Positions 1-64,000 of a stretch of 64,000 nucleotides of DNA are shown in pieces. The stretch is from Pachysolen tannophilus NRRL Y-2460. Its lineage: Eukaryota. A model generated the notes under the pieces. That model saw only the letters and a program-made list of their open reading frames with translations, made no database searches and was not told the origin of the DNA. Positions within the stretch are counted from its first letter, which is position 1. Each line of letters begins with the position of its first letter. The position numbers and the translations under genes were made by a program. The stretch spans positions 1 to 64,000 of the forward strand of contig KV454015.1 in assembly GCA_001661245.1 (NCBI GenBank), in the 5' to 3' direction.

Positions 1-278
1 CCACTCACACCACTCACACCACTCACACCACTCACACCACTCACACCACTCACACCACTCACACCACTCACACCACTCACACCACTCACACCACTCACAC
101 CACTCACACCACTCACACCACTCACACCACTCACACCACTCACACCACTCACACCACTCACACCACTCACACCACTCACACCACTCACACCACTCACACC
201 ACTCACACCACTCACACCACTCACACCACTCACACCACTCACACCACTCACACCACTCACACCACTCACACCACTCAC
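1..278 (+). repeat. Telomeric repeat array, unit CCACTCACA (G-rich strand TGTGAGTGG), about 31 copies
   Basis: Perfect 9-bp tandem repeat from the first base. C-rich strand is 5' at the contig start, the expected orientation for a left chromosome end. It ends abruptly at 278. Confidence 0.95.
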
Positions 279-1027
279 TTAAAAACTAATTTTAGAGTCT
301 GATGTCTCCTTGGTGTCCAAATGATAAGGCTATGTTTAGGTCCTTTTGAAACTTTATTTGCACTTAGACTCCATATGAGATATCGCTGTTGAAATTTTTT
401 TTTTTCCTGAATAATAAATCTGACTTTAAAGATTGTTATTCCACAATTCCAACTTTTCTTTGATACCGCATAATTTACGATTTTCCTTATTACTATTCCA
501 TTATAATATGTTTCTTAGGAATGACTGATAAGTTCATGCTTATTAGACGTCAAAATTAATATAACGCACTTTCTATAATACCAACGTTAGTTCTTCCTTG
601 ATTCGCTCATCGTTACAAATTTTTTTATAATTCTTGGGTGTTTTACGATATATAGTTTTGAATCGGCCTATTATATTAAGTCAGTTCTTTATAAAAAACA
701 GTTTATAGCTAGGTTACTGTGAATAGTGGATATTTGATAATTGAGAAATTTTCGATGTAATTTGCTTCTTTTGTGTGTACAATGTAGCTTCTGCGATTCA
801 GAAATCAACAGTTTCCCTTAGAATTTTCATCTACGAATAAACGGGTTATGATAACTAACCTCAAACTACAAGTATTTGTCTACTACGCTTTATTTTTACT
901 GTAATAATTTTCAAAGCGAATTATTTGGGTACATCACATCATAGCAATTAATATCTATACTAATCACAAAAAAATAAAATAAAGTAAAATAAAATTAAAT
1001 AAACGAAATAAAGAAAAACACTCTAGC

Positions 1028-2227
1028 TTACACGGTCTCAGCTTGATGCCATCTTTCAATAAATCTACCAAATATTTTTTGGCTGTTCTCATAACCCACA
1101 GTTTTTGTACCTAAAGTCTTTCCTTTTGCATTATTCCAATCTTCGAATCGAATCTCCTCCCAATCTTTTAGTTTCTGATTTCTTGTAAAACCCAACTCTT
1201 TTAGCTTCTTTGAATTCAAAGGATCAGGGTCTAAAATAGAATTTTTTTTTGGATTCGCAAAATATATAATAACCATTCTATCATGGTTTCTTTGATCCAG
1301 AGGAGGTTCTGAGACTCTGTGAATACAAGCTTTAAAATATCCACCAGTAATGAATTCCAATGCATCACCAATATTTACTATTAATGACTGAGGCTTATGA
1401 TTAACATAACTCCACTTACCTGTAAAATAGTCAAAAATCTGTAAGGACAACATAGGTTGACTGGTGATAATAGAAAACCCACTAATATCAGAGTGACCTC
1501 TAAGCCATATATCTTGCTTATCATCGCGACCTTCATATAGCATAAATCTTCCATGTCCACCACCGGATTTTTCAACTTCATTTTGATAAATCTTGAAGTA
1601 ACTATCAAAGAGAAAACCTTCTTCAAGTCCAAGAATTAAATCACATAAATTCAATATTTTTTTGATTACAACATTATGAAGAAAATTGAAATAGTCACTA
1701 ATTTCCAGTTTATAATCCAAAACAATTTGTGGATGGCGTTGTTGATTTTGAAATATTTCATGATGTAAAAAATCTCTAAAGTTATAATGAGTAATTGCAT
1801 CACGTACACCCCCATTTTCATCTTCTTTTAATTTCCAATAAGCCTTTGGCTTAAACCCACTTCCTCTTTCACCACCAAGTCTTTTTTCATTATATTCTTC
1901 CTCATCTTCTTTTCGTGCGGCTCCTGATAAAAAAGAAAGTTTTTCCTCTTCGGGAATTTCCATCAAAGATTGAGATATACTTCTCAATTTCTCAATTTTA
2001 TCCCATGAATAACCAATATTAGTTATATTGAAAAACCCATAAGTGGTAATAGCATTTTCTAAAGTCTTTGCCAATTGACGTCTGGAAGAAATATTTTCCT
2101 CACCATATTTGAAAAGAGATAAATCAATTTCATCTAAACTAATAGTGGGCACTTCTGTCAACAACTTTGTTTCTGGAGGATCCAAAAATGGCCTCAAATT
2201 GTATTTTTCATCCTTTCTGTCAATCAT
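1028..2227 (-). CDS. 2-oxoglutarate/Fe(II)-dependent oxygenase (IPNS/DIOX-like family), substrate unknown
   Basis: N-terminal 'VPTISL...YGFFNITNIG' DIOX_N-like segment; HxD 'GHSD'; 'LIVNIGDALE'; distal His in 'ACIHRV'; Arg in 'RMVIIYF'. Confidence 0.88.
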   Translation of the reverse strand: MIDRKDEKYNLRPFLDPPETKLLTEVPTISLDEIDLSLFKYGEENISSRRQLAKTLENAITTYGFFNITNIGYSWDKIEKLRSISQSLMEIPEEEKLSFLSGAARKEDEEEYNEKRLGGERGSGFKPKAYWKLKEDENGGVRDAITHYNFRDFLHHEIFQNQQRHPQIVLDYKLEISDYFNFLHNVVIKKILNLCDLILGLEEGFLFDSYFKIYQNEVEKSGGGHGRFMLYEGRDDKQDIWLRGHSDISGFSIITSQPMLSLQIFDYFTGKWSYVNHKPQSLIVNIGDALEFITGGYFKACIHRVSEPPLDQRNHDRMVIIYFANPKKNSILDPDPLNSKKLKELGFTRNQKLKDWEEIRFEDWNNAKGKTLGTKTVGYENSQKIFGRFIERWHQAETV

Positions 2228-2353
2228 TATTATGTTTTATAAAAGTTCAATAATAGATCTTACCCAGCTACTTTATTATTGTTCAAAAAAAGAGACAAGT
2301 TCCAACTTGCAATCATTGACTTATCTGATCGTTATATAGCTTTTCAAAGGTAA

Positions 2354-2364
2354 GCCACAGTTTT
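2354..2364 (-). promoter_or_regulatory. Met31/Met32-type binding site (AAAACTGTGGC)
   Basis: GCCACAGTTTT on the + strand, the reverse complement of the AAACTGTGG(C) consensus, in the oxygenase/SEO1 divergent promoter. Confidence 0.7.
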
Positions 2365-2468
2365 ATCCCTTAAAAAAATCATTTGTTCCCCGAAAAAAAA
2401 AATATTTAAGCGAAAACTTTACTATACATATTGTCTTAACCCCATTTTGAACTGTGTAAGGCTGAAAT

Positions 2469-2477
2469 AAACTGTGG
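2469..2477 (+). promoter_or_regulatory. Met31/Met32-type binding site (AAACTGTGG)
   Basis: Exact AAACTGTGG in the same intergenic region. A degenerate GAACTGTGT lies at 2449-2457. Confidence 0.7.
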
Positions 2478-2707
2478 TTCTAGCATAATTAACTAAATGC
2501 ATCTACATTAATTACGACTAATTTTCAGTTATCGTTCAATTTTTAAGAGCTGATGAGAAATATTTTTTCAAAATGAAATATTTTTTTATTATTTCAAGGA
2601 ATTGTATATATAAGAAGTCATTTCCAATTACAAATCATGTTCATGTTCTTTCTAATTTAAGAGATCAGCTAGTGAAAGAAAGAACTTCAAATTGAAAAAA
2701 CAAAAAA

Positions 2708-4363
2708 ATGGCCAAATTGCCGTGGTTTATCCCACACTATAGAGAGATTCCCTTTGAAGATGTTAAGGTTGCTGACGAAGATAGTTCACTGGCATCAGAT
2801 AGTATTGCTGATATTCAATCTTCTACCATAATTAAGATAAAAGAATACAGAGATGAGGCTGAAAGACCTTGGTGGAAATTCTTTGATGAGTATGAATATA
2901 GATATACAACAGAAGAGTCAAAAACACACCGAGGTTTTGATAATGGTAAAACTAAAGAGGAGAAGACTCTTCTTTGGAAATTAGATATCCTCATCTCGTT
3001 ATACGCTTTTGTAGGCTACTGGCTTAAATATGTGGACTCTTCCAACTTGACGAATGCCTACGTTTCCGGTATGAAGGAAGATATTGGTATGAAAGGAAAT
3101 GATTTGATTGACGCTCAAGTATATTTTTCTGTTGGAAATATCATTTTTGAATTGCCTTGGATATTTTTATTACCTAGAATATCAATTACTTATTCCTTAG
3201 GTTTTTGCGAGTTTTTATGGGCTATCTTCACGCTTTGTCAATATAGGATTCAAACTCCATCTGCGTTATTTGGTTTACGGTTTTTGGTTGGTGCGGCAGA
3301 AGCAGCATATTTTCCATGTATTCATTATATTTTTGCGAATTGGTATAGACCTACTGAAATAGGTAGAAGGGCTGGTTTTTTCTATATGGGCCAGTTTTTA
3401 GGAATTTTAACTTCTTCGCTATTACAGGCCAGTGTGTTTGATAATTTAGATGGTACCAATGGGTTGGCTGGTTGGAGATGGTTGTTTATAATTGATGGTA
3501 TTATATCATTTGCTGTTGCAATTTTGGGCTTTTTGCTTCTTCCAGGAACACCAACTAGATGTTATTCTATTTGGCTCACCGACGATGAAATCAAGTTGGC
3601 TAGAACAAGAATGATAAACGAAAGAGTTGATATTTCTCCTTCGGTCAAATCCTTTTTTGATAAGAAGACATGGAAAAAAATGTTAAAATCATGGCATTTC
3701 TGGCTTTTAAGTTTCTTACAAATGTTTGGATTTAATACCAACAGTGCTTCAAGTGGTTCTTTTGCGCTTTGGTTAGAATCTTTAAATAAGTATACAACCG
3801 GTCAACTTAATAACTATACCGCAATACCTCCAGCGTTAGGTATACTTTGGATTATCATAGTTTGTTTTGGTGCGGATTTAACAAAAAAGAGATTTCTATT
3901 GATCATGTTTTCTTTTCTTATGAATTTCATTGCAACTGTAATGTTGGCAATATGGGATATACCTGTGAGCGCAAAATGGGTAGGGTTCTGTCTAGCTTAT
4001 TGGTCATGGTCACAATCATCTGTTTTTAATCCTTTGATTCATGATATTTTAAGGCATGATCAAAATTTGAAATCCATAGAATGGATGGTCATATATATTT
4101 TAGGTTTACAATCCTCTGCTTGGGTCTCAAGACTTGCTTGGCCAACAGTAGACTCTCCTAGGTACTTTTCTGGATTTTTAAGTTGTGCAGTATTCAGCAT
4201 TGCGTTTATCATCGGTATTTCTTTTGCCTATGTTCTTTACAAAAGGGATGAAAGAAAAAATGCAATTAAAAATGGAATTTATGTATATAATAGTGAAAAA
4301 GGTGAGTCTCCTGAAGACTTACAGATCGAAGAAGTTACAGAGATTGTTCCCGAAAAATCATAA
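2708..4363 (+). CDS. SEO1: MFS anion:cation symporter (allantoate permease family), Seo1-like
   Basis: Seo1-type N-terminal motif 'EYRDEAERPWWKFFDEYEYR'; 'NAYVSGMKEDIGM'; 'GLAGWRWLFIIDG'; about 12 hydrophobic segments. Could be a SEO1 paralogue. Confidence 0.85.
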   Translation: MAKLPWFIPHYREIPFEDVKVADEDSSLASDSIADIQSSTIIKIKEYRDEAERPWWKFFDEYEYRYTTEESKTHRGFDNGKTKEEKTLLWKLDILISLYAFVGYWLKYVDSSNLTNAYVSGMKEDIGMKGNDLIDAQVYFSVGNIIFELPWIFLLPRISITYSLGFCEFLWAIFTLCQYRIQTPSALFGLRFLVGAAEAAYFPCIHYIFANWYRPTEIGRRAGFFYMGQFLGILTSSLLQASVFDNLDGTNGLAGWRWLFIIDGIISFAVAILGFLLLPGTPTRCYSIWLTDDEIKLARTRMINERVDISPSVKSFFDKKTWKKMLKSWHFWLLSFLQMFGFNTNSASSGSFALWLESLNKYTTGQLNNYTAIPPALGILWIIIVCFGADLTKKRFLLIMFSFLMNFIATVMLAIWDIPVSAKWVGFCLAYWSWSQSSVFNPLIHDILRHDQNLKSIEWMVIYILGLQSSAWVSRLAWPTVDSPRYFSGFLSCAVFSIAFIIGISFAYVLYKRDERKNAIKNGIYVYNSEKGESPEDLQIEEVTEIVPEKS

Positions 4364-4787
4364 AAAAATGTGCATCTCAAGACTCATTGATATACGCTTT
4401 TTAGTTTTTTATTGGAGTTTTTATTGTTGAACTAGATTTATTATTATCGCTTTCAAAAAGTTGCACTTGTAGTAATTATCTAAACCCAAATGATTGATTA
4501 TGGTATTGTAGTTCTTATCTCCTTGTACTTGTTAGGTTTTCTTCAATAAATGACCAAGAGCAGAAGTATCGATGATCATCAAAAATTACTTATTAACCTT
4601 TGTAAAAAAGAAAGAAAGAAAAATAAAAAAATAATTTAAACTGAACAGCCGTATATGTCCTTTGCCTATCAGTAAACATTGGCTCATTATACTACAGTAA
4701 GATAGTATATAAATAGAGAAACAAATAATTCATCGCTTCTTGGAATTGTGCTTCTTTTTTTCGTAGTTTATAAATAATATATATAGA

Positions 4788-5579
4788 ATGTCATATTATC
4801 CTTCAAAGTCAGATTTAAAACCACTTGGTGCTATTTGTCTTGATTACACTGATGATATTCATAGGCCTCCAGGAGATCCACTAAATGAGGAATCGTTTTC
4901 GTTTCCCTTAGTCCATGAGATGGTTTCAAATGCAACTCTATGGAAAATTGTGCAATCAGAACCTTATACAGATGAATTTTTACAATATTTTGTAGATGCT
5001 TGCGAAAAATTGGCTGAAAAGGGAGCAATTGGTATTATCACTTCGTGTGGATTTTTAGCGCAGGTTCAAAAACGTCTCTCTAGTAAGATTTCTCTTCCAC
5101 TTGCTTCCAGCAGTTTATTGCAAATCCCTCAAATATTATGCATTAGGCCAGAAAATGAACATGTCGGTGTTATCACGTTCGATGAATCTGTATTAAGTGA
5201 TGTGCACTTTGATGGTGTTGGAATAACTTCAATTATGCGAAAGAGAATTAATGTAATAGGTGTTCCAGAAAATGGTCTGCTCAGGGGAGTTATTAGAGAC
5301 GGAAAGCCTTATATCCATGAAGAATTAAAACTAGAAATGATACAATGCGCCATTGAATTAATTGCACGTAATCATCAGATCAAAGTTATTGTCTTGGAGT
5401 GTACTCAAATGCCACCATTTGCTAGGGCAATCCAAGAGGTAGTTCGTTTGCCAGTATACGATGTTATAACCATGATCGATTGGTTTTATTCTGGTCTAAA
5501 TTGTAGATCCATCCCAGAAGATAAGAATAAGGAAGCAGGGCTCAGAAAGAGATTGAGAAGCGGAAAAGAAAAAAAATAA
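4788..5579 (+). CDS. Aspartate/glutamate/hydantoin racemase superfamily protein
   Basis: 'HRPPGDP' N-terminal motif and two catalytic-type cysteines, 'ITSCGFL' (C87) and 'VLECTQMPPF' (C205). Confidence 0.85.
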   Translation: MSYYPSKSDLKPLGAICLDYTDDIHRPPGDPLNEESFSFPLVHEMVSNATLWKIVQSEPYTDEFLQYFVDACEKLAEKGAIGIITSCGFLAQVQKRLSSKISLPLASSSLLQIPQILCIRPENEHVGVITFDESVLSDVHFDGVGITSIMRKRINVIGVPENGLLRGVIRDGKPYIHEELKLEMIQCAIELIARNHQIKVIVLECTQMPPFARAIQEVVRLPVYDVITMIDWFYSGLNCRSIPEDKNKEAGLRKRLRSGKEKK

Positions 5580-5773
5580 CTTATAAATAGATGTATTTCA
5601 TTTCTTTATTTGAGGTAAATTCCAAACTTTCCAGAAACATACCTTCTATGATATCACGCAAATCAACCATTGTTTTTATAAATTATTCGTATGCTGAGCA
5701 GCTTGTGATTTCTTCCATACTGTTACTTTTTTTTTTTTTTTTTTTTTTTTTGTAATTTTCAATTACATTTCTA

Positions 5774-6679
5774 CTAAATAACATGGATTTCGTTCGATAA
5801 TTCGTTCCATAATTTTAATTTGTCTTCAAATTTCACACTAGCAACTAATCCAGAAGTATTAGGAAAAACGTATACCTTACAATCATAACCACAGAGGTCC
5901 TTTAATTTCTTCAAGACACACTTATAGCTTTCGTTTGTAACATTTTCTTGCAATCCCCAGTCAAAAATAGTTTTTTCCAATTTTAATTTCTTGATTCCCA
6001 ATATTTTTGTAATGTATAATACTATAAATTCCCAAATTCCTTTGCCGACAATTACAACAAATTTTGGTTTAGCAAAACTTAATTCTTTAATTAACCTAGG
6101 AACATTTTCAAGTTTTTCCAAATGAGTTAATTCTTGTGCTGATCTAGTGCAACGCAAAATTAAATCAGTAAAGCCTATTCCGTATTTTACCAAATCAAAA
6201 TCATTTTCAGCTTTTACTTGAGTTGAATAAATGTTACTTGAACTTATTATTAAATCTCTAAGTAATGAGTCTTCCTTCATTTTATCTTTAATTGAAACAT
6301 TACTGGCTAATAACACTTTTAACAAAATCTTTGATTGATTGAATAACTTCCAAAAAAGATTTGTAAAATGCGCATAATGATGTTGCTGAAGTGATGATTC
6401 AACACCGGGGTTGAAACCTATGAAGATAATCTTCAAGTTTTCATCTATTGAAGGTTGCAAATCTTTGTATTCCGATTCTAGTGGAGTTGCTGTTGCTGTT
6501 GCTGTTACTGTTGTTAAATCATTAGAATGTAATTTCACCTTTTTCTTCGTCACTGGCTTCTGTATTTTATTTTTCTCTTCTAATAAATGGGCGTTTTTGG
6601 ATGATAACTTTCTAGCTTGATTTCCAATATATCTATATGATTCAAGGTTAGCGTTAAACACATCTCTTGATGAACTCAT
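5774..6679 (-). CDS. G/U mismatch-specific uracil/thymine DNA glycosylase (TDG/MUG family)
   Basis: 'FIGFNPG' catalytic motif, 'HHYAHFTNLFW', 'GIGFTDL', 'PNTSGL'. Confidence 0.9.
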   Translation of the reverse strand: MSSSRDVFNANLESYRYIGNQARKLSSKNAHLLEEKNKIQKPVTKKKVKLHSNDLTTVTATATATPLESEYKDLQPSIDENLKIIFIGFNPGVESSLQQHHYAHFTNLFWKLFNQSKILLKVLLASNVSIKDKMKEDSLLRDLIISSSNIYSTQVKAENDFDLVKYGIGFTDLILRCTRSAQELTHLEKLENVPRLIKELSFAKPKFVVIVGKGIWEFIVLYITKILGIKKLKLEKTIFDWGLQENVTNESYKCVLKKLKDLCGYDCKVYVFPNTSGLVASVKFEDKLKLWNELSNEIHVI

Positions 6680-6903
6680 CTCAATTATGTTCTACCTCTT
6701 TTCTTTTTTTTTTTTTGGCATGTTTCAATAAATGTAAAATAATTTTTAGCTACAGTTTAAAATAATTTTATAACAAATCAAACTTTTAAATACTGAAAAG
6801 ATAAATTGTAAGCTTTTAAATCTCAACTAACAAAATAATAAATAATTAAAACCGACAAGAAAATAGCTATATATTTTTGAACAACTTTTAAATGGTCAAA
6901 CCT

Positions 6904-8340
6904 CTATATACCATTAGAAGCACAGGTAAAGACACTTCCATAACTATCACTTTCATAACTTAGAATAATACTTTCAACACTTGCATACAAACCTGGACCT
7001 AAGATGTAAAAACCCAGTAATATTAAAAAGATATTTATGAAATATTCAATTTTCTCTGTTGGGTTCAATTTTGGGAATAAGTGACGAACTTTGCAACCAT
7101 ATTTCGATTGTTTTAACCTGAAAAATGCTGTACCCCAAAAGACAAAACCAAACCAACAATCAAACAAAGAAGACATCAAAGATAACAAATCAGAAAAAAA
7201 AGGAATAACTTCTGCGATAATAAAGGCTAATATCCATAAACCAATGTTGGTTGCAACCCAAACAACCCAACCTTTTCTTGTATGAGAGAATCTATGTTCT
7301 GAATCTGGTGGGAAAAATTGGAAAAATAAAAATTGTGAAGAGACATTACCGTATAATGCACCTAAAAATGCAATTGTTGGTATAGCAAATGAAAAAGCAA
7401 TGATTTTATAATGACCTGATAATGAACCAAAAGCTGGAGATATCATATAATAGTTACCCACATAGACATAAATTATAGACCCAGCTAATGCAAAAGTGAT
7501 CAATTCACAAATTGTAACAACATAAAGAGCTTTTTTAAATTCTCGAGGATTTTTCATTTCGGCAATAAACGAAGGATAAGTTATTTGTCCAACAAAAGTA
7601 TATACAATGTTTAAAAAAGCAGACATACCACTTACATAAGTGGTGCCTTGAACTGGCCATAAATTATACTGCACTGGAGTACCATCCCAACCATCTGGAT
7701 GTGTCTGTATACCTGCAAAGATTAAAGATAATAAAACAGCAATAAACATTGTTGCAGCAGAAAAAATTCCAACAAGTGACATTTGAGAAAATGTCCTTGG
7801 TAAAGAAATAACCAAGCAAATAACAGCAGTTGCCACGGAAAATCCAACAGTACAACCCCCATGATTAGAAACAGTATTTAAATATTTAGCACCAACTAAA
7901 ACATGTAAACCTTGAATCAAAATATTATTTAAAAGAAAACAAATTGCAGTTGCATACCATGCCCATTTTTGACCCCAAAATAAATTTTGACCAATATCAC
8001 AAATATTTTGAGTCTTTGGATGTTTAATACAATAATCAGTAATAATAAGTCCAGTATATAGTACTGTTAAAGCAACAAACACTGTAAGTATCAAACCTGG
8101 CACAAGACCAAGAACAGAATAAGACCAAGGAAAACTCATAATAGCAAGACATATATATTCTGAAAATAAAAGTCCGGCTGTTCTTTGCCAAGAACAGGTA
8201 CGATATTTTATATCATGACCATTCTCCTGATTAATCTCATTTTCGAAAAATTGTTCGGTACTGCTATCTTCAAATACATCCTTAATTTCTGATTTTGAAT
8301 AAGTCTCTTTTTCAAGAGAAGGAGGACCATAGTTAGACAT
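6904..8340 (-). CDS. Neutral amino acid permease (AAAP/Aa_trans family, Mtr-like)
   Basis: 'YRTCSWQRTAGLLFSEYICLAIMSFPW', 'FIAEMKNPREFKKAL', 'IAEVIPFFSDLL'; about 11 TM segments. Confidence 0.9.
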   Translation of the reverse strand: MSNYGPPSLEKETYSKSEIKDVFEDSSTEQFFENEINQENGHDIKYRTCSWQRTAGLLFSEYICLAIMSFPWSYSVLGLVPGLILTVFVALTVLYTGLIITDYCIKHPKTQNICDIGQNLFWGQKWAWYATAICFLLNNILIQGLHVLVGAKYLNTVSNHGGCTVGFSVATAVICLVISLPRTFSQMSLVGIFSAATMFIAVLLSLIFAGIQTHPDGWDGTPVQYNLWPVQGTTYVSGMSAFLNIVYTFVGQITYPSFIAEMKNPREFKKALYVVTICELITFALAGSIIYVYVGNYYMISPAFGSLSGHYKIIAFSFAIPTIAFLGALYGNVSSQFLFFQFFPPDSEHRFSHTRKGWVVWVATNIGLWILAFIIAEVIPFFSDLLSLMSSLFDCWFGFVFWGTAFFRLKQSKYGCKVRHLFPKLNPTEKIEYFINIFLILLGFYILGPGLYASVESIILSYESDSYGSVFTCASNGI

Positions 8341-8787
8341 AGTTTAGGTTATATCCTTTACCTCGATAAATAATAAATATATATGGTACTATATAATATA
8401 ATATGTATATGTATATGTATATGTATATATTATACTTGCGTCACAAACAAGTGAAAATTTATATATATAAATATATATATAAATATATATTATGTATGTC
8501 TTGAGAAGAAAATCAATAGTAAATAGTTGATCTTCAGAGAAGTTAAAGAACTTTTATATAATCGGTTATCTTACTACTACAGACTACTAAGAATTTAATG
8601 AAAAATAGAAGTTGCTGTCATCGATCAATTTTTATTTTTTCAACTAAGCAGCACCACAACAGATCAAACGTACCTGCAGCCACAGTGCTCTCATCATTTG
8701 ATTGCATATCTACCAATTCCGTCATCTTCTGTCAATTGCCATTTTTTTTTTGCTTGGGTTCAAAAAAAAAAAAAGATGTGTTCCATT

Positions 8788-8794
8788 TCACGTG
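8788..8794 (+). promoter_or_regulatory. Cbf1 (CDEI)-type site TCACGTG, with a Met31/32 core GCCACAGT at 8679-8686
   Basis: Both motifs are read directly in the divergent permease/DDL1 intergenic region. Confidence 0.5.
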
Positions 8795-8906
8795 TTAGAA
8801 GCTAAATTTAAGAACGAATAAAGTCAAGTACGTATGTAATTGATTTTTAAGGTAGGATTTTCTTCTTAGCATTTAGATAACGATTTTGCGCTATCTATAG
8901 AATTCA

Positions 8907-11249
8907 ATGCTTAAGGCCAGTAAATTTTATACCAACTTTAGGAGTTGTGTAGCTAGTATTAGCAGCGAGACTATTCATTTTAGTCATAATCTTGTGAGAA
9001 ATCAGGTTAAGCTTTCTCGAATATGTTTTTATAGAGGTATTCTGTTTTCCAAGAAACGCAGTAATAATGGGTGGTACATAAGCAATAATACCGGTATTAG
9101 AAATGTTTCTTGTGGTTGTGTAAAGGAAAAAATTACTGATGATGGATTAGTTTTTGGTGGTGGGGGGAAGACGGTTAATGTTAGATGGTTTTATGCAACT
9201 GATATTCCAAATTCTAAACCATTTCTTCAATTTTATGAAAGAAAAGAAGACCCGAAAAAATTTCTTCCATTTTCATCAGAGGATTCTAAAATATTGGAAG
9301 AGCAATATCAGAAATATCTTACGTTCAAGAAAAATGGTAATGTCAAGTCATCGGATTTGATTCCAGGGTTCCCATTAAATTTGGTTCCAGTCAATGAAGA
9401 TAGATTATTTGAATGTGATCTCAATTTACTTGAGATGAAACCAATTTATTGGGAAGGTAATTCTTATGAGATTAGGCGAGGCTTGTGGTTCAATAAAGAT
9501 GGTGTTCCTGTCTCCAAGGAATTGTCTAATGAATTGGAACAAGGTTATCAAGATCTTGTGATAAATACAAATATTATTGAAAAAAATTTTAAAGATATCG
9601 AAAAAATTTCTAAAAAAATTGTTCTTAAATCCAAAGAAGATAAACGAAAAGATTTGAAAATGGTTGTTTATGGTAAAGATAATACAGCATATATTATTCC
9701 AGATCATTCTTTTGCAAGATTTCAACTGAGTTATCTTACAAAAGCCCCTCCTGCTGCTTTATTAGGAGTTGAGAAATTTACTAGAGGTTACCAAAAAGAT
9801 AAGGCAAAAGAAAATGAATCAGAAAGACAAACTAATGATGATTCTTTACTAAATAATTATCAGCAAGAAATACTTAATGTTTTAAAGCTTGAAGTTAAAC
9901 CAAAAAATGATGATCTGTTAAAGAAAGTAATTCCAAATGAGCTTGAAAATGATTATAAAAATAAGTCCAGTAATGAAAATAGTCGACAAATTGACCATTT
10001 AGTCATATGTGTACATGGTATAGGACAAATATTGGGTACTAAATTTGAAAGCATTAATTTTATTCACAGTATAAATGTTTTAAGGAAAACAATGAAGACT
10101 ATTTTTAAAGAAAGTGAAGAGTTACAGAAAATTGCATATCCTAATGTTGAATTTACAAAAACATCGCCAAATTATGATCCAAAACTAATTAAAAATATCA
10201 AGGAAAATTGTAAGGTTCAAGTATTACCAATACTTTGGAGAAATAAAATTGATTTTGATAAATCTGTAAAAGATCATGTTTCGAAATTACCGACATTATC
10301 AGAGATTACAATAGACACTGTTCGTCCATTAAGGAATATTTTGGGGGATATCTTATTGGATGTTTTATTATACTATGAACCAAGGTACTTGAATATGATC
10401 TTGGATGAGGTTACCACACAAATCAATGATGTTTACGCTACTTATCTCAAGAAAAATCCAGGTTTTGAAGGAAAAGTCAGTTTTGTTGGCCATTCATTGG
10501 GGAGTGCAATTTTATTTGATATATTAGCCAGACAACCGGATCATGTAAATTTACATAGTGACAAGGATAAAATTTTAAACTTCGAAGTTGAGAATTTTTT
10601 TGCTGTTGGATCACCAATCGGTGTTTTCAAACTATTGAAACATTGTAACATTGGCCCAAGAGAATTAAATCCATTCAATGGTGAAAGTGATGTCAAATCA
10701 TTAGCCTCTCCAAAAGTTAAAAATTTTTATAATGTTTTTCATCCTTGCGATCCTGTTGGCTACCGCATTGAACCCTTAATTGATAGAGAGTTTGCAAACT
10801 ATAAACCTGCAATTATCCCATTTGCTTCAAAAAATATTGACAGTCAATTAAAAGACTTATCAGAGTATGGAGATCAATTGACAAGTAAAGTATTGCAAAA
10901 TTTGAATAGTGTAATATCAAATATTGCCCTACTCAAATCTAAAGCAGAATCAGATCTGAAGAATAATAATTCAGAAACAGCTCAAAATTCATTGGTTTCA
11001 CCTAGGGCATTACAAATCATGACTAAATGTAACTATAGTGGAAGAGTCGATTATTCTTTGCCTGAAGGAATATTTGATATATCTCTTTTTTCTGCTATTG
11101 GCTCACATGTTAGTTACTTTGAAGAACCTAATATCAGCGGATTTTTATTAAATCAATTATTAACGAAAAAAGAATCTGTAAAGGACAAGAGCGTTACTTT
11201 ATTGAATACAAATTCTGATGATGAGACTTTAAGGAAATTGAAATTCTAA
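8907..11249 (+). CDS. DDL1: DDHD-domain phospholipase A1, probably mitochondrial
   Basis: 'VRWFYATDIP', 'VHGIGQ', lipase motif 'GHSLG', 'FHPCDPVGYRIEP', 'RVDYSL...SHVSYF'; adjacent to SFM1. Confidence 0.9.
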   Translation: MLKASKFYTNFRSCVASISSETIHFSHNLVRNQVKLSRICFYRGILFSKKRSNNGWYISNNTGIRNVSCGCVKEKITDDGLVFGGGGKTVNVRWFYATDIPNSKPFLQFYERKEDPKKFLPFSSEDSKILEEQYQKYLTFKKNGNVKSSDLIPGFPLNLVPVNEDRLFECDLNLLEMKPIYWEGNSYEIRRGLWFNKDGVPVSKELSNELEQGYQDLVINTNIIEKNFKDIEKISKKIVLKSKEDKRKDLKMVVYGKDNTAYIIPDHSFARFQLSYLTKAPPAALLGVEKFTRGYQKDKAKENESERQTNDDSLLNNYQQEILNVLKLEVKPKNDDLLKKVIPNELENDYKNKSSNENSRQIDHLVICVHGIGQILGTKFESINFIHSINVLRKTMKTIFKESEELQKIAYPNVEFTKTSPNYDPKLIKNIKENCKVQVLPILWRNKIDFDKSVKDHVSKLPTLSEITIDTVRPLRNILGDILLDVLLYYEPRYLNMILDEVTTQINDVYATYLKKNPGFEGKVSFVGHSLGSAILFDILARQPDHVNLHSDKDKILNFEVENFFAVGSPIGVFKLLKHCNIGPRELNPFNGESDVKSLASPKVKNFYNVFHPCDPVGYRIEPLIDREFANYKPAIIPFASKNIDSQLKDLSEYGDQLTSKVLQNLNSVISNIALLKSKAESDLKNNNSETAQNSLVSPRALQIMTKCNYSGRVDYSLPEGIFDISLFSAIGSHVSYFEEPNISGFLLNQLLTKKESVKDKSVTLLNTNSDDETLRKLKF

Positions 11250-11407
11250 TTTCTTTTCTTAAATTTTATGGGTTGAAGGGAAAAGAAGATGGCATATAGT
11301 AGTATTTACAATCAATTTAGCATTTTATTCATTAACGAGTATGGGAAGAAAACAAAAAACAAAACAAAAAAAGAAAAACCTTAATATATGTTTTAATTTA
11401 ATATAAC

Positions 11408-12019
11408 TCAAATCAAATCATCTAATGTTTGTTCTGAATCTTTCTTAATGAGCTCTAACATTCCTTTTGGTAATATAGGTTGATTATTTTCATCCAAAAC
11501 GTATCTGAAAGGCATTTCTGTTGCTTCATGTTCTGAAAATCTTATTTCTGGATAATCAATGAACTTTATGTTTTCAAAGTCTTTCTGATCTTTTATTATT
11601 AACTGGGTGGTTCTCACAGCAGTATCTGTAGTCATTTGTAAAGATCCTAATCTTTTTCCTATAAACCCATATCTTCTTAATTCACCTGTTCTATCTCTAG
11701 GTGGATGATCACCTAAAATTCCTCCAAATACAAAATACTCAAAATTATTCGCATCTGTCACAGCTAAATCCTCTTTTGCAGCTGGATCTAATAAGCAAAC
11801 CTTAGTCTTCGGGGTGTCACCAGTAATTTCACTTACATCTTTTGTAGTCCATTGGAGTCCAGCATCCAATAATTTCTTTGGAATATCGTTTTCTGTCATG
11901 GTCAGAGGTAATGATGTTAACATTAAATTTTCCGGTCCAACCTCATTAATAATGGTAAAGTATTCAAGAATAACCCATTCTGTGAACCCGGCTTCCATAT
12001 GTTCTATAATATACTTCAT
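11408..12019 (-). CDS. SFM1: SPOUT-family protein arginine methyltransferase
   Basis: 'MKYIIEHME', 'FVFGGILGDHPPRDRT', 'QMTTDTA', 'EMPFRYV'. Confidence 0.93.
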   Translation of the reverse strand: MKYIIEHMEAGFTEWVILEYFTIINEVGPENLMLTSLPLTMTENDIPKKLLDAGLQWTTKDVSEITGDTPKTKVCLLDPAAKEDLAVTDANNFEYFVFGGILGDHPPRDRTGELRRYGFIGKRLGSLQMTTDTAVRTTQLIIKDQKDFENIKFIDYPEIRFSEHEATEMPFRYVLDENNQPILPKGMLELIKKDSEQTLDDLI

Positions 12020-12221
12020 TCTTACTAAGTGCCTATAATTATCTTATTGCTTCTTTTCTGTATTATATGTATACTAGATGAAGTTTAGTTTGAAATGAAA
12101 AAAAATATGAAAAAAAAAAAAATTTTTTTTTTTTTTTTTACAAGTAAATTCCTGATTTTCAGACCAACTTCAATTATATACAAAGAATATAAAAATTATT
12201 TAAATACAAAAAGATTATCCG

Positions 12222-14975
12222 CTATATACTCCCCGAATCGTTACTTTTATCCAAGTTCAAACCGGACGGATCCCCTAAAATCATATGTTGTTCCAGCATA
12301 ATATCGTTCATTGGGTTAAAGGCTGCAAAAAAGTTTGAACCTCCACCAGTCATTAAACTCTGAGTGGTAGAAGTATCAAAAAAATTGTCTGCTTTCATCT
12401 TGGATTCTGAAATCATTGCGTTCAAAAACTCATCCTCATTCTCAAATGTAATATCATCCATCAATGTATTTGCATTGCTGACAGAATCAATTAAAGATGT
12501 TAAAAATTCTGGTTTGTATGATGTTTCGTTATCTAACGTTGTCTTTTCAGCTATCTGATCATTATTATAAGCTGAAGCATTATTATCTTCATTTTCTGTC
12601 ACACCCATTGATAATGGATTAAACGAATATTTCTGACTCAACAAATTATATTTATCTGGATAGGTATATTTTAAATGGTTGATAAAAAGTTTGATTATCA
12701 TAGTCAATCTAAAACATTGGAAAAATTTATTGTCCATTTGTGAACATTTATAATAAAACACTTTGATATATTGAAATAGCATTATATTGAATTGTTTATC
12801 CAATGAAACATCAACATTGGTTGTCAAATTATGAAGTGAAATATTAAACCATTTAATAACATCCACGGAATCATCAGAATTTGAAAAAGATCTTATTATC
12901 GAGGTAAATGAAAAAAAATTGAAATTGTACCTCAAAGTTAATGAAGTCAAAAATTGTAAACTTCTAGTAGAAGCAACTAAAATACATGATGAAATTAAGT
13001 AATAATGTTCAGAAAACAAATTATTCATTTTAAAATAATTTGCATCATTCTCAGTGGACAACTGATTCTCCGAAATAAATGACACAAAATCAAAAGATAA
13101 TTTGAACAAAATCAAAGAGTCTTCAGTAAGCTCGGCCAAACTAGAGGATTCTTCATTATACAAGTTATTGAAACTGCTGTTAATATAACTTTCATCATCC
13201 TCCGATAATATCATAAGATAATTTAAGATATATCGAGCCGTAAGAATTTGAATTCTCATCATAAAGCAAACTATATTATGCATTTTATAATAAACATCTT
13301 TATTTCTTGGATCTTCTTCCAATTCTTTAAAAGATTTGAAATCATTCTTTAAAAGTTTTTCAGCTTTCTGGATTATTTTAGAGAAATCAGATCTTCTTGT
13401 TTGAGATTTTATACCATTTAAAAGATTACAAACTTCTCTATAGAGCTTTGTTACCCTAAACTTTATTTCACAAGATTTGATGATTTGCTTTTCAATCACC
13501 AATTTCTCATATCTATCTTTATTTTGTTCATTCAAACATCCTGGATTATTCTTTACTTCATCCAAAAATAATTTGTCATTCATTTCCAAGAAAGGTAGTT
13601 CACAATCCCACATATCATCACTTATAATTAATGGTGAACCGGATTGTATTGACTTGCAACAATCCAAATATAAAAGTTCGTACCATATCTTTCTCCATAA
13701 ATGTCTTACTTTTGGATCATTGATAACATCTTGGAAACATCCTGGATCTCTATACATACCGTGCATTCTACTCATTTGTATCAAAGTAGACAATAATAAG
13801 GATGAGTCAGACCCATCATCATCACTTTCTGGACAATAGGAGCCATACAATTTTAAAAATAATAATGACTGAATACCTCTAAAAGTTATCTTCTTGGAAA
13901 AATTAGAGTCATCAGGAGCATTAAAAATACAATTTTTGGCATGATCGATAAATACTTCTGGAATTACAACCTTATTTGAACATAATTTCAATAATTTTGA
14001 ATCATTGATTAAACTAGTATCTGAATAAAATTCTTTCAAAGGTAAAGTTAAATATGAAAGCCTTAAAATAATTAATAATATAGCAACATCAGCCAATAAA
14101 GATGGATGGAAACATTTTAAATAAGCCTTACCTGTTGATTCTTCTTTAAACAAAAACAATTTCAATTCATTTTTAAAACTTTCTTCATCAATATATGGGA
14201 GTAAAGAATAACATTTAACGAAAAAATTATCAACTAATATCGAAATGTTTTCAAACGTTGGTAAAATCAGATTGATTGGATCTGTGAAACCATCAGTAAT
14301 AGCTTGAGCATTCATATTTCTAGTTTCTAAACGTTTAGCATTGAAACTCCTATCATTTCCAAAACAAAATTCAGAACCATTTTCAATATGTCCTTCAAGT
14401 TTTTCTTCTGCCAGCATCATGGTCTTATTATCACTTAATAACTCCATATACTCCATATATATTTGTTTATGTTTTAACAAGAAATTTTCAAACACTTTGT
14501 GCAACATTGGATCCACCATTGGTACTGCCATAAATGATGTAGTTCCAAAATGCATCAATTTATTTTCTTTTATAATTAAACTATCAAATTTTGAACTCAA
14601 CTCAAAAATTGGATCTTCCTCTTGAGTATCTGAACCTGTGGTTGTAACTGTCTTCTTACTCTCTGGAGTTTCATTGAGATCCGCATCTCTTAAATTCTTC
14701 TCCAATTGATTTATCTTCATTTTCAACTTGACAATTTCATTCGATAATTGTTTTTCAGTAGATAAATGTTCCCACGGCTGTTGCTTATAAGCACATAACT
14801 CTGTAGTACCATTTTTAACACAAGAAGAACAAAAAGGCCTTTGTTTATCACATTTCATCTTTCTCCTCCTACACACAGAACAACTAGTAGGAACTCTATT
14901 CCTTGTCTTTCTAACTCTATGATCATCATCTCCTGATGCATTGAGTGATTTCGTACTCTCATTTGAAATACTCAT
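12222..14975 (-). CDS. Zn(II)2Cys6 transcription factor with fungal TF middle homology region (Mrr1/Yrr1/Oaf1-like)
   Basis: 'SCSVCRRRKMKCDKQRPFCSSCVKNGTTELC'; 'GMYRDP...LWRKIW'. First ATG is at 14975; the ORF track used a GTG. Confidence 0.88.
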   Translation of the reverse strand: MSISNESTKSLNASGDDDHRVRKTRNRVPTSCSVCRRRKMKCDKQRPFCSSCVKNGTTELCAYKQQPWEHLSTEKQLSNEIVKLKMKINQLEKNLRDADLNETPESKKTVTTTGSDTQEEDPIFELSSKFDSLIIKENKLMHFGTTSFMAVPMVDPMLHKVFENFLLKHKQIYMEYMELLSDNKTMMLAEEKLEGHIENGSEFCFGNDRSFNAKRLETRNMNAQAITDGFTDPINLILPTFENISILVDNFFVKCYSLLPYIDEESFKNELKLFLFKEESTGKAYLKCFHPSLLADVAILLIILRLSYLTLPLKEFYSDTSLINDSKLLKLCSNKVVIPEVFIDHAKNCIFNAPDDSNFSKKITFRGIQSLLFLKLYGSYCPESDDDGSDSSLLLSTLIQMSRMHGMYRDPGCFQDVINDPKVRHLWRKIWYELLYLDCCKSIQSGSPLIISDDMWDCELPFLEMNDKLFLDEVKNNPGCLNEQNKDRYEKLVIEKQIIKSCEIKFRVTKLYREVCNLLNGIKSQTRRSDFSKIIQKAEKLLKNDFKSFKELEEDPRNKDVYYKMHNIVCFMMRIQILTARYILNYLMILSEDDESYINSSFNNLYNEESSSLAELTEDSLILFKLSFDFVSFISENQLSTENDANYFKMNNLFSEHYYLISSCILVASTRSLQFLTSLTLRYNFNFFSFTSIIRSFSNSDDSVDVIKWFNISLHNLTTNVDVSLDKQFNIMLFQYIKVFYYKCSQMDNKFFQCFRLTMIIKLFINHLKYTYPDKYNLLSQKYSFNPLSMGVTENEDNNASAYNNDQIAEKTTLDNETSYKPEFLTSLIDSVSNANTLMDDITFENEDEFLNAMISESKMKADNFFDTSTTQSLMTGGGSNFFAAFNPMNDIMLEQHMILGDPSGLNLDKSNDSGSI

Positions 14976-15277
14976 TGTTTCTTCCACCTTTTTTCTTTTT
15001 TTTTTTTTNTTTTTTATATTTTTATTTCTTACAACTTAATGTAAAATATAAATCAAAGAGGTTCAAGATCTTATTAAAAAAAAACCAATTGAATTAATAA
15101 AAGAAACAAGAATAAATACACTTGAAATTTAAATAGTGGCAAACATTAAAAGGGTACATAACATTTTTAATTAATTATTAAATGTGACTAAAACTTGAGT
15201 CGTTCTCGCAAACACACAGACACATGTCCCAATTAGGAAAGTGACATTGACACTTTTTATAAGGCCAATTTATCTTA

Positions 15278-16576
15278 TCAGTTGATGGATTCATTGGTTG
15301 TGAATACTGGTTTTATCTTCATGGATATTGGTAGGTTTGGGTCTGTGACGATGATTTCTTCTGAGTGAGCTATCAATTCAGATAATTTTTTGTCTAAGTT
15401 TGGTCGAGTAGTTTTTTCTAGGAATTCAGGTGATTGTAAATACAAATTTTTAGAATTTGTTCTTAACGAGGGTTTATTGATTTGAATATTATTATTATTA
15501 CCCTCGTTACTACTTTTAACTTTATTTTCAATGAAATCCCTTAAGGTATACCATTTAGGTATTTCAATGGTTTTTGGCAGGTACCCACAAACGGGGCAAT
15601 CTTCTCTTTTTTCCATTTGGAAAGTATAAGTGAAAATTGAATCTGAACCTGAGTACATCATATATTCTTCCAAGATAGGATTACAACTAGTTATTATCTT
15701 GAAAGCTTCATTACAACAACTAGCTGCAATTATTGCATTGGTTGAAGCTATAGCAGGAATAATATTTTTCAGTACTCCTAACGTTAAACTTCTTGTTATT
15801 CCATTTATACCGAAAAATTTACCTCTTTCTAAAGATTTAGCATATATCCAATCAACATCTTCTGAACTATCTGAATCAAATTTCCTTTGACCAAAATGTC
15901 GAGGCCATTCCAATTGTAATGCCCACTCAATACAATGCTCTGGTAATCTTGGTGTGTTTGCAATTGTACATACTGGATAAGTAGCTTTAGTAGTTAATAA
16001 ATTTAAAGAACACTCATAACAAGCAGTCATTTTCGGTAATATGACTCTTGATTGTCCTTTAAAACCTTCTGTTCCGCCATCAATTAAAGGTATAAATGTA
16101 TTTTCAAAATCATCAGGTTCATAAAGATTCACTATTGTAGCATTTATCCATCTTCTTGCCTCAACTGAATCTAAACCTGCTATTATACAATTAAATTGTT
16201 TATAGTATTCTAATGGCATATCTTGGATTTTACCGAAAAAGGGAGTTATATTACAACCTTTGACTCTTTCCATTACAAAAGCTGCTGCAACTTCTGCTTT
16301 AGATTTCCCTATATCATTTTGTCTAAATAAAAACTGTCTATTCAAATTGGAAATATCAATAGTATCCATATCAATAACATGTATGTTTTTAAAACCTGTA
16401 AGAGATAAATCCTTCAAGATCTCACAGCCAAGACCACCAGCTCCAATGACTAAAATTTTGGATTCTAATAACAGTTGATAATTATCCTGATCTGTATGAT
16501 ATGTCGGATCAGTATATGGACCTGATTGTTTCAAAAATTGAAATAGTGATGGTTCCAAATTTCTATCGGAATTCAT
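15278..16576 (-). CDS. UBA3: NEDD8/Rub1-activating enzyme E1 catalytic subunit
   Basis: 'ILVIGAGGLGCE', 'DTIDISNLNRQFLF', catalytic 'YPVCTIANTPRLPEHCIEW', 'NIIPAIASTNA'. Confidence 0.95.
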   Translation of the reverse strand: MNSDRNLEPSLFQFLKQSGPYTDPTYHTDQDNYQLLLESKILVIGAGGLGCEILKDLSLTGFKNIHVIDMDTIDISNLNRQFLFRQNDIGKSKAEVAAAFVMERVKGCNITPFFGKIQDMPLEYYKQFNCIIAGLDSVEARRWINATIVNLYEPDDFENTFIPLIDGGTEGFKGQSRVILPKMTACYECSLNLLTTKATYPVCTIANTPRLPEHCIEWALQLEWPRHFGQRKFDSDSSEDVDWIYAKSLERGKFFGINGITRSLTLGVLKNIIPAIASTNAIIAASCCNEAFKIITSCNPILEEYMMYSGSDSIFTYTFQMEKREDCPVCGYLPKTIEIPKWYTLRDFIENKVKSSNEGNNNNIQINKPSLRTNSKNLYLQSPEFLEKTTRPNLDKKLSELIAHSEEIIVTDPNLPISMKIKPVFTTNESIN

Positions 16577-16896
16577 ATTTACACTCTAACAACTAATATT
16601 TATAATCATTTATATATTTTATAACTTCCTATTCCAACAATTCAGGTATCTCCCCGTTATAAAAATTGAATAATGAATGTATAAAGTAATTGTTCACAGC
16701 GTAGTATTTTAAAGTGTTTATACAATTTATAAGAATTTTCCAAACTACTTTTCTTCAATTGAAAACCTACAAACCAAAATATAAAGCTATAATGCAAAAC
16801 TATAAAATAAAAAAAAAAAAATAATAAATATTCGGAAAAAAATTCCACCCATATTGAAATCTTGGAATCTTTGGTACAATAGATAGATAAAACTAT

Positions 16897-18504
16897 TCAT
16901 GTACTTGTACTTTTAAGTCTTTTATTAGGACCTAATTTGCTTGGTGGCATACCGACCAATCTTTTAGGTGTTGCTTTTGGATTATCAAATGATAAAGGAC
17001 TATTTGTGATTTGTTGTAGTGGTCTTGGTTTTGAAATAGCTTTATCCGTAAGTGCAGGTGCAACTGTAGTTGTAGAAGTTGAAGTTCTAAGCGATGATTC
17101 AGTGAAATCTGTTTGTGGTTGTGAGTCAACTAGTGAATTTTCATCTTTTGAATTTAAGTCTTCTGTATACTCATTTAAAGGTTTCCTTGAAGATTTATAT
17201 ATTACCTTTGTCAGCGATCCAGGAGTTCTCAAAATTGGAACAGATTTATTTGCATCAATACTTCTTCCAATTGTAGGAGTTTGAACTTGTGGGTTATACA
17301 TTATTTGTTGAGCAACAGGTATTAACGTATTTGAAGGCGCTGTTTCTATTAAATTCCTAGCTAATCTTGTTGAAACAAATGCAACAGATGCTGGTTCTTT
17401 TGACTCTGATGTGCTGCTGTTGCCTGTGATGTTGCCGCCGTTATTTCGGGGAAGCTGATTTTGGTTGTGAACTCTTGGCAGTTCAGGTGTTCTATAAGCA
17501 TCAGTTTCTTTTAACCGATTGTTGTTGTTGTTGTTGTTGTTGTTAATCTCGATTGCAGCATTTTCAGAATTGGATTTATTTTCATTTTCACCAACAGAAA
17601 TATTTTTATTCAAAAGTAATTGCATTTCATAATCATCTATACCATTCATTAAATCTTCACTTTCTAAAACTTCATCACTAAATAAAAATGAATCTTCAAT
17701 AAAGGCATCTTCTGGAATTAATCTACCAGATTTAGTAGTAGTCATTTTTCTATTATTATCATTATTATGGCTTGAATTATTACCTTGATCGTTTTGTAAC
17801 TGCTTATGGCGGCTTTTAACTGGAAGATTATTATTATTAATATTGTTATTTGTAATATTACCAGTTCCCCTAGAATTTTCTATATTATTATTATTATTAT
17901 TATTACCATTTCTATTCATTTTATTTTTAAAATTTGGATTAACATTTTCCATTGGTCTTAATAATTGATCTTCACTTAAATCTTTTGTAATTTTTTTAAC
18001 TTGTTTAACTTTTTGTAAATAATTTTTTTCATATAAACAATTACCCAATACATTACCAAATTGTCTTAAAGCTCTTTTCACAGCATCTGTAACAGCTTCT
18101 TTCTTTGCCTTATCAAACGCCATTGATCTACTTTTACAATTTTCAATACTCCCATAACCTATATCTTCATGATAAGTTCCATCTTTAATTGTTACTCTAA
18201 CAACAACAGATAAACCTAAAGACCATCTTCCACCAGATCCATCAACATAATCAACTTGGCTAGATCTAATCTCAGAATTCCACCCATTAAACCCAAACAC
18301 CTGATTCGCCAAGTTAAGTGCCTTCCATCCTTCAATATATATCACTTGAGAACCTCCTGCCGCTGCTCTAAATGAAACATATTCAGGACCTAAACATTTT
18401 TCTAAATTATACTTGAGATTCAGTTTCTCTTCCTCAGTATACTGACAAAACCCACCACCACTATTCCGGGATTCATCCACAGTATGCCCACTGTTATTGA
18501 TCAT
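16897..18504 (-). CDS. RAD52: DNA recombination/repair protein Rad52
   Basis: 'LGPEYVSFR', 'YIEGWK..NLANQVFGFNGW', 'AKKEAVTDAVKRALRQFGNVLGNCLY'; long disordered C-terminus; divergent from NDC1. First ATG is at 18504. Confidence 0.95.
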   Translation of the reverse strand: MINNSGHTVDESRNSGGGFCQYTEEEKLNLKYNLEKCLGPEYVSFRAAAGGSQVIYIEGWKALNLANQVFGFNGWNSEIRSSQVDYVDGSGGRWSLGLSVVVRVTIKDGTYHEDIGYGSIENCKSRSMAFDKAKKEAVTDAVKRALRQFGNVLGNCLYEKNYLQKVKQVKKITKDLSEDQLLRPMENVNPNFKNKMNRNGNNNNNNNIENSRGTGNITNNNINNNNLPVKSRHKQLQNDQGNNSSHNNDNNRKMTTTKSGRLIPEDAFIEDSFLFSDEVLESEDLMNGIDDYEMQLLLNKNISVGENENKSNSENAAIEINNNNNNNNNRLKETDAYRTPELPRVHNQNQLPRNNGGNITGNSSTSESKEPASVAFVSTRLARNLIETAPSNTLIPVAQQIMYNPQVQTPTIGRSIDANKSVPILRTPGSLTKVIYKSSRKPLNEYTEDLNSKDENSLVDSQPQTDFTESSLRTSTSTTTVAPALTDKAISKPRPLQQITNSPLSFDNPKATPKRLVGMPPSKLGPNKRLKSTST

Positions 18505-18691
18505 TTCCAACAACTGATCAATCAAAAAACAAAAATCCAAAACAAAAAAGAAACTTATACCGCTGAATATATATTAACCGCCAATAACTCTTTTATTCTT
18601 TTATCTTGATTTGAGGCCATCTTCTTTAACTTCCTTTACTTTCTTCCTCTTGTTTTTGTTGCCATTTGAAAATTACCTAAAAAATCATTTT

Positions 18692-18697
18692 ACGCGT
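18692..18697. promoter_or_regulatory. MCB element (ACGCGT) in the RAD52/NDC1 bidirectional promoter
   Basis: Exact MluI box in an AT-rich intergenic region between a repair gene and an SPB/NPC gene. Confidence 0.55.
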
Positions 18698-18869
18698 TTG
18701 TCGCACGACGTTTTGTTTTTTTTGCTTCAATTTTTTCTCTCTTTTATTTTCACTGTGTTTCTTTTTTTTTTAAGATGTATAGGAATTGTAATAGAAAATA
18801 TTAAAGAAGAATTTATTGTATCAGGTTTAATAAAAATAAGAGCGTTTATTTGACGCAAAAGATTGGAAG

Positions 18870-20603
18870 ATGATTGATCTTTCAAAGTTGGAGAGTGAAA
18901 GAAGAGTTCTTAATAGTGGTAATAATGGGGATAAGGTGAAGATTCAGCCAGTTTTTTATCGCAAGTTGTATTATACAATTTTAAACAAGAGAATGAAGTT
19001 TTATATTAGGTTATTATTTGCTTTAAGTGTATTGTTTAGTATTTCAATGACATTTTATATTTCGAGTTTCCAGATTTTCATGGTTCCAATTGGATCACTT
19101 GTTATATTTTCAGGATTTATTATGATTAAATCTTCTAGGGATATAAATGTTGTTGTAGAGAATGATTCAAATTATTTAAATTTTGCTTCTCAAGCCATTG
19201 GAGAATTAATTAATAAAAAATTTTTCAATACTTTATTGAGTTATACAATTTCAAGTTTTTGCAGTCACTTGATTATATGCTATAGTGAGTCATTTGGTTA
19301 TTATACACCTTTACCTACAAGAACTATTAAACCATCGTTTAATGATCAATTTGTTTATCTTTGGTATCATTGTACGTTGGTAAGTATTGTTTATTCAATT
19401 CAACATGCAATTTTTTTGAAAGATAAGTTATATTTTAAATATGGTGTTGATAGATTAGATCCAAGAGAACATATTCTTAAAAATCATTTATTATTATTGA
19501 AAAATGCACTTTATTTAACAGTGTTTTTATCAGTTTTAAATCCAGTGATTTATATCTTACAAAGAGATTTCATCTATAAAATATTACTTTATCCAATTTA
19601 TTGGATATTCAATTTAAATTATAAAGTACCTCCTTTAAAGTTTACTTTATCTTTATATTGGAAATTAATAATCAACAATTTCTTTATTTTTTATTCATGG
19701 GAATTAATAAATCGAATATATGATGTTTATTCAACAATAGGTTGTATTCATAATTCAAATCCAATTTCACAATATTCTAATGATCCAATTAATACCTTAC
19801 TTACAGGTTTAAGAGATTATAAAAATCCATTAGTTAGACTTGTGGCATTTCAGGAATTACTTCATATAGTAACAATTGAAGAAGATCCAAAGTTTAAAAG
19901 AATGATTTATAACTCACATTTCAAACATACTTATGTTTGGCCAATGATACTAAATGAATGTTCAATTGTCATCAAAGATACATGTAAACGTATTCAATCA
20001 AGAAGACCAGTTTTACAGGAAAATATTCTTTCAAAAATACCTATTGTAAATAACAAACCAAAGAAAACCCGAAAAAATGAGGTTGCAAAACCAATATTTG
20101 GTAGTTCTTTTTCAAATATTGATGAAGATTCAAATGATTCAATAGATCATTATTCATTAGATCCTGTTGACTTATTAGTATCTAAATCAGAAAAAAATCA
20201 TGATGAAAATAAACTGAAAATAATAAATGATGACATTTCACCAATCGATTTAACTAAAACTTTTGAACCTATAGTGAAGTCATTTGATCAATATTATTTG
20301 GAACTCTTGAATTCCAGTATTGCTTATCCCTTCCGTCCAACTTTAGAAAGGGAAATTTCCACAAGAATATTAAATCCAGTTAATTTTGGTAATTGTATTA
20401 TTATAATTGGAACAACACTAATAAATGAATATGATAATACAGTAACCGGACAAGAAATGCTTTCGTTGTTGATGTTGGTTTATAACGTCACACAAGATTT
20501 CATAAGAGATTTTAAAATCAGTAATAATAATAACTTGATTAGTATATTTAATGAGCTTACAGCAGATATTCTTGAAGAATACAAGTCATTAAATGAGGAG
20601 TAA
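18870..20603 (+). CDS. NDC1: Transmembrane nucleoporin Ndc1
   Basis: Six N-terminal TM segments; 'PISQYSNDPINTLLTGL', 'AFQEL', 'W..IL.EC'; RAD52-NDC1 adjacency as in S. cerevisiae. Confidence 0.88.
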   Translation: MIDLSKLESERRVLNSGNNGDKVKIQPVFYRKLYYTILNKRMKFYIRLLFALSVLFSISMTFYISSFQIFMVPIGSLVIFSGFIMIKSSRDINVVVENDSNYLNFASQAIGELINKKFFNTLLSYTISSFCSHLIICYSESFGYYTPLPTRTIKPSFNDQFVYLWYHCTLVSIVYSIQHAIFLKDKLYFKYGVDRLDPREHILKNHLLLLKNALYLTVFLSVLNPVIYILQRDFIYKILLYPIYWIFNLNYKVPPLKFTLSLYWKLIINNFFIFYSWELINRIYDVYSTIGCIHNSNPISQYSNDPINTLLTGLRDYKNPLVRLVAFQELLHIVTIEEDPKFKRMIYNSHFKHTYVWPMILNECSIVIKDTCKRIQSRRPVLQENILSKIPIVNNKPKKTRKNEVAKPIFGSSFSNIDEDSNDSIDHYSLDPVDLLVSKSEKNHDENKLKIINDDISPIDLTKTFEPIVKSFDQYYLELLNSSIAYPFRPTLEREISTRILNPVNFGNCIIIIGTTLINEYDNTVTGQEMLSLLMLVYNVTQDFIRDFKISNNNNLISIFNELTADILEEYKSLNEE

Positions 20604-20773
20604 ATAGAAGAAGTTTATATAGGTTTTGAAGCCAAAAGAGAGAGAGAAATAAATAAATAAAAAGAAAAAAAAAAAAAATAACATAGTTCATTATAATTCA
20701 TGTTTGAGAACATGTACATACATATAAAAACAATTTGTAGAAACAGAAATAATATGACTATCTACTGTTTTGT

Positions 20774-22444
20774 CTAGTCCTGAAAGGAAGACTCTTTTTT
20801 GCCCTTACCAGAACTTTCCCTAAACTCATCTGCTGTGTTTTCCTTATCCAGCGTTTCACCATTATTTACACGAACAGTAAAACCACCTCTAGACTTTCTT
20901 CTCCCACGGCCACGGCCTCTACCCCGACCTCTTATAGGAGATCCATAATGACCCCCACGATTGGAAGATACACTTGAAGGTACATTTCCGTAAACAGAAA
21001 ATGTAGAATCACTACCTATTGAATCTTCTTCATTTAAATCCTCTTCTTCATCCTCAAATAGATGAGGGTTACTCACCTCTGATGTCACATCTTTTACTAA
21101 TTGGTCAAAATTGGTACTTCTATCCTTAGATAAATTTTTAATTCTTAATTTCAAATTTGTCGTTGTTCTGGGAGTTTTTGAAGCTAAATTTCCATTCCCA
21201 GTTTTTGGTGTATTGGAAGCACTACTGGCAGTCAGACCATTTAAACTAGGTCCACCTGTCAAAGGTGGCCTACCTCTCTTTTTCTGATTTTGCGGTTGTG
21301 GTTGACCATTATCCGATAATTGTACAAGTTTCTCTTGTTGATCTTGCTGCTGTAATTGCAAATGTGGAGGATTTGTTAAAGGAGGTGCATCTGCAGCATT
21401 ATTAGCCATCATTTCACCAACATATTGTAAATTTGGTTTAGCAAGATTTTTATTTGGATCTAAACCTTGAGCTTTCAAGTCGTTAATCACTTTTAGACCT
21501 ATTTCATCCTGATCAACATCATCCAATATTTCACCACATATTATGGCAGCATTATCTTGAGAAGTAAATTCCCTTTGATGAGCTAAGCGGCAATGATTGA
21601 GGAATCCTTGAGCACTTGAAAAATTACATCTATTACAATTTGAACAAGTTAATCTTACCAATACACCATCTGTTCTCTTGTATATACAATCACCTGAATA
21701 TCTTCCAGAGCTTGGTCTCAAAGATGAAGTATGAGATCTGGTTCTAGAATATAACGAATCATACGTTGCACCTTCAGATTGATTTGATGGAGGAGGCATT
21801 CTATTATCATCTAAATAGTTATCATTCCATGCCACTGATTTATGTCTATTATACAAGTTTTTAGTATCTTCTAATATCCTAAGATATTTCTTAGTGAATT
21901 CTGGTGATTCATTAGATAGCACTGATTTAGGATCAATATTATATTTATTTCTCAAGGCAATCATTTGTGCTTCACATTTCCCAATTTCTTCCTCAATTTC
22001 TGTTAACTGATTATGTTTCAACAAGATCTCTAAATCAAATTGATGGCTTATTACTTCTTTTACTCTTTTTGCCTTCTCTTCTGGTGATAAATTGGACTCT
22101 TTTTGTATTGATCTAGGTTCATCATAAATACCATCAATCACTCTCATTCCTTGGTTACCACTACGATTCTCACCATCACTCATAGTATTCCCAATATTCC
22201 CAACTTTTGAACTATTACCATATTCACTAGTCTCTTCTTTGAATTCAACATCATCCGATGCCATAGTTTCATCCAGTGGCGACCTGTTTTTGGAACTACC
22301 ATTACTATTCGTACTCTGAGTTTGTAAAACAGTTTCATCTGGATCAAGATGTTGGCCGCTTTGCCCGTTATTACGCACATCATCAACATTTTCATCATCA
22401 CCAGACAATGGCGACCTGACTGACTCTAACATGGATCCAGCCAT
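20774..22444 (-). CDS. AHC1: ADA histone acetyltransferase complex subunit Ahc1
   Basis: 'QFDLEILLKHNQL' and 'CSNCNRCNFSSAQGFLNHCRLAH' zinc finger; close to DDL1/SFM1 as in S. cerevisiae. First ATG is at 22444. Confidence 0.85.
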   Translation of the reverse strand: MAGSMLESVRSPLSGDDENVDDVRNNGQSGQHLDPDETVLQTQSTNSNGSSKNRSPLDETMASDDVEFKEETSEYGNSSKVGNIGNTMSDGENRSGNQGMRVIDGIYDEPRSIQKESNLSPEEKAKRVKEVISHQFDLEILLKHNQLTEIEEEIGKCEAQMIALRNKYNIDPKSVLSNESPEFTKKYLRILEDTKNLYNRHKSVAWNDNYLDDNRMPPPSNQSEGATYDSLYSRTRSHTSSLRPSSGRYSGDCIYKRTDGVLVRLTCSNCNRCNFSSAQGFLNHCRLAHQREFTSQDNAAIICGEILDDVDQDEIGLKVINDLKAQGLDPNKNLAKPNLQYVGEMMANNAADAPPLTNPPHLQLQQQDQQEKLVQLSDNGQPQPQNQKKRGRPPLTGGPSLNGLTASSASNTPKTGNGNLASKTPRTTTNLKLRIKNLSKDRSTNFDQLVKDVTSEVSNPHLFEDEEEDLNEEDSIGSDSTFSVYGNVPSSVSSNRGGHYGSPIRGRGRGRGRGRRKSRGGFTVRVNNGETLDKENTADEFRESSGKGKKESSFQD

Positions 22445-22684
22445 ACCCAACAAATGCAATATCTATATATATAGATATATATATATATATAATGAATTAT
22501 ACATATAATTTACTGTTTTTGTTTCCACTTTATTTTTTTTTTTTTAATACTACAATTTATAGTGTTGGTCTCCGTTTTAAGGCACTACTACATTACTATA
22601 ATCAATAATTACACAATAGATTTATATATTGATAGCTAATTTGAATTCATGAATATGGATATGGTACTGATAACATTGATGTGG

Positions 22685-23593
22685 TTATACTATTAGTGCT
22701 CCATTTGTGTTTTGGAATGTATTGGTTTGTTTAGAATTTTTATTAAGCAAATTTTTTTTATTTCTATTATTATTATTACTTTCAGGATTTTTCATCTTTC
22801 TTATGTAATTCTTGTTAAAGATATTATTTTTGTGGTTTATCTTTTTTTCTTTATCGTTTAAACTGCTATCTGAATAAAAGGAAAACATTTTTTGTAAAAA
22901 AAGTTTATGTTGGCTTGTATTCATAAATTCATCATTACCTCCATTGCAATTTGTACCTTCTTGAGTAGATGTACTTAATTGTGAAATTCTTAATGATTCT
23001 AAATCACTTAGCGATAATCCAGCATCTTCAAGAACAGTAGAGTAACCGCTACTTTGTGATTCTAAATCTGAAGCGCTTTTGGAAGACAATAAATTTTCAT
23101 TTTGCAGAAGTAATGAAACTTCCTTTGTTGGGTCAAGATCAATATTTGAAATTGTCCTAGGAGGTGCAGGAGGTAACGAGGAAGGTGGCATTGATAATGG
23201 TACTTGCAGTACCAATGATATTGGTTCTGCAATATCATTCGAACCAGATTTGTGTGGAAACTTTCTTTGCCTTGGTCTACCTCTGGATTCTTCTGATTTT
23301 GGAAGTTTTGAAGTCTTTATTAAATTGCCATTTGAGATTTGTTGTTTTAATGCTTTTCTTTTCCCAATTCTTTTCATAATACCAGTTTTTTTAGTAGAAC
23401 CAACTGAACAATTGAAATCATCATCTTCTTTAACACCATTTCTGGGGGTTTCCTTCTCACTAGAAACTAATTTATCTTCATGGATTGGAATTTTCTTTTT
23501 AGCTCCAAATTTATTTTCAGTATTAATAATATTTGAATCTTTAACCCCCTTTCTCCCTTTTGTTTGAGTATTAGTTTTTTTAGTTAAAATCAT
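22685..23593 (-). CDS. Hypothetical Lys/Ser/Asn-rich protein with an AT-hook-like RGRPR motif
   Basis: Open frame of about 300 codons filling the AHC1-RCF1 interval; no recognisable domain; first ATG at 23593. Confidence 0.55.
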   Translation of the reverse strand: MILTKKTNTQTKGRKGVKDSNIINTENKFGAKKKIPIHEDKLVSSEKETPRNGVKEDDDFNCSVGSTKKTGIMKRIGKRKALKQQISNGNLIKTSKLPKSEESRGRPRQRKFPHKSGSNDIAEPISLVLQVPLSMPPSSLPPAPPRTISNIDLDPTKEVSLLLQNENLLSSKSASDLESQSSGYSTVLEDAGLSLSDLESLRISQLSTSTQEGTNCNGGNDEFMNTSQHKLFLQKMFSFYSDSSLNDKEKKINHKNNIFNKNYIRKMKNPESNNNNRNKKNLLNKNSKQTNTFQNTNGALIV

Positions 23594-24165
23594 AACTGAA
23601 TTTAACAATTTTAACCTCTTATCAATTATAACAATCAATTGTCCAATAGATAGAACTTCTTAGTTACAATACCTTTCTTCTTTTTACTTTTTTACTTTTT
23701 TTGAAATAAAATGTAAAAAAAATTTGTATAAATTATTTATCATATGCATTGTTTAGGGGGTAATATAATATTTATTATTCACCTATACAAATTTACAAAA
23801 ATTACAAAAAACATCATTTAAGTCAAATTTTTTCTTTCTTTCTTTCTTTCTTACTCTTCTTTGTAAAAACAACAACATCAAAAGAAAAAAGAAATAAGAA
23901 AAAAACAGAGATAGATTCATTCAAACTTATTTAGTTATCCGCGGTGGGTTATCAACATGAGAAAATATGTAATGCGGTTTGTCATAAAAATCAAACATCA
24001 AAAAACAAACAAAAATATAAAAAAGTAAAATAAGGTCATTAAAATGAAAAAATAAAAAAATAAAAAAAAAAAAAAAATTTATTATCTACAAGAATATAAG
24101 GTAGAATAGATAGTTCAGTTCATAATACCAACCAAGAAATAAAATTTTATTCTTGAGAGCTATTA

Positions 24166-24680
24166 TTAGTTTTCTGAATTTTCTTGTGCATCCAATTTAG
24201 CCTTTCTTGCAAGAGCTGCTCTTTGTTTTCTTAATTGTATTTCTTCATCTCTTCTTTCTAATTCACGAATCCATAAACTTTCTCTCAACTTTGCCTTTTC
24301 TCTAGCAGGATCCTCACCTTGTTGTGAAATCTTAACAGCATCATAAAGGTAAGAACCTCCAACTAAAGCAACTAAAGTTAAACCTTGAAGACCAACTCTC
24401 CATCTAAACCATTTTTGTGCAGAAACCCTATCACCAGTTTTAACCCCTCTAGCAGCTAACCCCACCGCAACACATGTAGCCAAACATCCAATGGGAACAA
24501 GTGGTTGTTGCTTACATCTAAACCAAATTTTATCTAAAACAGGTAACCTAGAAAAAAAATAATCATAATTTTTAATTAGTTTCAAAAACTTAATAAAATA
24601 AAATAAAAAAGTATATTAACTTACTGTTTGAAATCATCAGATGATGTATCAAATGAAGATGGAAAATTCTCTGAAGCCAT
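24166..24680 (-). CDS. RCF1: Respiratory supercomplex factor 1 (HIG1 domain), 2 exons
   Basis: Exon 1 24680-24625 (MASENFPSSFD...); intron 24624-24548 (GTAAGT..AACTAAT..TAG); exon 2 24547-24166 with 'KQQPLVPIGCLAT' and 'FRWRVGLQ'. Confidence 0.92.
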
Positions 24681-25211
24681 TATGAAAAGATCAAACAAAA
24701 AAAAAAATTTTTTTCTCACAATAAAAAAGGTATCAACTATTCAATTTAAATTAATTGAATCATAAAATTGTAAACTTTTTGGTTCAAAAGATAGAGATAT
24801 CGGTTAAAAAAGAGAAGAAGAGAAAAATTCTAGGGCGCTCGATTTTGCCCTTAGAAAAATTTCAAATTGGGGCTGTTGGGCTAGATTGGGTTGTGCTGGG
24901 AAATGTATAATACCAATATGATAATGAAAAGTTAAGATGATTTTTTTTTAGTTAAAATAACGTTTATTTTAAGGTATAGATAAAATCTAATTAGTTAAAT
25001 GGAAGGTATTTATATGGATTATTCAAAGCAGTTTAAAAGTTTTTTTTTTTTTTTTACAAAAAAAGTTAAGAAAGTGAAAAAAAAGAGTAAAAAAAAAAAG
25101 AATGAAATTTGGCAAAAACAAAAAACAAAAAAAAAATTAATTGTTAACAATATGTCAATGGGTTTGACATAGCTTACAAGTTGCAAGTTGTAACTTATAA
25201 GTTGAAGGAAA

Positions 25212-25775
25212 TTACTCACTCAAGACAAATTCTTTCAATTCCTGGTAAGCTTTTTCTAAATTGTCATTAACGATGATTTTATCATGAGCACCTGTTTGAG
25301 CATATTCCATTTCAGCAGCAGCAGCATCAATTCTTTTATCAATACTTTCTTGAGTTTCTGTACCTCTACCAGATAACCTTTTCTTTAATTCTTCAATTGA
25401 AGGTGGTGATAAAAATAAGAATCTAGCATTTAAAGATGTCTTTTTAACAGATTTAACACCTTGCATATCAATATCTAGTATACAAGTTTTCCCTTGTTTT
25501 GTAGCAACATCTTCAACAGCTTTTATAGTAGTACCATAATAATTTCCAGAAAATTGAGCCCATTCAATAAATTTATTTTCATCAATTAATTTTTTAAATT
25601 CTTCAGTACTAACAAAATTATAATCTTTACCATTAATTTCACCTGGTCTTGGTTTTCTAGTTGTATTACTTACAGAAAATCCAAATTTATCAGGATATTC
25701 TGCAAATAATTTTTTCAATAAAGTAGATTTCCCAGTTCCTGAAGGACCTGAAATAACTATCGGACGACCAACCAT
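25212..25775 (-). CDS. GUK1: Guanylate kinase
   Basis: '[11 protein letters not shown]', 'TTRKPRPGE', 'FSGNYYGT', 'LDIDMQGV'. Confidence 0.97.
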
Positions 25776-26235
25776 TTTCTATTTTCCAAACTACTACTGA
25801 ATATTAAGTTCAATTGAGATATATTTAGTTATTATTATTATTATTTATTATTATTCATAAAACATATTTTTATATACACAAGAGAGAGAAATTTGAAAAA
25901 TTCAAAATTTCACTCACAAAAGAAAACGAAAACAGAAAGAAAAAAAAGGAAGTTTGAAAAAACACAAATTTCCAAAAAGGGAAAATTACAGAGTTGGCAG
26001 AAGAAAACAAAAATAAACCGAATAAACTGATCGCAGTGAATACCACTGAATACACTGAATACATTTAGTGAAGAAAATAAATTATTTTCTATTGCATTTA
26101 TTATATTGTATTGTTTTTTTCTTTGATTTTCTAATTTTCTTTACACCCTGCACCACCGTGTCACTTAACAACTAAGAGATCAAAGTTTTAACCAGTAAGA
26201 AAGTAAAAAAAAAAATATATTGATAAAAAAGTATT

Positions 26236-26670
26236 TCATATCATTAATGATTGTTCACATTGACCATTTAATATCTTATAAGTAAAACTCATACCTGCAC
26301 CAATAGTGAATAATCTAAAAATTAATTTTTTCCTTTTAATCACATCATCTTCATAACCTCTAGCAATAAAATGTTCATGTAAATGAATATCTATTAAAAC
26401 TGTTTGTACAGCAAAAATCCATGAATAAGCAATACTAAAAGTTGGATTATCAAGATCAAAAAGTTTCAGTAATATACAATTTAAAATTTCATTTTTAAAT
26501 TTAAAATCATCAATAAATATAAATGTTTTAGAAAATTGTAAAACAAAAATTAATCCTAATCCGAAAAAATATTTTAATAAAATAGGGAAAAAACTCTTTA
26601 CAGTCTTTATTACTTTACCACCAAGTGATGAAGAAGAACTTTCTTCTAAAATATCCTCCTTATCACTCAT
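26236..26670 (-). CDS. Small hypothetical membrane protein (about 3 TM segments)
   Basis: ATG-initiated 144-codon ORF with hydrophobic segments and a TATA-like (TA)n tract upstream; no family recognised. Confidence 0.5.
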   Translation of the reverse strand: MSDKEDILEESSSSSLGGKVIKTVKSFFPILLKYFFGLGLIFVLQFSKTFIFIDDFKFKNEILNCILLKLFDLDNPTFSIAYSWIFAVQTVLIDIHLHEHFIARGYEDDVIKRKKLIFRLFTIGAGMSFTYKILNGQCEQSLMI

Positions 26671-27115
26671 TTCTTATTCAAAATTCAACAATTTAACTCT
26701 TTTCCCCAAATACATATAAATAAATATATATATATATATATTTATGGGACATATATATTGTCTCGGCATCGAGTTTGGAAATAAGAAACCGCCTCCGTAC
26801 AAAAACAGAGATGATAAAAAAAAAAATAAAAAAAATAGAAATACCGAGCCAGCCCTTGTATTTAGTACCTTGTCATGAGGTCATCGATTTCCTTTTTTAG
26901 TAAATAATTTTTTTTTTATTTTTTTTTTTTTCTCATTTTCCGAGACACAGCCCTTAAACTGGATCATTTATATCATTTATATCTCGTATATAATCTTATA
27001 TAAATAAGAACGGCTGCTCCTTCTTTAGATTGCTATATATATAAAGGTAAATATTATGGTTTATTGAAATTTTTTAAATTTTTTAAATTTTTTTAAATTT
27101 TTAATCAATTGAAAA

Positions 27116-27886
27116 ATGACAGAAATTTCCAATAGAGATAATCCGCCTCAAGTTCCAGATGGATGGAAGGCGGTTTTTGATGATCAATATCAAACATGGT
27201 ATTATGTTGAATTAAGTACGGGTAAATCTCAATGGGAACATCCTAATGAGATTCAAAATCAAAACAATGGTGGTGCTCCTGAAGGAGCTCCACCAAGTTA
27301 TGAATCTGCTTCAGGGAATTCAGGAACAAATTCTGATGCAAACTCCGGGAAGCAAAGTGATGAAAAGGGATTTTTCCAAAATTCACTGCAACAAGGTTAT
27401 TCACAATATCCTCAACTGCAACAAACACTGTATACAGCTGGTGCACCTCTGCTGCAACAACAACAGCAGCAACTGCTGCTGCAGAGTAGGTTTGGTGGTA
27501 TGGGTGGTGCATTGGCAGGTGCAGGAGGTGGTTTGCTATTAGGTACGTTGATTAGTGATTTTGCTGGCCATCACTCACATCGTCATAATTTCTTGGGTAG
27601 TGGTGGATTTGGCGGTCCTGGAGGTTACACCGGGTTCGGTGGTGGTTTTGGAGGGCACGGAGGTCCTCCACAAGGAGCCCCAGGTGGCGGCGGATTTGGA
27701 GGATTCGGCGGCTTTGGTGGTAACGGCGGTGGTGGTGGTGGCCACGGAGGCGGTCCAGGAGGCGGCGGTTTCGGTGGCTTTGGCGGTTTTGGTGGCGGCG
27801 GCCCAGGAGGCGGCGGCTTTGGAGGAGGCGGCTTTGGAGGCGGCCCTGGTGGCGGCGGCGGAGGTGGAGGTCCTGGTGGATTTTAA
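27116..27886 (+). CDS. WWM1: WW-domain protein with Gln-rich and Gly-rich tail
   Basis: 'NPPQVPDGWKAVFDDQYQTWYYV...SQWEHP' WW domain; 'PPSY'; glycine-zipper 'GGALAGAGGGLLLG'; adjacent to CDC4. Confidence 0.88.
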   Translation: MTEISNRDNPPQVPDGWKAVFDDQYQTWYYVELSTGKSQWEHPNEIQNQNNGGAPEGAPPSYESASGNSGTNSDANSGKQSDEKGFFQNSLQQGYSQYPQLQQTLYTAGAPLLQQQQQQLLLQSRFGGMGGALAGAGGGLLLGTLISDFAGHHSHRHNFLGSGGFGGPGGYTGFGGGFGGHGGPPQGAPGGGGFGGFGGFGGNGGGGGGHGGGPGGGGFGGFGGFGGGGPGGGGFGGGGFGGGPGGGGGGGGPGGF

Positions 27887-27997
27887 ATACACCTAAAAAA
27901 AAAGAACCTAAACTAAAGATACACCGTTTTCTTCTTTATTTGCCGCAAATCATAACCTAAACTAACCTAACTTAACCCCACGAGATCTGAATTTTGT

Positions 27998-28037
<40 letters not shown>

Positions 28038-28468
28038 TAATTGTCGAAATAGTTACTTCTACCTTTTTTTTTTTCAAAATCCCTTGCTAACGAAATAGAC
28101 TCATTCATCTTAACTGCAACAATCTCATCTTATCTTATCGCTAATCATCTCTCGTGGTTTTAACTGTTGTTTTAACTGGAAACGAGTTCAGATTCGGTTA
28201 TGTAACACTTGAATTTTCCATTTTTGGAATTTTTTCTTTGTAATTTAAGTCTGGAAAGAAGAATTCCAACAAAATAGTTTTTTGTTACCAAAATTTATAA
28301 TATATAATATATTAGTAAATTATAAAATTTAAATAAGGTAAAAGCTAAAGAAGTTTTGTGGAAGATAGATAAGTAGAGATAAAGAGTAGGTTATCTTGTA
28401 CTTGAAGAAAGAAAAAAAAAATAAAAAGGAGAAGAAAAATATTGGATTTTTTTTTTCCACAAGATATA

Positions 28469-29156
28469 ATGGATAGGAGTGATAGCCATCCCCCTCTTTA
28501 TCCTTTGTTGAATGTTGAACCTAGCATCAGATTTAGGACTTTGAAAAATGAAGAAAATGATTATTCATCAGGGGTAGAAAGGCCATATAGGATAAGGATA
28601 GTAAATAATTATAGTAATCAGCATGGTGGTAGGACCGCTGTTACAGGTAGCCTCAATAACAATAGTAATAACAATAACAATACAGGTAACGCTAACGTTA
28701 ACTCTAACTCCAACGCCAACGCCAACGCAAACTCCAGCGCTAACATCAGCGCCAACACCAGCACCAGCACCAACAATAGTGATAATAATACCAGCTCTTC
28801 AACTGAAGATAACAACGAATCAGGATCTGCGATGTTACTTGTACAAAATGGTATAAATAATAGAACACCGCTGCAGGCGACTGTTCTGGATAGGTTTATT
28901 CTGTCAGGTTTTGCAAGGTCTTCAAATTCAAGAAAGAGAAATATTGATGATCAGCGCTTGAATATTAGTACCTTGAGGTTAAATGCTGATGAAAATATTA
29001 AAAATGAAATTTTAAACAATACAATACCAACACCTGTATCTTATACTTCAAATCAAATACCTAATAATGAAGATAACAAAATGACCAACATCAACGCCAA
29101 TACTAATACTAATACCAATACCAATTCCAACACCAACACTGCCAATACTACTACTA

Positions 29157-29194
<38 letters not shown>

Positions 29195-31228
29195 ACTTCA
29201 ACTTCTAATGGTACAAATAGGTTAAGCTTGGATTCTCCACCAAATAAGAGAAGATTACTAAATGATAGTAATAGTTTCAGCAGCGTTAATACAACTACTG
29301 AAGATTCAAACCAGAATCAAATGATACCGCCTTCTTCAAGTTCTAATAATAGCAGTAATGACACGGACGAACAGCAACCACCTTTGCCATCACCTAGTGC
29401 TTCTCCTATTCAATCTCAAAATTATGAAGATGACGAATTACTTATTGATGATAATGACGAAGAAAATTGGAAAAAAGATGCATTTTTAAGAATACCGAGA
29501 ACAGAAAAAGAATTAACTTCAATGATTGAAACTTTAATAGAGTTCTTACCACCAGATTCTAAAGGTAGAAATGCTTTAACTTGGAAATTGTTATCTCAAA
29601 CTAATAGAACAAGCTTATCAATCTTAAATAATACAATGAATAAATCTTTGAGAAGAGATTTAATTAGTAATTTACCTTTTGAAATTAGTTCAAAAATTTT
29701 AAGTTTCTTGGATTTTAAAAGTTTGGCGAGATGTCAACAAGTTAGTACCAATTGGTTCAAAATTGTAAACAAGTCTAGTAATATCTGGAGAGATTTGTTA
29801 ATAAGTGATAAATATGTTAAAGGCGAAGATGAAATTTTTCAAGAGCTTTCACAGAAACAAGAATTATTGTCCCATTGGTTCCAAAAAGATGAATTAATCC
29901 AAAATTTAGTAGATGAAACAAATAATGGTTCACCGCAAGATTTACTCTATAAAACTTTGTACAAAAAAAATCATTTAATACACAAAAGATGGATGGATCC
30001 AACCTATCAACCAAAGAGAATCAGTATTAAAGCTCATGGACGTCATGTAATTACATGTTTACAGTTTGATAATGAAAAAATCATTACAGGTGCAGACGAT
30101 AATGTTATAAACATTTTCTCTACTGCTACTGGTGCTTTGAAAACAGCTTTAAAAGGCCATACAGGTGGTGTTTGGGCATTAAAGTATTACGGCAATACTT
30201 TAGTTTCAGGTGCTACAGATCGAACTGTTAGAATTTGGAATATCAAACAAGGTAGATGTACCCATGTCTTTAGAGGACACACTTCTACTGTTAGATGTTT
30301 GGATATATTGACTCCTGTTCTGATTGGATTTTCTTCAACAGGTGAAAAGATTATGTTTCCGCCAGAGCCTTTATTAATTACAGGTTCCAGAGATAATAAC
30401 ATTCATGTTTGGAAGTTACCAATAGCCAATGAAGACGATGAAGATAATGGCATTTTGGTTGATGAGGCAGAAACCGAAAACCCTTATTTTATTAAAGCTT
30501 TAAGAGGTCATACTGCTTCCGTTAGATGTATATCCGGTTACGGTAATATTGTTGTTACTGGGAGCTATGACATGACTGTTAGGGTATGGGACTTGATGAC
30601 GAATAGGTGTAAATTGGTTTTAAGAGGTCATGCTGATAGAGTCTATAGTACGGTATTAGACATTAAAAGAAATAGATGTATTTCAGGTTCAATGGATTCA
30701 ACTGTTAAAATCTGGGACTTGGAAACAGGCTCTTGTATGGCTACTTTGGATGGTCATAGTTCTTTAGTTGGATTATTGGATTTATCTGACACAGCACTAG
30801 TCAGTGCAGCTGCTGATTCAACATTAAGGATCTGGAATCCGGATAACGGTGCCTCCCGTTTCCAACTAAAGGGTCATCTTGGTGCTATAACATGTTTCCA
30901 ACACGATGATAAGAAAGTTGTAAGTGGTTCTGAAAGAATGCTCAAGCTATGGAATGTCACCACTGGAGAATTCGTTAGAGACTTACTTACAGATGTAACT
31001 GGAAGCATATGGCAAGTAAGATTTGATCATAGAAGATGTGTTGCCGCAGTTCAGCATCGTAGTAATGACGGCGATGAGACAGTCATTGAAACAGTCATTG
31101 AGATCTTAGATTTCGGTTACCCATTATATAGTAACACCCCACAAGAGCTTGAAGACAATCCCGTCATGATGACCAATCTCCTACCAGGAGTAGATGATGA
31201 CGGTGATATCGAACTTCAATATGCATAA
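28469..31228 (+). CDS. CDC4: SCF F-box/WD40 substrate receptor Cdc4
   Basis: F-box 'DLISNLPFEISSKILSFL'; WD40 repeats 'VITCLQFD', 'GHTGGVWAL', 'GHTSTVRCLDI'. First ATG is at 28469. Confidence 0.95.
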
Positions 31229-31857
31229 TAGTTACTTATTATTTAATTCTTTAATTATTTAATTCCATCCATCCATTGTTTTTTTTCTTCTTTGCTACAT
31301 TCTTCTAGTATCTCTTATCCTTTTTCCTCATCTTCATCCTCGTCATTGACATTGACATTGACATTGTTGTCGTCGTTGTCGTTGTCGTTGTAAAATCTTT
31401 TCATTAAACCTTCTTTGGAGTAGTGCGCACAAATACCAAACGGTCTGTTTTTGGGATTTGTCTGTGTTCACTTCATCTACGATAACTAAATGAAACGAGA
31501 GAAATACCAATAACTTTTATACCTTATATATATACTAAACTTTACTCTGATTGATTGACATATTTATCACTTGAATTTAGGTTTGATTCTTCATTGAAAC
31601 AGTTTGAATTGTGGGTTTTTGTATTTGTTAGTCAATTGATTTTTTTTTCATTTTCTACTTGATCATATATATGTCAGTATACATATATATCGAGAAAAGA
31701 AAAACTGAAAATCATCGATCTTTTGGAAACTTTAGATTTGACTCTTAAGACTGTGTGAAGTAAAAAGTATTTTGTGGAAGCTAGTTATCAACTGAATAAG
31801 ATTTTTTTTCTTTTTTTCTTTTTTTTTTTTTTTGTAAGTTGAATTAAAAATTGGTGT

Positions 31858-33780
31858 ATGATCATGTCACTGTCAGAATTTGTATATCAAGCATTAAAAT
31901 TACTTTTGAAAAGGCTGAATGCAGATTACGATGATGGTACTGATGAACCAACGATTTCAAATCCTACAGATGATGGTGATTTAGAAGAATCTAATCCAGT
32001 TGCTGAGGAGATTTTTTCTTCTTGGGCATTATTCATATTGTTATTCTTATTGTGTTCTGCTCTATGGTCATCTTTTTACTTACAGCAAAGGCGTATTAAG
32101 AGTATTCATGAAACTGTCTTGTCTATCTTTTACGGAATGGTGGTTGGTTTAATCATTAGAGTATCCCCTGGGCATTATATACAAAATGCTGTTAAATTTA
32201 ATAGTGGATATTTTTTCAATATCTTGTTACCACCAATTATTTTAAATTCTGGTTATGAATTGCATCAAGCTAATTTTTTCAGAAATATTGGATCCATTTT
32301 AACTTTTGCTATTCCTGGAACATTCATAAGTGCAATTGTTTTAGGAATCATCTTGTATATTTGGACAAAATTAGGATTAGAAAGTATAAATATTCAATTT
32401 GTTGATGCTTTAGCAGTTGGTGCAACATTAAGTGCAACAGACCCAGTCACTATTTTAAGTATTTTTAATGCTTATAAAGTAGACCCAAAATTATACACTA
32501 TAATATTTGGTGAATCATTATTAAATGATGCCATTTCCATTGTTATGTTTGAAACATGTCAGAAATTTCATGGAAAAGACCCTCAGTTTAGTTCTCTTAT
32601 TGAAGGTATTGGTATATTTTTGGTTACTTTCACAATCAGTTTGGTTATAGGATTAATACTGGGACTTTTAATTGCTTTAATTTTAAAACATTCTCATATC
32701 AGAAGATATCCTCAAATTGAAAGTTGTCTAGTATTATTATTTGCTTATGAATCTTATTTTTTTTCAAATGGTTGTCACATGTCTGGTATTGTTAGTTTAT
32801 TATTTTGTGGAATTACTTTAAAACATTATGCTTATTTTAACATGTCCAGAAGAACACAAATAGCAACCAAATACATATTTCAATTATTAGCACAATTATC
32901 TGAAAATTTCATATTCATTTATTTAGGATTGTCTTTGTTTACAGAAGTTGAATTGGTTTTCAAACCGTTATTAATAATAATAACTACAATTTCCATTTGT
33001 ATAGCAAGATATTGTTCTGTGTTCCCTCTATCAAGACTGCTCAATTGGGTTATGAGAAAAAGACAAATGGCAAGAGATTCAGGCTCAGTTCAAGATGAAA
33101 TGCCTTACAATTATCAAATGATGACCTTTTGGGCTGGCTTAAGAGGAGCAGTGGGTGTAGCTTTAGCAATGGGTTTACAAGGAGAGTTTAAAAGTACCTT
33201 ATTAGCAACTGTCTTGGTGGTTGTTGTGCTCACAGTCATTTTATTTGGGGGAACAACGGCTGGTATGTTAGAAATTTTAAATATCAAAACCGGTTGTGTT
33301 GATGAAGTGGAGAGTGATGACGAATTCGATATTGAAGCAGGTATAACCAGTGATAATGACGCTCAACGGGCTACAAAAATTGACAATAATATACCGATGT
33401 ATTCAACGTATTCAGATCAAGTTTATCGTTCAAGAACATCTTCACAAACCAATTTAGATGGTGACAACGTATACAGTGATGATGCAATGGATGTTGCATC
33501 AGTTTCGAACTCACCTGCAAACAGTGAACTTATTACAAATGATTTAGGTGACATTCCACCTTTAGCACAGACAGCAATGGTAAATTCGTCGTTCAATAAT
33601 CCACAGAGCATTAATAACAGTAATAACAGTATCAACAATAATAATAAGAGTGCTTCTTCAAATAATTTGATGAATTTAACGAACATTTTGGATGACCACG
33701 CCAAGTGGTTTATGGATTTTGACGAAAACATCATCAAACCTTTTGTTTTAGATAGCAATCAAAAAAGAAACGGTACATAG
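31858..33780 (+). CDS. NHX1: Endosomal Na+(K+)/H+ exchanger
   Basis: 'FFNILLPPIILNSGY', 'SATDPVTILSIF', 'FGESLLNDA', 'WAGLRGAVG'. Confidence 0.97.
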   Translation: MIMSLSEFVYQALKLLLKRLNADYDDGTDEPTISNPTDDGDLEESNPVAEEIFSSWALFILLFLLCSALWSSFYLQQRRIKSIHETVLSIFYGMVVGLIIRVSPGHYIQNAVKFNSGYFFNILLPPIILNSGYELHQANFFRNIGSILTFAIPGTFISAIVLGIILYIWTKLGLESINIQFVDALAVGATLSATDPVTILSIFNAYKVDPKLYTIIFGESLLNDAISIVMFETCQKFHGKDPQFSSLIEGIGIFLVTFTISLVIGLILGLLIALILKHSHIRRYPQIESCLVLLFAYESYFFSNGCHMSGIVSLLFCGITLKHYAYFNMSRRTQIATKYIFQLLAQLSENFIFIYLGLSLFTEVELVFKPLLIIITTISICIARYCSVFPLSRLLNWVMRKRQMARDSGSVQDEMPYNYQMMTFWAGLRGAVGVALAMGLQGEFKSTLLATVLVVVVLTVILFGGTTAGMLEILNIKTGCVDEVESDDEFDIEAGITSDNDAQRATKIDNNIPMYSTYSDQVYRSRTSSQTNLDGDNVYSDDAMDVASVSNSPANSELITNDLGDIPPLAQTAMVNSSFNNPQSINNSNNSINNNNKSASSNNLMNLTNILDDHAKWFMDFDENIIKPFVLDSNQKRNGT

Positions 33781-34105
33781 TTTTAGCCTGTTAGTATATA
33801 ATCTAGTTTCATTTATTTGTTAGTTAAGTTTACAATAAGTAAATACAAAATTAATACATGTATCGATCATATTCAATTACTGAATATCAATTTCTGTACA
33901 GGAATTTGGGTATGAAAGATGAATACAGATGGACATTAAACAAAAAAGAAAAAAAAAAAAAAATACAAAACTCAAAACTCAAAAATAAGAGCGTTAAACA
34001 AAAGAAGTACAACAAAAAAAAAAAAAAAAAAAAAATGGAAATAAACTTGAGTAAATATAAAATAATAAAACTAAAAACATTTGAAATCTTAATGGTGCTG
34101 ACAAC

Positions 34106-37100
34106 CTAGTTGTTAAACGTATCCACATATCCTCGTCTTGGGCCATTGCGTCCTTTTTTTCTTGTAGTTGAAGCAGCGCTTGCCATGTTTAGTATGTCAT
34201 CCAATTCATTTGATGAAGAAGTCTTGGCCCGCGCACTAGGAAAGTTCTGGTGAGCTATAGGAGGTGAAGCGGATGACGGACCTGATGAGTGCGTGGAAGA
34301 AAACGACATTGGAGGTAATGGAGCTTCAGAGTTTTTCTTTTTCTTAATAGTTGGAGGCGGAGGTGGTGGTGTTGACTCCGTTTCTTGTGATGACGCATCT
34401 TTATTTACCCATCTCTTTAGTTTCTCATCGAAATAAAATGAATTTGAATCACCTAACTTCGCCTTATATACCTTAGGCTCATCCTTGTTTGGATTCTGAA
34501 ATAATCCAAAAAGCCAACCACTATGTTGTTTACCTTCTTTCTCATTCTTTTTTCTGTCCTCTTCCTTTTGTCTTTGTTCTCTTTTTTCCTTATCCTCCCT
34601 CTCCTTCCTCGTTCTTTCCTCGCGCTCGCTATCTTTTTCTTCTTCTTCATCATCCTCATCTTCATCATGGACAACATCAAGATCATAATCATCATCAAAA
34701 TCAGTAGCACTAGCGTTTAAGGAACCAGTTTTTGATTCACCCGAAGGTTGATAAGCATTGCCGTATGGCCCCACACTTGGCGTAAATGTTGAGTTTCTTG
34801 GTTTGAAGCGATCAAAGTGAGATTCTGGTTCAGGGAAATCAGCCTTGAAATTATCATTGAGAGTCGCCGGAGCAAAATTACTATTCTCTTGCTTTCCTGT
34901 AACTTCCTCCAATTCCTCGTTTATATTATTGCTTTCTTCCATCAGTTTCGAATTGTTACTGTTTACTTTTGGAACACTATAACCGGCATACGAATATATA
35001 TCAAAATCATTCATAACTGAAGCATATATATTTTCAGTTTCACTTTTAGTCTCATCTTCAACATTCTTCTGAATTTCTCCCCCAGCAGGTGCATACTTAT
35101 TGGTGGAAGTCCTTCTAGACAGATTAGCCATGATATTTGAATAAGGATTATTGTATTTTATTGAGGCATTTCTAGAATTTTGCACCGGAACAGATGTCGT
35201 CTCAGAAGGAATATTAGAAGTTGGATTTAATGACTGAGAGTCGGCAACGCTTGGCTGCTTACTGATAGTAGAACTTCTTCTTGATTGACGCACTGATGAC
35301 AGATATAATGAATTCTGGAGTGGTTTTGTGGGCAAATCCGTGACTTTAGAGGGTGTTTGCTGCAGATGATGAAAAGCTTCAACTTCAGGAATATGCGGTG
35401 ATTTTGAATCAGAATGATCATTCAGCTGTTGATTTTGATCTTGCAGCTTGACCTGTTTCGAAACTGTAGAGTCATTATCACGTGTATATTTTGTCTCTGA
35501 GTTTGTATTTGATGAAACAATACGAGAGGGAGTAGCAGATAAAGCACTTCCTGACGGTAAACTTGAAACTAGCTGGCCCTTCAAATTTGGGTTTGATTTA
35601 TAATTTGGAAGGGGTGTACGAGTCGTCGAACCTTCAACAGGTATATTGGTCAGTGGTATTGGGGTATGCGCCAGAAAATTCGAATTGTGCTTGGAAAGCG
35701 ACAGGCTACTCCTTTTCAGAATTTCCGATCTTTGATTAAGAGAAAAAGTACCGATTTCTGATCCTCTTCTGCTCAAACCATCCTGTGGTATAGTAGAAGT
35801 TCCATTATCAAATTGATTTGAAGAAGATGCAGGGGCAGAGTTAACGAAAGCAGTGCTTTTTGCGTGAGGATTATTAAAATACCCTGTGGAATGTGATGTT
35901 GTTGTTAAATCCAAAGCTGACTGATTACGGGAAAGCGAAGGACTGAAGTTGTTGAAAGTATCATCATGTGGCTTTTTTGGAGTGGATTCTTCACCTGAAA
36001 TAAATTTGGTAAACCCTTTATCTAAAATACCTAATGCCACATTACCAAACCAATTAGATTCGCCTAAATCAGCAACTCTCGAATTAATATGGTTCAATTC
36101 AGTTAAAACGTTAGATGAGATTGGTATATTCTTCACTGACTTTATTAAAGAAGAGACATGATCAGTATATTTCCTTGCCTCTGTGGTTGCTCCATAGTCT
36201 AAAAGTATTGAAGCATGTTGGACATGTACTACTAATCTTTGATTGAAAGACTCTGGTGTCTCTGGTAACTTCAGATATTGGGTCAAAATTTCCGTTATAA
36301 TCAAATTTTCAATCAGTTGTGCATCCGAACGAACTAAGGAAAACACGATATCTGTGTTTGCTATAGGGAATGGACTCAATGGAATCCCCGCTAATAGTAA
36401 GCAAATATGACCCAAATCAATTCTATTTTTACGGATTAACAAACATCCAAATTGCGCTAAAAATTCATTCGCATTTGTCACATTTTTTAGTAATAGACTT
36501 AAAAACAAATTGAAATTTTCGATTAAAAACTGTAATGAATCACTATCTGAGTATAAATTTTGAATTAATGATTCGGCCTTACCAGTTAAAGTATGAAGTA
36601 AAAAGTAAAGAATTCGAGATGAAGGTGAAGTATCATTGAAGTAAGAGTTAAGAAATTGACTAGTGACATATTGTACTTCATTTTCACCAATTCCAGAAGC
36701 AAGTATCAAAGCTAAATCAAACATTTTATAAGAAAGAACTAAGTCTAAAGCTTCTTTCTTTTGCCCATTTTGCAAAAATAAAAATAAACGTACGTAGAAA
36801 TCTTTATTTAACAGAGTTAATTGATGATTTGCTGGAACAAAATTTGTTGGCATTGCAACATTAAAGGGGGCATTCTGGTCTAACAGTTTAATGATCGGTG
36901 TAAAATTGGATATAGTTCCATCGCCTGCTACTATTTCATTAGCAATTATAAAAAGCAACAATGAGTTGAAGTTTTGAGGGTCATTTTTAGTGATATCTTC
37001 TATCTTTTTAGTAAGATAATCAGTGATTTTCTTTTTGGTAAGACCTTTAACAGGGCCAAAAGACTTATCAATGGAATTTAAACTTATAAGCTGATCAATA

Positions 37101-40100
37101 TCAGTAACTTTAATAGTTCCTTTCAAAGAATTTCTTATAACCACTTTCTTTCCTCTACTGAAGCGAATAAATGAAACGTTACCGGGTTGTGTGTTTAGTT
37201 GATGAGATGGAGTAAAATTGGAAACACCATGAATATCTCTTGGCTGCAGTTCATATCTTGAATAACCATCAGTGGGTAAACTCGGATTTTGAGCCTTATT
37301 CTGCAGGTTATATCCTGAAATAGGAGCAGCAGTAGCAATTTGTGGAGGGGCTGGATAGCCTTGAGAAACTGAAGTTGGGGCCTGAAAATTATTACTAGTA
37401 GATGCTGCAATTTGCTGAACAGGTTGATAATTTGCGGCTTGTGGAAATCCAACAGTAGGCGATTGCAAATGTACATTTTGCTGCTGCTGTTGATTCAAAA
37501 CCGGAGAATAAACAGAGTTGCCGTTTGATAATTCAGAAGGGCCATATGGATTTTGGGTATTAACAGCCTGATGAATAGCTTGTTTGTGTTGTTGCTGTTG
37601 CTTTTGCTGTTGCTGTTGCTGCATATCAATGTCTTGTGCAGCATTATAAGGTTTGAAACTTGGTGGCACGGCTGCTGCGTATTTAGAATTCAACGGAGCA
37701 TAATGATTCTGCAGATAACTTGAAACTTTTTTCTCCTGTGGAGGAGGTTCGAAGGAATTAGAAGTTTGAGAATGAGAAACACTTCTTGCAGTATGTGTGG
37801 CAGCTGGAGTTAACACACCAGATTCCAGTTCCAGAAAAGGAAATTGTTGATGTTGAGGCAGATACGGAGATAGTTGATAACTTTGTTGTTGCTGAGTTTG
37901 TGGTGGTGGCACATATTGCTGTGGTTGATACTGTTGTTGTTGATGCTGCGGCAGTAACTGAGGTGGCTGCTTTTGTAAGTTGTACAGCGGTTGCTGTTGT
38001 GCTGGAAGGTATGACCCATTAGGAGGACCCTGGGTTATATTTAAACTAGTTGGAGGAATGTTATTATGAGCCATTCCAAATGTAGCAGCACTATGAACAG
38101 GAGAATATTGACCCAACGAACTGCTTGCATCTGAAACCTTCCTACTATGATCTGTTATTGAAAGAGCTCTTGTTGGAGCTGGAGGAGAAAATTTAGAACT
38201 AGTTAAACTTAAATTTGGCGATGGACGTTGCGGCTGAGGGTGTGATATTGGTGGAGAACCAAAATTATGTTGCAGAAAAGATTGTGGACGAAATGCTGCA
38301 TTTCTTGACATTGCCAAATGTGGAGGTGGTGGTAATGGATTATTTTGTTGATGCTGCAGATGTTTTTTCTCCAAGAGAGAAGAATAAGGATTATCTTTTT
38401 TCCTTGGAACTAAATTACTTGATGAAATAATTGGTAAATCTTCAAAAAATTTCTTTGGCAGCTTCTTATTTTGATCTTTTTGTGGTTGTTGTGATATATA
38501 TTGCTGCTGTGGTTGTTGTTGTTGTTGTTGTTGTCGATTAATGTTATAATAAGCTGGTTCATATATGTTTCCAGTGCTACGATTATTCATGTTTTCACGA
38601 TTTCTATATTGAGATGCAGTAGTTGAAATGGATTCGTTTGAAGAAAATAAAGATTCTTGAAAAATATTTGAAATATTTGACTGCAGAAATGGTTCATTTT
38701 CATGCTCTTGGCCATATGGATGGTCATGTTCTGGCAAGAGATCATTATCGTCATCAAGAAATCCAAATTCTGTTTCATTTTCTTCTTCTTTATCAAAATC
38801 AGGTATGATCACCTCTTTTGTAGATTCTTTTTGCTCTTGAATTTCTTTCTCTTGATTTTCTTGCTTTTGATTTTGATTTTCTTGATTTTGATTTTCTTGA
38901 ATTTCATGCTCTATAGACTCTTCCTGTTGTTGTTGCTGGTTATTCCATGGTTCCCAATGTCCTTCATCATTGTCCTTGTTATGTTCTTCCTTGGTTTCTA
39001 CGTGTTTAGCTGATTCGTTTGGCGTATTTGTATCTAAATTTGAAGTTACATGCTTAGCTGAAATTGGATCCAATTCAACATCCAAGTCTTCTTCCCATGG
39101 CAATTTTTCATTTTTGCTTGAATTAAATTCTAATTTTTCCTTTGGAGTAGATGATTCCAGCAGGCCTTGTTGAAAGCCGTGCATGTCTTTGAGATCTTTC
39201 TGTTCTTTCGGTTCTTTTAGTTCTTTCGAGTTTTCTAGTTCTTGCAGTTCTTGCAGTTCTCGCAGTTCTTGTAGATCTTGCAGATCTTGCAGGTCCAGTA
39301 AATTTATATTTAGCGATTGGTTCGGTGACAGAGTAGAAATTTGTTCAACTGGATGATTAGTTGGTTTTGTAAATTCTAAATTTTCTTCCCAAGGTAATGC
39401 ATTATTATCACTAATTTCAATAGGTTCGGTCTTTTCTTGAAATATCCCTGTACCTTTAATTTCTTGGAAAGATGGAGAATTTGGTTGTTGCTGTGGTTGT
39501 ATTTCTTCATTTTTTTCTTCAAGTAATGTTTCTTCTTCTTGCTCCCATGGCAATTTTCCAGTTTCGGGCAGCTCAGATGCAAATAAATTTGATAATTGTT
39601 CTTTATCATTAATAGGAGACTGTGGCAGATTTCCAATTTCATTATTAGTGTTAACTGAAGAATTGTCAATTGCGCCTTGATTCAGTAGCACTTTTGATTC
39701 ATCAACTTCTTTAGTATCTAAAGTATTTGTAATATCTTTATTATGTTTGCCGCTTAGAAGTTCCAGTTCTGCTGAACCTTGTTCTAATTCCAAAGTGCTT
39801 TGCTCAATTCCTTGCTCTAGCAAAGGTGAAACCAACACTCCATGCTTCTGTTCATGCTTCTCTTCATCGATATCTTGAGCGCTGTCATTAGCGCTATTAT
39901 TAGCGCTAATGATAGCATTTTCTTCAACGTTTTCTTCACTTTTATCTTTACCGCCGTTGAAAAGCTCATCTCCGCCACTTGAACTTTTTTCTGAAAATCC
40001 CGCCACCGACTGCGACTCTTTCAATTCATTACTAAACTCCACACCATCAGAACCACCAGTCTCATTCGTAACTTCATCTCCAAAATTAACTCCCGCCCTC

Positions 40101-40207
40101 AAATTCACATTATCAATTGTCAATGGTTCTTGTTGAGATTCAATTTTTTCTTTTAGATTTTCATCAATAGAACCCGCCAACTCTTTTCCATCACCATCAA
40201 CAGACAT
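34106..40207 (-). CDS. SEC16: COPII coat assembly / ER exit-site protein Sec16
   Basis: About 2030 aa, mostly disordered, with a central helical domain and C-terminal 'YKAKLGDSNSFYFDEKLKRWVNK...PPPPP...RRGYVD'. First ATG is at 40207. Confidence 0.9.
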   Translation of the reverse strand: MSVDGDGKELAGSIDENLKEKIESQQEPLTIDNVNLRAGVNFGDEVTNETGGSDGVEFSNELKESQSVAGFSEKSSSGGDELFNGGKDKSEENVEENAIISANNSANDSAQDIDEEKHEQKHGVLVSPLLEQGIEQSTLELEQGSAELELLSGKHNKDITNTLDTKEVDESKVLLNQGAIDNSSVNTNNEIGNLPQSPINDKEQLSNLFASELPETGKLPWEQEEETLLEEKNEEIQPQQQPNSPSFQEIKGTGIFQEKTEPIEISDNNALPWEENLEFTKPTNHPVEQISTLSPNQSLNINLLDLQDLQDLQELRELQELQELENSKELKEPKEQKDLKDMHGFQQGLLESSTPKEKLEFNSSKNEKLPWEEDLDVELDPISAKHVTSNLDTNTPNESAKHVETKEEHNKDNDEGHWEPWNNQQQQQEESIEHEIQENQNQENQNQKQENQEKEIQEQKESTKEVIIPDFDKEEENETEFGFLDDDNDLLPEHDHPYGQEHENEPFLQSNISNIFQESLFSSNESISTTASQYRNRENMNNRSTGNIYEPAYYNINRQQQQQQQPQQQYISQQPQKDQNKKLPKKFFEDLPIISSSNLVPRKKDNPYSSLLEKKHLQHQQNNPLPPPPHLAMSRNAAFRPQSFLQHNFGSPPISHPQPQRPSPNLSLTSSKFSPPAPTRALSITDHSRKVSDASSSLGQYSPVHSAATFGMAHNNIPPTSLNITQGPPNGSYLPAQQQPLYNLQKQPPQLLPQHQQQQYQPQQYVPPPQTQQQQSYQLSPYLPQHQQFPFLELESGVLTPAATHTARSVSHSQTSNSFEPPPQEKKVSSYLQNHYAPLNSKYAAAVPPSFKPYNAAQDIDMQQQQQQKQQQQHKQAIHQAVNTQNPYGPSELSNGNSVYSPVLNQQQQQNVHLQSPTVGFPQAANYQPVQQIAASTSNNFQAPTSVSQGYPAPPQIATAAPISGYNLQNKAQNPSLPTDGYSRYELQPRDIHGVSNFTPSHQLNTQPGNVSFIRFSRGKKVVIRNSLKGTIKVTDIDQLISLNSIDKSFGPVKGLTKKKITDYLTKKIEDITKNDPQNFNSLLLFIIANEIVAGDGTISNFTPIIKLLDQNAPFNVAMPTNFVPANHQLTLLNKDFYVRLFLFLQNGQKKEALDLVLSYKMFDLALILASGIGENEVQYVTSQFLNSYFNDTSPSSRILYFLLHTLTGKAESLIQNLYSDSDSLQFLIENFNLFLSLLLKNVTNANEFLAQFGCLLIRKNRIDLGHICLLLAGIPLSPFPIANTDIVFSLVRSDAQLIENLIITEILTQYLKLPETPESFNQRLVVHVQHASILLDYGATTEARKYTDHVSSLIKSVKNIPISSNVLTELNHINSRVADLGESNWFGNVALGILDKGFTKFISGEESTPKKPHDDTFNNFSPSLSRNQSALDLTTTSHSTGYFNNPHAKSTAFVNSAPASSSNQFDNGTSTIPQDGLSRRGSEIGTFSLNQRSEILKRSSLSLSKHNSNFLAHTPIPLTNIPVEGSTTRTPLPNYKSNPNLKGQLVSSLPSGSALSATPSRIVSSNTNSETKYTRDNDSTVSKQVKLQDQNQQLNDHSDSKSPHIPEVEAFHHLQQTPSKVTDLPTKPLQNSLYLSSVRQSRRSSTISKQPSVADSQSLNPTSNIPSETTSVPVQNSRNASIKYNNPYSNIMANLSRRTSTNKYAPAGGEIQKNVEDETKSETENIYASVMNDFDIYSYAGYSVPKVNSNNSKLMEESNNINEELEEVTGKQENSNFAPATLNDNFKADFPEPESHFDRFKPRNSTFTPSVGPYGNAYQPSGESKTGSLNASATDFDDDYDLDVVHDEDEDDEEEEKDSEREERTRKEREDKEKREQRQKEEDRKKNEKEGKQHSGWLFGLFQNPNKDEPKVYKAKLGDSNSFYFDEKLKRWVNKDASSQETESTPPPPPPTIKKKKNSEAPLPPMSFSSTHSSGPSSASPPIAHQNFPSARAKTSSSNELDDILNMASAASTTRKKGRNGPRRGYVDTFNN
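39186..39298 (-). repeat. Degenerate 9-bp coding minisatellite in SEC16 (CTGCAAGAA-like, about 12 units)
   Basis: Minus-strand units ctgcaagat / ctacaagaa / ctgcgagaa / ctgcaagaa / ctaaaagaa / ccgaaagaa. Confidence 0.75.
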
Positions 40208-40675
40208 CCTTAATATCCTGTTCACTTATATCTATATCTATATATATATATATATATATATCAGAAAACTATCAATAACAATAATTCAAAAAAATTGTTG
40301 GATTCAAGCTAAACGCCGTCACTTTTAATAGACGCTCTATCTTAAAAACCTCTTCTTCTTCTTCTACTTATTTCTTATTATTTCTTTTTCTCTCTCTTTT
40401 TTTCAACTGTTTACATTTTAAAGCTACTAAATTTTCATGGAAGAGATTTTCGGGAAATTTTTTTTTTTTTGGAATTTTGTGTTTCTTGAGAACGACTTTA
40501 TTTGTTTTTGGTTTGTTAGTAAGAAAAGTTAAACAGTTAAACAGTTTAACAGTTAAAAATATGACTTGTTCTTATATATATATATATATATATATGATTT
40601 GATATTACTTTTTTTTTTTTTTCTTTTGATCACTATTGACTGTGAGAGGATCTTTATAATTTGAAATTGTTGAAG

Positions 40676-42577
40676 ATGAATGGAGAAGGTGACTATTTGA
40701 TTAGTGTTAAATTGGTTTCAGTTTATGGTCTTGTTCGGAATGAGTTTCGGGTATCTCCTGATGATAAGGTTAAAGATATTAAATTAATAATTATTAATAA
40801 TTTGGTTGATGGATATGATGTTAGTGTGGATAAAGTTAAGTTGATTTATTTTAGTAGGATTTTGGATAAGGATGATGATTTGGTGAAGAATGTTTTGAAT
40901 GTGAATGAGTCGAATAAGGGGAATGTTTTCATTTTACATTTTACGTTGATCTTGAATGATGTTCAGGCGGCAAGCGGAAGAAGAAGTGGTAGTACAAGAT
41001 TTGGACAGGTAGCGGTAGGAGAAGAGCCTAATATCGGTAGTAGTAGTAGTACTAGCAATAGCGCCAGTAATACCACCAGTAGCGCTGATAGCGCTACTGC
41101 TGCTAACGCTGCTACTGGTGCTACTGGTGTTGGTGCCACTGCTACTAACGCTGCTACTGCTAATGCAGATTCTTCTGCTGGTACTAGAAGTGCTGATGAT
41201 ATTCAAGAAATGCCTATAGGTGAGTTCAAATTGGTTTTATCCGATGGAAGAGTAGCTACTTCTGGTACACAGTCTTTTGATATTTTAAAATTGAATGATG
41301 AAAGTTTTTTCGTCAATCAATTGGATTTATCATCAAAATTTTATGAAATTTCAATAACACTTCCAAATAATCAAATTAAAAAAATTAAACTTTCATCAAA
41401 TCAATGTATTATTAACGATACAGGAGATCATACACCTTACCTATTGATCAATAGAACAGGTGTTAACCTGATACAGCAAGTACTTGGAGTTCAACTTTCA
41501 CAAGTAAGATTAACAATAATGCCACCAATTGCAAATACAGATAATAGAGGGTATAATAGAATTTATAATGGAAGGGTTAATAGATGGTATAGGTGGGAAA
41601 GAAATGGTAATAATAATAATAATAATAACAATAATAACAATAATAATGAAATGAATGAAAATCAAATTTGGGATGGAATTAGATTATTTGGACATAATTT
41701 TAATAATATTAGATGGAGAGAATTACCATTATTGATACATGATTATTCTATTTATATTATTAATCTTTTATATACAAGTACTTTACTTGTTTTCAGAAAC
41801 GGTGGATTTAAAAGATTTTTCAAATTTTTGATAAATTTTAGTAAAATTTTTTTATTTTTAAGTTTATTAAATTATAAATATGAATTATCAAAGAAAAGAC
41901 CAATTCTTTTCAATTTTTTGTTATTGATATCAATATTATACAATATATTGAATGAAGAAAATTTGAATTGTTTTGAACAAATTGTTAATTTGGATTTACA
42001 TGGAATTCCAAGAAGAGAACTTATTATGAATTCTATTAATAAATTGAAAAATTATAGATCACTAATCTATACAAGATTACAAATGATTAGTACTAAAGTT
42101 ATTATTTTCATAATAGGAAATAATAGAAATGGATTAAACGTTCAAGGTGATAATAATGAAAATAATGCAATAATGAAATTAGTCAATAATAACAATAATT
42201 TTAATTTTTTCATCAAATATTTTATAATTTTACTACAAGATATATTATGTCTCTTTGTCACTTTAATACCGGACTACTATATCATTTTTAACTATGAAAT
42301 TATTAGAAAACACTCAAAAGTCGAAAAGGACAGAATGGAACATTCACAAAGAAACGAAAATGGGAACTTGACAATAGATAACTCCAACAATGTTGCTGTA
42401 GCATCAGGAATTGCATTAGGACATGCCACTAGAGAAAACTCTAGAGGAAACTCAATAGATAGCTCAACAGATAGCTCAGAAGATGCCTCAAGAACAATCA
42501 CAGCAAACAGGCACAGAAACATTGGCCAAGGTACCGATACTACCATTGCTCAAACCGCTGCTCAAGACACTCAATGA
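40676..42577 (+). CDS. USA1: Ubiquitin-like-domain ER membrane protein, Usa1/HERP-like ERAD scaffold
   Basis: N-terminal UBL-like segment ('VKDIK...VKLIYFSRIL') and C-terminal TM segments. It lies in the RAD52-NDC1-RCF1-USA1-TSA1 synteny block. First ATG is at 40676. Confidence 0.65.
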   Translation: MNGEGDYLISVKLVSVYGLVRNEFRVSPDDKVKDIKLIIINNLVDGYDVSVDKVKLIYFSRILDKDDDLVKNVLNVNESNKGNVFILHFTLILNDVQAASGRRSGSTRFGQVAVGEEPNIGSSSSTSNSASNTTSSADSATAANAATGATGVGATATNAATANADSSAGTRSADDIQEMPIGEFKLVLSDGRVATSGTQSFDILKLNDESFFVNQLDLSSKFYEISITLPNNQIKKIKLSSNQCIINDTGDHTPYLLINRTGVNLIQQVLGVQLSQVRLTIMPPIANTDNRGYNRIYNGRVNRWYRWERNGNNNNNNNNNNNNNEMNENQIWDGIRLFGHNFNNIRWRELPLLIHDYSIYIINLLYTSTLLVFRNGGFKRFFKFLINFSKIFLFLSLLNYKYELSKKRPILFNFLLLISILYNILNEENLNCFEQIVNLDLHGIPRRELIMNSINKLKNYRSLIYTRLQMISTKVIIFIIGNNRNGLNVQGDNNENNAIMKLVNNNNNFNFFIKYFIILLQDILCLFVTLIPDYYIIFNYEIIRKHSKVEKDRMEHSQRNENGNLTIDNSNNVAVASGIALGHATRENSRGNSIDSSTDSSEDASRTITANRHRNIGQGTDTTIAQTAAQDTQ

Positions 42578-43161
42578 ATGAATGAATAAATAAATGAATA
42601 AATGGACCACAATGTGAAGAAAAGAAAAGAAAAGAGTAGTGAAAAAAGTGTAAAAAAACCAATCTTAGTCGTCGTGTGTAGTGTGCAAATATTAATGGCA
42701 CGTATATTTACTAAATTCTGTCATTTTGTAAATTTTTTTTTTTTTTTTTTTTTTTTTTGAAGAAAAAAACTCTCACCATGTAGTAGTAAACTATGCAGAC
42801 TGTTTTTATCAACATTTTACAAACTTCAAAATTACAATAAAAATTATACTGTATTGTCAAAATACTTTATTCATTAATTTAGTTGTTAGAATATTTGGTA
42901 GTATAGTGTATTCCTTAGACTATAGGCTATTTTAGAAAAGTTTTACTAAAGAAATAAATAAATTTTCTTTTATTTATTTTTTTTTTTGCAAAACTCAAAT
43001 TCAAATTCATATTATAATTTATCGTCACGTTCTACCTATTGTTCCTGTATATAAAAGAAATTCATTATTGAGGTTTTATTTTATAAAAGTTTAAACCGTA
43101 TTTCATTAGTATCTTTGCGATTGCTGTTGTTTTTTTTTTGTTTTTTGTTTTTTGTTGAATA

Positions 43162-44436
43162 ATGTTGGGGAAATTATATTGCAACCCATCAATTGCATCT
43201 AACCTTTTATCGTCATCAGTACATTTCCAATCAAAGCGTCATATTGGTTCTTTTATCAGATCGGTATTATGTATGGACCCACCAGCATCTCCAGATGACC
43301 CTACCCCGGAAAATAGATTTCACCCATGGGATTCTTCGCCATCTGCAGATTTGAGGACTAGAGCTGCAACAATAAGGGCTAAAGCAAAATGTCCTGTATC
43401 AAGTAAAGATATTGAATATACTTGTCCAATTAGTGGTATTCCAACTCATCATTCAAGAGAAGATTGGGAAAAGGACACGGGATATCATCAAACTAAAAAA
43501 TATGAAGTATTGAAAAAAGTGAATATATATGAACATGATTTAAGAAGTGGTAGACCTTTTCCTGAATTTGATTTCCCAACTGTTCAACATCCTGATAATT
43601 TAGTTAATATGACTAATTGGGATACTTTTTTATATACAAGAAATTTTTATTCAATGGATACAGAATTCCAACTTGCAGCTGTAACAAAGATGTTAAGTTA
43701 TCCAATGACAATAGCTAGTATATTGCATCAATTTTCGCCATATTTCATGAAACCAAAAGGACCAATCACCTTGGAAGGATTGAAATCTTTAGCAGCTCTC
43801 CGTTATACCTTATATCCAGAATATAGAACATCTACTTTAAAAGATCGTCCTATGAGAATTTTTATCTTGGGTGCTAGAGCTGAATCTCAATTACCTGGTC
43901 ATATTTGGAAACAATTGGGTTATTTGTTTCCTCATTCAGAATTTGAATTACATTTTATTGGTCCCGAATGTTTATACGATAGAGAAAAAAGACAATACTC
44001 TTATAATGCAAGACCCGTTGTTCAGAGAATTGATGAAAAATTAGCATTTGTTTATCATACAGAATATTTCCATACATTACATGAAGCACAAGATTTCTTT
44101 CCTTATGATCCATACCTTGATGTATTTTTCTTATTCCATCCAGGTTTATCCTCACAAGAGGCCATGCCTCTATGGCATAAATCCATTCCAGGATTATTGG
44201 ATTCAAAATGTGCTTTGTTCATTACGGGTTACCACCAAGAAGATATTGATAGAGATTACAATTGGTTAATGGAAAACTATATCGAAGATTTGGATGTCTT
44301 GTGTGAAAGAATACCTAATCTCTTCGGTAGTACAAAATGGGAATTAAACGATTTGAATCCACATGAAGTTTTCCAATTTAATCAACAACTTTTTGGTGTT
44401 AGAGGTAAGAGATATCACGCTATTAATCAAGGTTAA
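43162..44436 (+). CDS. MSS51: Mitochondrial COX1 translational activator/assembly factor
   Basis: 'PENRFHPWDSSP', 'CP..G.PTHHS', 'YEHDLRSGR', 'ILGARAESQLP', 'RGKRYH'. Confidence 0.96.
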   Translation: MLGKLYCNPSIASNLLSSSVHFQSKRHIGSFIRSVLCMDPPASPDDPTPENRFHPWDSSPSADLRTRAATIRAKAKCPVSSKDIEYTCPISGIPTHHSREDWEKDTGYHQTKKYEVLKKVNIYEHDLRSGRPFPEFDFPTVQHPDNLVNMTNWDTFLYTRNFYSMDTEFQLAAVTKMLSYPMTIASILHQFSPYFMKPKGPITLEGLKSLAALRYTLYPEYRTSTLKDRPMRIFILGARAESQLPGHIWKQLGYLFPHSEFELHFIGPECLYDREKRQYSYNARPVVQRIDEKLAFVYHTEYFHTLHEAQDFFPYDPYLDVFFLFHPGLSSQEAMPLWHKSIPGLLDSKCALFITGYHQEDIDRDYNWLMENYIEDLDVLCERIPNLFGSTKWELNDLNPHEVFQFNQQLFGVRGKRYHAINQG

Positions 44437-44773
44437 GAGAGATTGCTAGAAAGTTTTCTTCAATTTTATCTTCTGTATTCTTCTTTATTTTCTTCTTCTT
44501 TTTTTTTTTTTTATATTATTCTAATTTTACTACTTGATTATTTTAGCAATCGTTTTATTTGTTGGTATTAGGAACAATTTGTCTAATAGTTTTCTTAAAA
44601 AGAAAGATTGGCCTGTATATATATTATTTTTAAATTTAACGAAAATATGAATTTTTCAAAGAAACTTTTGTAATTAAAAGAATGTCTGATATATTATTGA
44701 TTTGAAAATATAAAGATTTTTTCACCTAAACATCAACTTATCATTAACACCGCAAAGCAACTTTTTCTAATAC

Positions 44774-47275
44774 TTATGAATCCGAGTTCTGTTCTCCCGC
44801 TTCTAAACTATAAAGATTACTTAAATCAAAACTGGTATTACTGTTGGCTCGATCTTCAACTTCACTGTTTGTTAAACTGTTCATCCTGCTATTATTATCA
44901 TTAAGGTCATTCATCAGTGTACTGTATAAAGCAGAATCAAGTGGTACACTATCCATATAGTTATACAAAGTATCCAATGCTGGTATGTTCGGGAAAGTAG
45001 ATTGAAAACTGTCATTCATAAACTGAATATTACTTAAAAGATCGTTATCCATCTCTCTGAAAAATTCTTGTAAAATACTGTCATCTAGATTAATTTCTGT
45101 GTTCGAAATGTTATTATTAAATTCATTAGATTGTGGTTCCCCCGCTATTATTCGACGAATCGGGCTATTAACCAGTTGTTTATGTTGTTGTTGCAGTTGT
45201 GGTAATGTAGAGTTAACTACGTTCAAATCCGAATTTTGAAAAAATTCATGATCTAGTTGCTCTTTCTTTAAAAATGAAAAACGGTCCGGCTGTTTCAAAT
45301 TTTCAACAATCTTTTCTTTTCCTAACTCATCTAAAAGTGTAACCATCTCGGTTGTTGCACCTGATATATTAAAATTATTGCTTACCTTCATCCATTTTTC
45401 CACTCTAGTCAAGATAACAGACATTTTTTTAGCAACCAAAGACTTCTTACTAAGGGATATGAGAGCTTCTCTCACTCTATCATATTCTCTTTGAACATTG
45501 ATTTCTAAATCTAATTTTGTTGATCTTACCAAAATTCGAGCTCTTATTAAAGTTACTAATGCGTGTACTGGTCTGTAATAAAAGAAAGTAGGAAAATTTG
45601 AAGTCTCATCACACAAATTAACAAATGAATCAATAATTTTTTCACTTGCTTTGATCATACTTTCAAGAAATTTGGAATATACTTCATTATTTAATTGTGA
45701 ACCTGTATTACATATCACAAAATCGTACATGGTTATTAATAGTTGAAAGTAAATTATTAACACTAAATGTCTCTCTTTTGACTTTTGAGTAATCAAACCA
45801 CTGTCACTAATAAGATCTTGTAATTTAGTTTCATAAGAAGAAATACTATTCACAAATTTTCCTTCTTGCTCTATATCATTTTTATAACTTTTAGAAAAAT
45901 ATTCTGCAATTTCTTGTCCAACTGCTATAATTCTTGAATAATAGTATAAAAATTTATCATTATGGTTACTATCGCCCATCATTAAAAGATCAGAAGCATT
46001 TTCATGACTAGGGGTCCAACTAACACATCTAAATTGAGGTAAAGACAAACCTAAAGAACCACATGATACATAAACAGAGATGAAATTTCTAATCAGTTTT
46101 CTTTCTTCAGAATTAGATATTAAAACATTGTTGGAGTTTCTAATTTTTTCATTCCCTAAATCAAGACATAATGATAAATTTAAAGCCAATAAAAGACTCA
46201 TTTGATGTTTAAAAGATCCCCATTTTCTTGGAGGAGATGACCATAAAGCAAGTATTATACAAACATAAATTAAATCCACAGTAAGATCACCAGTTATATA
46301 AACTCTTTGAGCTAAATTTCTTTCTAAATAATATAGAAGAGTATCATGGAAATCTGGTAGATTTAATCCTGTTACACTAATAGCTGCCAATAATACCAAT
46401 GGACGATTTTCCAAAAGGTAATAAAAATCACAATATTCAGGTGAGAATGAAATTGTTGGCCAATAAGCCAACATATTTTCCAAAAAATAGTTAAACCTTT
46501 CCTGAGCATCTTTTTCATCCAAAATTTTCAACTTTATCAACTCCTTAATTATATTGAATTCATATGGTATTGACGGTAGTTTTGGAATCATCTTTACAGG
46601 ACCTTCTTTCATGGAATTAATGGAAGAAGCAGAATTTTGTATATTTGTTAACCCGCTGCTAGTAGCTTGAGAAGATTGAATGACATGAGCAATTAATTGT
46701 TGTAATTCTGTAAGCTGTGTTGCAATATGGTATAACCCATTAATATCTGTCTTTCCAGATGTACTACCATCATCATTGATTTCATCATTAGAACTAGATT
46801 CAAAATCAATAGTTGCCTTCCCCAACTTCATCTTTTTATTATTATTATTATTATTAAATTTTTCTTGTTTACTAACCTTTTGTTGTAAATTCCCAATCGC
46901 ATCAAACACATCTTTCACAGCTGTTTGCAAAATTGGTAAAGGATCTCCTTTTGAAGCTGAGCTACTGTTAGATCTTGTTCTAGTACTTCTCTTCTTATTA
47001 ACAGAATTTTTTGGTTCAGTAACTACAGAACATTCAACACCAGCAGCAAAACATCTTCTGCAAGAAGCATAAGTTGGATTATCATAAGAGCATCTCATTT
47101 TAAGTTTATGGCATCTTGCACAAGCCCTCACTTGTCTCCAACGGCTTGAAAAATCGGTTGTCTTTGCTAGATCATTGGAATTTTTAGAAGTTGAAGTTGA
47201 ACTTGAAGATTCTGTTAAATCTTTTCGATTTAAACGATCTAATTCCTCACCTCGGCTTAATGCGTGATCTTCCAT
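44774..47275 (-). CDS. Zn(II)2Cys6 transcription factor (War1-like architecture)
   Basis: 'ACARCHKLKMRCSYDNPTYASCRRCFAAGVEC' followed by a long helical regulatory domain and an acidic C-terminus. Confidence 0.85.
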   Translation of the reverse strand: MEDHALSRGEELDRLNRKDLTESSSSTSTSKNSNDLAKTTDFSSRWRQVRACARCHKLKMRCSYDNPTYASCRRCFAAGVECSVVTEPKNSVNKKRSTRTRSNSSSASKGDPLPILQTAVKDVFDAIGNLQQKVSKQEKFNNNNNNKKMKLGKATIDFESSSNDEINDDGSTSGKTDINGLYHIATQLTELQQLIAHVIQSSQATSSGLTNIQNSASSINSMKEGPVKMIPKLPSIPYEFNIIKELIKLKILDEKDAQERFNYFLENMLAYWPTISFSPEYCDFYYLLENRPLVLLAAISVTGLNLPDFHDTLLYYLERNLAQRVYITGDLTVDLIYVCIILALWSSPPRKWGSFKHQMSLLLALNLSLCLDLGNEKIRNSNNVLISNSEERKLIRNFISVYVSCGSLGLSLPQFRCVSWTPSHENASDLLMMGDSNHNDKFLYYYSRIIAVGQEIAEYFSKSYKNDIEQEGKFVNSISSYETKLQDLISDSGLITQKSKERHLVLIIYFQLLITMYDFVICNTGSQLNNEVYSKFLESMIKASEKIIDSFVNLCDETSNFPTFFYYRPVHALVTLIRARILVRSTKLDLEINVQREYDRVREALISLSKKSLVAKKMSVILTRVEKWMKVSNNFNISGATTEMVTLLDELGKEKIVENLKQPDRFSFLKKEQLDHEFFQNSDLNVVNSTLPQLQQQHKQLVNSPIRRIIAGEPQSNEFNNNISNTEINLDDSILQEFFREMDNDLLSNIQFMNDSFQSTFPNIPALDTLYNYMDSVPLDSALYSTLMNDLNDNNSRMNSLTNSEVEDRANSNTSFDLSNLYSLEAGEQNSDS

Positions 47276-47796
47276 CTCAACAGCAAATATGAAAGAAAGA
47301 AGAAAGATACCCTAGATACCTCAACCTTTGTTTAATACCTCGTCTACCACATCAATTTTTTTAAATGAAAAATTTTTGTATTATTATTTATAATATCAAC
47401 TTCTCGATGCTTTCTGTTATCAATCAATATTACCGATTTGTACATCACTAGTATAAGATGCACGCCCTACTTTTCTTTATGTCTTATCAAGTAAATGGAA
47501 GATGAGCTTTTATTAAAAGACTAAAAATGAAAGATATGAAACATGTGAGACATGTAGAGAATGTAGAGAATGTGAAACATTGTTACTAGATTTTTTTTTC
47601 TTTTCGGTATTTTGGTTTTTTTGAATTGGGTGGAGGTTGAACTTTTTAGATACAATTCAAGTTGAAAAGTATACTTTTAAATTTAAATAAAGATCTGAGG
47701 TTTTAAAAGAACATAAAATGATAATGACTTATAAATGTCAAATAAGATCAACATAATTGAAAAGGAATCTTTTTATTTTTATTTTTTTTTTTGTAT

Positions 47797-48503
47797 TTAT
47801 TTGTAAAGAGGAGCTCTATTTTTTTTATTTCTAACCAACCTAACCCATAACCAATCAATAGCTTCTTTAATTCCATCACCCGTTATTGCACTTATAGGTA
47901 ATACTCTTGAATCTCTTGCAGATAAATGTTCTGCTATTGGGTTAAAAATTTCTTTTATATCTTGAACTTCCAATTTTGTTTCTATTTCCATATCTTGTTT
48001 ATTTGCTAACATTAATATTGGAATATTTTCAATTAAATCATTTGTAACTATTTTTGTTAAAACTTTTTGACATTCTAAAAGACGGTCTTTATCACATGAA
48101 TCTATTACAAATACAATTCCATGACATTGAGAATAATAATTTTCCCATAATTCTCTTAAAGAATCTTGACCACCCACATCCCAAAATTTTAAATTTACCT
48201 TTGGATTTATTGATATTGTAGAAACATTTTGTCCAACCGTAGGAAGTATTCTCTCTGGAGGAGTTACTTTTGTCAGTGGATTGAAAATTGATTTTGTCTT
48301 TTCCAAAAAAGTTGTCTTTCCAGCATTATCTAGTCCAAGAATCAATACAGAATATTCTATTTAAACAAAAAAAAAAAAAAAAAAATAAAATAAAAACTTT
48401 TTGTTAATAAATTAAACTCTATCAAAAAGAGAAAACCAAAGAAATCTAACTTACGTTCTTTCTTATTCCAATTATCATATAAACCTTTGGCTAGATGAAA
48501 CAT
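47797..48503 (-). CDS. ARL3: ARF-like GTPase Arl3 (ARFRP1 orthologue), 2 exons
   Basis: Exon 1 48503-48455 (MFHLAKGLYDNWNKKE); intron 48454-48357 (GTAAGT..TATTAAC..TAG); exon 2 continues 'QYSVLILGLDNAGKTT', 'WDVGGQ', 'ANKQD'. Confidence 0.95.
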
Positions 48504-49143
48504 TATAACTCTCAAGTTTTTTCTTTTTTTTTCAAATGAATATAATAGAAGCCTATTTTTACCGATTTTTTTTTTAATCAAATTTCAATTCTCTTTTATT
48601 TGATTTTTTTTTTCTTTATTATCACTATTTGATTGAAAAAAAAAAAGAAAATTTAAATAATTTAAACAAGATTAAGAAATGAATGACTTTTTTAAATTCT
48701 TCTTACAATAATTTCAATAATTTCAGTAATAACAATTAAGAAACAAATCAAATAATTATTAATCTATAATTTCTCTAATCTAGGTGTTGATCAAACAAAA
48801 GACAAATCTTAAGCTAAGCATAAGATCACCGACAAAAACCGCCCCAGTTTACTGAGATAATCTCCGTTTTAAACTAACCAAAGTTCATTTACATACAAGT
48901 CTCTTTTATTGATTTCAATTGTAAATGACTTGAATATTGAATAGTCCAATAAAGAAGAATTAGAAGAATTAGAATAAGAAAAAAAAAAAAACACAAGTGT
49001 CAAATTTTATAATTTATATATAAAAAAACATATATCAAGTATATAATAAACTTTGGAAAAAAAAAAAAAGCCCTTGAAACAAGAGAAGCTTCTGTTTAAA
49101 TGAATGAATGAATGAATAAGTTCATTTATTCAATTTGTTTAAA

Positions 49144-49731
49144 TTAATTGGCTTTACCAAAGTAAGCTTTTGATTTTTCAACTTCTGGGATGATTGTATC
49201 AGCACCTGGCTGCCAGTTTGCTGGACAAACCTCACCGTGGATATCGGTGAATTGGAAAGCTTCCAACAATCTATAAGATTCTTCAACGTTTCTACCAACT
49301 GGTAAATCGTTAATAGTGATTTGTCTTAAAGTACCCTTTGGATCAATTAAAAAGATACCTCTAAGAGCAACACCTTCTTCTTCAATCAAGACACCGTAGT
49401 CTCTGGATAAAGTATGGTTGGTATCAGCCAACAATGGAATGTTTACTGGACCTAAACCACCATCTTTTCTAGCAACATTAGTCCAAGCTAATAATGAATA
49501 TTCAGAATCAGTGGAAGCAAATAAAACTTGACAATCTTTAGCAGCAAACTTCTTGGCAGCCTCAGAGTAAGCAATGATTTCAGTTGGACAAACAAAAGTA
49601 AAAGCTAATGGAATAAAAGCCAATAATACCCATTTACCTTTATATTGGTCTAATGAAACTTCTTCAAAAGCACCGTCAACTACTGCAGTCTTTTTAAAAG
49701 ATGGAGCTGGTTTTTGAATTATTGGAGCCAT
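49144..49731 (-). CDS. TSA1: 2-Cys peroxiredoxin
   Basis: 'FTFVCPTEI', 'INDLPVGRN', 'GEVCPANW'. Confidence 0.97.
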
Positions 49732-50030
49732 TTTTTAATTTTAATTTTTTTCTTTTCTTTCTTTTTGATAAATAAATCAATCAATTGAATTAATTAACTT
49801 TTTTCAATTTTTATTTTATTTTATTTTAAAAACAGAGAGAATCATGTTATTTTATATCATAAACGCTGATTTATAATTCCTTTTATACCCAAATGCTCTC
49901 GTAGGCCTACATTAATAATTTTGAATTTTCTAGATTTTCTTTTTTGGCCATAAAAAGAGGGTAAATATTGGACGTTTGGGTTGAAATTTACACGACGGTT
50001 GTGCATTTTTTCCTATTACCACATGCTAAC

Positions 50031-50102
50031 GGCTGGCTGGCACCTGGCTGGAAAGTTGCACGGGCTGCCCACGCGGCTCACGAGGCCCACGCGGCCCACG
50101 AA
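50031..50102. promoter_or_regulatory. GC-rich element upstream of TSA1: GGCTGGCTGGC plus 4 x 9-bp GCCCACGCG-like repeat
   Basis: GGCTGGCTGGC at 50031-50041 matches the GGCNGGC Skn7-type element. Tandem units GCCCACGCG/GCTCACGAG/GCCCACGCG/GCCCACGAA at 50067-50102. Confidence 0.5.
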
Positions 50103-50259
50103 GAAGGCTACTGGCAAAAAAGTTCCTGCCACTATAAACCATCTCCATATATATCTATCTATATATATATCTACATTTTATTAAATAGTGTTTAGGCAAA
50201 AATGGTATTCTTATAAATAATAGAAAAAAAAACCCCCCAAAAAAGAAAATAAATTTAAA

Positions 50260-50975
50260 TTATAATTCGTCCTTCTTTTGAACAGATTCTTTTTCCAATT
50301 CGCCACAATCTGCAATCTTTATTGTAATATCTGGCTTATTGGCACGGTTGGTCTTAACGTTACTAATATAATCAACGATATCTTCACCGTCAATAACTTG
50401 ACCAAATACAACATGCTTACCATCAAGCCATGGAGTCAATGCCGTGGTAATAAAGAATTGTGATCCATTGGTATTTTTACCAGCATTAGCCATTGATAAT
50501 CTATATTTTTTATCATGCTTTAAGATGAAATTTTCATCAGCAAATTTATCACCATAAATTGATTTACCTCCTCTTCCATTATGTAAAGTAAAATCACCTC
50601 TATAATATAAAATTAAAAAAGCTAGTTAGTAATACATAAAAAAAATTTTGTAAAAAAAAAAAACTTGTGAGTTTTCTAAAACACTTACCCTTGAATCATG
50701 AAATCTTTAATGACTCTGTGGAAAGTTGAATCTTTATATCCAAAAGATCCATCATTTGAAATTGCCAATTGTCTGAAATTTTCAACAGTTTTAGGTACAA
50801 CTGATCCAAATAAACCAATAGTAACTCTACCCAATGGTTTATCACCTTCAACAATATCAAAATAAATCTTATTAGTAATTTCTGGATCTTCCTTAGCTTC
50901 AGCAGAAGAAGCAAAATTGAAAAAATAAAAAAGCGATATTAAAACCGCAATTAAAATCGAAATTAATTTCATCAT
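50260..50975 (-). CDS. CPR5: ER cyclophilin (peptidyl-prolyl isomerase B type), 2 exons
   Basis: Signal peptide; exon 1 50975-50689; intron 50688-50600 (GTAAGT..TACTAAC..TAG). Splicing restores '[16 protein letters not shown]'. Also '[16 protein letters not shown]' and C-terminal KDEL. CPR2/CPR5 lineage. Confidence 0.92.
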
Positions 50976-51368
50976 TAAATAAATTCTATTTAATAAAACT
51001 ATATCTTTCAGTACTATATATATCTTGAGTTTAATTGCTTTTTCAGATAAAAATACCTTTTTTTTTACCACATTTTCACAGAAACTCCAACATAGTTGGA
51101 CGAAACTTTTCAATCTTTAAGCGAAAATCACATCTTTGAACCTTTTTTAGATATTTTTGTATTTGGCAAACGACTTTTGCGTTTTTCTATTGTTTCTATT
51201 GTTTTTATTGTATAATCTGCGAGTTTATGCAAAGTATTATATGAGCCGCAATACTTTTTATTTTATCAATTAGTTTCTTCAACTTGTTGATAGATAGATT
51301 CTTAATTGAATTGTATTTCAATTTTTTTTAATGATTGGTAAAAAACTTGTGTCTTTTTTGTTTTTTTA

Positions 51369-51401
<33 letters not shown>

Positions 51402-52105
51402 AAAACGTTTTGCTCATATCTTTGTAATGTTTTTACTTTTTGTTTGCATATTTGATGTTTCAAATTCTCGTTAGTCTTATTTTCAATAAATCTTGTTCAT
51501 ACATGTCTATTAAGCCATCGGAATTTCTGGAATTCTCCTTTTTCGCAAATTGTTTCTAATATCAATTTTTTAAGTCGCGATCTTGTTCTTCATTGAAAAA
51601 GTTCAATATCAATATTAAATGATTGTTTGTTTGTTTTTTTTTTTTTTTTTTTTTCAAAAACAATCCATAATATGCTGGACTTTTTTTTTTTTTTTCAATT
51701 TCTTCTTTAATAGTTCAATCTAGTTGTCGACCTTTTTAAGTAAGCTCTTATAATAGTAGCCCAGATTTTTTTTCATTTTTGTTCAATTTGAGATTCAACT
51801 GGGAATACATTTTAACAATAAATATTTTTTTTCGGTAACTGCAAAAATTATGCACCTTTTGTTTTTCTTATAATTTCTTTGTAACATTGTGTTATTTTAA
51901 CAATTACCATAAAGAATGTATTTTGAATAGAAGGTCTAAGGTTAGAATTCAACTGATTTTATGTTATTTCAATAATTTTTTAATGCTTGAAAGTAATTAT
52001 ATAAATATGTAGTATCTGTGCTTTCTTGATCATCATATCTTGATATTCTTCTTCGAATACCAGTAATAAAAGAATCAAAAGCCAAAGAAATTAGATAAAA
52101 AAAAA

Positions 52106-53608
52106 ATGTACTTTTACAAAGCTTTTTCCGTTTTAGCTTTGGTCAAACTAGTTACTGCAACAAATACGTTTGGTCTCGTTGCTGTTAACGAAAATGCAAG
52201 AAACCTTCAACATCAAATTAGAGTTAAAGATAACTCGTTAGTAATTGATTATGGCTCTTTTGAAGACAATTCGTTAGAAGCAGAAATTAAAGAAGACGGT
52301 TCTTTAAATACTAAACACGGAAAAATTGCACCTCATCCTGCAGGTCATTTAGCAATTACTCAAACAAATTTTGAGAACGTTAAAGGATTCACTATTGAAG
52401 ATGACCTCTTAAAACTTCATGGGTCTTCAAAATTTTTTGCTTGTCCAAGAACAGATAATGAATATACCTATAATGTTGTCAGAATTGAAGGTGACCATGT
52501 TTGTCCTGGTGGATACAGGCTCCAATTATTTTCGGTTTCTAAAGATGAACCGATTTTAGGTTTTGAAAAACGGTTAGAAAGAAGATGGAGTGAAAGCGAA
52601 GATGATGATGATTGCACTAAATCTAGCGAAGTTGTTGCTACAACCACCAAAGAAGAAGATTGTGATGAGTCAGCAACTACATGGTTCGCTACTACTCAAA
52701 GTTGGGAGACTGAAGTTCCTTCAACATCATGGGAAGAAACTTTTGAATCTGTGACAACTGCTGCCCCAGCTTCAACTTGGGCTTCTAACAGCACATTATA
52801 TTCTTCAACGTCTGCTGGAACTTCTTTTGCTACTTCAAGTGAACCCCCTACTGTAGCAGAAACATCAGAAGCAGCAAGTTCAACTGTTTATACTTCAACT
52901 ACAACCGTTACAAGTATCTATAAAACTGTTACTAGCACTATTATAAATTGTGAGACTTCAATTGGTGGAAATATCAGCACTGAAAGTTTTGAATCAAGCG
53001 TCTTTCCAACACCAACCACATTGTCAACTTTACTGCAAAGTTCAAGTGTTAGTGAAAGTTCTGAAGCTCCAACCACTGGAAGCTTGACCACTACTGAAAC
53101 ATTTTCTTCCGAAGTAGGTAATTACAGTACACCACTCACTTCAACTACAATTGCTTCAAGTTTCTCATCAATTGTTCCAGTTAGTTCTACAATTAACTCG
53201 AAGTCGACATTCTTAAGCAGTTTAGTAACTGAAAGTCACTCTATAGTAACAAAAACTTCCCAGTACGTTATTATTCCAACTTCAAGTTCAGCTTTAAATT
53301 CATCTGAATGGATTTCAACTTCTGAATACGAATCATCTTTTGAATGGATACCTTCATCAACCGAATGGAGTTTGGAAAACCCATCAATAACCGAAGAGGA
53401 ATGCGATACAGCTACAAAAACTTATAATCATACATTCACAACTGACGAAGGATGGGAGAGTACCATTGATCCTTCAATTCCAAAACCTGCATTAGATCAC
53501 GATCATGAAAGCACTGAACAGAATCACATTCCTGTTCCGACAAGTACATCTGAAGAAGATTGCGATGAGTCTACTAAAACTGTTGCTCCTACTGTCAGAG
53601 GTGTCTGA
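52106..53608 (+). CDS. Secreted Ser/Thr-rich cell-wall protein
   Basis: Signal peptide; N-terminal domain of about 130 aa with two Cys ('FFACP', 'HVCPGG'); dibasic 'KR..RR' sites; Ser/Thr stalk with repeated EEDCDE motifs. Confidence 0.8.
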   Translation: MYFYKAFSVLALVKLVTATNTFGLVAVNENARNLQHQIRVKDNSLVIDYGSFEDNSLEAEIKEDGSLNTKHGKIAPHPAGHLAITQTNFENVKGFTIEDDLLKLHGSSKFFACPRTDNEYTYNVVRIEGDHVCPGGYRLQLFSVSKDEPILGFEKRLERRWSESEDDDDCTKSSEVVATTTKEEDCDESATTWFATTQSWETEVPSTSWEETFESVTTAAPASTWASNSTLYSSTSAGTSFATSSEPPTVAETSEAASSTVYTSTTTVTSIYKTVTSTIINCETSIGGNISTESFESSVFPTPTTLSTLLQSSSVSESSEAPTTGSLTTTETFSSEVGNYSTPLTSTTIASSFSSIVPVSSTINSKSTFLSSLVTESHSIVTKTSQYVIIPTSSSALNSSEWISTSEYESSFEWIPSSTEWSLENPSITEEECDTATKTYNHTFTTDEGWESTIDPSIPKPALDHDHESTEQNHIPVPTSTSEEDCDESTKTVAPTVRGV

Positions 53609-54167
53609 TTGACTTTAAAAAGTCAACATTGGAGGCTGGAAACAAAAACAAAACTAAAACTTTAACCAAAACAGAAAGTTCAGAGAAATGGTGAATAATT
53701 ATTATCCAAATTTTGTCTAACTAAATTTTCTATTGGAAAGAGCCAAAAGAAAAAAAAAGAAAAAAAAAGCAAAAAAAGTTATCCGAAATACATAAAACAC
53801 ATAATTTATACCTTTTTTTTTTATATTTTATTTTAATACTTTTAAAACCATTTTTCGTTTGTTTTACCAATTTATATGCGTATTATGGACAACTTCTAAT
53901 ATATATATTTTTTTTTCTGAATTTCACTAAATCGAAAAAACCAGCTGAAAGCTGGAAGAAACAAAGTTGAATGAATAAAATTCTAACAAAATGTTCGTAG
54001 TAAAAAAAAAAACAAAAAAAAAAAAATTAATGGGTGTCAAGCCAAGTTTTCCTCAGTAAAGAGTGAAGCAAAATGAGCTGTAATAGAATAAGATTAAAGA
54101 AACTTTTGAAATATTTAAGAAAACACAAAAAGTGAAAAATAAGATGAAAAAAAAAAAAAAAAACAAA

Positions 54168-54205
<38 letters not shown>

Positions 54206-54755
54206 NNNNNNNNNNNNNNNNNNNNNNNNNNNNNNNNNNNNNNNNNNNNNNNNNNNNNNNNNNNNNNNNNNNNNNNNNNNNNNNNNNNNNNNNNNNNNNN
54301 NNNNNNNNNNNNNNNNNNNNNNNNNNNNNNNNNNNNNNNNNNNNNNNNNNNNNNNNNNNNNNNNNNNNNNNNNNNNNNNNNNNNNNNNNNNNNNNNNNNN
54401 NNNNNNNNNNNNNNNNNNNNNNNNNNNNNNNNNNNNNNNNNNNNNNNNNNNNNNNNNNNNNNNNNNNNNNNNNNNNNNNNNNNNNNNNNNNNNNNNNNNN
54501 NNNNNNNNNNNNNNNNNNNNNNNNNNNNNNNNNNNNNNNNNNNNNNNNNNNNNNNNNNNNNNNNNNNNNNNNNNNNNNNNNNNNNNNNNNNNNNNNNNNN
54601 NNNNNNNNNNNNNNNNNNNNNNNNNNNNNNNNNNNNNNNNNNNNNNNNNNNNNNNNNNNNNNNNNNNNNNNNNNNNNNNNNNNNNNNNNNNNNNNNNNNN
54701 NNNNNNNNNNNNNNNNNNNNNNNNNNNNNNNNNNNNNNNNNNNNNNNNNNNNNNN
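54206..54755. other. Assembly gap (550 N) flanked by poly-A
   Basis: Run of N bases. Confidence 1.
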
Positions 54756-54813
54756 AAAAACAAAAAAAAAAAAAAAAAAAAAGAAAAGGAAATACAATCC
54801 ATTATACATCTAT

Positions 54814-57063
54814 CTACTCATCTAAATCTTTAGTAAAAGTTTTAATGAATTGAAACGTTTCACTCATCAACGCAACAACTCCATTATTACCTTTTTCTTC
54901 CTCAGTGCCCTTGGTTTTCTTAATAACATTTTTATCATCAGAGAAATAGGCATCTACCTCATTTTCAACTTTAGAAAAACCTTCATCGTAAATTACATTC
55001 CTCAAAGCCAAAATTAATTGAGGAGAGAATTCATTGTACCATCTATGATTCCAAACAGACAATTTAACACAAACATTTAATAATTTTAAATCTATGTCTT
55101 GTATTGATCTTCTAATAAATTCAGGTGTTAATTTAGAATTTTTTTCTTGTGAAGATTGTTCATAATTTTTTAATTTCAGTTTTTCTGCTTGATAATAAGC
55201 TAATACTTTTCTTGAACTTCTAATTGAAAATCTACCAGCTAAAGCTTTTTCAAAAGCGGATGCAGCTTCTTTAAAATTTCTTAGTCTATAGGCAACTAAA
55301 CCTAATAATTCCCATTCTAATGATGTTTTCTCATAAGACATTTGTTGTGCTTGAAAATGTACTTGTTCCGCTTGCCACATTGTATATTGTCTTAAATCTT
55401 CATATAATAACATAAACAAATTATCCAACCATCTTTCACATAATCTTTTTTTCTTAAATTCTTCAATAATCTGTTCACTATTGCTTGCATTTTTACTCTG
55501 TCCGCCAGAATTAACAGATTTTAATGATTGAGTTGTACCATTTGTTACTGAAGTTGATAATGGATGTTGTGATCCTGAAATATCCAACTTACTATTTGTT
55601 GCATCTTTCTTATATTCATCTTCCATAACGAAAACTTTTGCTCTATATCTTAATAAACTTTCCCAGCCAGTTTTATGAACTATTTGAGTTAATAATTCAT
55701 AACTTTTAGAAAAAGTTGTTTTCAAATTATTTGCAGGTAAATTAACTAAAGCAGGATCAACTTGTTTTTGTTCAGCAATAACTTCTTCAGCGTGTAATGT
55801 TGAAACTTCATCTAAAGTGACATCCATTGGTAAAGGTAAATGTAAAGCATTTGGATTTTTAATATTTGTACATCTTCTTAAATGGAATTTTTCCTTATGA
55901 GTAACCATTGGACAAGAATTTAAAGTTAACAAGGCATTTTCAATGTCATTGTTTGCAATATATGTTTTCACCAAGATTGACCAAGGTAAAAATTCTGATG
56001 GAGCAGATCTAACAGCACGCATTGCTGCAACTAATGCATAATCCAATACATTTTTATCAAGACAATATTTTGCTTGTAAAGTTAATAAACTTGCATCTCT
56101 TGGATTTAATTTAATACCATCATGCATTAATTGGACCAGCTTTACTTCTTCATCTTTCATTAATAAGACTTGAACAATTAAGCTTATAACGCTTGGATCT
56201 TTTAAATGTAATTCTTCCAAGATTTTCATAGCATAATCATATTCATTAGTTAATTCCAAGACTTTTAAAAAACAATCAACAAGATAATTATTTGTATTAG
56301 TTGTTAATTGAATAGTTTCATTTGATCCTAATTTATAACCATCAAAGAATAAAGTTTTAAAAGCATCTAAAAAATATCTAACATCTTCAATTGTTTTAAA
56401 ATAATTAATTTTTCTAGTTTCTACCAATTGACCAGTAAAATCTTCTTCTTCATCATCATAAGTCAATATACATCTAACTAAACTTGTTAAATAAGTTTCC
56501 AACCATAATCTATCATTATCTGCAGAATAAGTATCACCATTTATATCTACAAATGATGATTCAATTCTCCCCGGTATATGAACTGTTACTCTAGTATCCA
56601 TCTTACTAAAAGCATTAAATGCACAATATGTAGATTGAATAACATTAAAATGTTTATGCTTACCATACCACAATTGTGGTTGGAAATTAATTACTTGAGC
56701 AATTCCTTGTAAATGAACAGCAACTTGTGCAGCATTTGAAACATCAACTCCAGTATAATATAAAAAAGTTGTAACTTTTTTCTCCGGATTAGACGCTGAT
56801 ACTTTACATAATTGTAAAAGATCTGGTGGTCCTAAATCTTGAATATTAGCCAACCGGGTAGTTCTTTGTTCAATCGATTGGTTTGGATACTCTTCAACTA
56901 CTCTATATTAAATCAATACCATAAAAGAAAAAGAAAAAAAAAAAGCAATGAAAGTTAGTATTTTCCTCTCGTATAAAAATATAAAAATATAAAAAGTACC
57001 AAGAATTATTTCTTATTATCAAATTACGTACTCTGGAATAGATCCTTGAGTTGTTGGAAGCAT
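54814..57063 (-). CDS. BCH1: Exomer cargo adaptor (ChAP family, Bch1/Bud7), 2 exons
   Basis: Exon 1 57063-57032 (MLPTTQGSIPE); intron 57031-56903 (GTACGT..TACTAAC..TAG); exon 2 in frame to 'QDLGPPDL', 'ALLTLNSCPM', 'KRLCERWLDNLFMLLYEDL'. Adjacent to TAF9. Confidence 0.93.
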
Positions 57064-57597
57064 TTCTCAGTATTAATATTATAACTCAAAGAAACAATTC
57101 CAAAAAAAAAAAAAAAAAAACAACAACAAATACAATTTACTCCTAATACCAAAAACTTTTATCTAATTGAATTGATGTTGATTTTTAATCCAATTTGTTA
57201 ATTTTACCTTGACCTGAAATAGTTTACTTTTGGTTTAACTTTTACTTATGGTTACTGGTAGTATTTATTTTATTAATATATAAGCTTAAGGAACACAAAA
57301 TTTTATCATAATTTCCTAAACCGGAAACTCAAAACCGAAATAGGCAAAACAAAATAAGCTACGACTTCTTCATTAGGAAGTACTATACACAAATTAAGAA
57401 AGAGTTACTATTTTGGGAAAGAAAGCTATATAAAAAAGACGGAAAAGAAGACGGAAATTTGTGGGTGGTGACCAAAGCAACAGTACTTATTTATTATCTT
57501 CAGTTCTATCTTTGAGAGAGATTAAAGAAGTTGTGTTATCTTCACTTATCATCTTTCATTTCTTCGTCCTAATATGATAATTTGATTTGTTAGTATG

Positions 57598-58188
57598 CTA
57601 TCTTCTTTGTTTTTTTTTTTGGTTGTTTATTTGTGTACTTACATCACTATATTCTTCATCTTTTAAAGACCAATCTTTAGCTGTAAAACAATATTTTTCA
57701 GGAGGTAATCTTAAACCCCAAGTTGGGATAACTGCTGGCAACGGTTTCTTATTTCTTTCCTGAGCTAGCTCGAGTAAAAGTTCCTTTGGTGGTGTTGGTT
57801 TAAATTGATAATTTGTTCTTGCAGCAATGGCCAATCTAATATCATCTGTTGTAAGTGAAGATCCAGAATTGTTGCTATTACTTGTACTGTTATTTGCCAG
57901 ACGTGAATGGTCATTATATAATATGGCATCTTTTAACACTCCTGAAGTGTACCTATAAGCAAAATCCATCAACTGTAGAGGAACATGGTCTTGATAGCTA
58001 GAAATACCTTGAGTTGCAAATATCAAATGAAGTAATCTTACATCTCTTGGAACATCGTTATTGACATTATTGCTGTTGATACCAGCACCTGAACTGGGAC
58101 CTGAACTGGGACCTGAACTGGGACCTGAATTAGGAACTGAACTCGAACCATTCTGATTACTAGGCACAGGTGGCTGTTCTGCCGTCAT
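57598..58188 (-). CDS. TAF9: TFIID/SAGA subunit Taf9
   Basis: 'PRDVRLLHLIFA', 'QLMDFAYRYT', 'LAQERNKKPLP', 'LRLPPEKYC'. A 12-bp repeat (SGPS)x3 lies at about 58087-58129. Confidence 0.96.
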   Translation of the reverse strand: MTAEQPPVPSNQNGSSSVPNSGPSSGPSSGPSSGAGINSNNVNNDVPRDVRLLHLIFATQGISSYQDHVPLQLMDFAYRYTSGVLKDAILYNDHSRLANNSTSNSNNSGSSLTTDDIRLAIAARTNYQFKPTPPKELLLELAQERNKKPLPAVIPTWGLRLPPEKYCFTAKDWSLKDEEYSDVSTQINNQKKKQRR

Positions 58189-58358
58189 TAGATCAATAAA
58201 TTGATTGTTTTATTTAATTGATTAAATATTGTTCAATTTAATTAAAAAGTTGAATTTTTTTTAAATTTTTAATTTTTTATATTTTTTTGTATATATAATT
58301 TTCTATTTTTCAATCAAGTCTATAAAGAATAAATACAATTCAAAAAAAGATAACCCAA

Positions 58359-59065
58359 ATGTCAAATAAAGTTATCTATTTTAACAGGTTCCCTGTGACT
58401 AATCAAGTGAGTACTGCTTTCTAAAAAGAAAAAATTGATTTATTTTTATTATCACAGAGGAGGTTTTAAACTAACATCTTTTTACAAAAATATAGGTTTT
58501 TTATGTAAGTGATTTAATAGTACTACTATTACTATTTTATTCATTATTCTTTTATTGAATAATACTAATTTTTTTCAATAATATCAAGAGATCAAAATAT
58601 ACTTATGCTTTGGTGAATTTAAAACCAATTGTTGCAGGTCATGTTTTAATTGTTCCATATAGAGTAGTACCAAGATTAAAAGATTTAACTAAAGAAGAAA
58701 ATCAAGATTATTTTGAAACTTTACAAAAAATTCATCGATTTATAGAATATCTTTATAAAGCAGATTCTTTAAATATTTCTATTCAAGATGGTGCTGCTGC
58801 AGGTCAGTCTGTTCCTCATTTACATACACATATCTTACCTAGATATTTCACAGATGGATATGGTGATGCAATTTATGATAAATTACAACAAAATGGTGAA
58901 AATTTAAACCAAATGTATCAAGAACAACAACAACAACAACAACAGGTACCAACTAAAAAATTGACAGTTCCTGAAGAGAGAATACCTAGAACCATGGAGG
59001 AAATGCAAGTGGAAGCTAAATGGTTAGCAAATGAATTGGAAAAATTTCATTTAGAAAATTGGTGA
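58359..59065 (+). CDS. HNT2: Dinucleoside triphosphate hydrolase (Fhit/HIT family), 3 exons
   Basis: Exons 58359-58406, 58496-58504 and 58589-59065 give 'MSNKVIYFNRFPVTNQ-VFY-RSKYTYALVNLKPIVAGHVL'. HIT motif 'AGQSVPHLHTHILPR'. Confidence 0.92.
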
Positions 59066-59210
59066 CAAATACCACCATAGCTACTACTACTACTAATAGC
59101 GATTAATTTTTTTTAATCACTTGATTTCATTTATTTTATATATTTTATATATTTACAGGAATAAGAAAAAAAAAAGAGAGAAAAATTATACGTTTATAAT
59201 TATATTTTTT

Positions 59211-59741
59211 CTAAGCTTCACCATGCTCTTTTAACCATTTTTCTTTTAATTCTCTTTGTTTAATGGTTTCTTCAAACCTCTTATTAGCTAAAAATGCCCT
59301 TCTCTTTCTTTCACCTCCATTCTTCTTTGTTCCCCTTGCAATATACCTTAAAGGCTCACCTTTCCTAAATTTTTCTCTCCATGATAAAAGATATTTTCTT
59401 AATCTAGCATCAGCAACACCTTTCTCTTTTAATTGTTTTGAACTTAAAGTGAAAAGTTGATCCCAATTTTCAAATATTTCAACATGTTCCTCGGCATTTC
59501 TTCCAATCTTGGCTAAAAAAGTTTTCACATCAGGAACTGTCGATGTTGGTTTAGGAATTTTTTCTATTTTTGATCCATCAATCAACTGTGTATAGCTTCT
59601 TATATATCTCGTTGGCCCCATCAACCTCGTTGGCGCCGTTGACGCCGTTGACCCCATTAACTGAAAAGCCTTGACCAGCCATATACTTTTTTTACTGGAG
59701 GGAAAATACCCCTTATACAAATACCGCAATTGATTAAACAT
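59211..59741 (-). CDS. FYV4: Mitochondrial small ribosomal subunit protein mS41 (IGR-motif)
   Basis: 'IPKPT..VPDVKTFLAKIGRN', 'LKEKGV..RLRKYLL', 'GGERKR'; presequence-like N-terminus from ATG 59741; divergent from MED6. Confidence 0.88.
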   Translation of the reverse strand: MFNQLRYLYKGYFPSSKKSIWLVKAFQLMGSTASTAPTRLMGPTRYIRSYTQLIDGSKIEKIPKPTSTVPDVKTFLAKIGRNAEEHVEIFENWDQLFTLSSKQLKEKGVADARLRKYLLSWREKFRKGEPLRYIARGTKKNGGERKRRAFLANKRFEETIKQRELKEKWLKEHGEA

Positions 59742-59993
59742 TCCCAAGCAAACAAATGTTCCTTCCTCCTCTTCTTCACTCACTCAAGTTTTATCAAATA
59801 TAAAAATTATCAATTCTATTAAAATTATAGCTCTGACGGTGAAAGAATTTTTCAACTTCACCATAAAAAAAAAAATTTGACCCATAAAAAAACATCACAA
59901 AGTACAACACGACCATTTTGAACTTGTCTTTTTAAAAAAGAGTGAATTTGAGTAACTTGATTATAGGTTTTTTTGTTGTGGTGGTGTTTGAAT

Positions 59994-60665
59994 ATGTCTC
60001 AGGAAGGTCCGGTATTGTCTGAGTTGCAATGGAAGTCTCCAGAGTGGATACAAGCGTTTGGACTTCGAACAGATAATGTATTAGAATATTTTTCGCAATC
60101 GCCATTTTTTGATAGGACTTCAAATAATCAAGTGTTGAAGATGCAGAGTCAGTTTCAGTTGACACCCACTAATATTCAACAGGAGTTGGTTAAGATGAAA
60201 GGTATTGAGTTTGTGGTTGCGCATGTGAGGGAACCTGATTTTTGGGTTATAAGGAAACAGAAAAGAGAATCACCAGAAAATGTTACTCCAATAAATGATT
60301 ATTATATAATTGGTGCAAATATTTATATGGCACCTACAATACTGTCTATTGTGGAGTCCCGATTATTGAGTACTGTATTATCTTTAAGAGAATCTTTGAT
60401 AAAATTGAACAAATTACCTAAATTTACTCCTTCTACAGGTCATTTTTATAATTTTGATACTTCTACTAATGGTGGAACTACAAATTCTTTGAATAATAAT
60501 AAAAATGAATTAGGTTCGACTTCAAGTAGGTTGAAACCGAAGGTAAAAAACTCTACAACTCCAGGTAATACAGCAATTTCAACTACAACACAAACAAATA
60601 CTAGTGTAAGTTCTTCGACATTTGATGCTTTGTTGAACGTGACCATTAAACAACAAAATAGATGA
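59994..60665 (+). CDS. MED6: Mediator subunit Med6
   Basis: 'LQWKSPEWIQAFGLRTDNVLEYFSQSPFFDRTSNNQVLKMQ', 'FWVIRKQ'. First ATG is at 59994. Confidence 0.95.
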   Translation: MSQEGPVLSELQWKSPEWIQAFGLRTDNVLEYFSQSPFFDRTSNNQVLKMQSQFQLTPTNIQQELVKMKGIEFVVAHVREPDFWVIRKQKRESPENVTPINDYYIIGANIYMAPTILSIVESRLLSTVLSLRESLIKLNKLPKFTPSTGHFYNFDTSTNGGTTNSLNNNKNELGSTSSRLKPKVKNSTTPGNTAISTTTQTNTSVSSSTFDALLNVTIKQQNR

Positions 60666-60711
60666 CTATATATATATATATATATATATAAATATATTTA
60701 TGTTATCCTCA

Positions 60712-62349
60712 TTACTGTAAATCCCAAACTTCTTCAAATGTTGGTTTTCCTCGTGTCTCTGGAATGAATTTGTTGCATAAAACAAAATAAATAGCACAAA
60801 TAATGGTAAATATTAGGAAAACATAATCATGTAGAATTCGATCTTTTAAAATTGGGAATAAATAGGCAAGTAATAAAGTAGAAATCCAATTTAAAGTACC
60901 ACCAATGCTTTGAGCCAGACCAACACAGTCATGTCTTGTAAATTCACTAACTATTAAAAATGGAATTGCTCCTAATCCCATTGAATAACCAATTACAAAT
61001 ATGAGAACAAATGCAACACAAATTAAAGATTGATTTAAAACTAACCCAACAGTGATGAAAAAAGAAGAAACACCCATCATTACTATTGACAAAGATAACA
61101 ACGGTTTTCTACCAACCTTATCAATAAACCTACTAACTGTTAGACAACTGCAAAAATTGAATATTGAAATAATAAGGTTCACAAGTAAAACATTTTCTGG
61201 AAGTAAATTTGCAAGAATATTAACCCCATAAAAAGTTATTGAATTAATACCGGTAAGCTGACTTGCAGTCATACATATCATAACTGCTCGTAATTGTCCA
61301 CGAAAATTTGGTCTTGTTAAAAACTCTTTAATAGAAATGGAAACATATGGATCAACAGATAATCTTCTGGATTTTGTTGGAACCATACTCTGATCATCGT
61401 TCACAAAATCTATAGGATACTCATGGACGCTTTGTAGCAAAGGAGTTGATGCTTTTGAAGATCTATTAAGGTGCAATGATTTCCAGTGGCTTAAATCTTC
61501 GTGAATCTCATTTTCTGTATACCGCAAATAACTTAAAGTATAAAAAGCTTCATCATATTTACTCTTTAAGGTTAACCATTTTGGAGATTCACAAGTGGTG
61601 AAAAGAAGTAAAAAATTAGCCAGTCCTAGTATCATACTAAAACAGAAAATGTTCCTCCATTGCTGATTATTAGTATATTTGTAACTAATCAACTGTGAAA
61701 TAAGAATTCCAAATGCAACAGCAGCCTGGCTTAAAGAACCCAAGAACCCTCTATGATCTACAGGTGTAACTTCATTTATTAGCATTGGTGTTATAACCAA
61801 ATATGATCCCGCAGCTAAACCGGAAATAAACCTACCTAGATCCAATTCAAATAGGGTATTACTAGTCATCATAACATATCCACCAATACAATAGAACATA
61901 CTATAAATGAAACACACTTTCTTCCTTCCAAGCTTATTTGCCAAACTCCCTGCAACAGTGGAGCTCAACAATCCACCAAGACTGAAAATACATGTCGCAA
62001 TAGCATAATCCTCGCTTGTCATTGGTATACACTCTTTATAATTTCTTGATCCCCAAAATGAATCTTCATAAGTTGGTGCGCTCCCAGGAATCTTAACTTT
62101 ACACGTTATAACACGTTCAGACGAATTCAACTCAGATAAATGATAACCAAACTGAAATGTTCCTAAACATGCAATTAATGTTGTCCAAGCCAAATGGAAA
62201 GTAATCATAGAAATAGTCCTTGTCAGTTCCTCATTTATGATTTCAGCTCCATCCTCTGCTTCCGTTGAAGTTGAATGAATTTGAGATAGTGGTGTTGGTG
62301 TTGGTGTTGGCACTCGAGAAGCAGATTCGTTCTCCTTGAAGAACATCAT
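60712..62349 (-). CDS. Sugar porter family MFS transporter (Vps73/YBR241C-like)
   Basis: 'FQFGYHLSELN', 'LGRK', 'ESPKWL', 'QLTGINSITFYG', 'DKVGRKPLL', 'PETRGK'. Confidence 0.88.
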   Translation of the reverse strand: MMFFKENESASRVPTPTPTPLSQIHSTSTEAEDGAEIINEELTRTISMITFHLAWTTLIACLGTFQFGYHLSELNSSERVITCKVKIPGSAPTYEDSFWGSRNYKECIPMTSEDYAIATCIFSLGGLLSSTVAGSLANKLGRKKVCFIYSMFYCIGGYVMMTSNTLFELDLGRFISGLAAGSYLVITPMLINEVTPVDHRGFLGSLSQAAVAFGILISQLISYKYTNNQQWRNIFCFSMILGLANFLLLFTTCESPKWLTLKSKYDEAFYTLSYLRYTENEIHEDLSHWKSLHLNRSSKASTPLLQSVHEYPIDFVNDDQSMVPTKSRRLSVDPYVSISIKEFLTRPNFRGQLRAVMICMTASQLTGINSITFYGVNILANLLPENVLLVNLIISIFNFCSCLTVSRFIDKVGRKPLLSLSIVMMGVSSFFITVGLVLNQSLICVAFVLIFVIGYSMGLGAIPFLIVSEFTRHDCVGLAQSIGGTLNWISTLLLAYLFPILKDRILHDYVFLIFTIICAIYFVLCNKFIPETRGKPTFEEVWDLQ

Positions 62350-62843
62350 TGAAACAATTTTTTTAGGATAGCTGAAACAAAAACTTTGAAGAAAATTAAC
62401 CTATAGTTATTGATTTATATATTCATTCCTTATAAACTTACACTCCCTTCAGTCTCTTTCTCTCTTATTTTTTTTTTTTTTTCATACAGATCAACTATAA
62501 ACTCCTTTTTAATACTTTATTTTTGATTTCGGGCCCCCGATGCGACCCAAATCCAGTTGCTAGATTGCTGAAGGGTTGAAAAATCCAAAGTTTCAATAGG
62601 TACAGAATCGTGCATAAAGTTTCGGCTAAAATCTTCCATTAAGCGGTAGTAAAGATGAAAGATACAGATTGAGATCCAATTCAGATTATAAATATATAGC
62701 AAAGAGTTGAGCTACGTTGACCATGGAATAGACTAATAATATAGAAAATTACTATTATTATAATGCAAATGATAAAATCATATACGAAACAAGGGGGGAA
62801 AAAAATGAAAAATGAAGCAAGAACAAAAGAAAACTTTTTTAAA

Positions 62844-64000
62844 CTAAATAATCGGAGCAGCTGTTTCAGTGTATTCTACACCATCACCGGTCACATTATA
62901 TTTTTTATTCACATAGTCGTCAATATCCACAACGTCATTTGGAACTTTAAAGAACTTGTTTTTCCAGAATCCGTCAGAATCCAATATTTCTTTGTTAACC
63001 AATTTGTAGTGACCCAATTTTGGTAAAACCAAGGCCCAAATGACCCAATAAACGAATCCTACAAAGAAAACACCCCAAGCAGCAACACAGTGGGTCCAGT
63101 ATGGCATACTAGTGTATACTGATTGTCCGTCATCAGGTGGAATATATGGAGCAATCACCAAGTATAATGATGCTAATGCGAAAAAAAAGGTAACGATAAT
63201 TGGTGATCTGATTGGTGGTTTCCATTCTATTTCTCCTCTATGAGCTCTGAAATGCAACCATAATAAACCTATAGCCACAAAGAAATTAATAATATTTAAT
63301 GGATATGAAATCAAGTTTAAAACAAAATTATAAGCATCTCCCAGGGGTGGTGCTACAATAGTGATAACACAAATTAACCAATGTTCGAATAATCCCACAA
63401 ATGGTGAATTAAATGGTCTTTGAGTAGCAAAAAGTTTGGAAAATGGTAAAACACCTTCACGACCCAATTGTTGAACAATTCTACCTTGTGAAAAGATAAC
63501 AGACATGACATTACCTAAGGCTGAAAGAGCAACAAATACAGAAATAGCCTTTTGAGCTTTTGTTCCAAAAGCAATTTTGAAAAAATCTGCAGCTATAATT
63601 TGACCCGAAGATGAAATAACATCTTTTGGTATAACTGCAAAATAAGCAATGTTAACAAACATATAAATAATTGATATAACAACTAATGCAGCAGGAGCAG
63701 AGTATTTTAAAGCTCTAACAGGGTCTTTAACTTCACTTAAAGAATAATTAACATTTGAGTATCCAATATAAGACCAAATAACGTTATATAATGCTGTGAC
63801 AATACCATAGCCAGTTGGTTTAGAACCAGAAAATGCATCAGAGAAATTGTGAGTCGGTTCATAAGTACCAGTCTTAAGACCTCCACCTAAGGCGACCCAT
63901 CCAGTTACAGAAATAACAATAATAACGGCAACTTTGAAAACACCCAATAAATTTTGTAAATACATTCCAGCTGTTACATTGACTCCATGAACCAAAAATG
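62844..64000 (-). CDS. MUP1: High-affinity methionine permease (LAT/APC family), 5' part outside the window
   Basis: 'ALYNVIWSYIGYSN', 'LSEVKDP', 'GNVMSVIFSQGR', 'LGREGVLPFS', 'GDAYNFVLNLISYP'. Confidence 0.88.
   Translation of the reverse strand, partial: FLVHGVNVTAGMYLQNLLGVFKVAVIIVISVTGWVALGGGLKTGTYEPTHNFSDAFSGSKPTGYGIVTALYNVIWSYIGYSNVNYSLSEVKDPVRALKYSAPAALVVISIIYMFVNIAYFAVIPKDVISSSGQIIAADFFKIAFGTKAQKAISVFVALSALGNVMSVIFSQGRIVQQLGREGVLPFSKLFATQRPFNSPFVGLFEHWLICVITIVAPPLGDAYNFVLNLISYPLNIINFFVAIGLLWLHFRAHRGEIEWKPPIRSPIIVTFFFALASLYLVIAPYIPPDDGQSVYTSMPYWTHCVAAWGVFFVGFVYWVIWALVLPKLGHYKLVNKEILDSDGFWKNKFFKVPNDVVDIDDYVNKKYNVTGDGVEYTETAAPII

Follow-up and report, generated by a model that had tools for sequence, protein, structure and literature searches.

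The first two genes beyond the telomere of a Pachysolen tannophilus NRRL Y-2460 contig (KV454015.1, positions 1 to 64,000, the 64,000-nucleotide stretch referred to here as the window) encode an oxygenase and a permease that, on comparative evidence, form a real and conserved unit. We consider it probable, at roughly 60%, that these are a two-gene sulfur-scavenging unit in which an imported organosulfur compound would be oxidised under the control of a Met31/32-type switch. The racemase-family gene that follows looks like a bystander, a neighbour lying outside the conserved unit. The features at this end of the window are:

1..278, no strand: telomere repeat array (TRF)
1028..2227, minus strand: oxygenase gene, 399 aa (Pfam PF14226 DIOX_N and PF03171 2OG-FeII_Oxy)
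2228..2707, no strand: 480-bp divergent promoter serving both the oxygenase and the permease gene (ORF list, motif scans)
2708..4363, plus strand: MFS permease gene, 551 aa (Pfam PF07690 MFS_1, homologues, tree, cluster names)
4788..5579, plus strand: Asp/Glu-racemase-family gene, 263 aa (Pfam PF01177 Asp_Glu_race, NF005679, alignment, AF2, Foldseek)

In the telomere array the 9-bp unit CCACTCACA is repeated 30.9 times without a mismatch (100% matches by TRF), with the ORF scan returning no ORF of 80 aa or longer between the array and position 1028. The ORFs and Pfam domains thus agree with the original prediction that an oxygenase, a permease and a racemase-family protein are encoded by the first three genes past the telomere. 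Both domains of the oxygenase score above their cutoffs (PF03171 55.2 bits, cutoff 23; PF14226 42.7 bits, cutoff 27.3), and the TauD domain PF02668 gave no Pfam match at E ≤ 0.01. The AF2 model (pLDDT 89.2, pTM 0.91) is predicted to adopt a double-stranded beta-helix (DSBH) fold, with the top 30 Foldseek rows all being DOXC/IPNS-type enzymes (E down to 1.2e-21, TM 0.6–0.8, solved structures at 17–21% identity), consistent with the proposed DIOX/IPNS-type rather than TauD-type enzyme. The catalytic residues are intact as judged by alignment, with the iron triad H245, D247, and H303 invariant in the 27 sequences of the family alignment and aligned to HSD...HRV of F6'H1 (PDB profile alignment, E = 1.3e-20), and R317, also invariant in 27 sequences, aligned to the Arg of the F6'H1 RIS motif (the 2OG-binding RxS). 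The Ser position of RxS is V319 in the window oxygenase, and V, G, or A in its relatives. The solved DOXC-class structures, among them HSL1/HIS1, Neurospora crassa thymine-7-hydroxylase, ACC oxidase, anthocyanidin synthase, T6ODM, and IPNS, share the fold and metal triad, however the yeast family differs from the plant and fungal DOXC enzymes in that four residues are inserted after HRV, the C-terminus is extended and ends in GRxxERWH, and the RxS Ser is replaced. The enzyme had been described as an orphan, a label that does not hold, with 114 relatives at E ≤ 0.001 placing it in a yeast family of more than 100 members.

The permease matches PF07690 at 105.8 bits and TIGR00893 at 111 bits, the latter below the TIGR00893 cutoff, and its homologues carry the names SEO1, Seo1p, or vitamin H transporter, which places it in the Dal5 group of the MFS. 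Whilst the predicted Seo1-type assignment stands at the level of a Dal5/Seo1-like MFS protein, it is too precise, as the window permease lies in an oxygenase-linked clade that is sister to the clade of true SEO1. The experimentally or synteny-defined SEO1 proteins CPAR2_203100 and Candida auris Seo1 fall in that other main clade, at 41–46% identity to the window permease. Saccharomyces cerevisiae Seo1p belongs to the same branch of the Dal5 family, and its gene is likewise described as subtelomeric (PMC2329640). Seo1p is reported to be a highly specific gamma-Glu-Met transporter with sulfur-repressed expression, the imported gamma-Glu-Met being degraded by Dug2/Dug3 and Ecm38 (PMC7617739). The Seo1p route uses these enzymes and not an oxygenase, and no oxygenase partner is described for Seo1p.

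Outside P. tannophilus, at least six genomes have the oxygenase and permease genes directly next to each other. The two are divergent and 673 bp apart at locus L001, carry consecutive locus tags in Yamadazyma tenuis (PSN45_004758/004759) and Priceomyces carsonii (PRCAT00002488001-2490001) and consecutive accessions in Scheffersomyces xylosifermentans (KAK6456801/02), and alternate in a five-gene array that begins and ends with a permease in Kuraishia capsulata (KUCA_T00002375001-2379001). The oxygenase and permease match lists have 12 equal-sized contigs in common, several of the linkage calls resting on equal contig size rather than on sequence. The oxygenase tree (115 rows in all) places the window protein in a 27-row clade (SH-aLRT 97) of which 13 rows carry a linkage label, and in the permease tree the window permease groups with partners from the same genomes as the linked oxygenases, such that the two trees match. 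The remaining oxygenase clades mostly lack an adjacent permease, with none found within the flanks covered at L003, L005, and L007, and the oxygenase neighbours there include Bac_luciferase proteins (L005 and L007) and an FMO-like protein (L006). Flavin monooxygenases of both classes are tied to organosulfur use, which favours a sulfur-scavenging role. Of the recurrent linkage that had been anticipated for all three families, it is therefore the oxygenase–permease pair that recurs, with the racemase linked nowhere else seen.

The promoter shared by the two genes holds the following sites:

2355..2363, minus strand: putative Met31/32-type site AAACTGTGG, in the extended form AAAACTGTGGC at 2354–2364 (motif scan)
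2449..2457, plus strand: degenerate copy GAACTGTGT, weak, without the final G of the core (motif scan)
2469..2477, plus strand: putative Met31/32-type site AAACTGTGG, next base T (motif scan)

The first lies 128 bp from the oxygenase ATG and 345 bp from the permease ATG, upstream of both, and the last 231 bp ahead of the permease ATG. Taking a Met31/32 site as AAACTGTGG with the core CTGTGGC, the promoter contains two exact sites, one of which has the extended ...GGC. The two full, oppositely oriented sites originally predicted in this 480-bp promoter are thus present, the interval 2354–2364 given for one of them being the extended form around the exact 9-mer, and the weak third site was also recovered. 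Two exact AAACTGTGG sites in a promoter of this size exceed chance, with 3 copies in the window against 0.58 expected (0 of 100 shuffles reached 3), and with a probability of at least two AACTGTGG in one 480-bp stretch of 2.5e-4 by the window's own rate and 2.7e-5 by composition. The 9-mer can nevertheless occur without function, since the third exact copy (1096–1104) falls inside the oxygenase ORF. A GATA-type CTTATC is present at 2320–2325 as claimed, however the window holds 37 GATAAG, or ~0.28 per 480 bp, placing the promoter GATA site at chance level. The motif scan found no Cbf1 site (CACGTG) in 2228–2707; in Candida albicans, Met32 alone is reported to govern sulfur-utilisation genes (PMC13170222).

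The expectation that the motif would be conserved in relatives is borne out at five of six independent loci, which carry AACTGTGG within 445 bp upstream, the exception being L002, where 590 bp of upstream sequence was covered. The 5,265 bp upstream of the 6 independent family members contain AACTGTGG 5 times, compared with 6 times in 59,117 bp elsewhere, with the sites of family members falling at -161 to -445. The shared spacer of L001 also carries AATTGTGGCT and ATTGTGGC. A Met31/32-type sulfur switch, as originally proposed, would be the best reading of the shared promoter, in agreement with both this recurrence and, by analogy, the sulfur-starvation data from Candida.

Two Candida genes, C. 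parapsilosis CPAR2_407220, which is in the 90% cluster of the oxygenase-tree member P0050, and C. albicans orf19.1366 (C2_09850C_A), its listed orthologue, belong to the same oxygenase family as the window enzyme, and loci L004 and L005 fall in a cluster holding C. albicans proteins. Published tables give log2 fold changes for CPAR2_407220 on Cys/Met starvation of 4.8 in the wild type, 0.35 in a met4 deletion, and 3.7 in a met28 deletion, and list Met32 motifs for this gene; for orf19.1366 they give 9.1, 9.7, and 2.0, and -4.97 in met32. According to these tables both genes are strongly induced by sulfur starvation, CPAR2_407220 in a Met4-dependent and orf19.1366 in a Met32-dependent manner; the family is among the C. 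albicans genes with the strongest induction on sulfur starvation. Membership of the sulfur regulon is therefore already visible in the published tables for a family that is uncharacterised, the Candida papers listing the two as unnamed 2-oxoglutarate dioxygenases with no substrate assigned in those lists. Like the window pair, both have a Met32-type site, in their case ~190–220 bp upstream, however they fall in a different clade of the family from the window oxygenase, and the neighbouring genes orf19.1365 and CPAR2_407210 encode a luciferase-like flavin monooxygenase and not a permease.

We infer how the genes are regulated in P. tannophilus, which way the permease transports, and what compound and reaction are involved. 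Under sulfur starvation a Met31/32-type zinc-finger factor would recruit Met4 and switch on the 480-bp promoter, from which both genes would be transcribed outward. The permease, a predicted proton-coupled MFS carrier (a Seo1-like paralogue of the Dal5 family), would import an anionic organosulfur compound, and the putatively cytosolic DOXC/IPNS-like Fe(II)/2-oxoglutarate oxygenase would oxidise this compound or its product, allowing its sulfur to be assimilated. The S. cerevisiae sulfonate route likewise pairs a Dal5-family importer, SOA1, with an Fe(II)/2OG dioxygenase, JLP1, under Met4 (PMC11502921, PMC13170222). JLP1 is TauD-type (PF02668), in contrast to the DIOX_N plus PF03171 architecture of the window oxygenase. 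SOA1 and JLP1 are not known to form a divergent pair.

At a guess, the substrate would be an amino-acid derivative carrying a thioether or sulfoxide group, or a gamma-glutamyl conjugate, hydroxylated next to the sulfur. More tentatively, the pair may constitute a non-TauD oxidative route that frees sulfur from thioether-type compounds in budding yeasts, a possibility to which we give limited weight. Candidate compounds would be S-alkylcysteines, their sulfoxides, and gamma-glutamyl conjugates such as gamma-Glu-S-methylcysteine, with the Seo1 paralogue importing the conjugate and the DOXC-class oxygenase hydroxylating the carbon next to sulfur to yield an aldehyde and a thiol. Were this so, the same family would supply the missing enzyme for such chemistry in pathogenic yeasts.

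The pair could instead be sulfur-regulated with an oxygenase whose role is in signalling or detoxification or in modifying proteins or nucleic acids, and a permease working alone. The closest solved structures are distant and span many chemistries, and the clades in which the oxygenase has no permease beside it fit such an independent role. Schizosaccharomyces pombe Isp7, which belongs to the 2OG-Fe(II) oxygenase family, is described as regulating the uptake of amino acids. However, enzyme and transporter genes that stay paired head to head and have matching trees usually share a substrate, and Kuraishia has amplified both genes together, making this alternative unlikely.

The original prediction included the racemase in a module of import, stereo-inversion, and oxidative cleavage, with the permease importing an S-containing amino-acid derivative, the racemase inverting a stereocentre, and the oxygenase cleaving the product. 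The three genes are consecutive, and the racemase-family protein (PF01177 35.8 bits, cutoff 31) retains both catalytic cysteines, C87 and C205 being invariant in 29 aligned sequences, which bears out its description as a two-Cys enzyme. Its AF2 model (pLDDT 92.9) resembles AMDase and Asp, Glu, and hydantoin racemases by Foldseek (E ~2e-8, TM 0.5–0.66), and it shares the fold and two catalytic Cys of the Asp/Glu/hydantoin racemase superfamily, which includes arylmalonate decarboxylase; no solved structure was matched by sequence at E ≤ 0.1, and the match to NCBIfam NF005679 ('hypothetical protein') reaches 214 bits, below the cutoff of 231. Amino-acid ABC transporter parts and DAO-type FAD oxidases each adjoin bacterial relatives in 4 of the 7 loci scanned, making an amino-acid-like substrate plausible, and the gene lies between two sulfur-type promoters, the second with a site pair at 8679–8794. 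Against the module, no racemase lies in the 15 kb of L001 that carry the oxygenase–permease pair, and the racemase matches share no contig with oxygenase or permease matches other than the window's own (equal sizes, compared by eye). Furthermore, only one of seven named species of the linked oxygenase clade (P. carsonii) is among the named racemase matches, with its racemase on another contig, whilst Lachancea, Zygotorulaspora, Ogataea, and Pichia have a racemase without a listed oxygenase. The racemase promoter (4364–4787) contains 0 TGTGG cores against 0.54 expected by chance. A three-gene metabolic cluster is therefore not supported, and we regard the module as quite improbable; the racemase-family gene is a separate gene, probably for an amino-acid derivative.

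A reading in which the motifs are there by coincidence and the two genes serve a nutrient other than sulfur, such as a vitamin-like anion taken up by a VHT1-like carrier and then modified, is very improbable. In its favour, SEO1 and the biotin transporter VHT1 are described as sister groups (PMC2329640), the close permease homologue P0157 is annotated 'vitamin H transporter', and early-branching yeasts, present in the SEO1 clade, are missing from the permease clade. Against it, the motif is enriched in the window and in relatives, Candida family members depend on Met4 or Met32 in the published tables, close permease homologues mostly bear names indicating SEO1, and the 'vitamin H' protein has a sister paralogue that goes by the name Seo1p.

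Two minor observations concern the racemase-family gene and its surroundings. The site pair at 8679–8794, 3 kb beyond the gene, consists of a Met31/32-like and a Cbf1-like site, and P0304, a fungal homologue of the racemase-family protein, was named 'DMSP lyase' by its depositor.

The contig opens with a telomere array, and ORF and Pfam calls bear out the original observation that the oxygenase, permease, and racemase genes are the first three after it, with no ORF of at least 80 aa found in the window 5' of position 1028. Housekeeping genes (Rad52, Ndc1, guanylate kinase, Sec16, Taf9, and Med6) lie past ~9 kb, and the G+C content of the window is ~30% from end to end.

1-278, telomere array, 30.9 copies of the 9-bp unit CCACTCACA, all perfect, with zero variation
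1028-2227, minus strand, intronless oxygenase ORF, 399 aa, PF14226 DIOX_N and PF03171 2OG-FeII_Oxy
2708-4363, plus strand, intronless permease ORF, 551 aa, PF07690 MFS_1
4788-5579, plus strand, intronless racemase ORF, 263 aa, PF01177 Asp_Glu_race
5774-6679, minus strand, UDG-superfamily (uracil-DNA-glycosylase) gene, 301 aa, PF03167 (44.6 bits), between the racemase and transporter genes
6904-8340, minus strand, Aa_trans amino-acid transporter gene
8907-11249, plus strand, DDHD-domain gene

The oxygenase and permease constitute a conserved unit. Of the three families whose recurrent linkage was put forward as a check, it is these two that recur, with direct evidence of their adjacency in six other genomes. 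In the metagenome contig L001 the pair is bordered by BRF1 and SDA1, and is therefore not subtelomeric.

L001:6327-4482, minus strand, permease, divergent from the oxygenase
L001:7001-8158, plus strand, oxygenase, divergent from the permease

The two genes carry consecutive locus tags in Y. tenuis and P. carsonii and consecutive accessions in S. xylosifermentans, and alternate in a five-gene array in Kuraishia. Indirect evidence of linkage comes from 12 contigs of equal size in the oxygenase and permease match lists, with a further case in contig 6790, which is common to the matched proteins P0040 and P0522. In a tree of 115 oxygenases (P0001-P0110 minus one row of <350 aa, plus six ORFs from the compared loci, with L005 omitted as 98% identical to L004), the window oxygenase falls within a clade of 27 rows (SH-aLRT 97), 13 of which are labelled as linked, the contigs of the remainder being mostly too short to tell. 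The partner permeases cluster as the oxygenases do, with the window and Kuraishia adjacent at the base of each tree, and oxygenases beyond this clade usually have no adjoining permease. This basal position, with Kuraishia and CTG-clade yeasts as neighbours, would be compatible with an ancient horizontal transfer of the pair as well as with ancient vertical descent followed by losses. No description of the pairing was found in the literature searched, which lay mostly outside subscription journals. The L001 permease contains a canonical GTATGT...TACTAAC...AG intron of ~105 nt (L001:5363-5611), and that of the window is intronless.

Three exact copies of the Met31/32-type motif AAACTGTGG are present in the 64 kb, compared with 0.58 expected and a count of three reached in 0 of 100 shuffles, and two of these were recovered in the divergent promoter in opposed orientation, as had been claimed. 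The probability of two AACTGTGG in one 480-bp spacer is 2.5e-4 when calculated with the motif frequency of the window itself, and 2.7e-5 with base composition as the basis.

1096-1104, minus strand, exact AAACTGTGG, within the oxygenase ORF
2320-2325, CTTATC
2355-2363, minus strand, exact AAACTGTGG, in an extended form reading AAAACTGTGGC
2449-2457, degenerate copy GAACTGTGT
2469-2477, plus strand, exact AAACTGTGG

The degenerate third site and the CTTATC were both correctly described. GATAAG occurs 37 times in the window, leaving CTTATC without evidential weight, and GATA/NCR control was dropped as evidence with GATAAG at chance level in both promoters examined. CACGTG has zero copies in the oxygenase-permease spacer.

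The motif recurs upstream of related oxygenases. Across six independent family members, the 5,265 bp of upstream sequence contain five AACTGTGG (at -161 to -445), and the remaining 59,117 bp of the same loci contain six; among these members, only L002 lacks an upstream copy, with 590 bp upstream covered there. The L001 spacer also contains AATTGTGGCT, which corresponds to the motif AAYTGTGGCT described in C. albicans under sulfur starvation (PMC13170222). The 90% cluster of P0050, a member of the oxygenase tree identical to the L007 ORF, includes CPAR2_407220, which PMC11502921 reports as induced 4.8 log2 on Cys/Met starvation, with values of 0.35 in the met4 and 3.7 in the met28 deletion strain, and for which it lists Met32 motifs and gives orf19.1366 as the C. 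albicans orthologue. In three starvation comparisons this gene (C2_09850C_A) is reported as up 9.1, 9.7, and 2.0 log2; in met32 it is down 4.97 log2, and the adjoining orf19.1365, a 'putative monooxygenase', is up 7.8 (PMC13170222). L004 and L005 are arranged like orf19.1365/orf19.1366, the oxygenase following a luciferase-like monooxygenase; AAAAAAACTGTGGCTGC stands at -220, and their oxygenase ORF adjoins in the tree P0059, whose 90% cluster includes C. albicans proteins. Oxygenases of the other clade are arranged as follows:

L005:5054-8245 and L007:5247-8239, oxygenase immediately 3' of a luciferase-like flavin monooxygenase gene
L006:2810-9229, oxygenase 5' of an FMO-like gene, and an M20 peptidase gene downstream of the latter

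In C. albicans, sulfur starvation raises the expression of the oxygenase family hundreds-fold, and this depends on Met32. Given this published Met4/Met32-dependent expression in Candida, the family has already been documented as part of the Met4/Met32 regulon, though without a name of its own and simply as a '2-oxoglutarate dioxygenase'. CR_04500C_A (orf19.541) of C. albicans, another '2-OG dioxygenase' bound by Met32, may be a further member of the family. The C. parapsilosis paper places the family with TauD-type enzymes (PMC11502921).

That the window enzyme is of the IPNS/DIOX type rather than the TauD type, as originally predicted, is correct, with a Pfam search finding no TauD domain and both the PDB profile search and the AF2 model in agreement. 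The profile search aligns the HSD...HRV...R-x-[V] of the oxygenase to the HSD...HRV...R-I-S of feruloyl-CoA 6'-hydroxylase (E=1.3e-20), from which the 2OG arginine appears to be retained and the RxS serine lost. The AF2 model (pLDDT 89.2) matches HSL1/HIS1, Neurospora thymine-7-hydroxylase, anthocyanidin synthase, ACC oxidase, T6ODM, and IPNS at 17-21% identity, a structural class that includes O-demethylases and hydroxylases, and an NCBIfam search returned zero families. The description of the enzyme as an orphan is refuted by 114 matching proteins at E<=0.001; budding yeasts supply almost all of them, with Rhodotorula-type basidiomycetes in addition, and the top foreign match is from Kuraishia capsulata (56% identity). 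An alignment of 27 members has 60 invariant columns, including the iron triad H245, D247, and H303, and R317. The modelled fold by itself does not reveal the substrate. S. pombe Isp7, a 2OG-Fe(II) oxygenase-family protein, is a possible relative.

The nearest relatives of the permease (52-63% identity) are from Yamadazyma, Scheffersomyces, Priceomyces, Kuraishia, Ogataea, Pichia, and Brettanomyces, with a second tier at 41-46%. Its designation as Seo1-type holds for the family branch but not for the orthogroup: a FastTree phylogeny of the window protein and the listed matches of at least 450 aa gives two main clades, with the window permease outside that containing SEO1. The SEO1-side clade includes clusters with C. 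parapsilosis SEO1 (CPAR2_203100) and CPAR2_203280, the C. orthopsilosis 'Seo1 permease', the Lodderomyces and C. auris 'MFS transporter (Seo1)', and the Yarrowia and Geotrichum permeases. Gamma-Glu-Met is reported as the specific substrate of the S. cerevisiae Seo1p carrier, with functional orthologues in C. auris and C. albicans (PMC7617739), and the biotin carrier VHT1 as the sister group of SEO1 (PMC2329640). One near homologue of the window permease is labelled 'vitamin H transporter' and its sister paralogue 'Seo1p', and the ESM Atlas returned only generic 'MFS transporter' clusters for the permease, with SEO1 and VHT1 not separated. The Seo1 branch would hold at least one more specialised carrier beyond the gamma-Glu-Met transporter. 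CPAR2_203090, the neighbour of true SEO1 in C. parapsilosis, is likewise induced on Cys/Met starvation: its log2FC is 1.5 in wild type, and the met4 and met28 deletion strains give 2.7 and 3.4. The literature searched contained nothing on its C. albicans orthologue, orf19.699, which also adjoins SEO1.

Fungal use of organic sulfur is poorly mapped: beyond a sulfatase, a TauD-type dioxygenase, and a handful of carriers, no component is known to have an assigned role. The placement and conservation of the motif, together with the Candida data, suggest that under sulfur limitation a Met31/32-type factor would act with Met4 on the two promoter sites to fire both the oxygenase and permease genes. 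Family membership and the conserved pairing further suggest that the permease would bring in a sulfur-containing organic anion, and that the oxygenase would then oxidise the imported compound with Fe(II), 2OG, and O2, making its sulfur available. Clade-2 oxygenases adjoin flavin monooxygenase genes, of types associated with the use of sulfones, sulfoxides, and sulfonates (PMC11502921). These neighbours, together with the O-demethylase/hydroxylase class of the enzyme, favour as our guess a hydroxylation adjacent to the sulfur of an amino-acid derivative (thioether or sulfoxide) or of a gamma-glutamyl conjugate. The physical and evolutionary tie of this oxygenase subfamily to one Seo1-like permease clade offers a practical way to the substrate, from permease cargo to enzyme.

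In the genomes compared, the recurrent linkage does not extend to the racemase, which is absent from contig L001; of the seven named species with the linked oxygenase clade, only P. carsonii appears among the named racemase matches, and on another contig. Its promoter (4364-4787) has zero TGTGG cores. The nearest named relatives are from Lachancea, Zygotorulaspora, Ogataea, Pichia, and Wickerhamomyces, which are without a linked-clade oxygenase among the matches listed. The two-Cys character ascribed to the enzyme was upheld, with C87 (TSCGF) and C205 (LECTQMPP) invariant in all 29 aligned sequences. By sequence, the racemase matches zero solved structures in the PDB at E<=0.1, and it scores 214 bits against NF005679, below the cutoff of 231; its AF2 model (pLDDT 92.9) matches arylmalonate decarboxylase and aspartate, hydantoin, and glutamate racemases (E ~2e-8, TM 0.5-0.66). 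Eleven bacterial relatives were found (35-42% identity), mainly from Methylobacterium and other Alphaproteobacteria. In the seven of these loci scanned, a DAO-type FAD oxidoreductase adjoins in four, with amino-acid ABC transporter parts in four and an amidase in one. These neighbourhoods fit a racemase that acts on an amino-acid derivative; they give it no tie to sulfur or to the oxygenase-permease pair. One fungal homologue carries the depositor's label 'DMSP lyase'.

There may be another sulfur-type promoter at a distance of 4 kb from the pair, judging from Met31/32-like and Cbf1-like sites ~100 bp apart that are rare in the window (CTGTGGC three times and CACGTGA twice in its whole length). 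With these sites, the Aa_trans gene may belong to a wider sulfur-responsive chromosome end. Pairing of Met31/32 and Cbf1 sites is the arrangement of classic MET promoters.

8679-8687 and 8788-8794, CACTGTGGC and TCACGTG, ~100 bp apart, in the spacer 8341-8906 between the Aa_trans and DDHD genes

Elsewhere in the window, an F-box and WD40 protein of the Cdc4/Met30 type (919 aa) is encoded at 28469-31228 (plus strand), with CTGTGG absent upstream of the gene. A perfect palindrome, ACCACAATTGTGGT, consisting of two overlapping AATTGTGGT, lies at 56667-56680, 66 bp upstream of a ChAPs-family gene (54814-56601, minus strand).

Follow-up and report, generated by a model that had tools for sequence, protein, structure and literature searches.

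Alanine as the probable reading of CTG codons in a 64,000-nucleotide window of budding-yeast nuclear DNA

The window, by which we mean the whole stretch of 64,000 nucleotides analysed here, is in our estimation (at a probability of about 0.93) DNA of the CUG-Ala clade (order Alaninales), in which CTG specifies alanine and translation table 26 applies. A preliminary description of the same DNA had already proposed a non-standard code of this kind, and the proposal is supported: alanine gives the best summed log-likelihood (lnL) for the residues aligned with CTG, no CTG falls in a conserved leucine column, and the deposited copies of window proteins carry alanine at every CTG codon compared. As for the source suggested along with it, Pachysolen tannophilus, this is the most likely species; the window is consistent with it and the CTG load lies near the published values, but the species is not proven from the sequence.

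The reassignment of CUG to alanine is known for P. tannophilus and its clade (PMC4937558, PMC5951914) and has been in print since 2016, with both tRNA and proteomic proof. According to the literature on the clade, an alanine tRNA whose anticodon has mutated to CAG would read CUG as alanine, and the tRNA(CAG) of P. tannophilus is reported to possess G3:U70 and A73 (PMC4937558, Mühlhausen et al. 2016). The window adds no new type of event and amounts to a small, independent confirmation from sequence alone. In practice, table 26 is required for every protein predicted here; otherwise wrong leucines enter 25 of the 29 open reading frames (ORFs), 39 of them in Sec16 alone.

The window and its inventory of CTG codons

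With 30.8% G+C, the window has the composition of AT-rich budding-yeast nuclear DNA. It holds about 29 ORFs, mostly without introns, and 25 of them match Pfam families, among which are UBA3, Nhx1, Rad52, Sec16, Ndc1, Med6, TAF9, ChAPs and a Mup1-like permease. In-frame CTG occurs 95 times among the 15,062 codons of the 29 ORFs, with at least one in 25 of them (86%) and a mean load of 3.28 per ORF, which is a normal density. The six coordinates listed in the preliminary description, at 1298-1300, 15770-15772, 16472-16474, 33037-33039, 63342-63344 and 56137-56139, all turned out to be in-frame CTG codons; the last of these is the focal site, which is CAG on the plus strand and hence CTG on the minus strand. 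The ChAPs reading frame that contains it stays open further upstream to about 56904, with no ATG in that extension. A search of the window with ARAGORN found no tRNA gene, and Rfam gave no match there. The features discussed below are collected in Table 1.

Table 1. CTG codons and associated features of the window, with the residues found in the aligned homologues (one-letter code; n, homologues covering the column) or the annotation
Feature	Position	Strand	Aligned residues or annotation
2OG-Fe(II) oxygenase codon 310, CTG in frame	1298..1300	-	alignment gap vs PDB ACC oxidases
DDHD phospholipase codon 274, CTG	9726..9728	+	L 49, I 15, V 8, A 3 (n=94)
DDHD phospholipase codon 337, CTG	9915..9917	+	variable: E 26, N 17, K 11, S 10, A 7 (n=105)
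DDHD phospholipase codon 684, CTG	10956..10958	+	variable: I 13, K 12, S 10, V 10, A 5 (n=87)
UBA3 codon 333, CTG	15578..15580	-	L 33, E 20, A 12, Q 11 (n=119)
UBA3 codon 269, CTG	15770..15772	-	V 106, A 6, I 5 (n=119); L and S none
UBA3 codon 35, CTG	16472..16474	-	F 37, A 24, S 23, L 4 (n=115)
CTG cluster, 8 copies, within a Gln run of a WW-domain protein	27386..27481	+	
NHX1 codon 20, CTG	31915..31917	+	A 55/73
NHX1 codon 268, CTG	32659..32661	+	I 69, V 36, M 8, T 4 (n=119); A, L and S none
NHX1 codon 394, CTG	33037..33039	+	F 69, L 39, A 4, V 4 (n=119)
Sec16 ORF	34106..40207	-	carries 39/95 CTG codons
ChAPs-family (Chs5-Arf1-binding protein) ORF	54814..56601	-	Pfam PF09295, E 9.5e-123
ChAPs codon 475, CTG	55177..55179	-	variable: D 6, N 5, G 5, Q 4, K 4, A 4 (n=41)
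ChAPs codon 155, focal CTG, EEVK[CTG]VQLMH	56137..56139	-	A 85, G 14, S 6, V 1, I 1 (n=107)
Mup1-like permease codon 219, APP[CTG]GDAYNF	63342..63344	-	P 28, F 6, S 1, A 1 (36 metagenome loci)

Under the standard code, CTG would be an ordinary rare leucine codon of an AT-rich yeast, whose alanine-like sites had come about by chance substitution. The codon counts of the window ORFs lend themselves to such a view to the extent that CTG (95) is not depleted against CTC (40) and CTA (81); the column evidence set out in the next section makes it extremely improbable.

Residues aligned with CTG

For the column tally, CTG was masked as X and the residues facing it were read from query-anchored phmmer alignments, which drew on 119 homologues of UBA3 (the window's own copy excluded), 119 of the DDHD phospholipase, 119 of Nhx1 and 150 cluster representatives of the ChAPs family; the Mup1 sample consisted of 40 metagenome loci, 36 of them spanning the CTG column. 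Twelve CTG columns, each covered by 30 or more homologues, make up the tally set. Summed over these columns, the lnL was best for alanine (-31.4), followed by valine (-38.3), isoleucine (-40.0), serine (-41.4) and leucine (-43.1), a sum that counts related homologues as independent and in which ChAPs codon 155 and NHX1 codon 20 supply much of the alanine signal. Dropping each of the 12 columns in turn left alanine in first place, by margins between 2.8 and 9.9. As a control, the same procedure called 59 of the 60 other sense codons correctly, the sole miss being CGG with its single column; furthermore, when sets of 11 columns of true Leu, Ala, Ser, Val or Ile were drawn at random 2000 times, the right residue was called in no fewer than 99.4% of cases, and true leucine sets were never called alanine.

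The distribution of CTG over conserved columns points away from leucine. Among the 102 columns with at least 80% leucine, the window uses TTA 64 times, TTG 24, CTA 6, CTT 3 and CTC once, and CTG not at all (P = 0.0068 at a CTG share of 13/272). Only 1 of the 12 CTG columns has a leucine majority, as against 147 of the 247 columns at leucine codons (p = 0.0005), and the leucine share is 10% or less in 9 of 12 CTG columns as against 12 of 247 true leucine columns (P = 2.9e-10). Conversely, an alanine majority is found at 2 of 12 CTG columns and at none of the 247 at leucine codons (Fisher p = 0.002). Each of these counts speaks against the standard code, as does the lnL for leucine, which lies 11.7 units under that for alanine.

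Serine, the residue assigned by table 12 and known for CTG from the CUG-Ser1 (Candida/Debaryomyces) and CUG-Ser2 (Ascoidea/Saccharomycopsis) yeasts, was weighed in the same way. The low GC content and the polar surroundings of CTG in the window would fit such decoding, and serine forms a sizeable minority (23/115) at UBA3 codon 35. On the other hand, none of the 12 CTG columns has a serine majority, compared with 60 of 175 columns at serine codons (p = 0.01), the mean serine share at CTG is 0.06, 10 of the 12 columns have 10% serine or less (P = 2.6e-7), and the lnL for serine falls 10 units short of that for alanine. We thus regard CTG as serine in this DNA as hardly credible. The preliminary description had called for a tally of aligned residues at CTG, and this is its outcome: alanine fits best, with a leucine majority in 1 of 12 columns and a serine majority in 0 of 12. 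It is because of the column statistics of the window itself that leucine and serine are rejected and alanine is preferred.

The immediate surroundings of CTG tell a less specific story. The residues around CTG are far more polar than the neighbours of leucine codons (Mann-Whitney p = 1.5e-8 for all ORFs, 0.006 without Sec16), which again counts against the standard code; they are also more polar than the neighbours of alanine codons (1.7e-10) and of serine codons (1.2e-6). Because the contexts differ from those of Leu, Ala and Ser alike, the hydropathy test excludes an ordinary codon and does not select the residue.

The preliminary description had argued from homologues that particular CTG sites are alanine positions, and, judged by the aligned columns, that argument is only partly right. 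Alanine at ChAPs codon 155 is borne out (A 85/107), and so is the usual valine at UBA3 codon 269 (V 106/119). For UBA3 codon 35 the argument was half right, in that alanine is present in 24 of 115 homologues but is a minority there (F 37). The motif FPLSKAINW, given for fungal NHX1, was wrong, since column 394 holds F in 69, L in 39 and A in 4 of 119 homologues. In the Mup1-like permease, where PPAGDA or PPPGDA had been expected, the argument was again half right: PPPGDA is the rule (P 28/36) and PPAGDA was seen once. NHX1 codon 20, absent from the earlier list, proved to be the second true alanine column, and the nearest relative (P0243) has A at this position. Arguments of the form "alanine at this site" are unreliable, because CTG columns are mostly not alanine columns.

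CTG columns atypical of alanine and a possible origin of the codons

Although alanine is the best single residue, the CTG columns do not resemble those at GCN codons. An alanine majority is found at 2 of 12 CTG columns versus 57 of 110 GCN columns (p = 0.03), the alanine share is 10% or less at 8 of 12 versus 16 of 110 (binomial P = 5.7e-5), and CTG is absent from the 46 columns with at least 80% alanine (P = 0.007). About half of the CTG columns are hydrophobic (V 106/119; I/V/M 113/119; F/L 108/119; L/I/V 72/94), and at these leucine would be the conservative reading. In alignments with PDB entries, which offer 1-3 distinct and mostly distant homologues per column, too few for a tally, alanine is absent at the CTG sites: the residues are F, V and L in UBA3, T or Y, and L, in NHX1, P in Mup1, R at codon 174 of the oxygenase, T and F in Sec16, and F and Y in Med6. 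The human homologues have L at UBA3 codon 333 and NHX1 codon 394. We also looked in the nearest relatives for an L at alanine-dominated columns, a possible mark of CTG for alanine left untranslated as such, and found no more than one or two in any protein, which is no usable signal.

Within Sec16, a 9-base tandem repeat (39186-39292) has CTG six times and the leucine codon CTA three times at one and the same repeat position. Under the standard code, this alternation would be synonymous.

The standard code draws further support from these observations, namely the frequent hydrophobic columns, the human leucines at UBA3 codon 333 and NHX1 codon 394, and the alternation of CTG with CTA in the Sec16 repeat. 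The same material may be read, by analogy with the serine/leucine decoding of Ascoidea asiatica, as mixed decoding, in which CTG would be alanine and partly leucine. The many hydrophobic CTG columns would follow from mixed decoding, the columns do divide into an alanine type and a Leu/Val/Ile/Phe type, the Sec16 repeat does combine CTG with CTA, and stochastic CUG decoding is known from another yeast (PMC6041473). We nonetheless consider mixed decoding very unlikely. CTG is missing from the conserved leucine columns of the window, and an origin of CTG by one mutational step from leucine or valine codons also explains the hydrophobic columns. Moreover, LC-MS/MS of P. tannophilus found alanine at 97.2% of 907 fully supported CUG positions, and the short variable loop of its tRNA(CAG) is argued to prevent mischarging (PMC4937558).

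Returning to alanine as the sole reading, we infer that many of the CTG codons are arrivals that postdate the reassignment, or relics, at sites where a change was tolerated. From arrivals or relics at tolerant sites it would follow that CTG often stands in columns dominated by Val, Leu or Pro and in Gln-rich disordered segments. More specifically, we tentatively suggest, as a reading that may well prove incorrect, that CUG-alanine is not interchangeable with GCN-alanine and that the captured codon is being refilled at tolerant sites by one-step mutations from CAG, CCG, GTG and leucine codons. The dominant residue is one mutation from CTG (L, V, M, P, Q or R) at 4 of 12 CTG columns as compared with 4 of 110 GCN columns (p = 0.003). 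A glutamine codon directly follows CTG in 21 of 95 cases, and the densities of CTG and glutamine are correlated across the ORFs (rho 0.51, p = 0.004). Additionally, CTG makes up 39 of 136 alanine codons in the disordered Sec16 as against 56 of 657 elsewhere.

Were this refilling to hold across the whole genome, a CUG codon would indicate a recent non-synonymous change, for instance alanine in place of proline in the conserved Mup1 motif APPPGDAYNF, and the CUG positions would constitute a direct record of a reassigned codon repopulating a genome. The idea is partly in print already through PMC4986446 (Mühlhausen and Kollmar 2014), which reports that CUG in Pachysolen is missing from highly conserved leucine and serine positions.

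Deposited proteins, phylogeny and known systems

Database copies of three window proteins (P0002, P0122 and P0242) have alanine at 3, 4 and 4 CTG codons, respectively, that is, at 11 of 11. An exact look-up in NCBI/UniRef recovered 2 of 6 table-26 translations (oxygenase and Rad52) and 0 of 4 translations made with table 1 or table 12, three of which were table-1 products. The oxygenase ORF in table 1 and the Rad52 ORF in table 12 were among those with no exact entry, so that for Rad52 the table-26 protein is present in the databases and the table-12 protein is not, to the detriment of the serine reading; the three table-1 translations without a database entry likewise tell against the standard code. 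The table-26 translations of Sec16, the sugar transporter, ChAPs and the WW protein had no exact entry in NCBI/UniRef either, and these four missing matches are probably due to differing gene models. A deposited alanine is an annotation choice of the source and not an independent measure of decoding in the cell; what the deposited translations do is connect the window with an organism known to use CUG-Ala.

A quick single-gene tree of NHX1, containing no named Ala-clade sequence, groups the window with P0243 (84% identical) as a lineage of their own that belongs neither to the CUG-Ser1 group (SH-aLRT 96) nor to Pichia/Ogataea, with deeper forks not resolved. This position outside CUG-Ser1, and the lack of a pairing with Saccharomycopsis in a tree whose deeper forks are not resolved, weigh further against serine.

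Three known systems invite comparison. The CUG-Ser1 yeasts (Candida albicans and relatives, table 12) resemble the CUG-Ala system in the capture of the same codon by a tRNA(CAG) from another isoacceptor family, and resemble the window in their low-GC genomes with CTG chiefly at non-conserved polar sites; they differ in the residue, which is serine there and alanine here, in keeping with the absence of a serine majority from all 12 columns. Ascoidea asiatica, with its stochastic Ser/Leu decoding, shares a CUG reassignment within the Saccharomycotina and the heterogeneity of the CTG columns, but two competing tRNA(CAG) are needed there, and the window bears no sign of dual decoding.

The closest likeness is to P. 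tannophilus, which NCBI taxonomy places in the order Alaninales and which, together with Nakazawaea and Peterozyma, makes up the Ala clade (PMC5951914, Krassowski et al. 2018). Its code agrees with a window in which CTG fits alanine best, is missing from conserved leucine columns and is deposited as alanine, and no feature of the window contradicts membership. Among the homologues recovered, genomes from the 2016 sequencing effort occur as sisters but a named close relative does not, which would fit P. tannophilus itself as the source. One difference concerns the alanine majority at 2 of 12 columns, a small sample, where PMC4937558 describes CUG "mainly at conserved alanine positions". The CTG load matches the published one: the P. 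tannophilus genome has 16,824 CUG codons in 5288 genes, i.e., about 3.2 per gene with 80% of genes affected (PMC4937558), and the window has 3.28 per ORF with 86% of ORFs affected.

CTG codons in glutamine-rich and disordered segments

Across all ORFs of the window, a Gln codon (CAA or CAG) directly follows CTG in 21 of 95 cases, as against about 4% after Leu, Ala or Ser codons, and the CTG density of each ORF correlates with its Gln density (Spearman 0.51, p = 0.004). Mutation of CAG to CTG within Gln runs may be one reason. The Sec16 ORF is heavily loaded by comparison: the other 28 ORFs together contain 56 CTG codons versus 601 GCN (ordinary Ala) codons, making its CTG excess significant at Fisher p = 2.5e-9, and most of its CTG codons lie in disordered segments rich in Gln, Pro and Ser. 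Within the tandem repeat of this ORF, the same position is filled by CTG in six copies and by CTA in three. Translation with table 26, in which CTG is Ala, gives (A/L)-Q-(D/E), and the standard code gives a regular (LQE)n. In the WW-domain protein, eight CTG codons break up the Gln run, and the long tail that follows is of the GGFGG type; the composition of this protein is prion-like.

Features of the window
Feature	Position	Strand	Remarks
Single N	15009		assembly gap
ORFs without Pfam family	20774-22444, 22685-23593, 40676-42577, 52106-53608		E <= 1e-5
WW-domain protein	27116-27886	+	Gln run, then Gly-rich tail
Sec16 ORF	34106-40207	-	39 CTG vs 97 GCN codons
Tandem repeat, CTG-CAA-GAW	39186-39292	-	9-base unit, ~12 copies, 80% matches
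N run	54206-54755		550 N, assembly gap
CTG in Mup1-like permease	63342-63344	-	motif APPPGDAYNF

A Pro to Ala change in the Mup1-like permease

At the CTG position of the Mup1-like permease, 28 of 36 relatives carry Pro. Since CTG is a single transition away from CCG, the permease has exchanged Pro for Ala here, within a motif that does not otherwise vary.

Gene starts, assembly gaps and unassigned ORFs

Upstream of the ATG at 56601, the frame of the ChAPs (Chs5-Arf1-binding protein) gene stays open for about 100 codons (56602-56904, minus strand) with no ATG, and the alignment to homologues begins at their residue 7-12, at about 56895-56904 (minus strand). The true start probably lies in a short upstream exon, implying an intron at the 5' end of the gene. 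Such a gene structure would account for the failure of an exact database look-up to match the translation from the ATG. ORFs called at 54027-54833 were rejected as artefacts, as they cross the 550-N stretch. Four ORFs of 302-633 aa were assigned no family in the Pfam search (E <= 1e-5); several of them are rich in Ser and Asn, with CTG in polar contexts.
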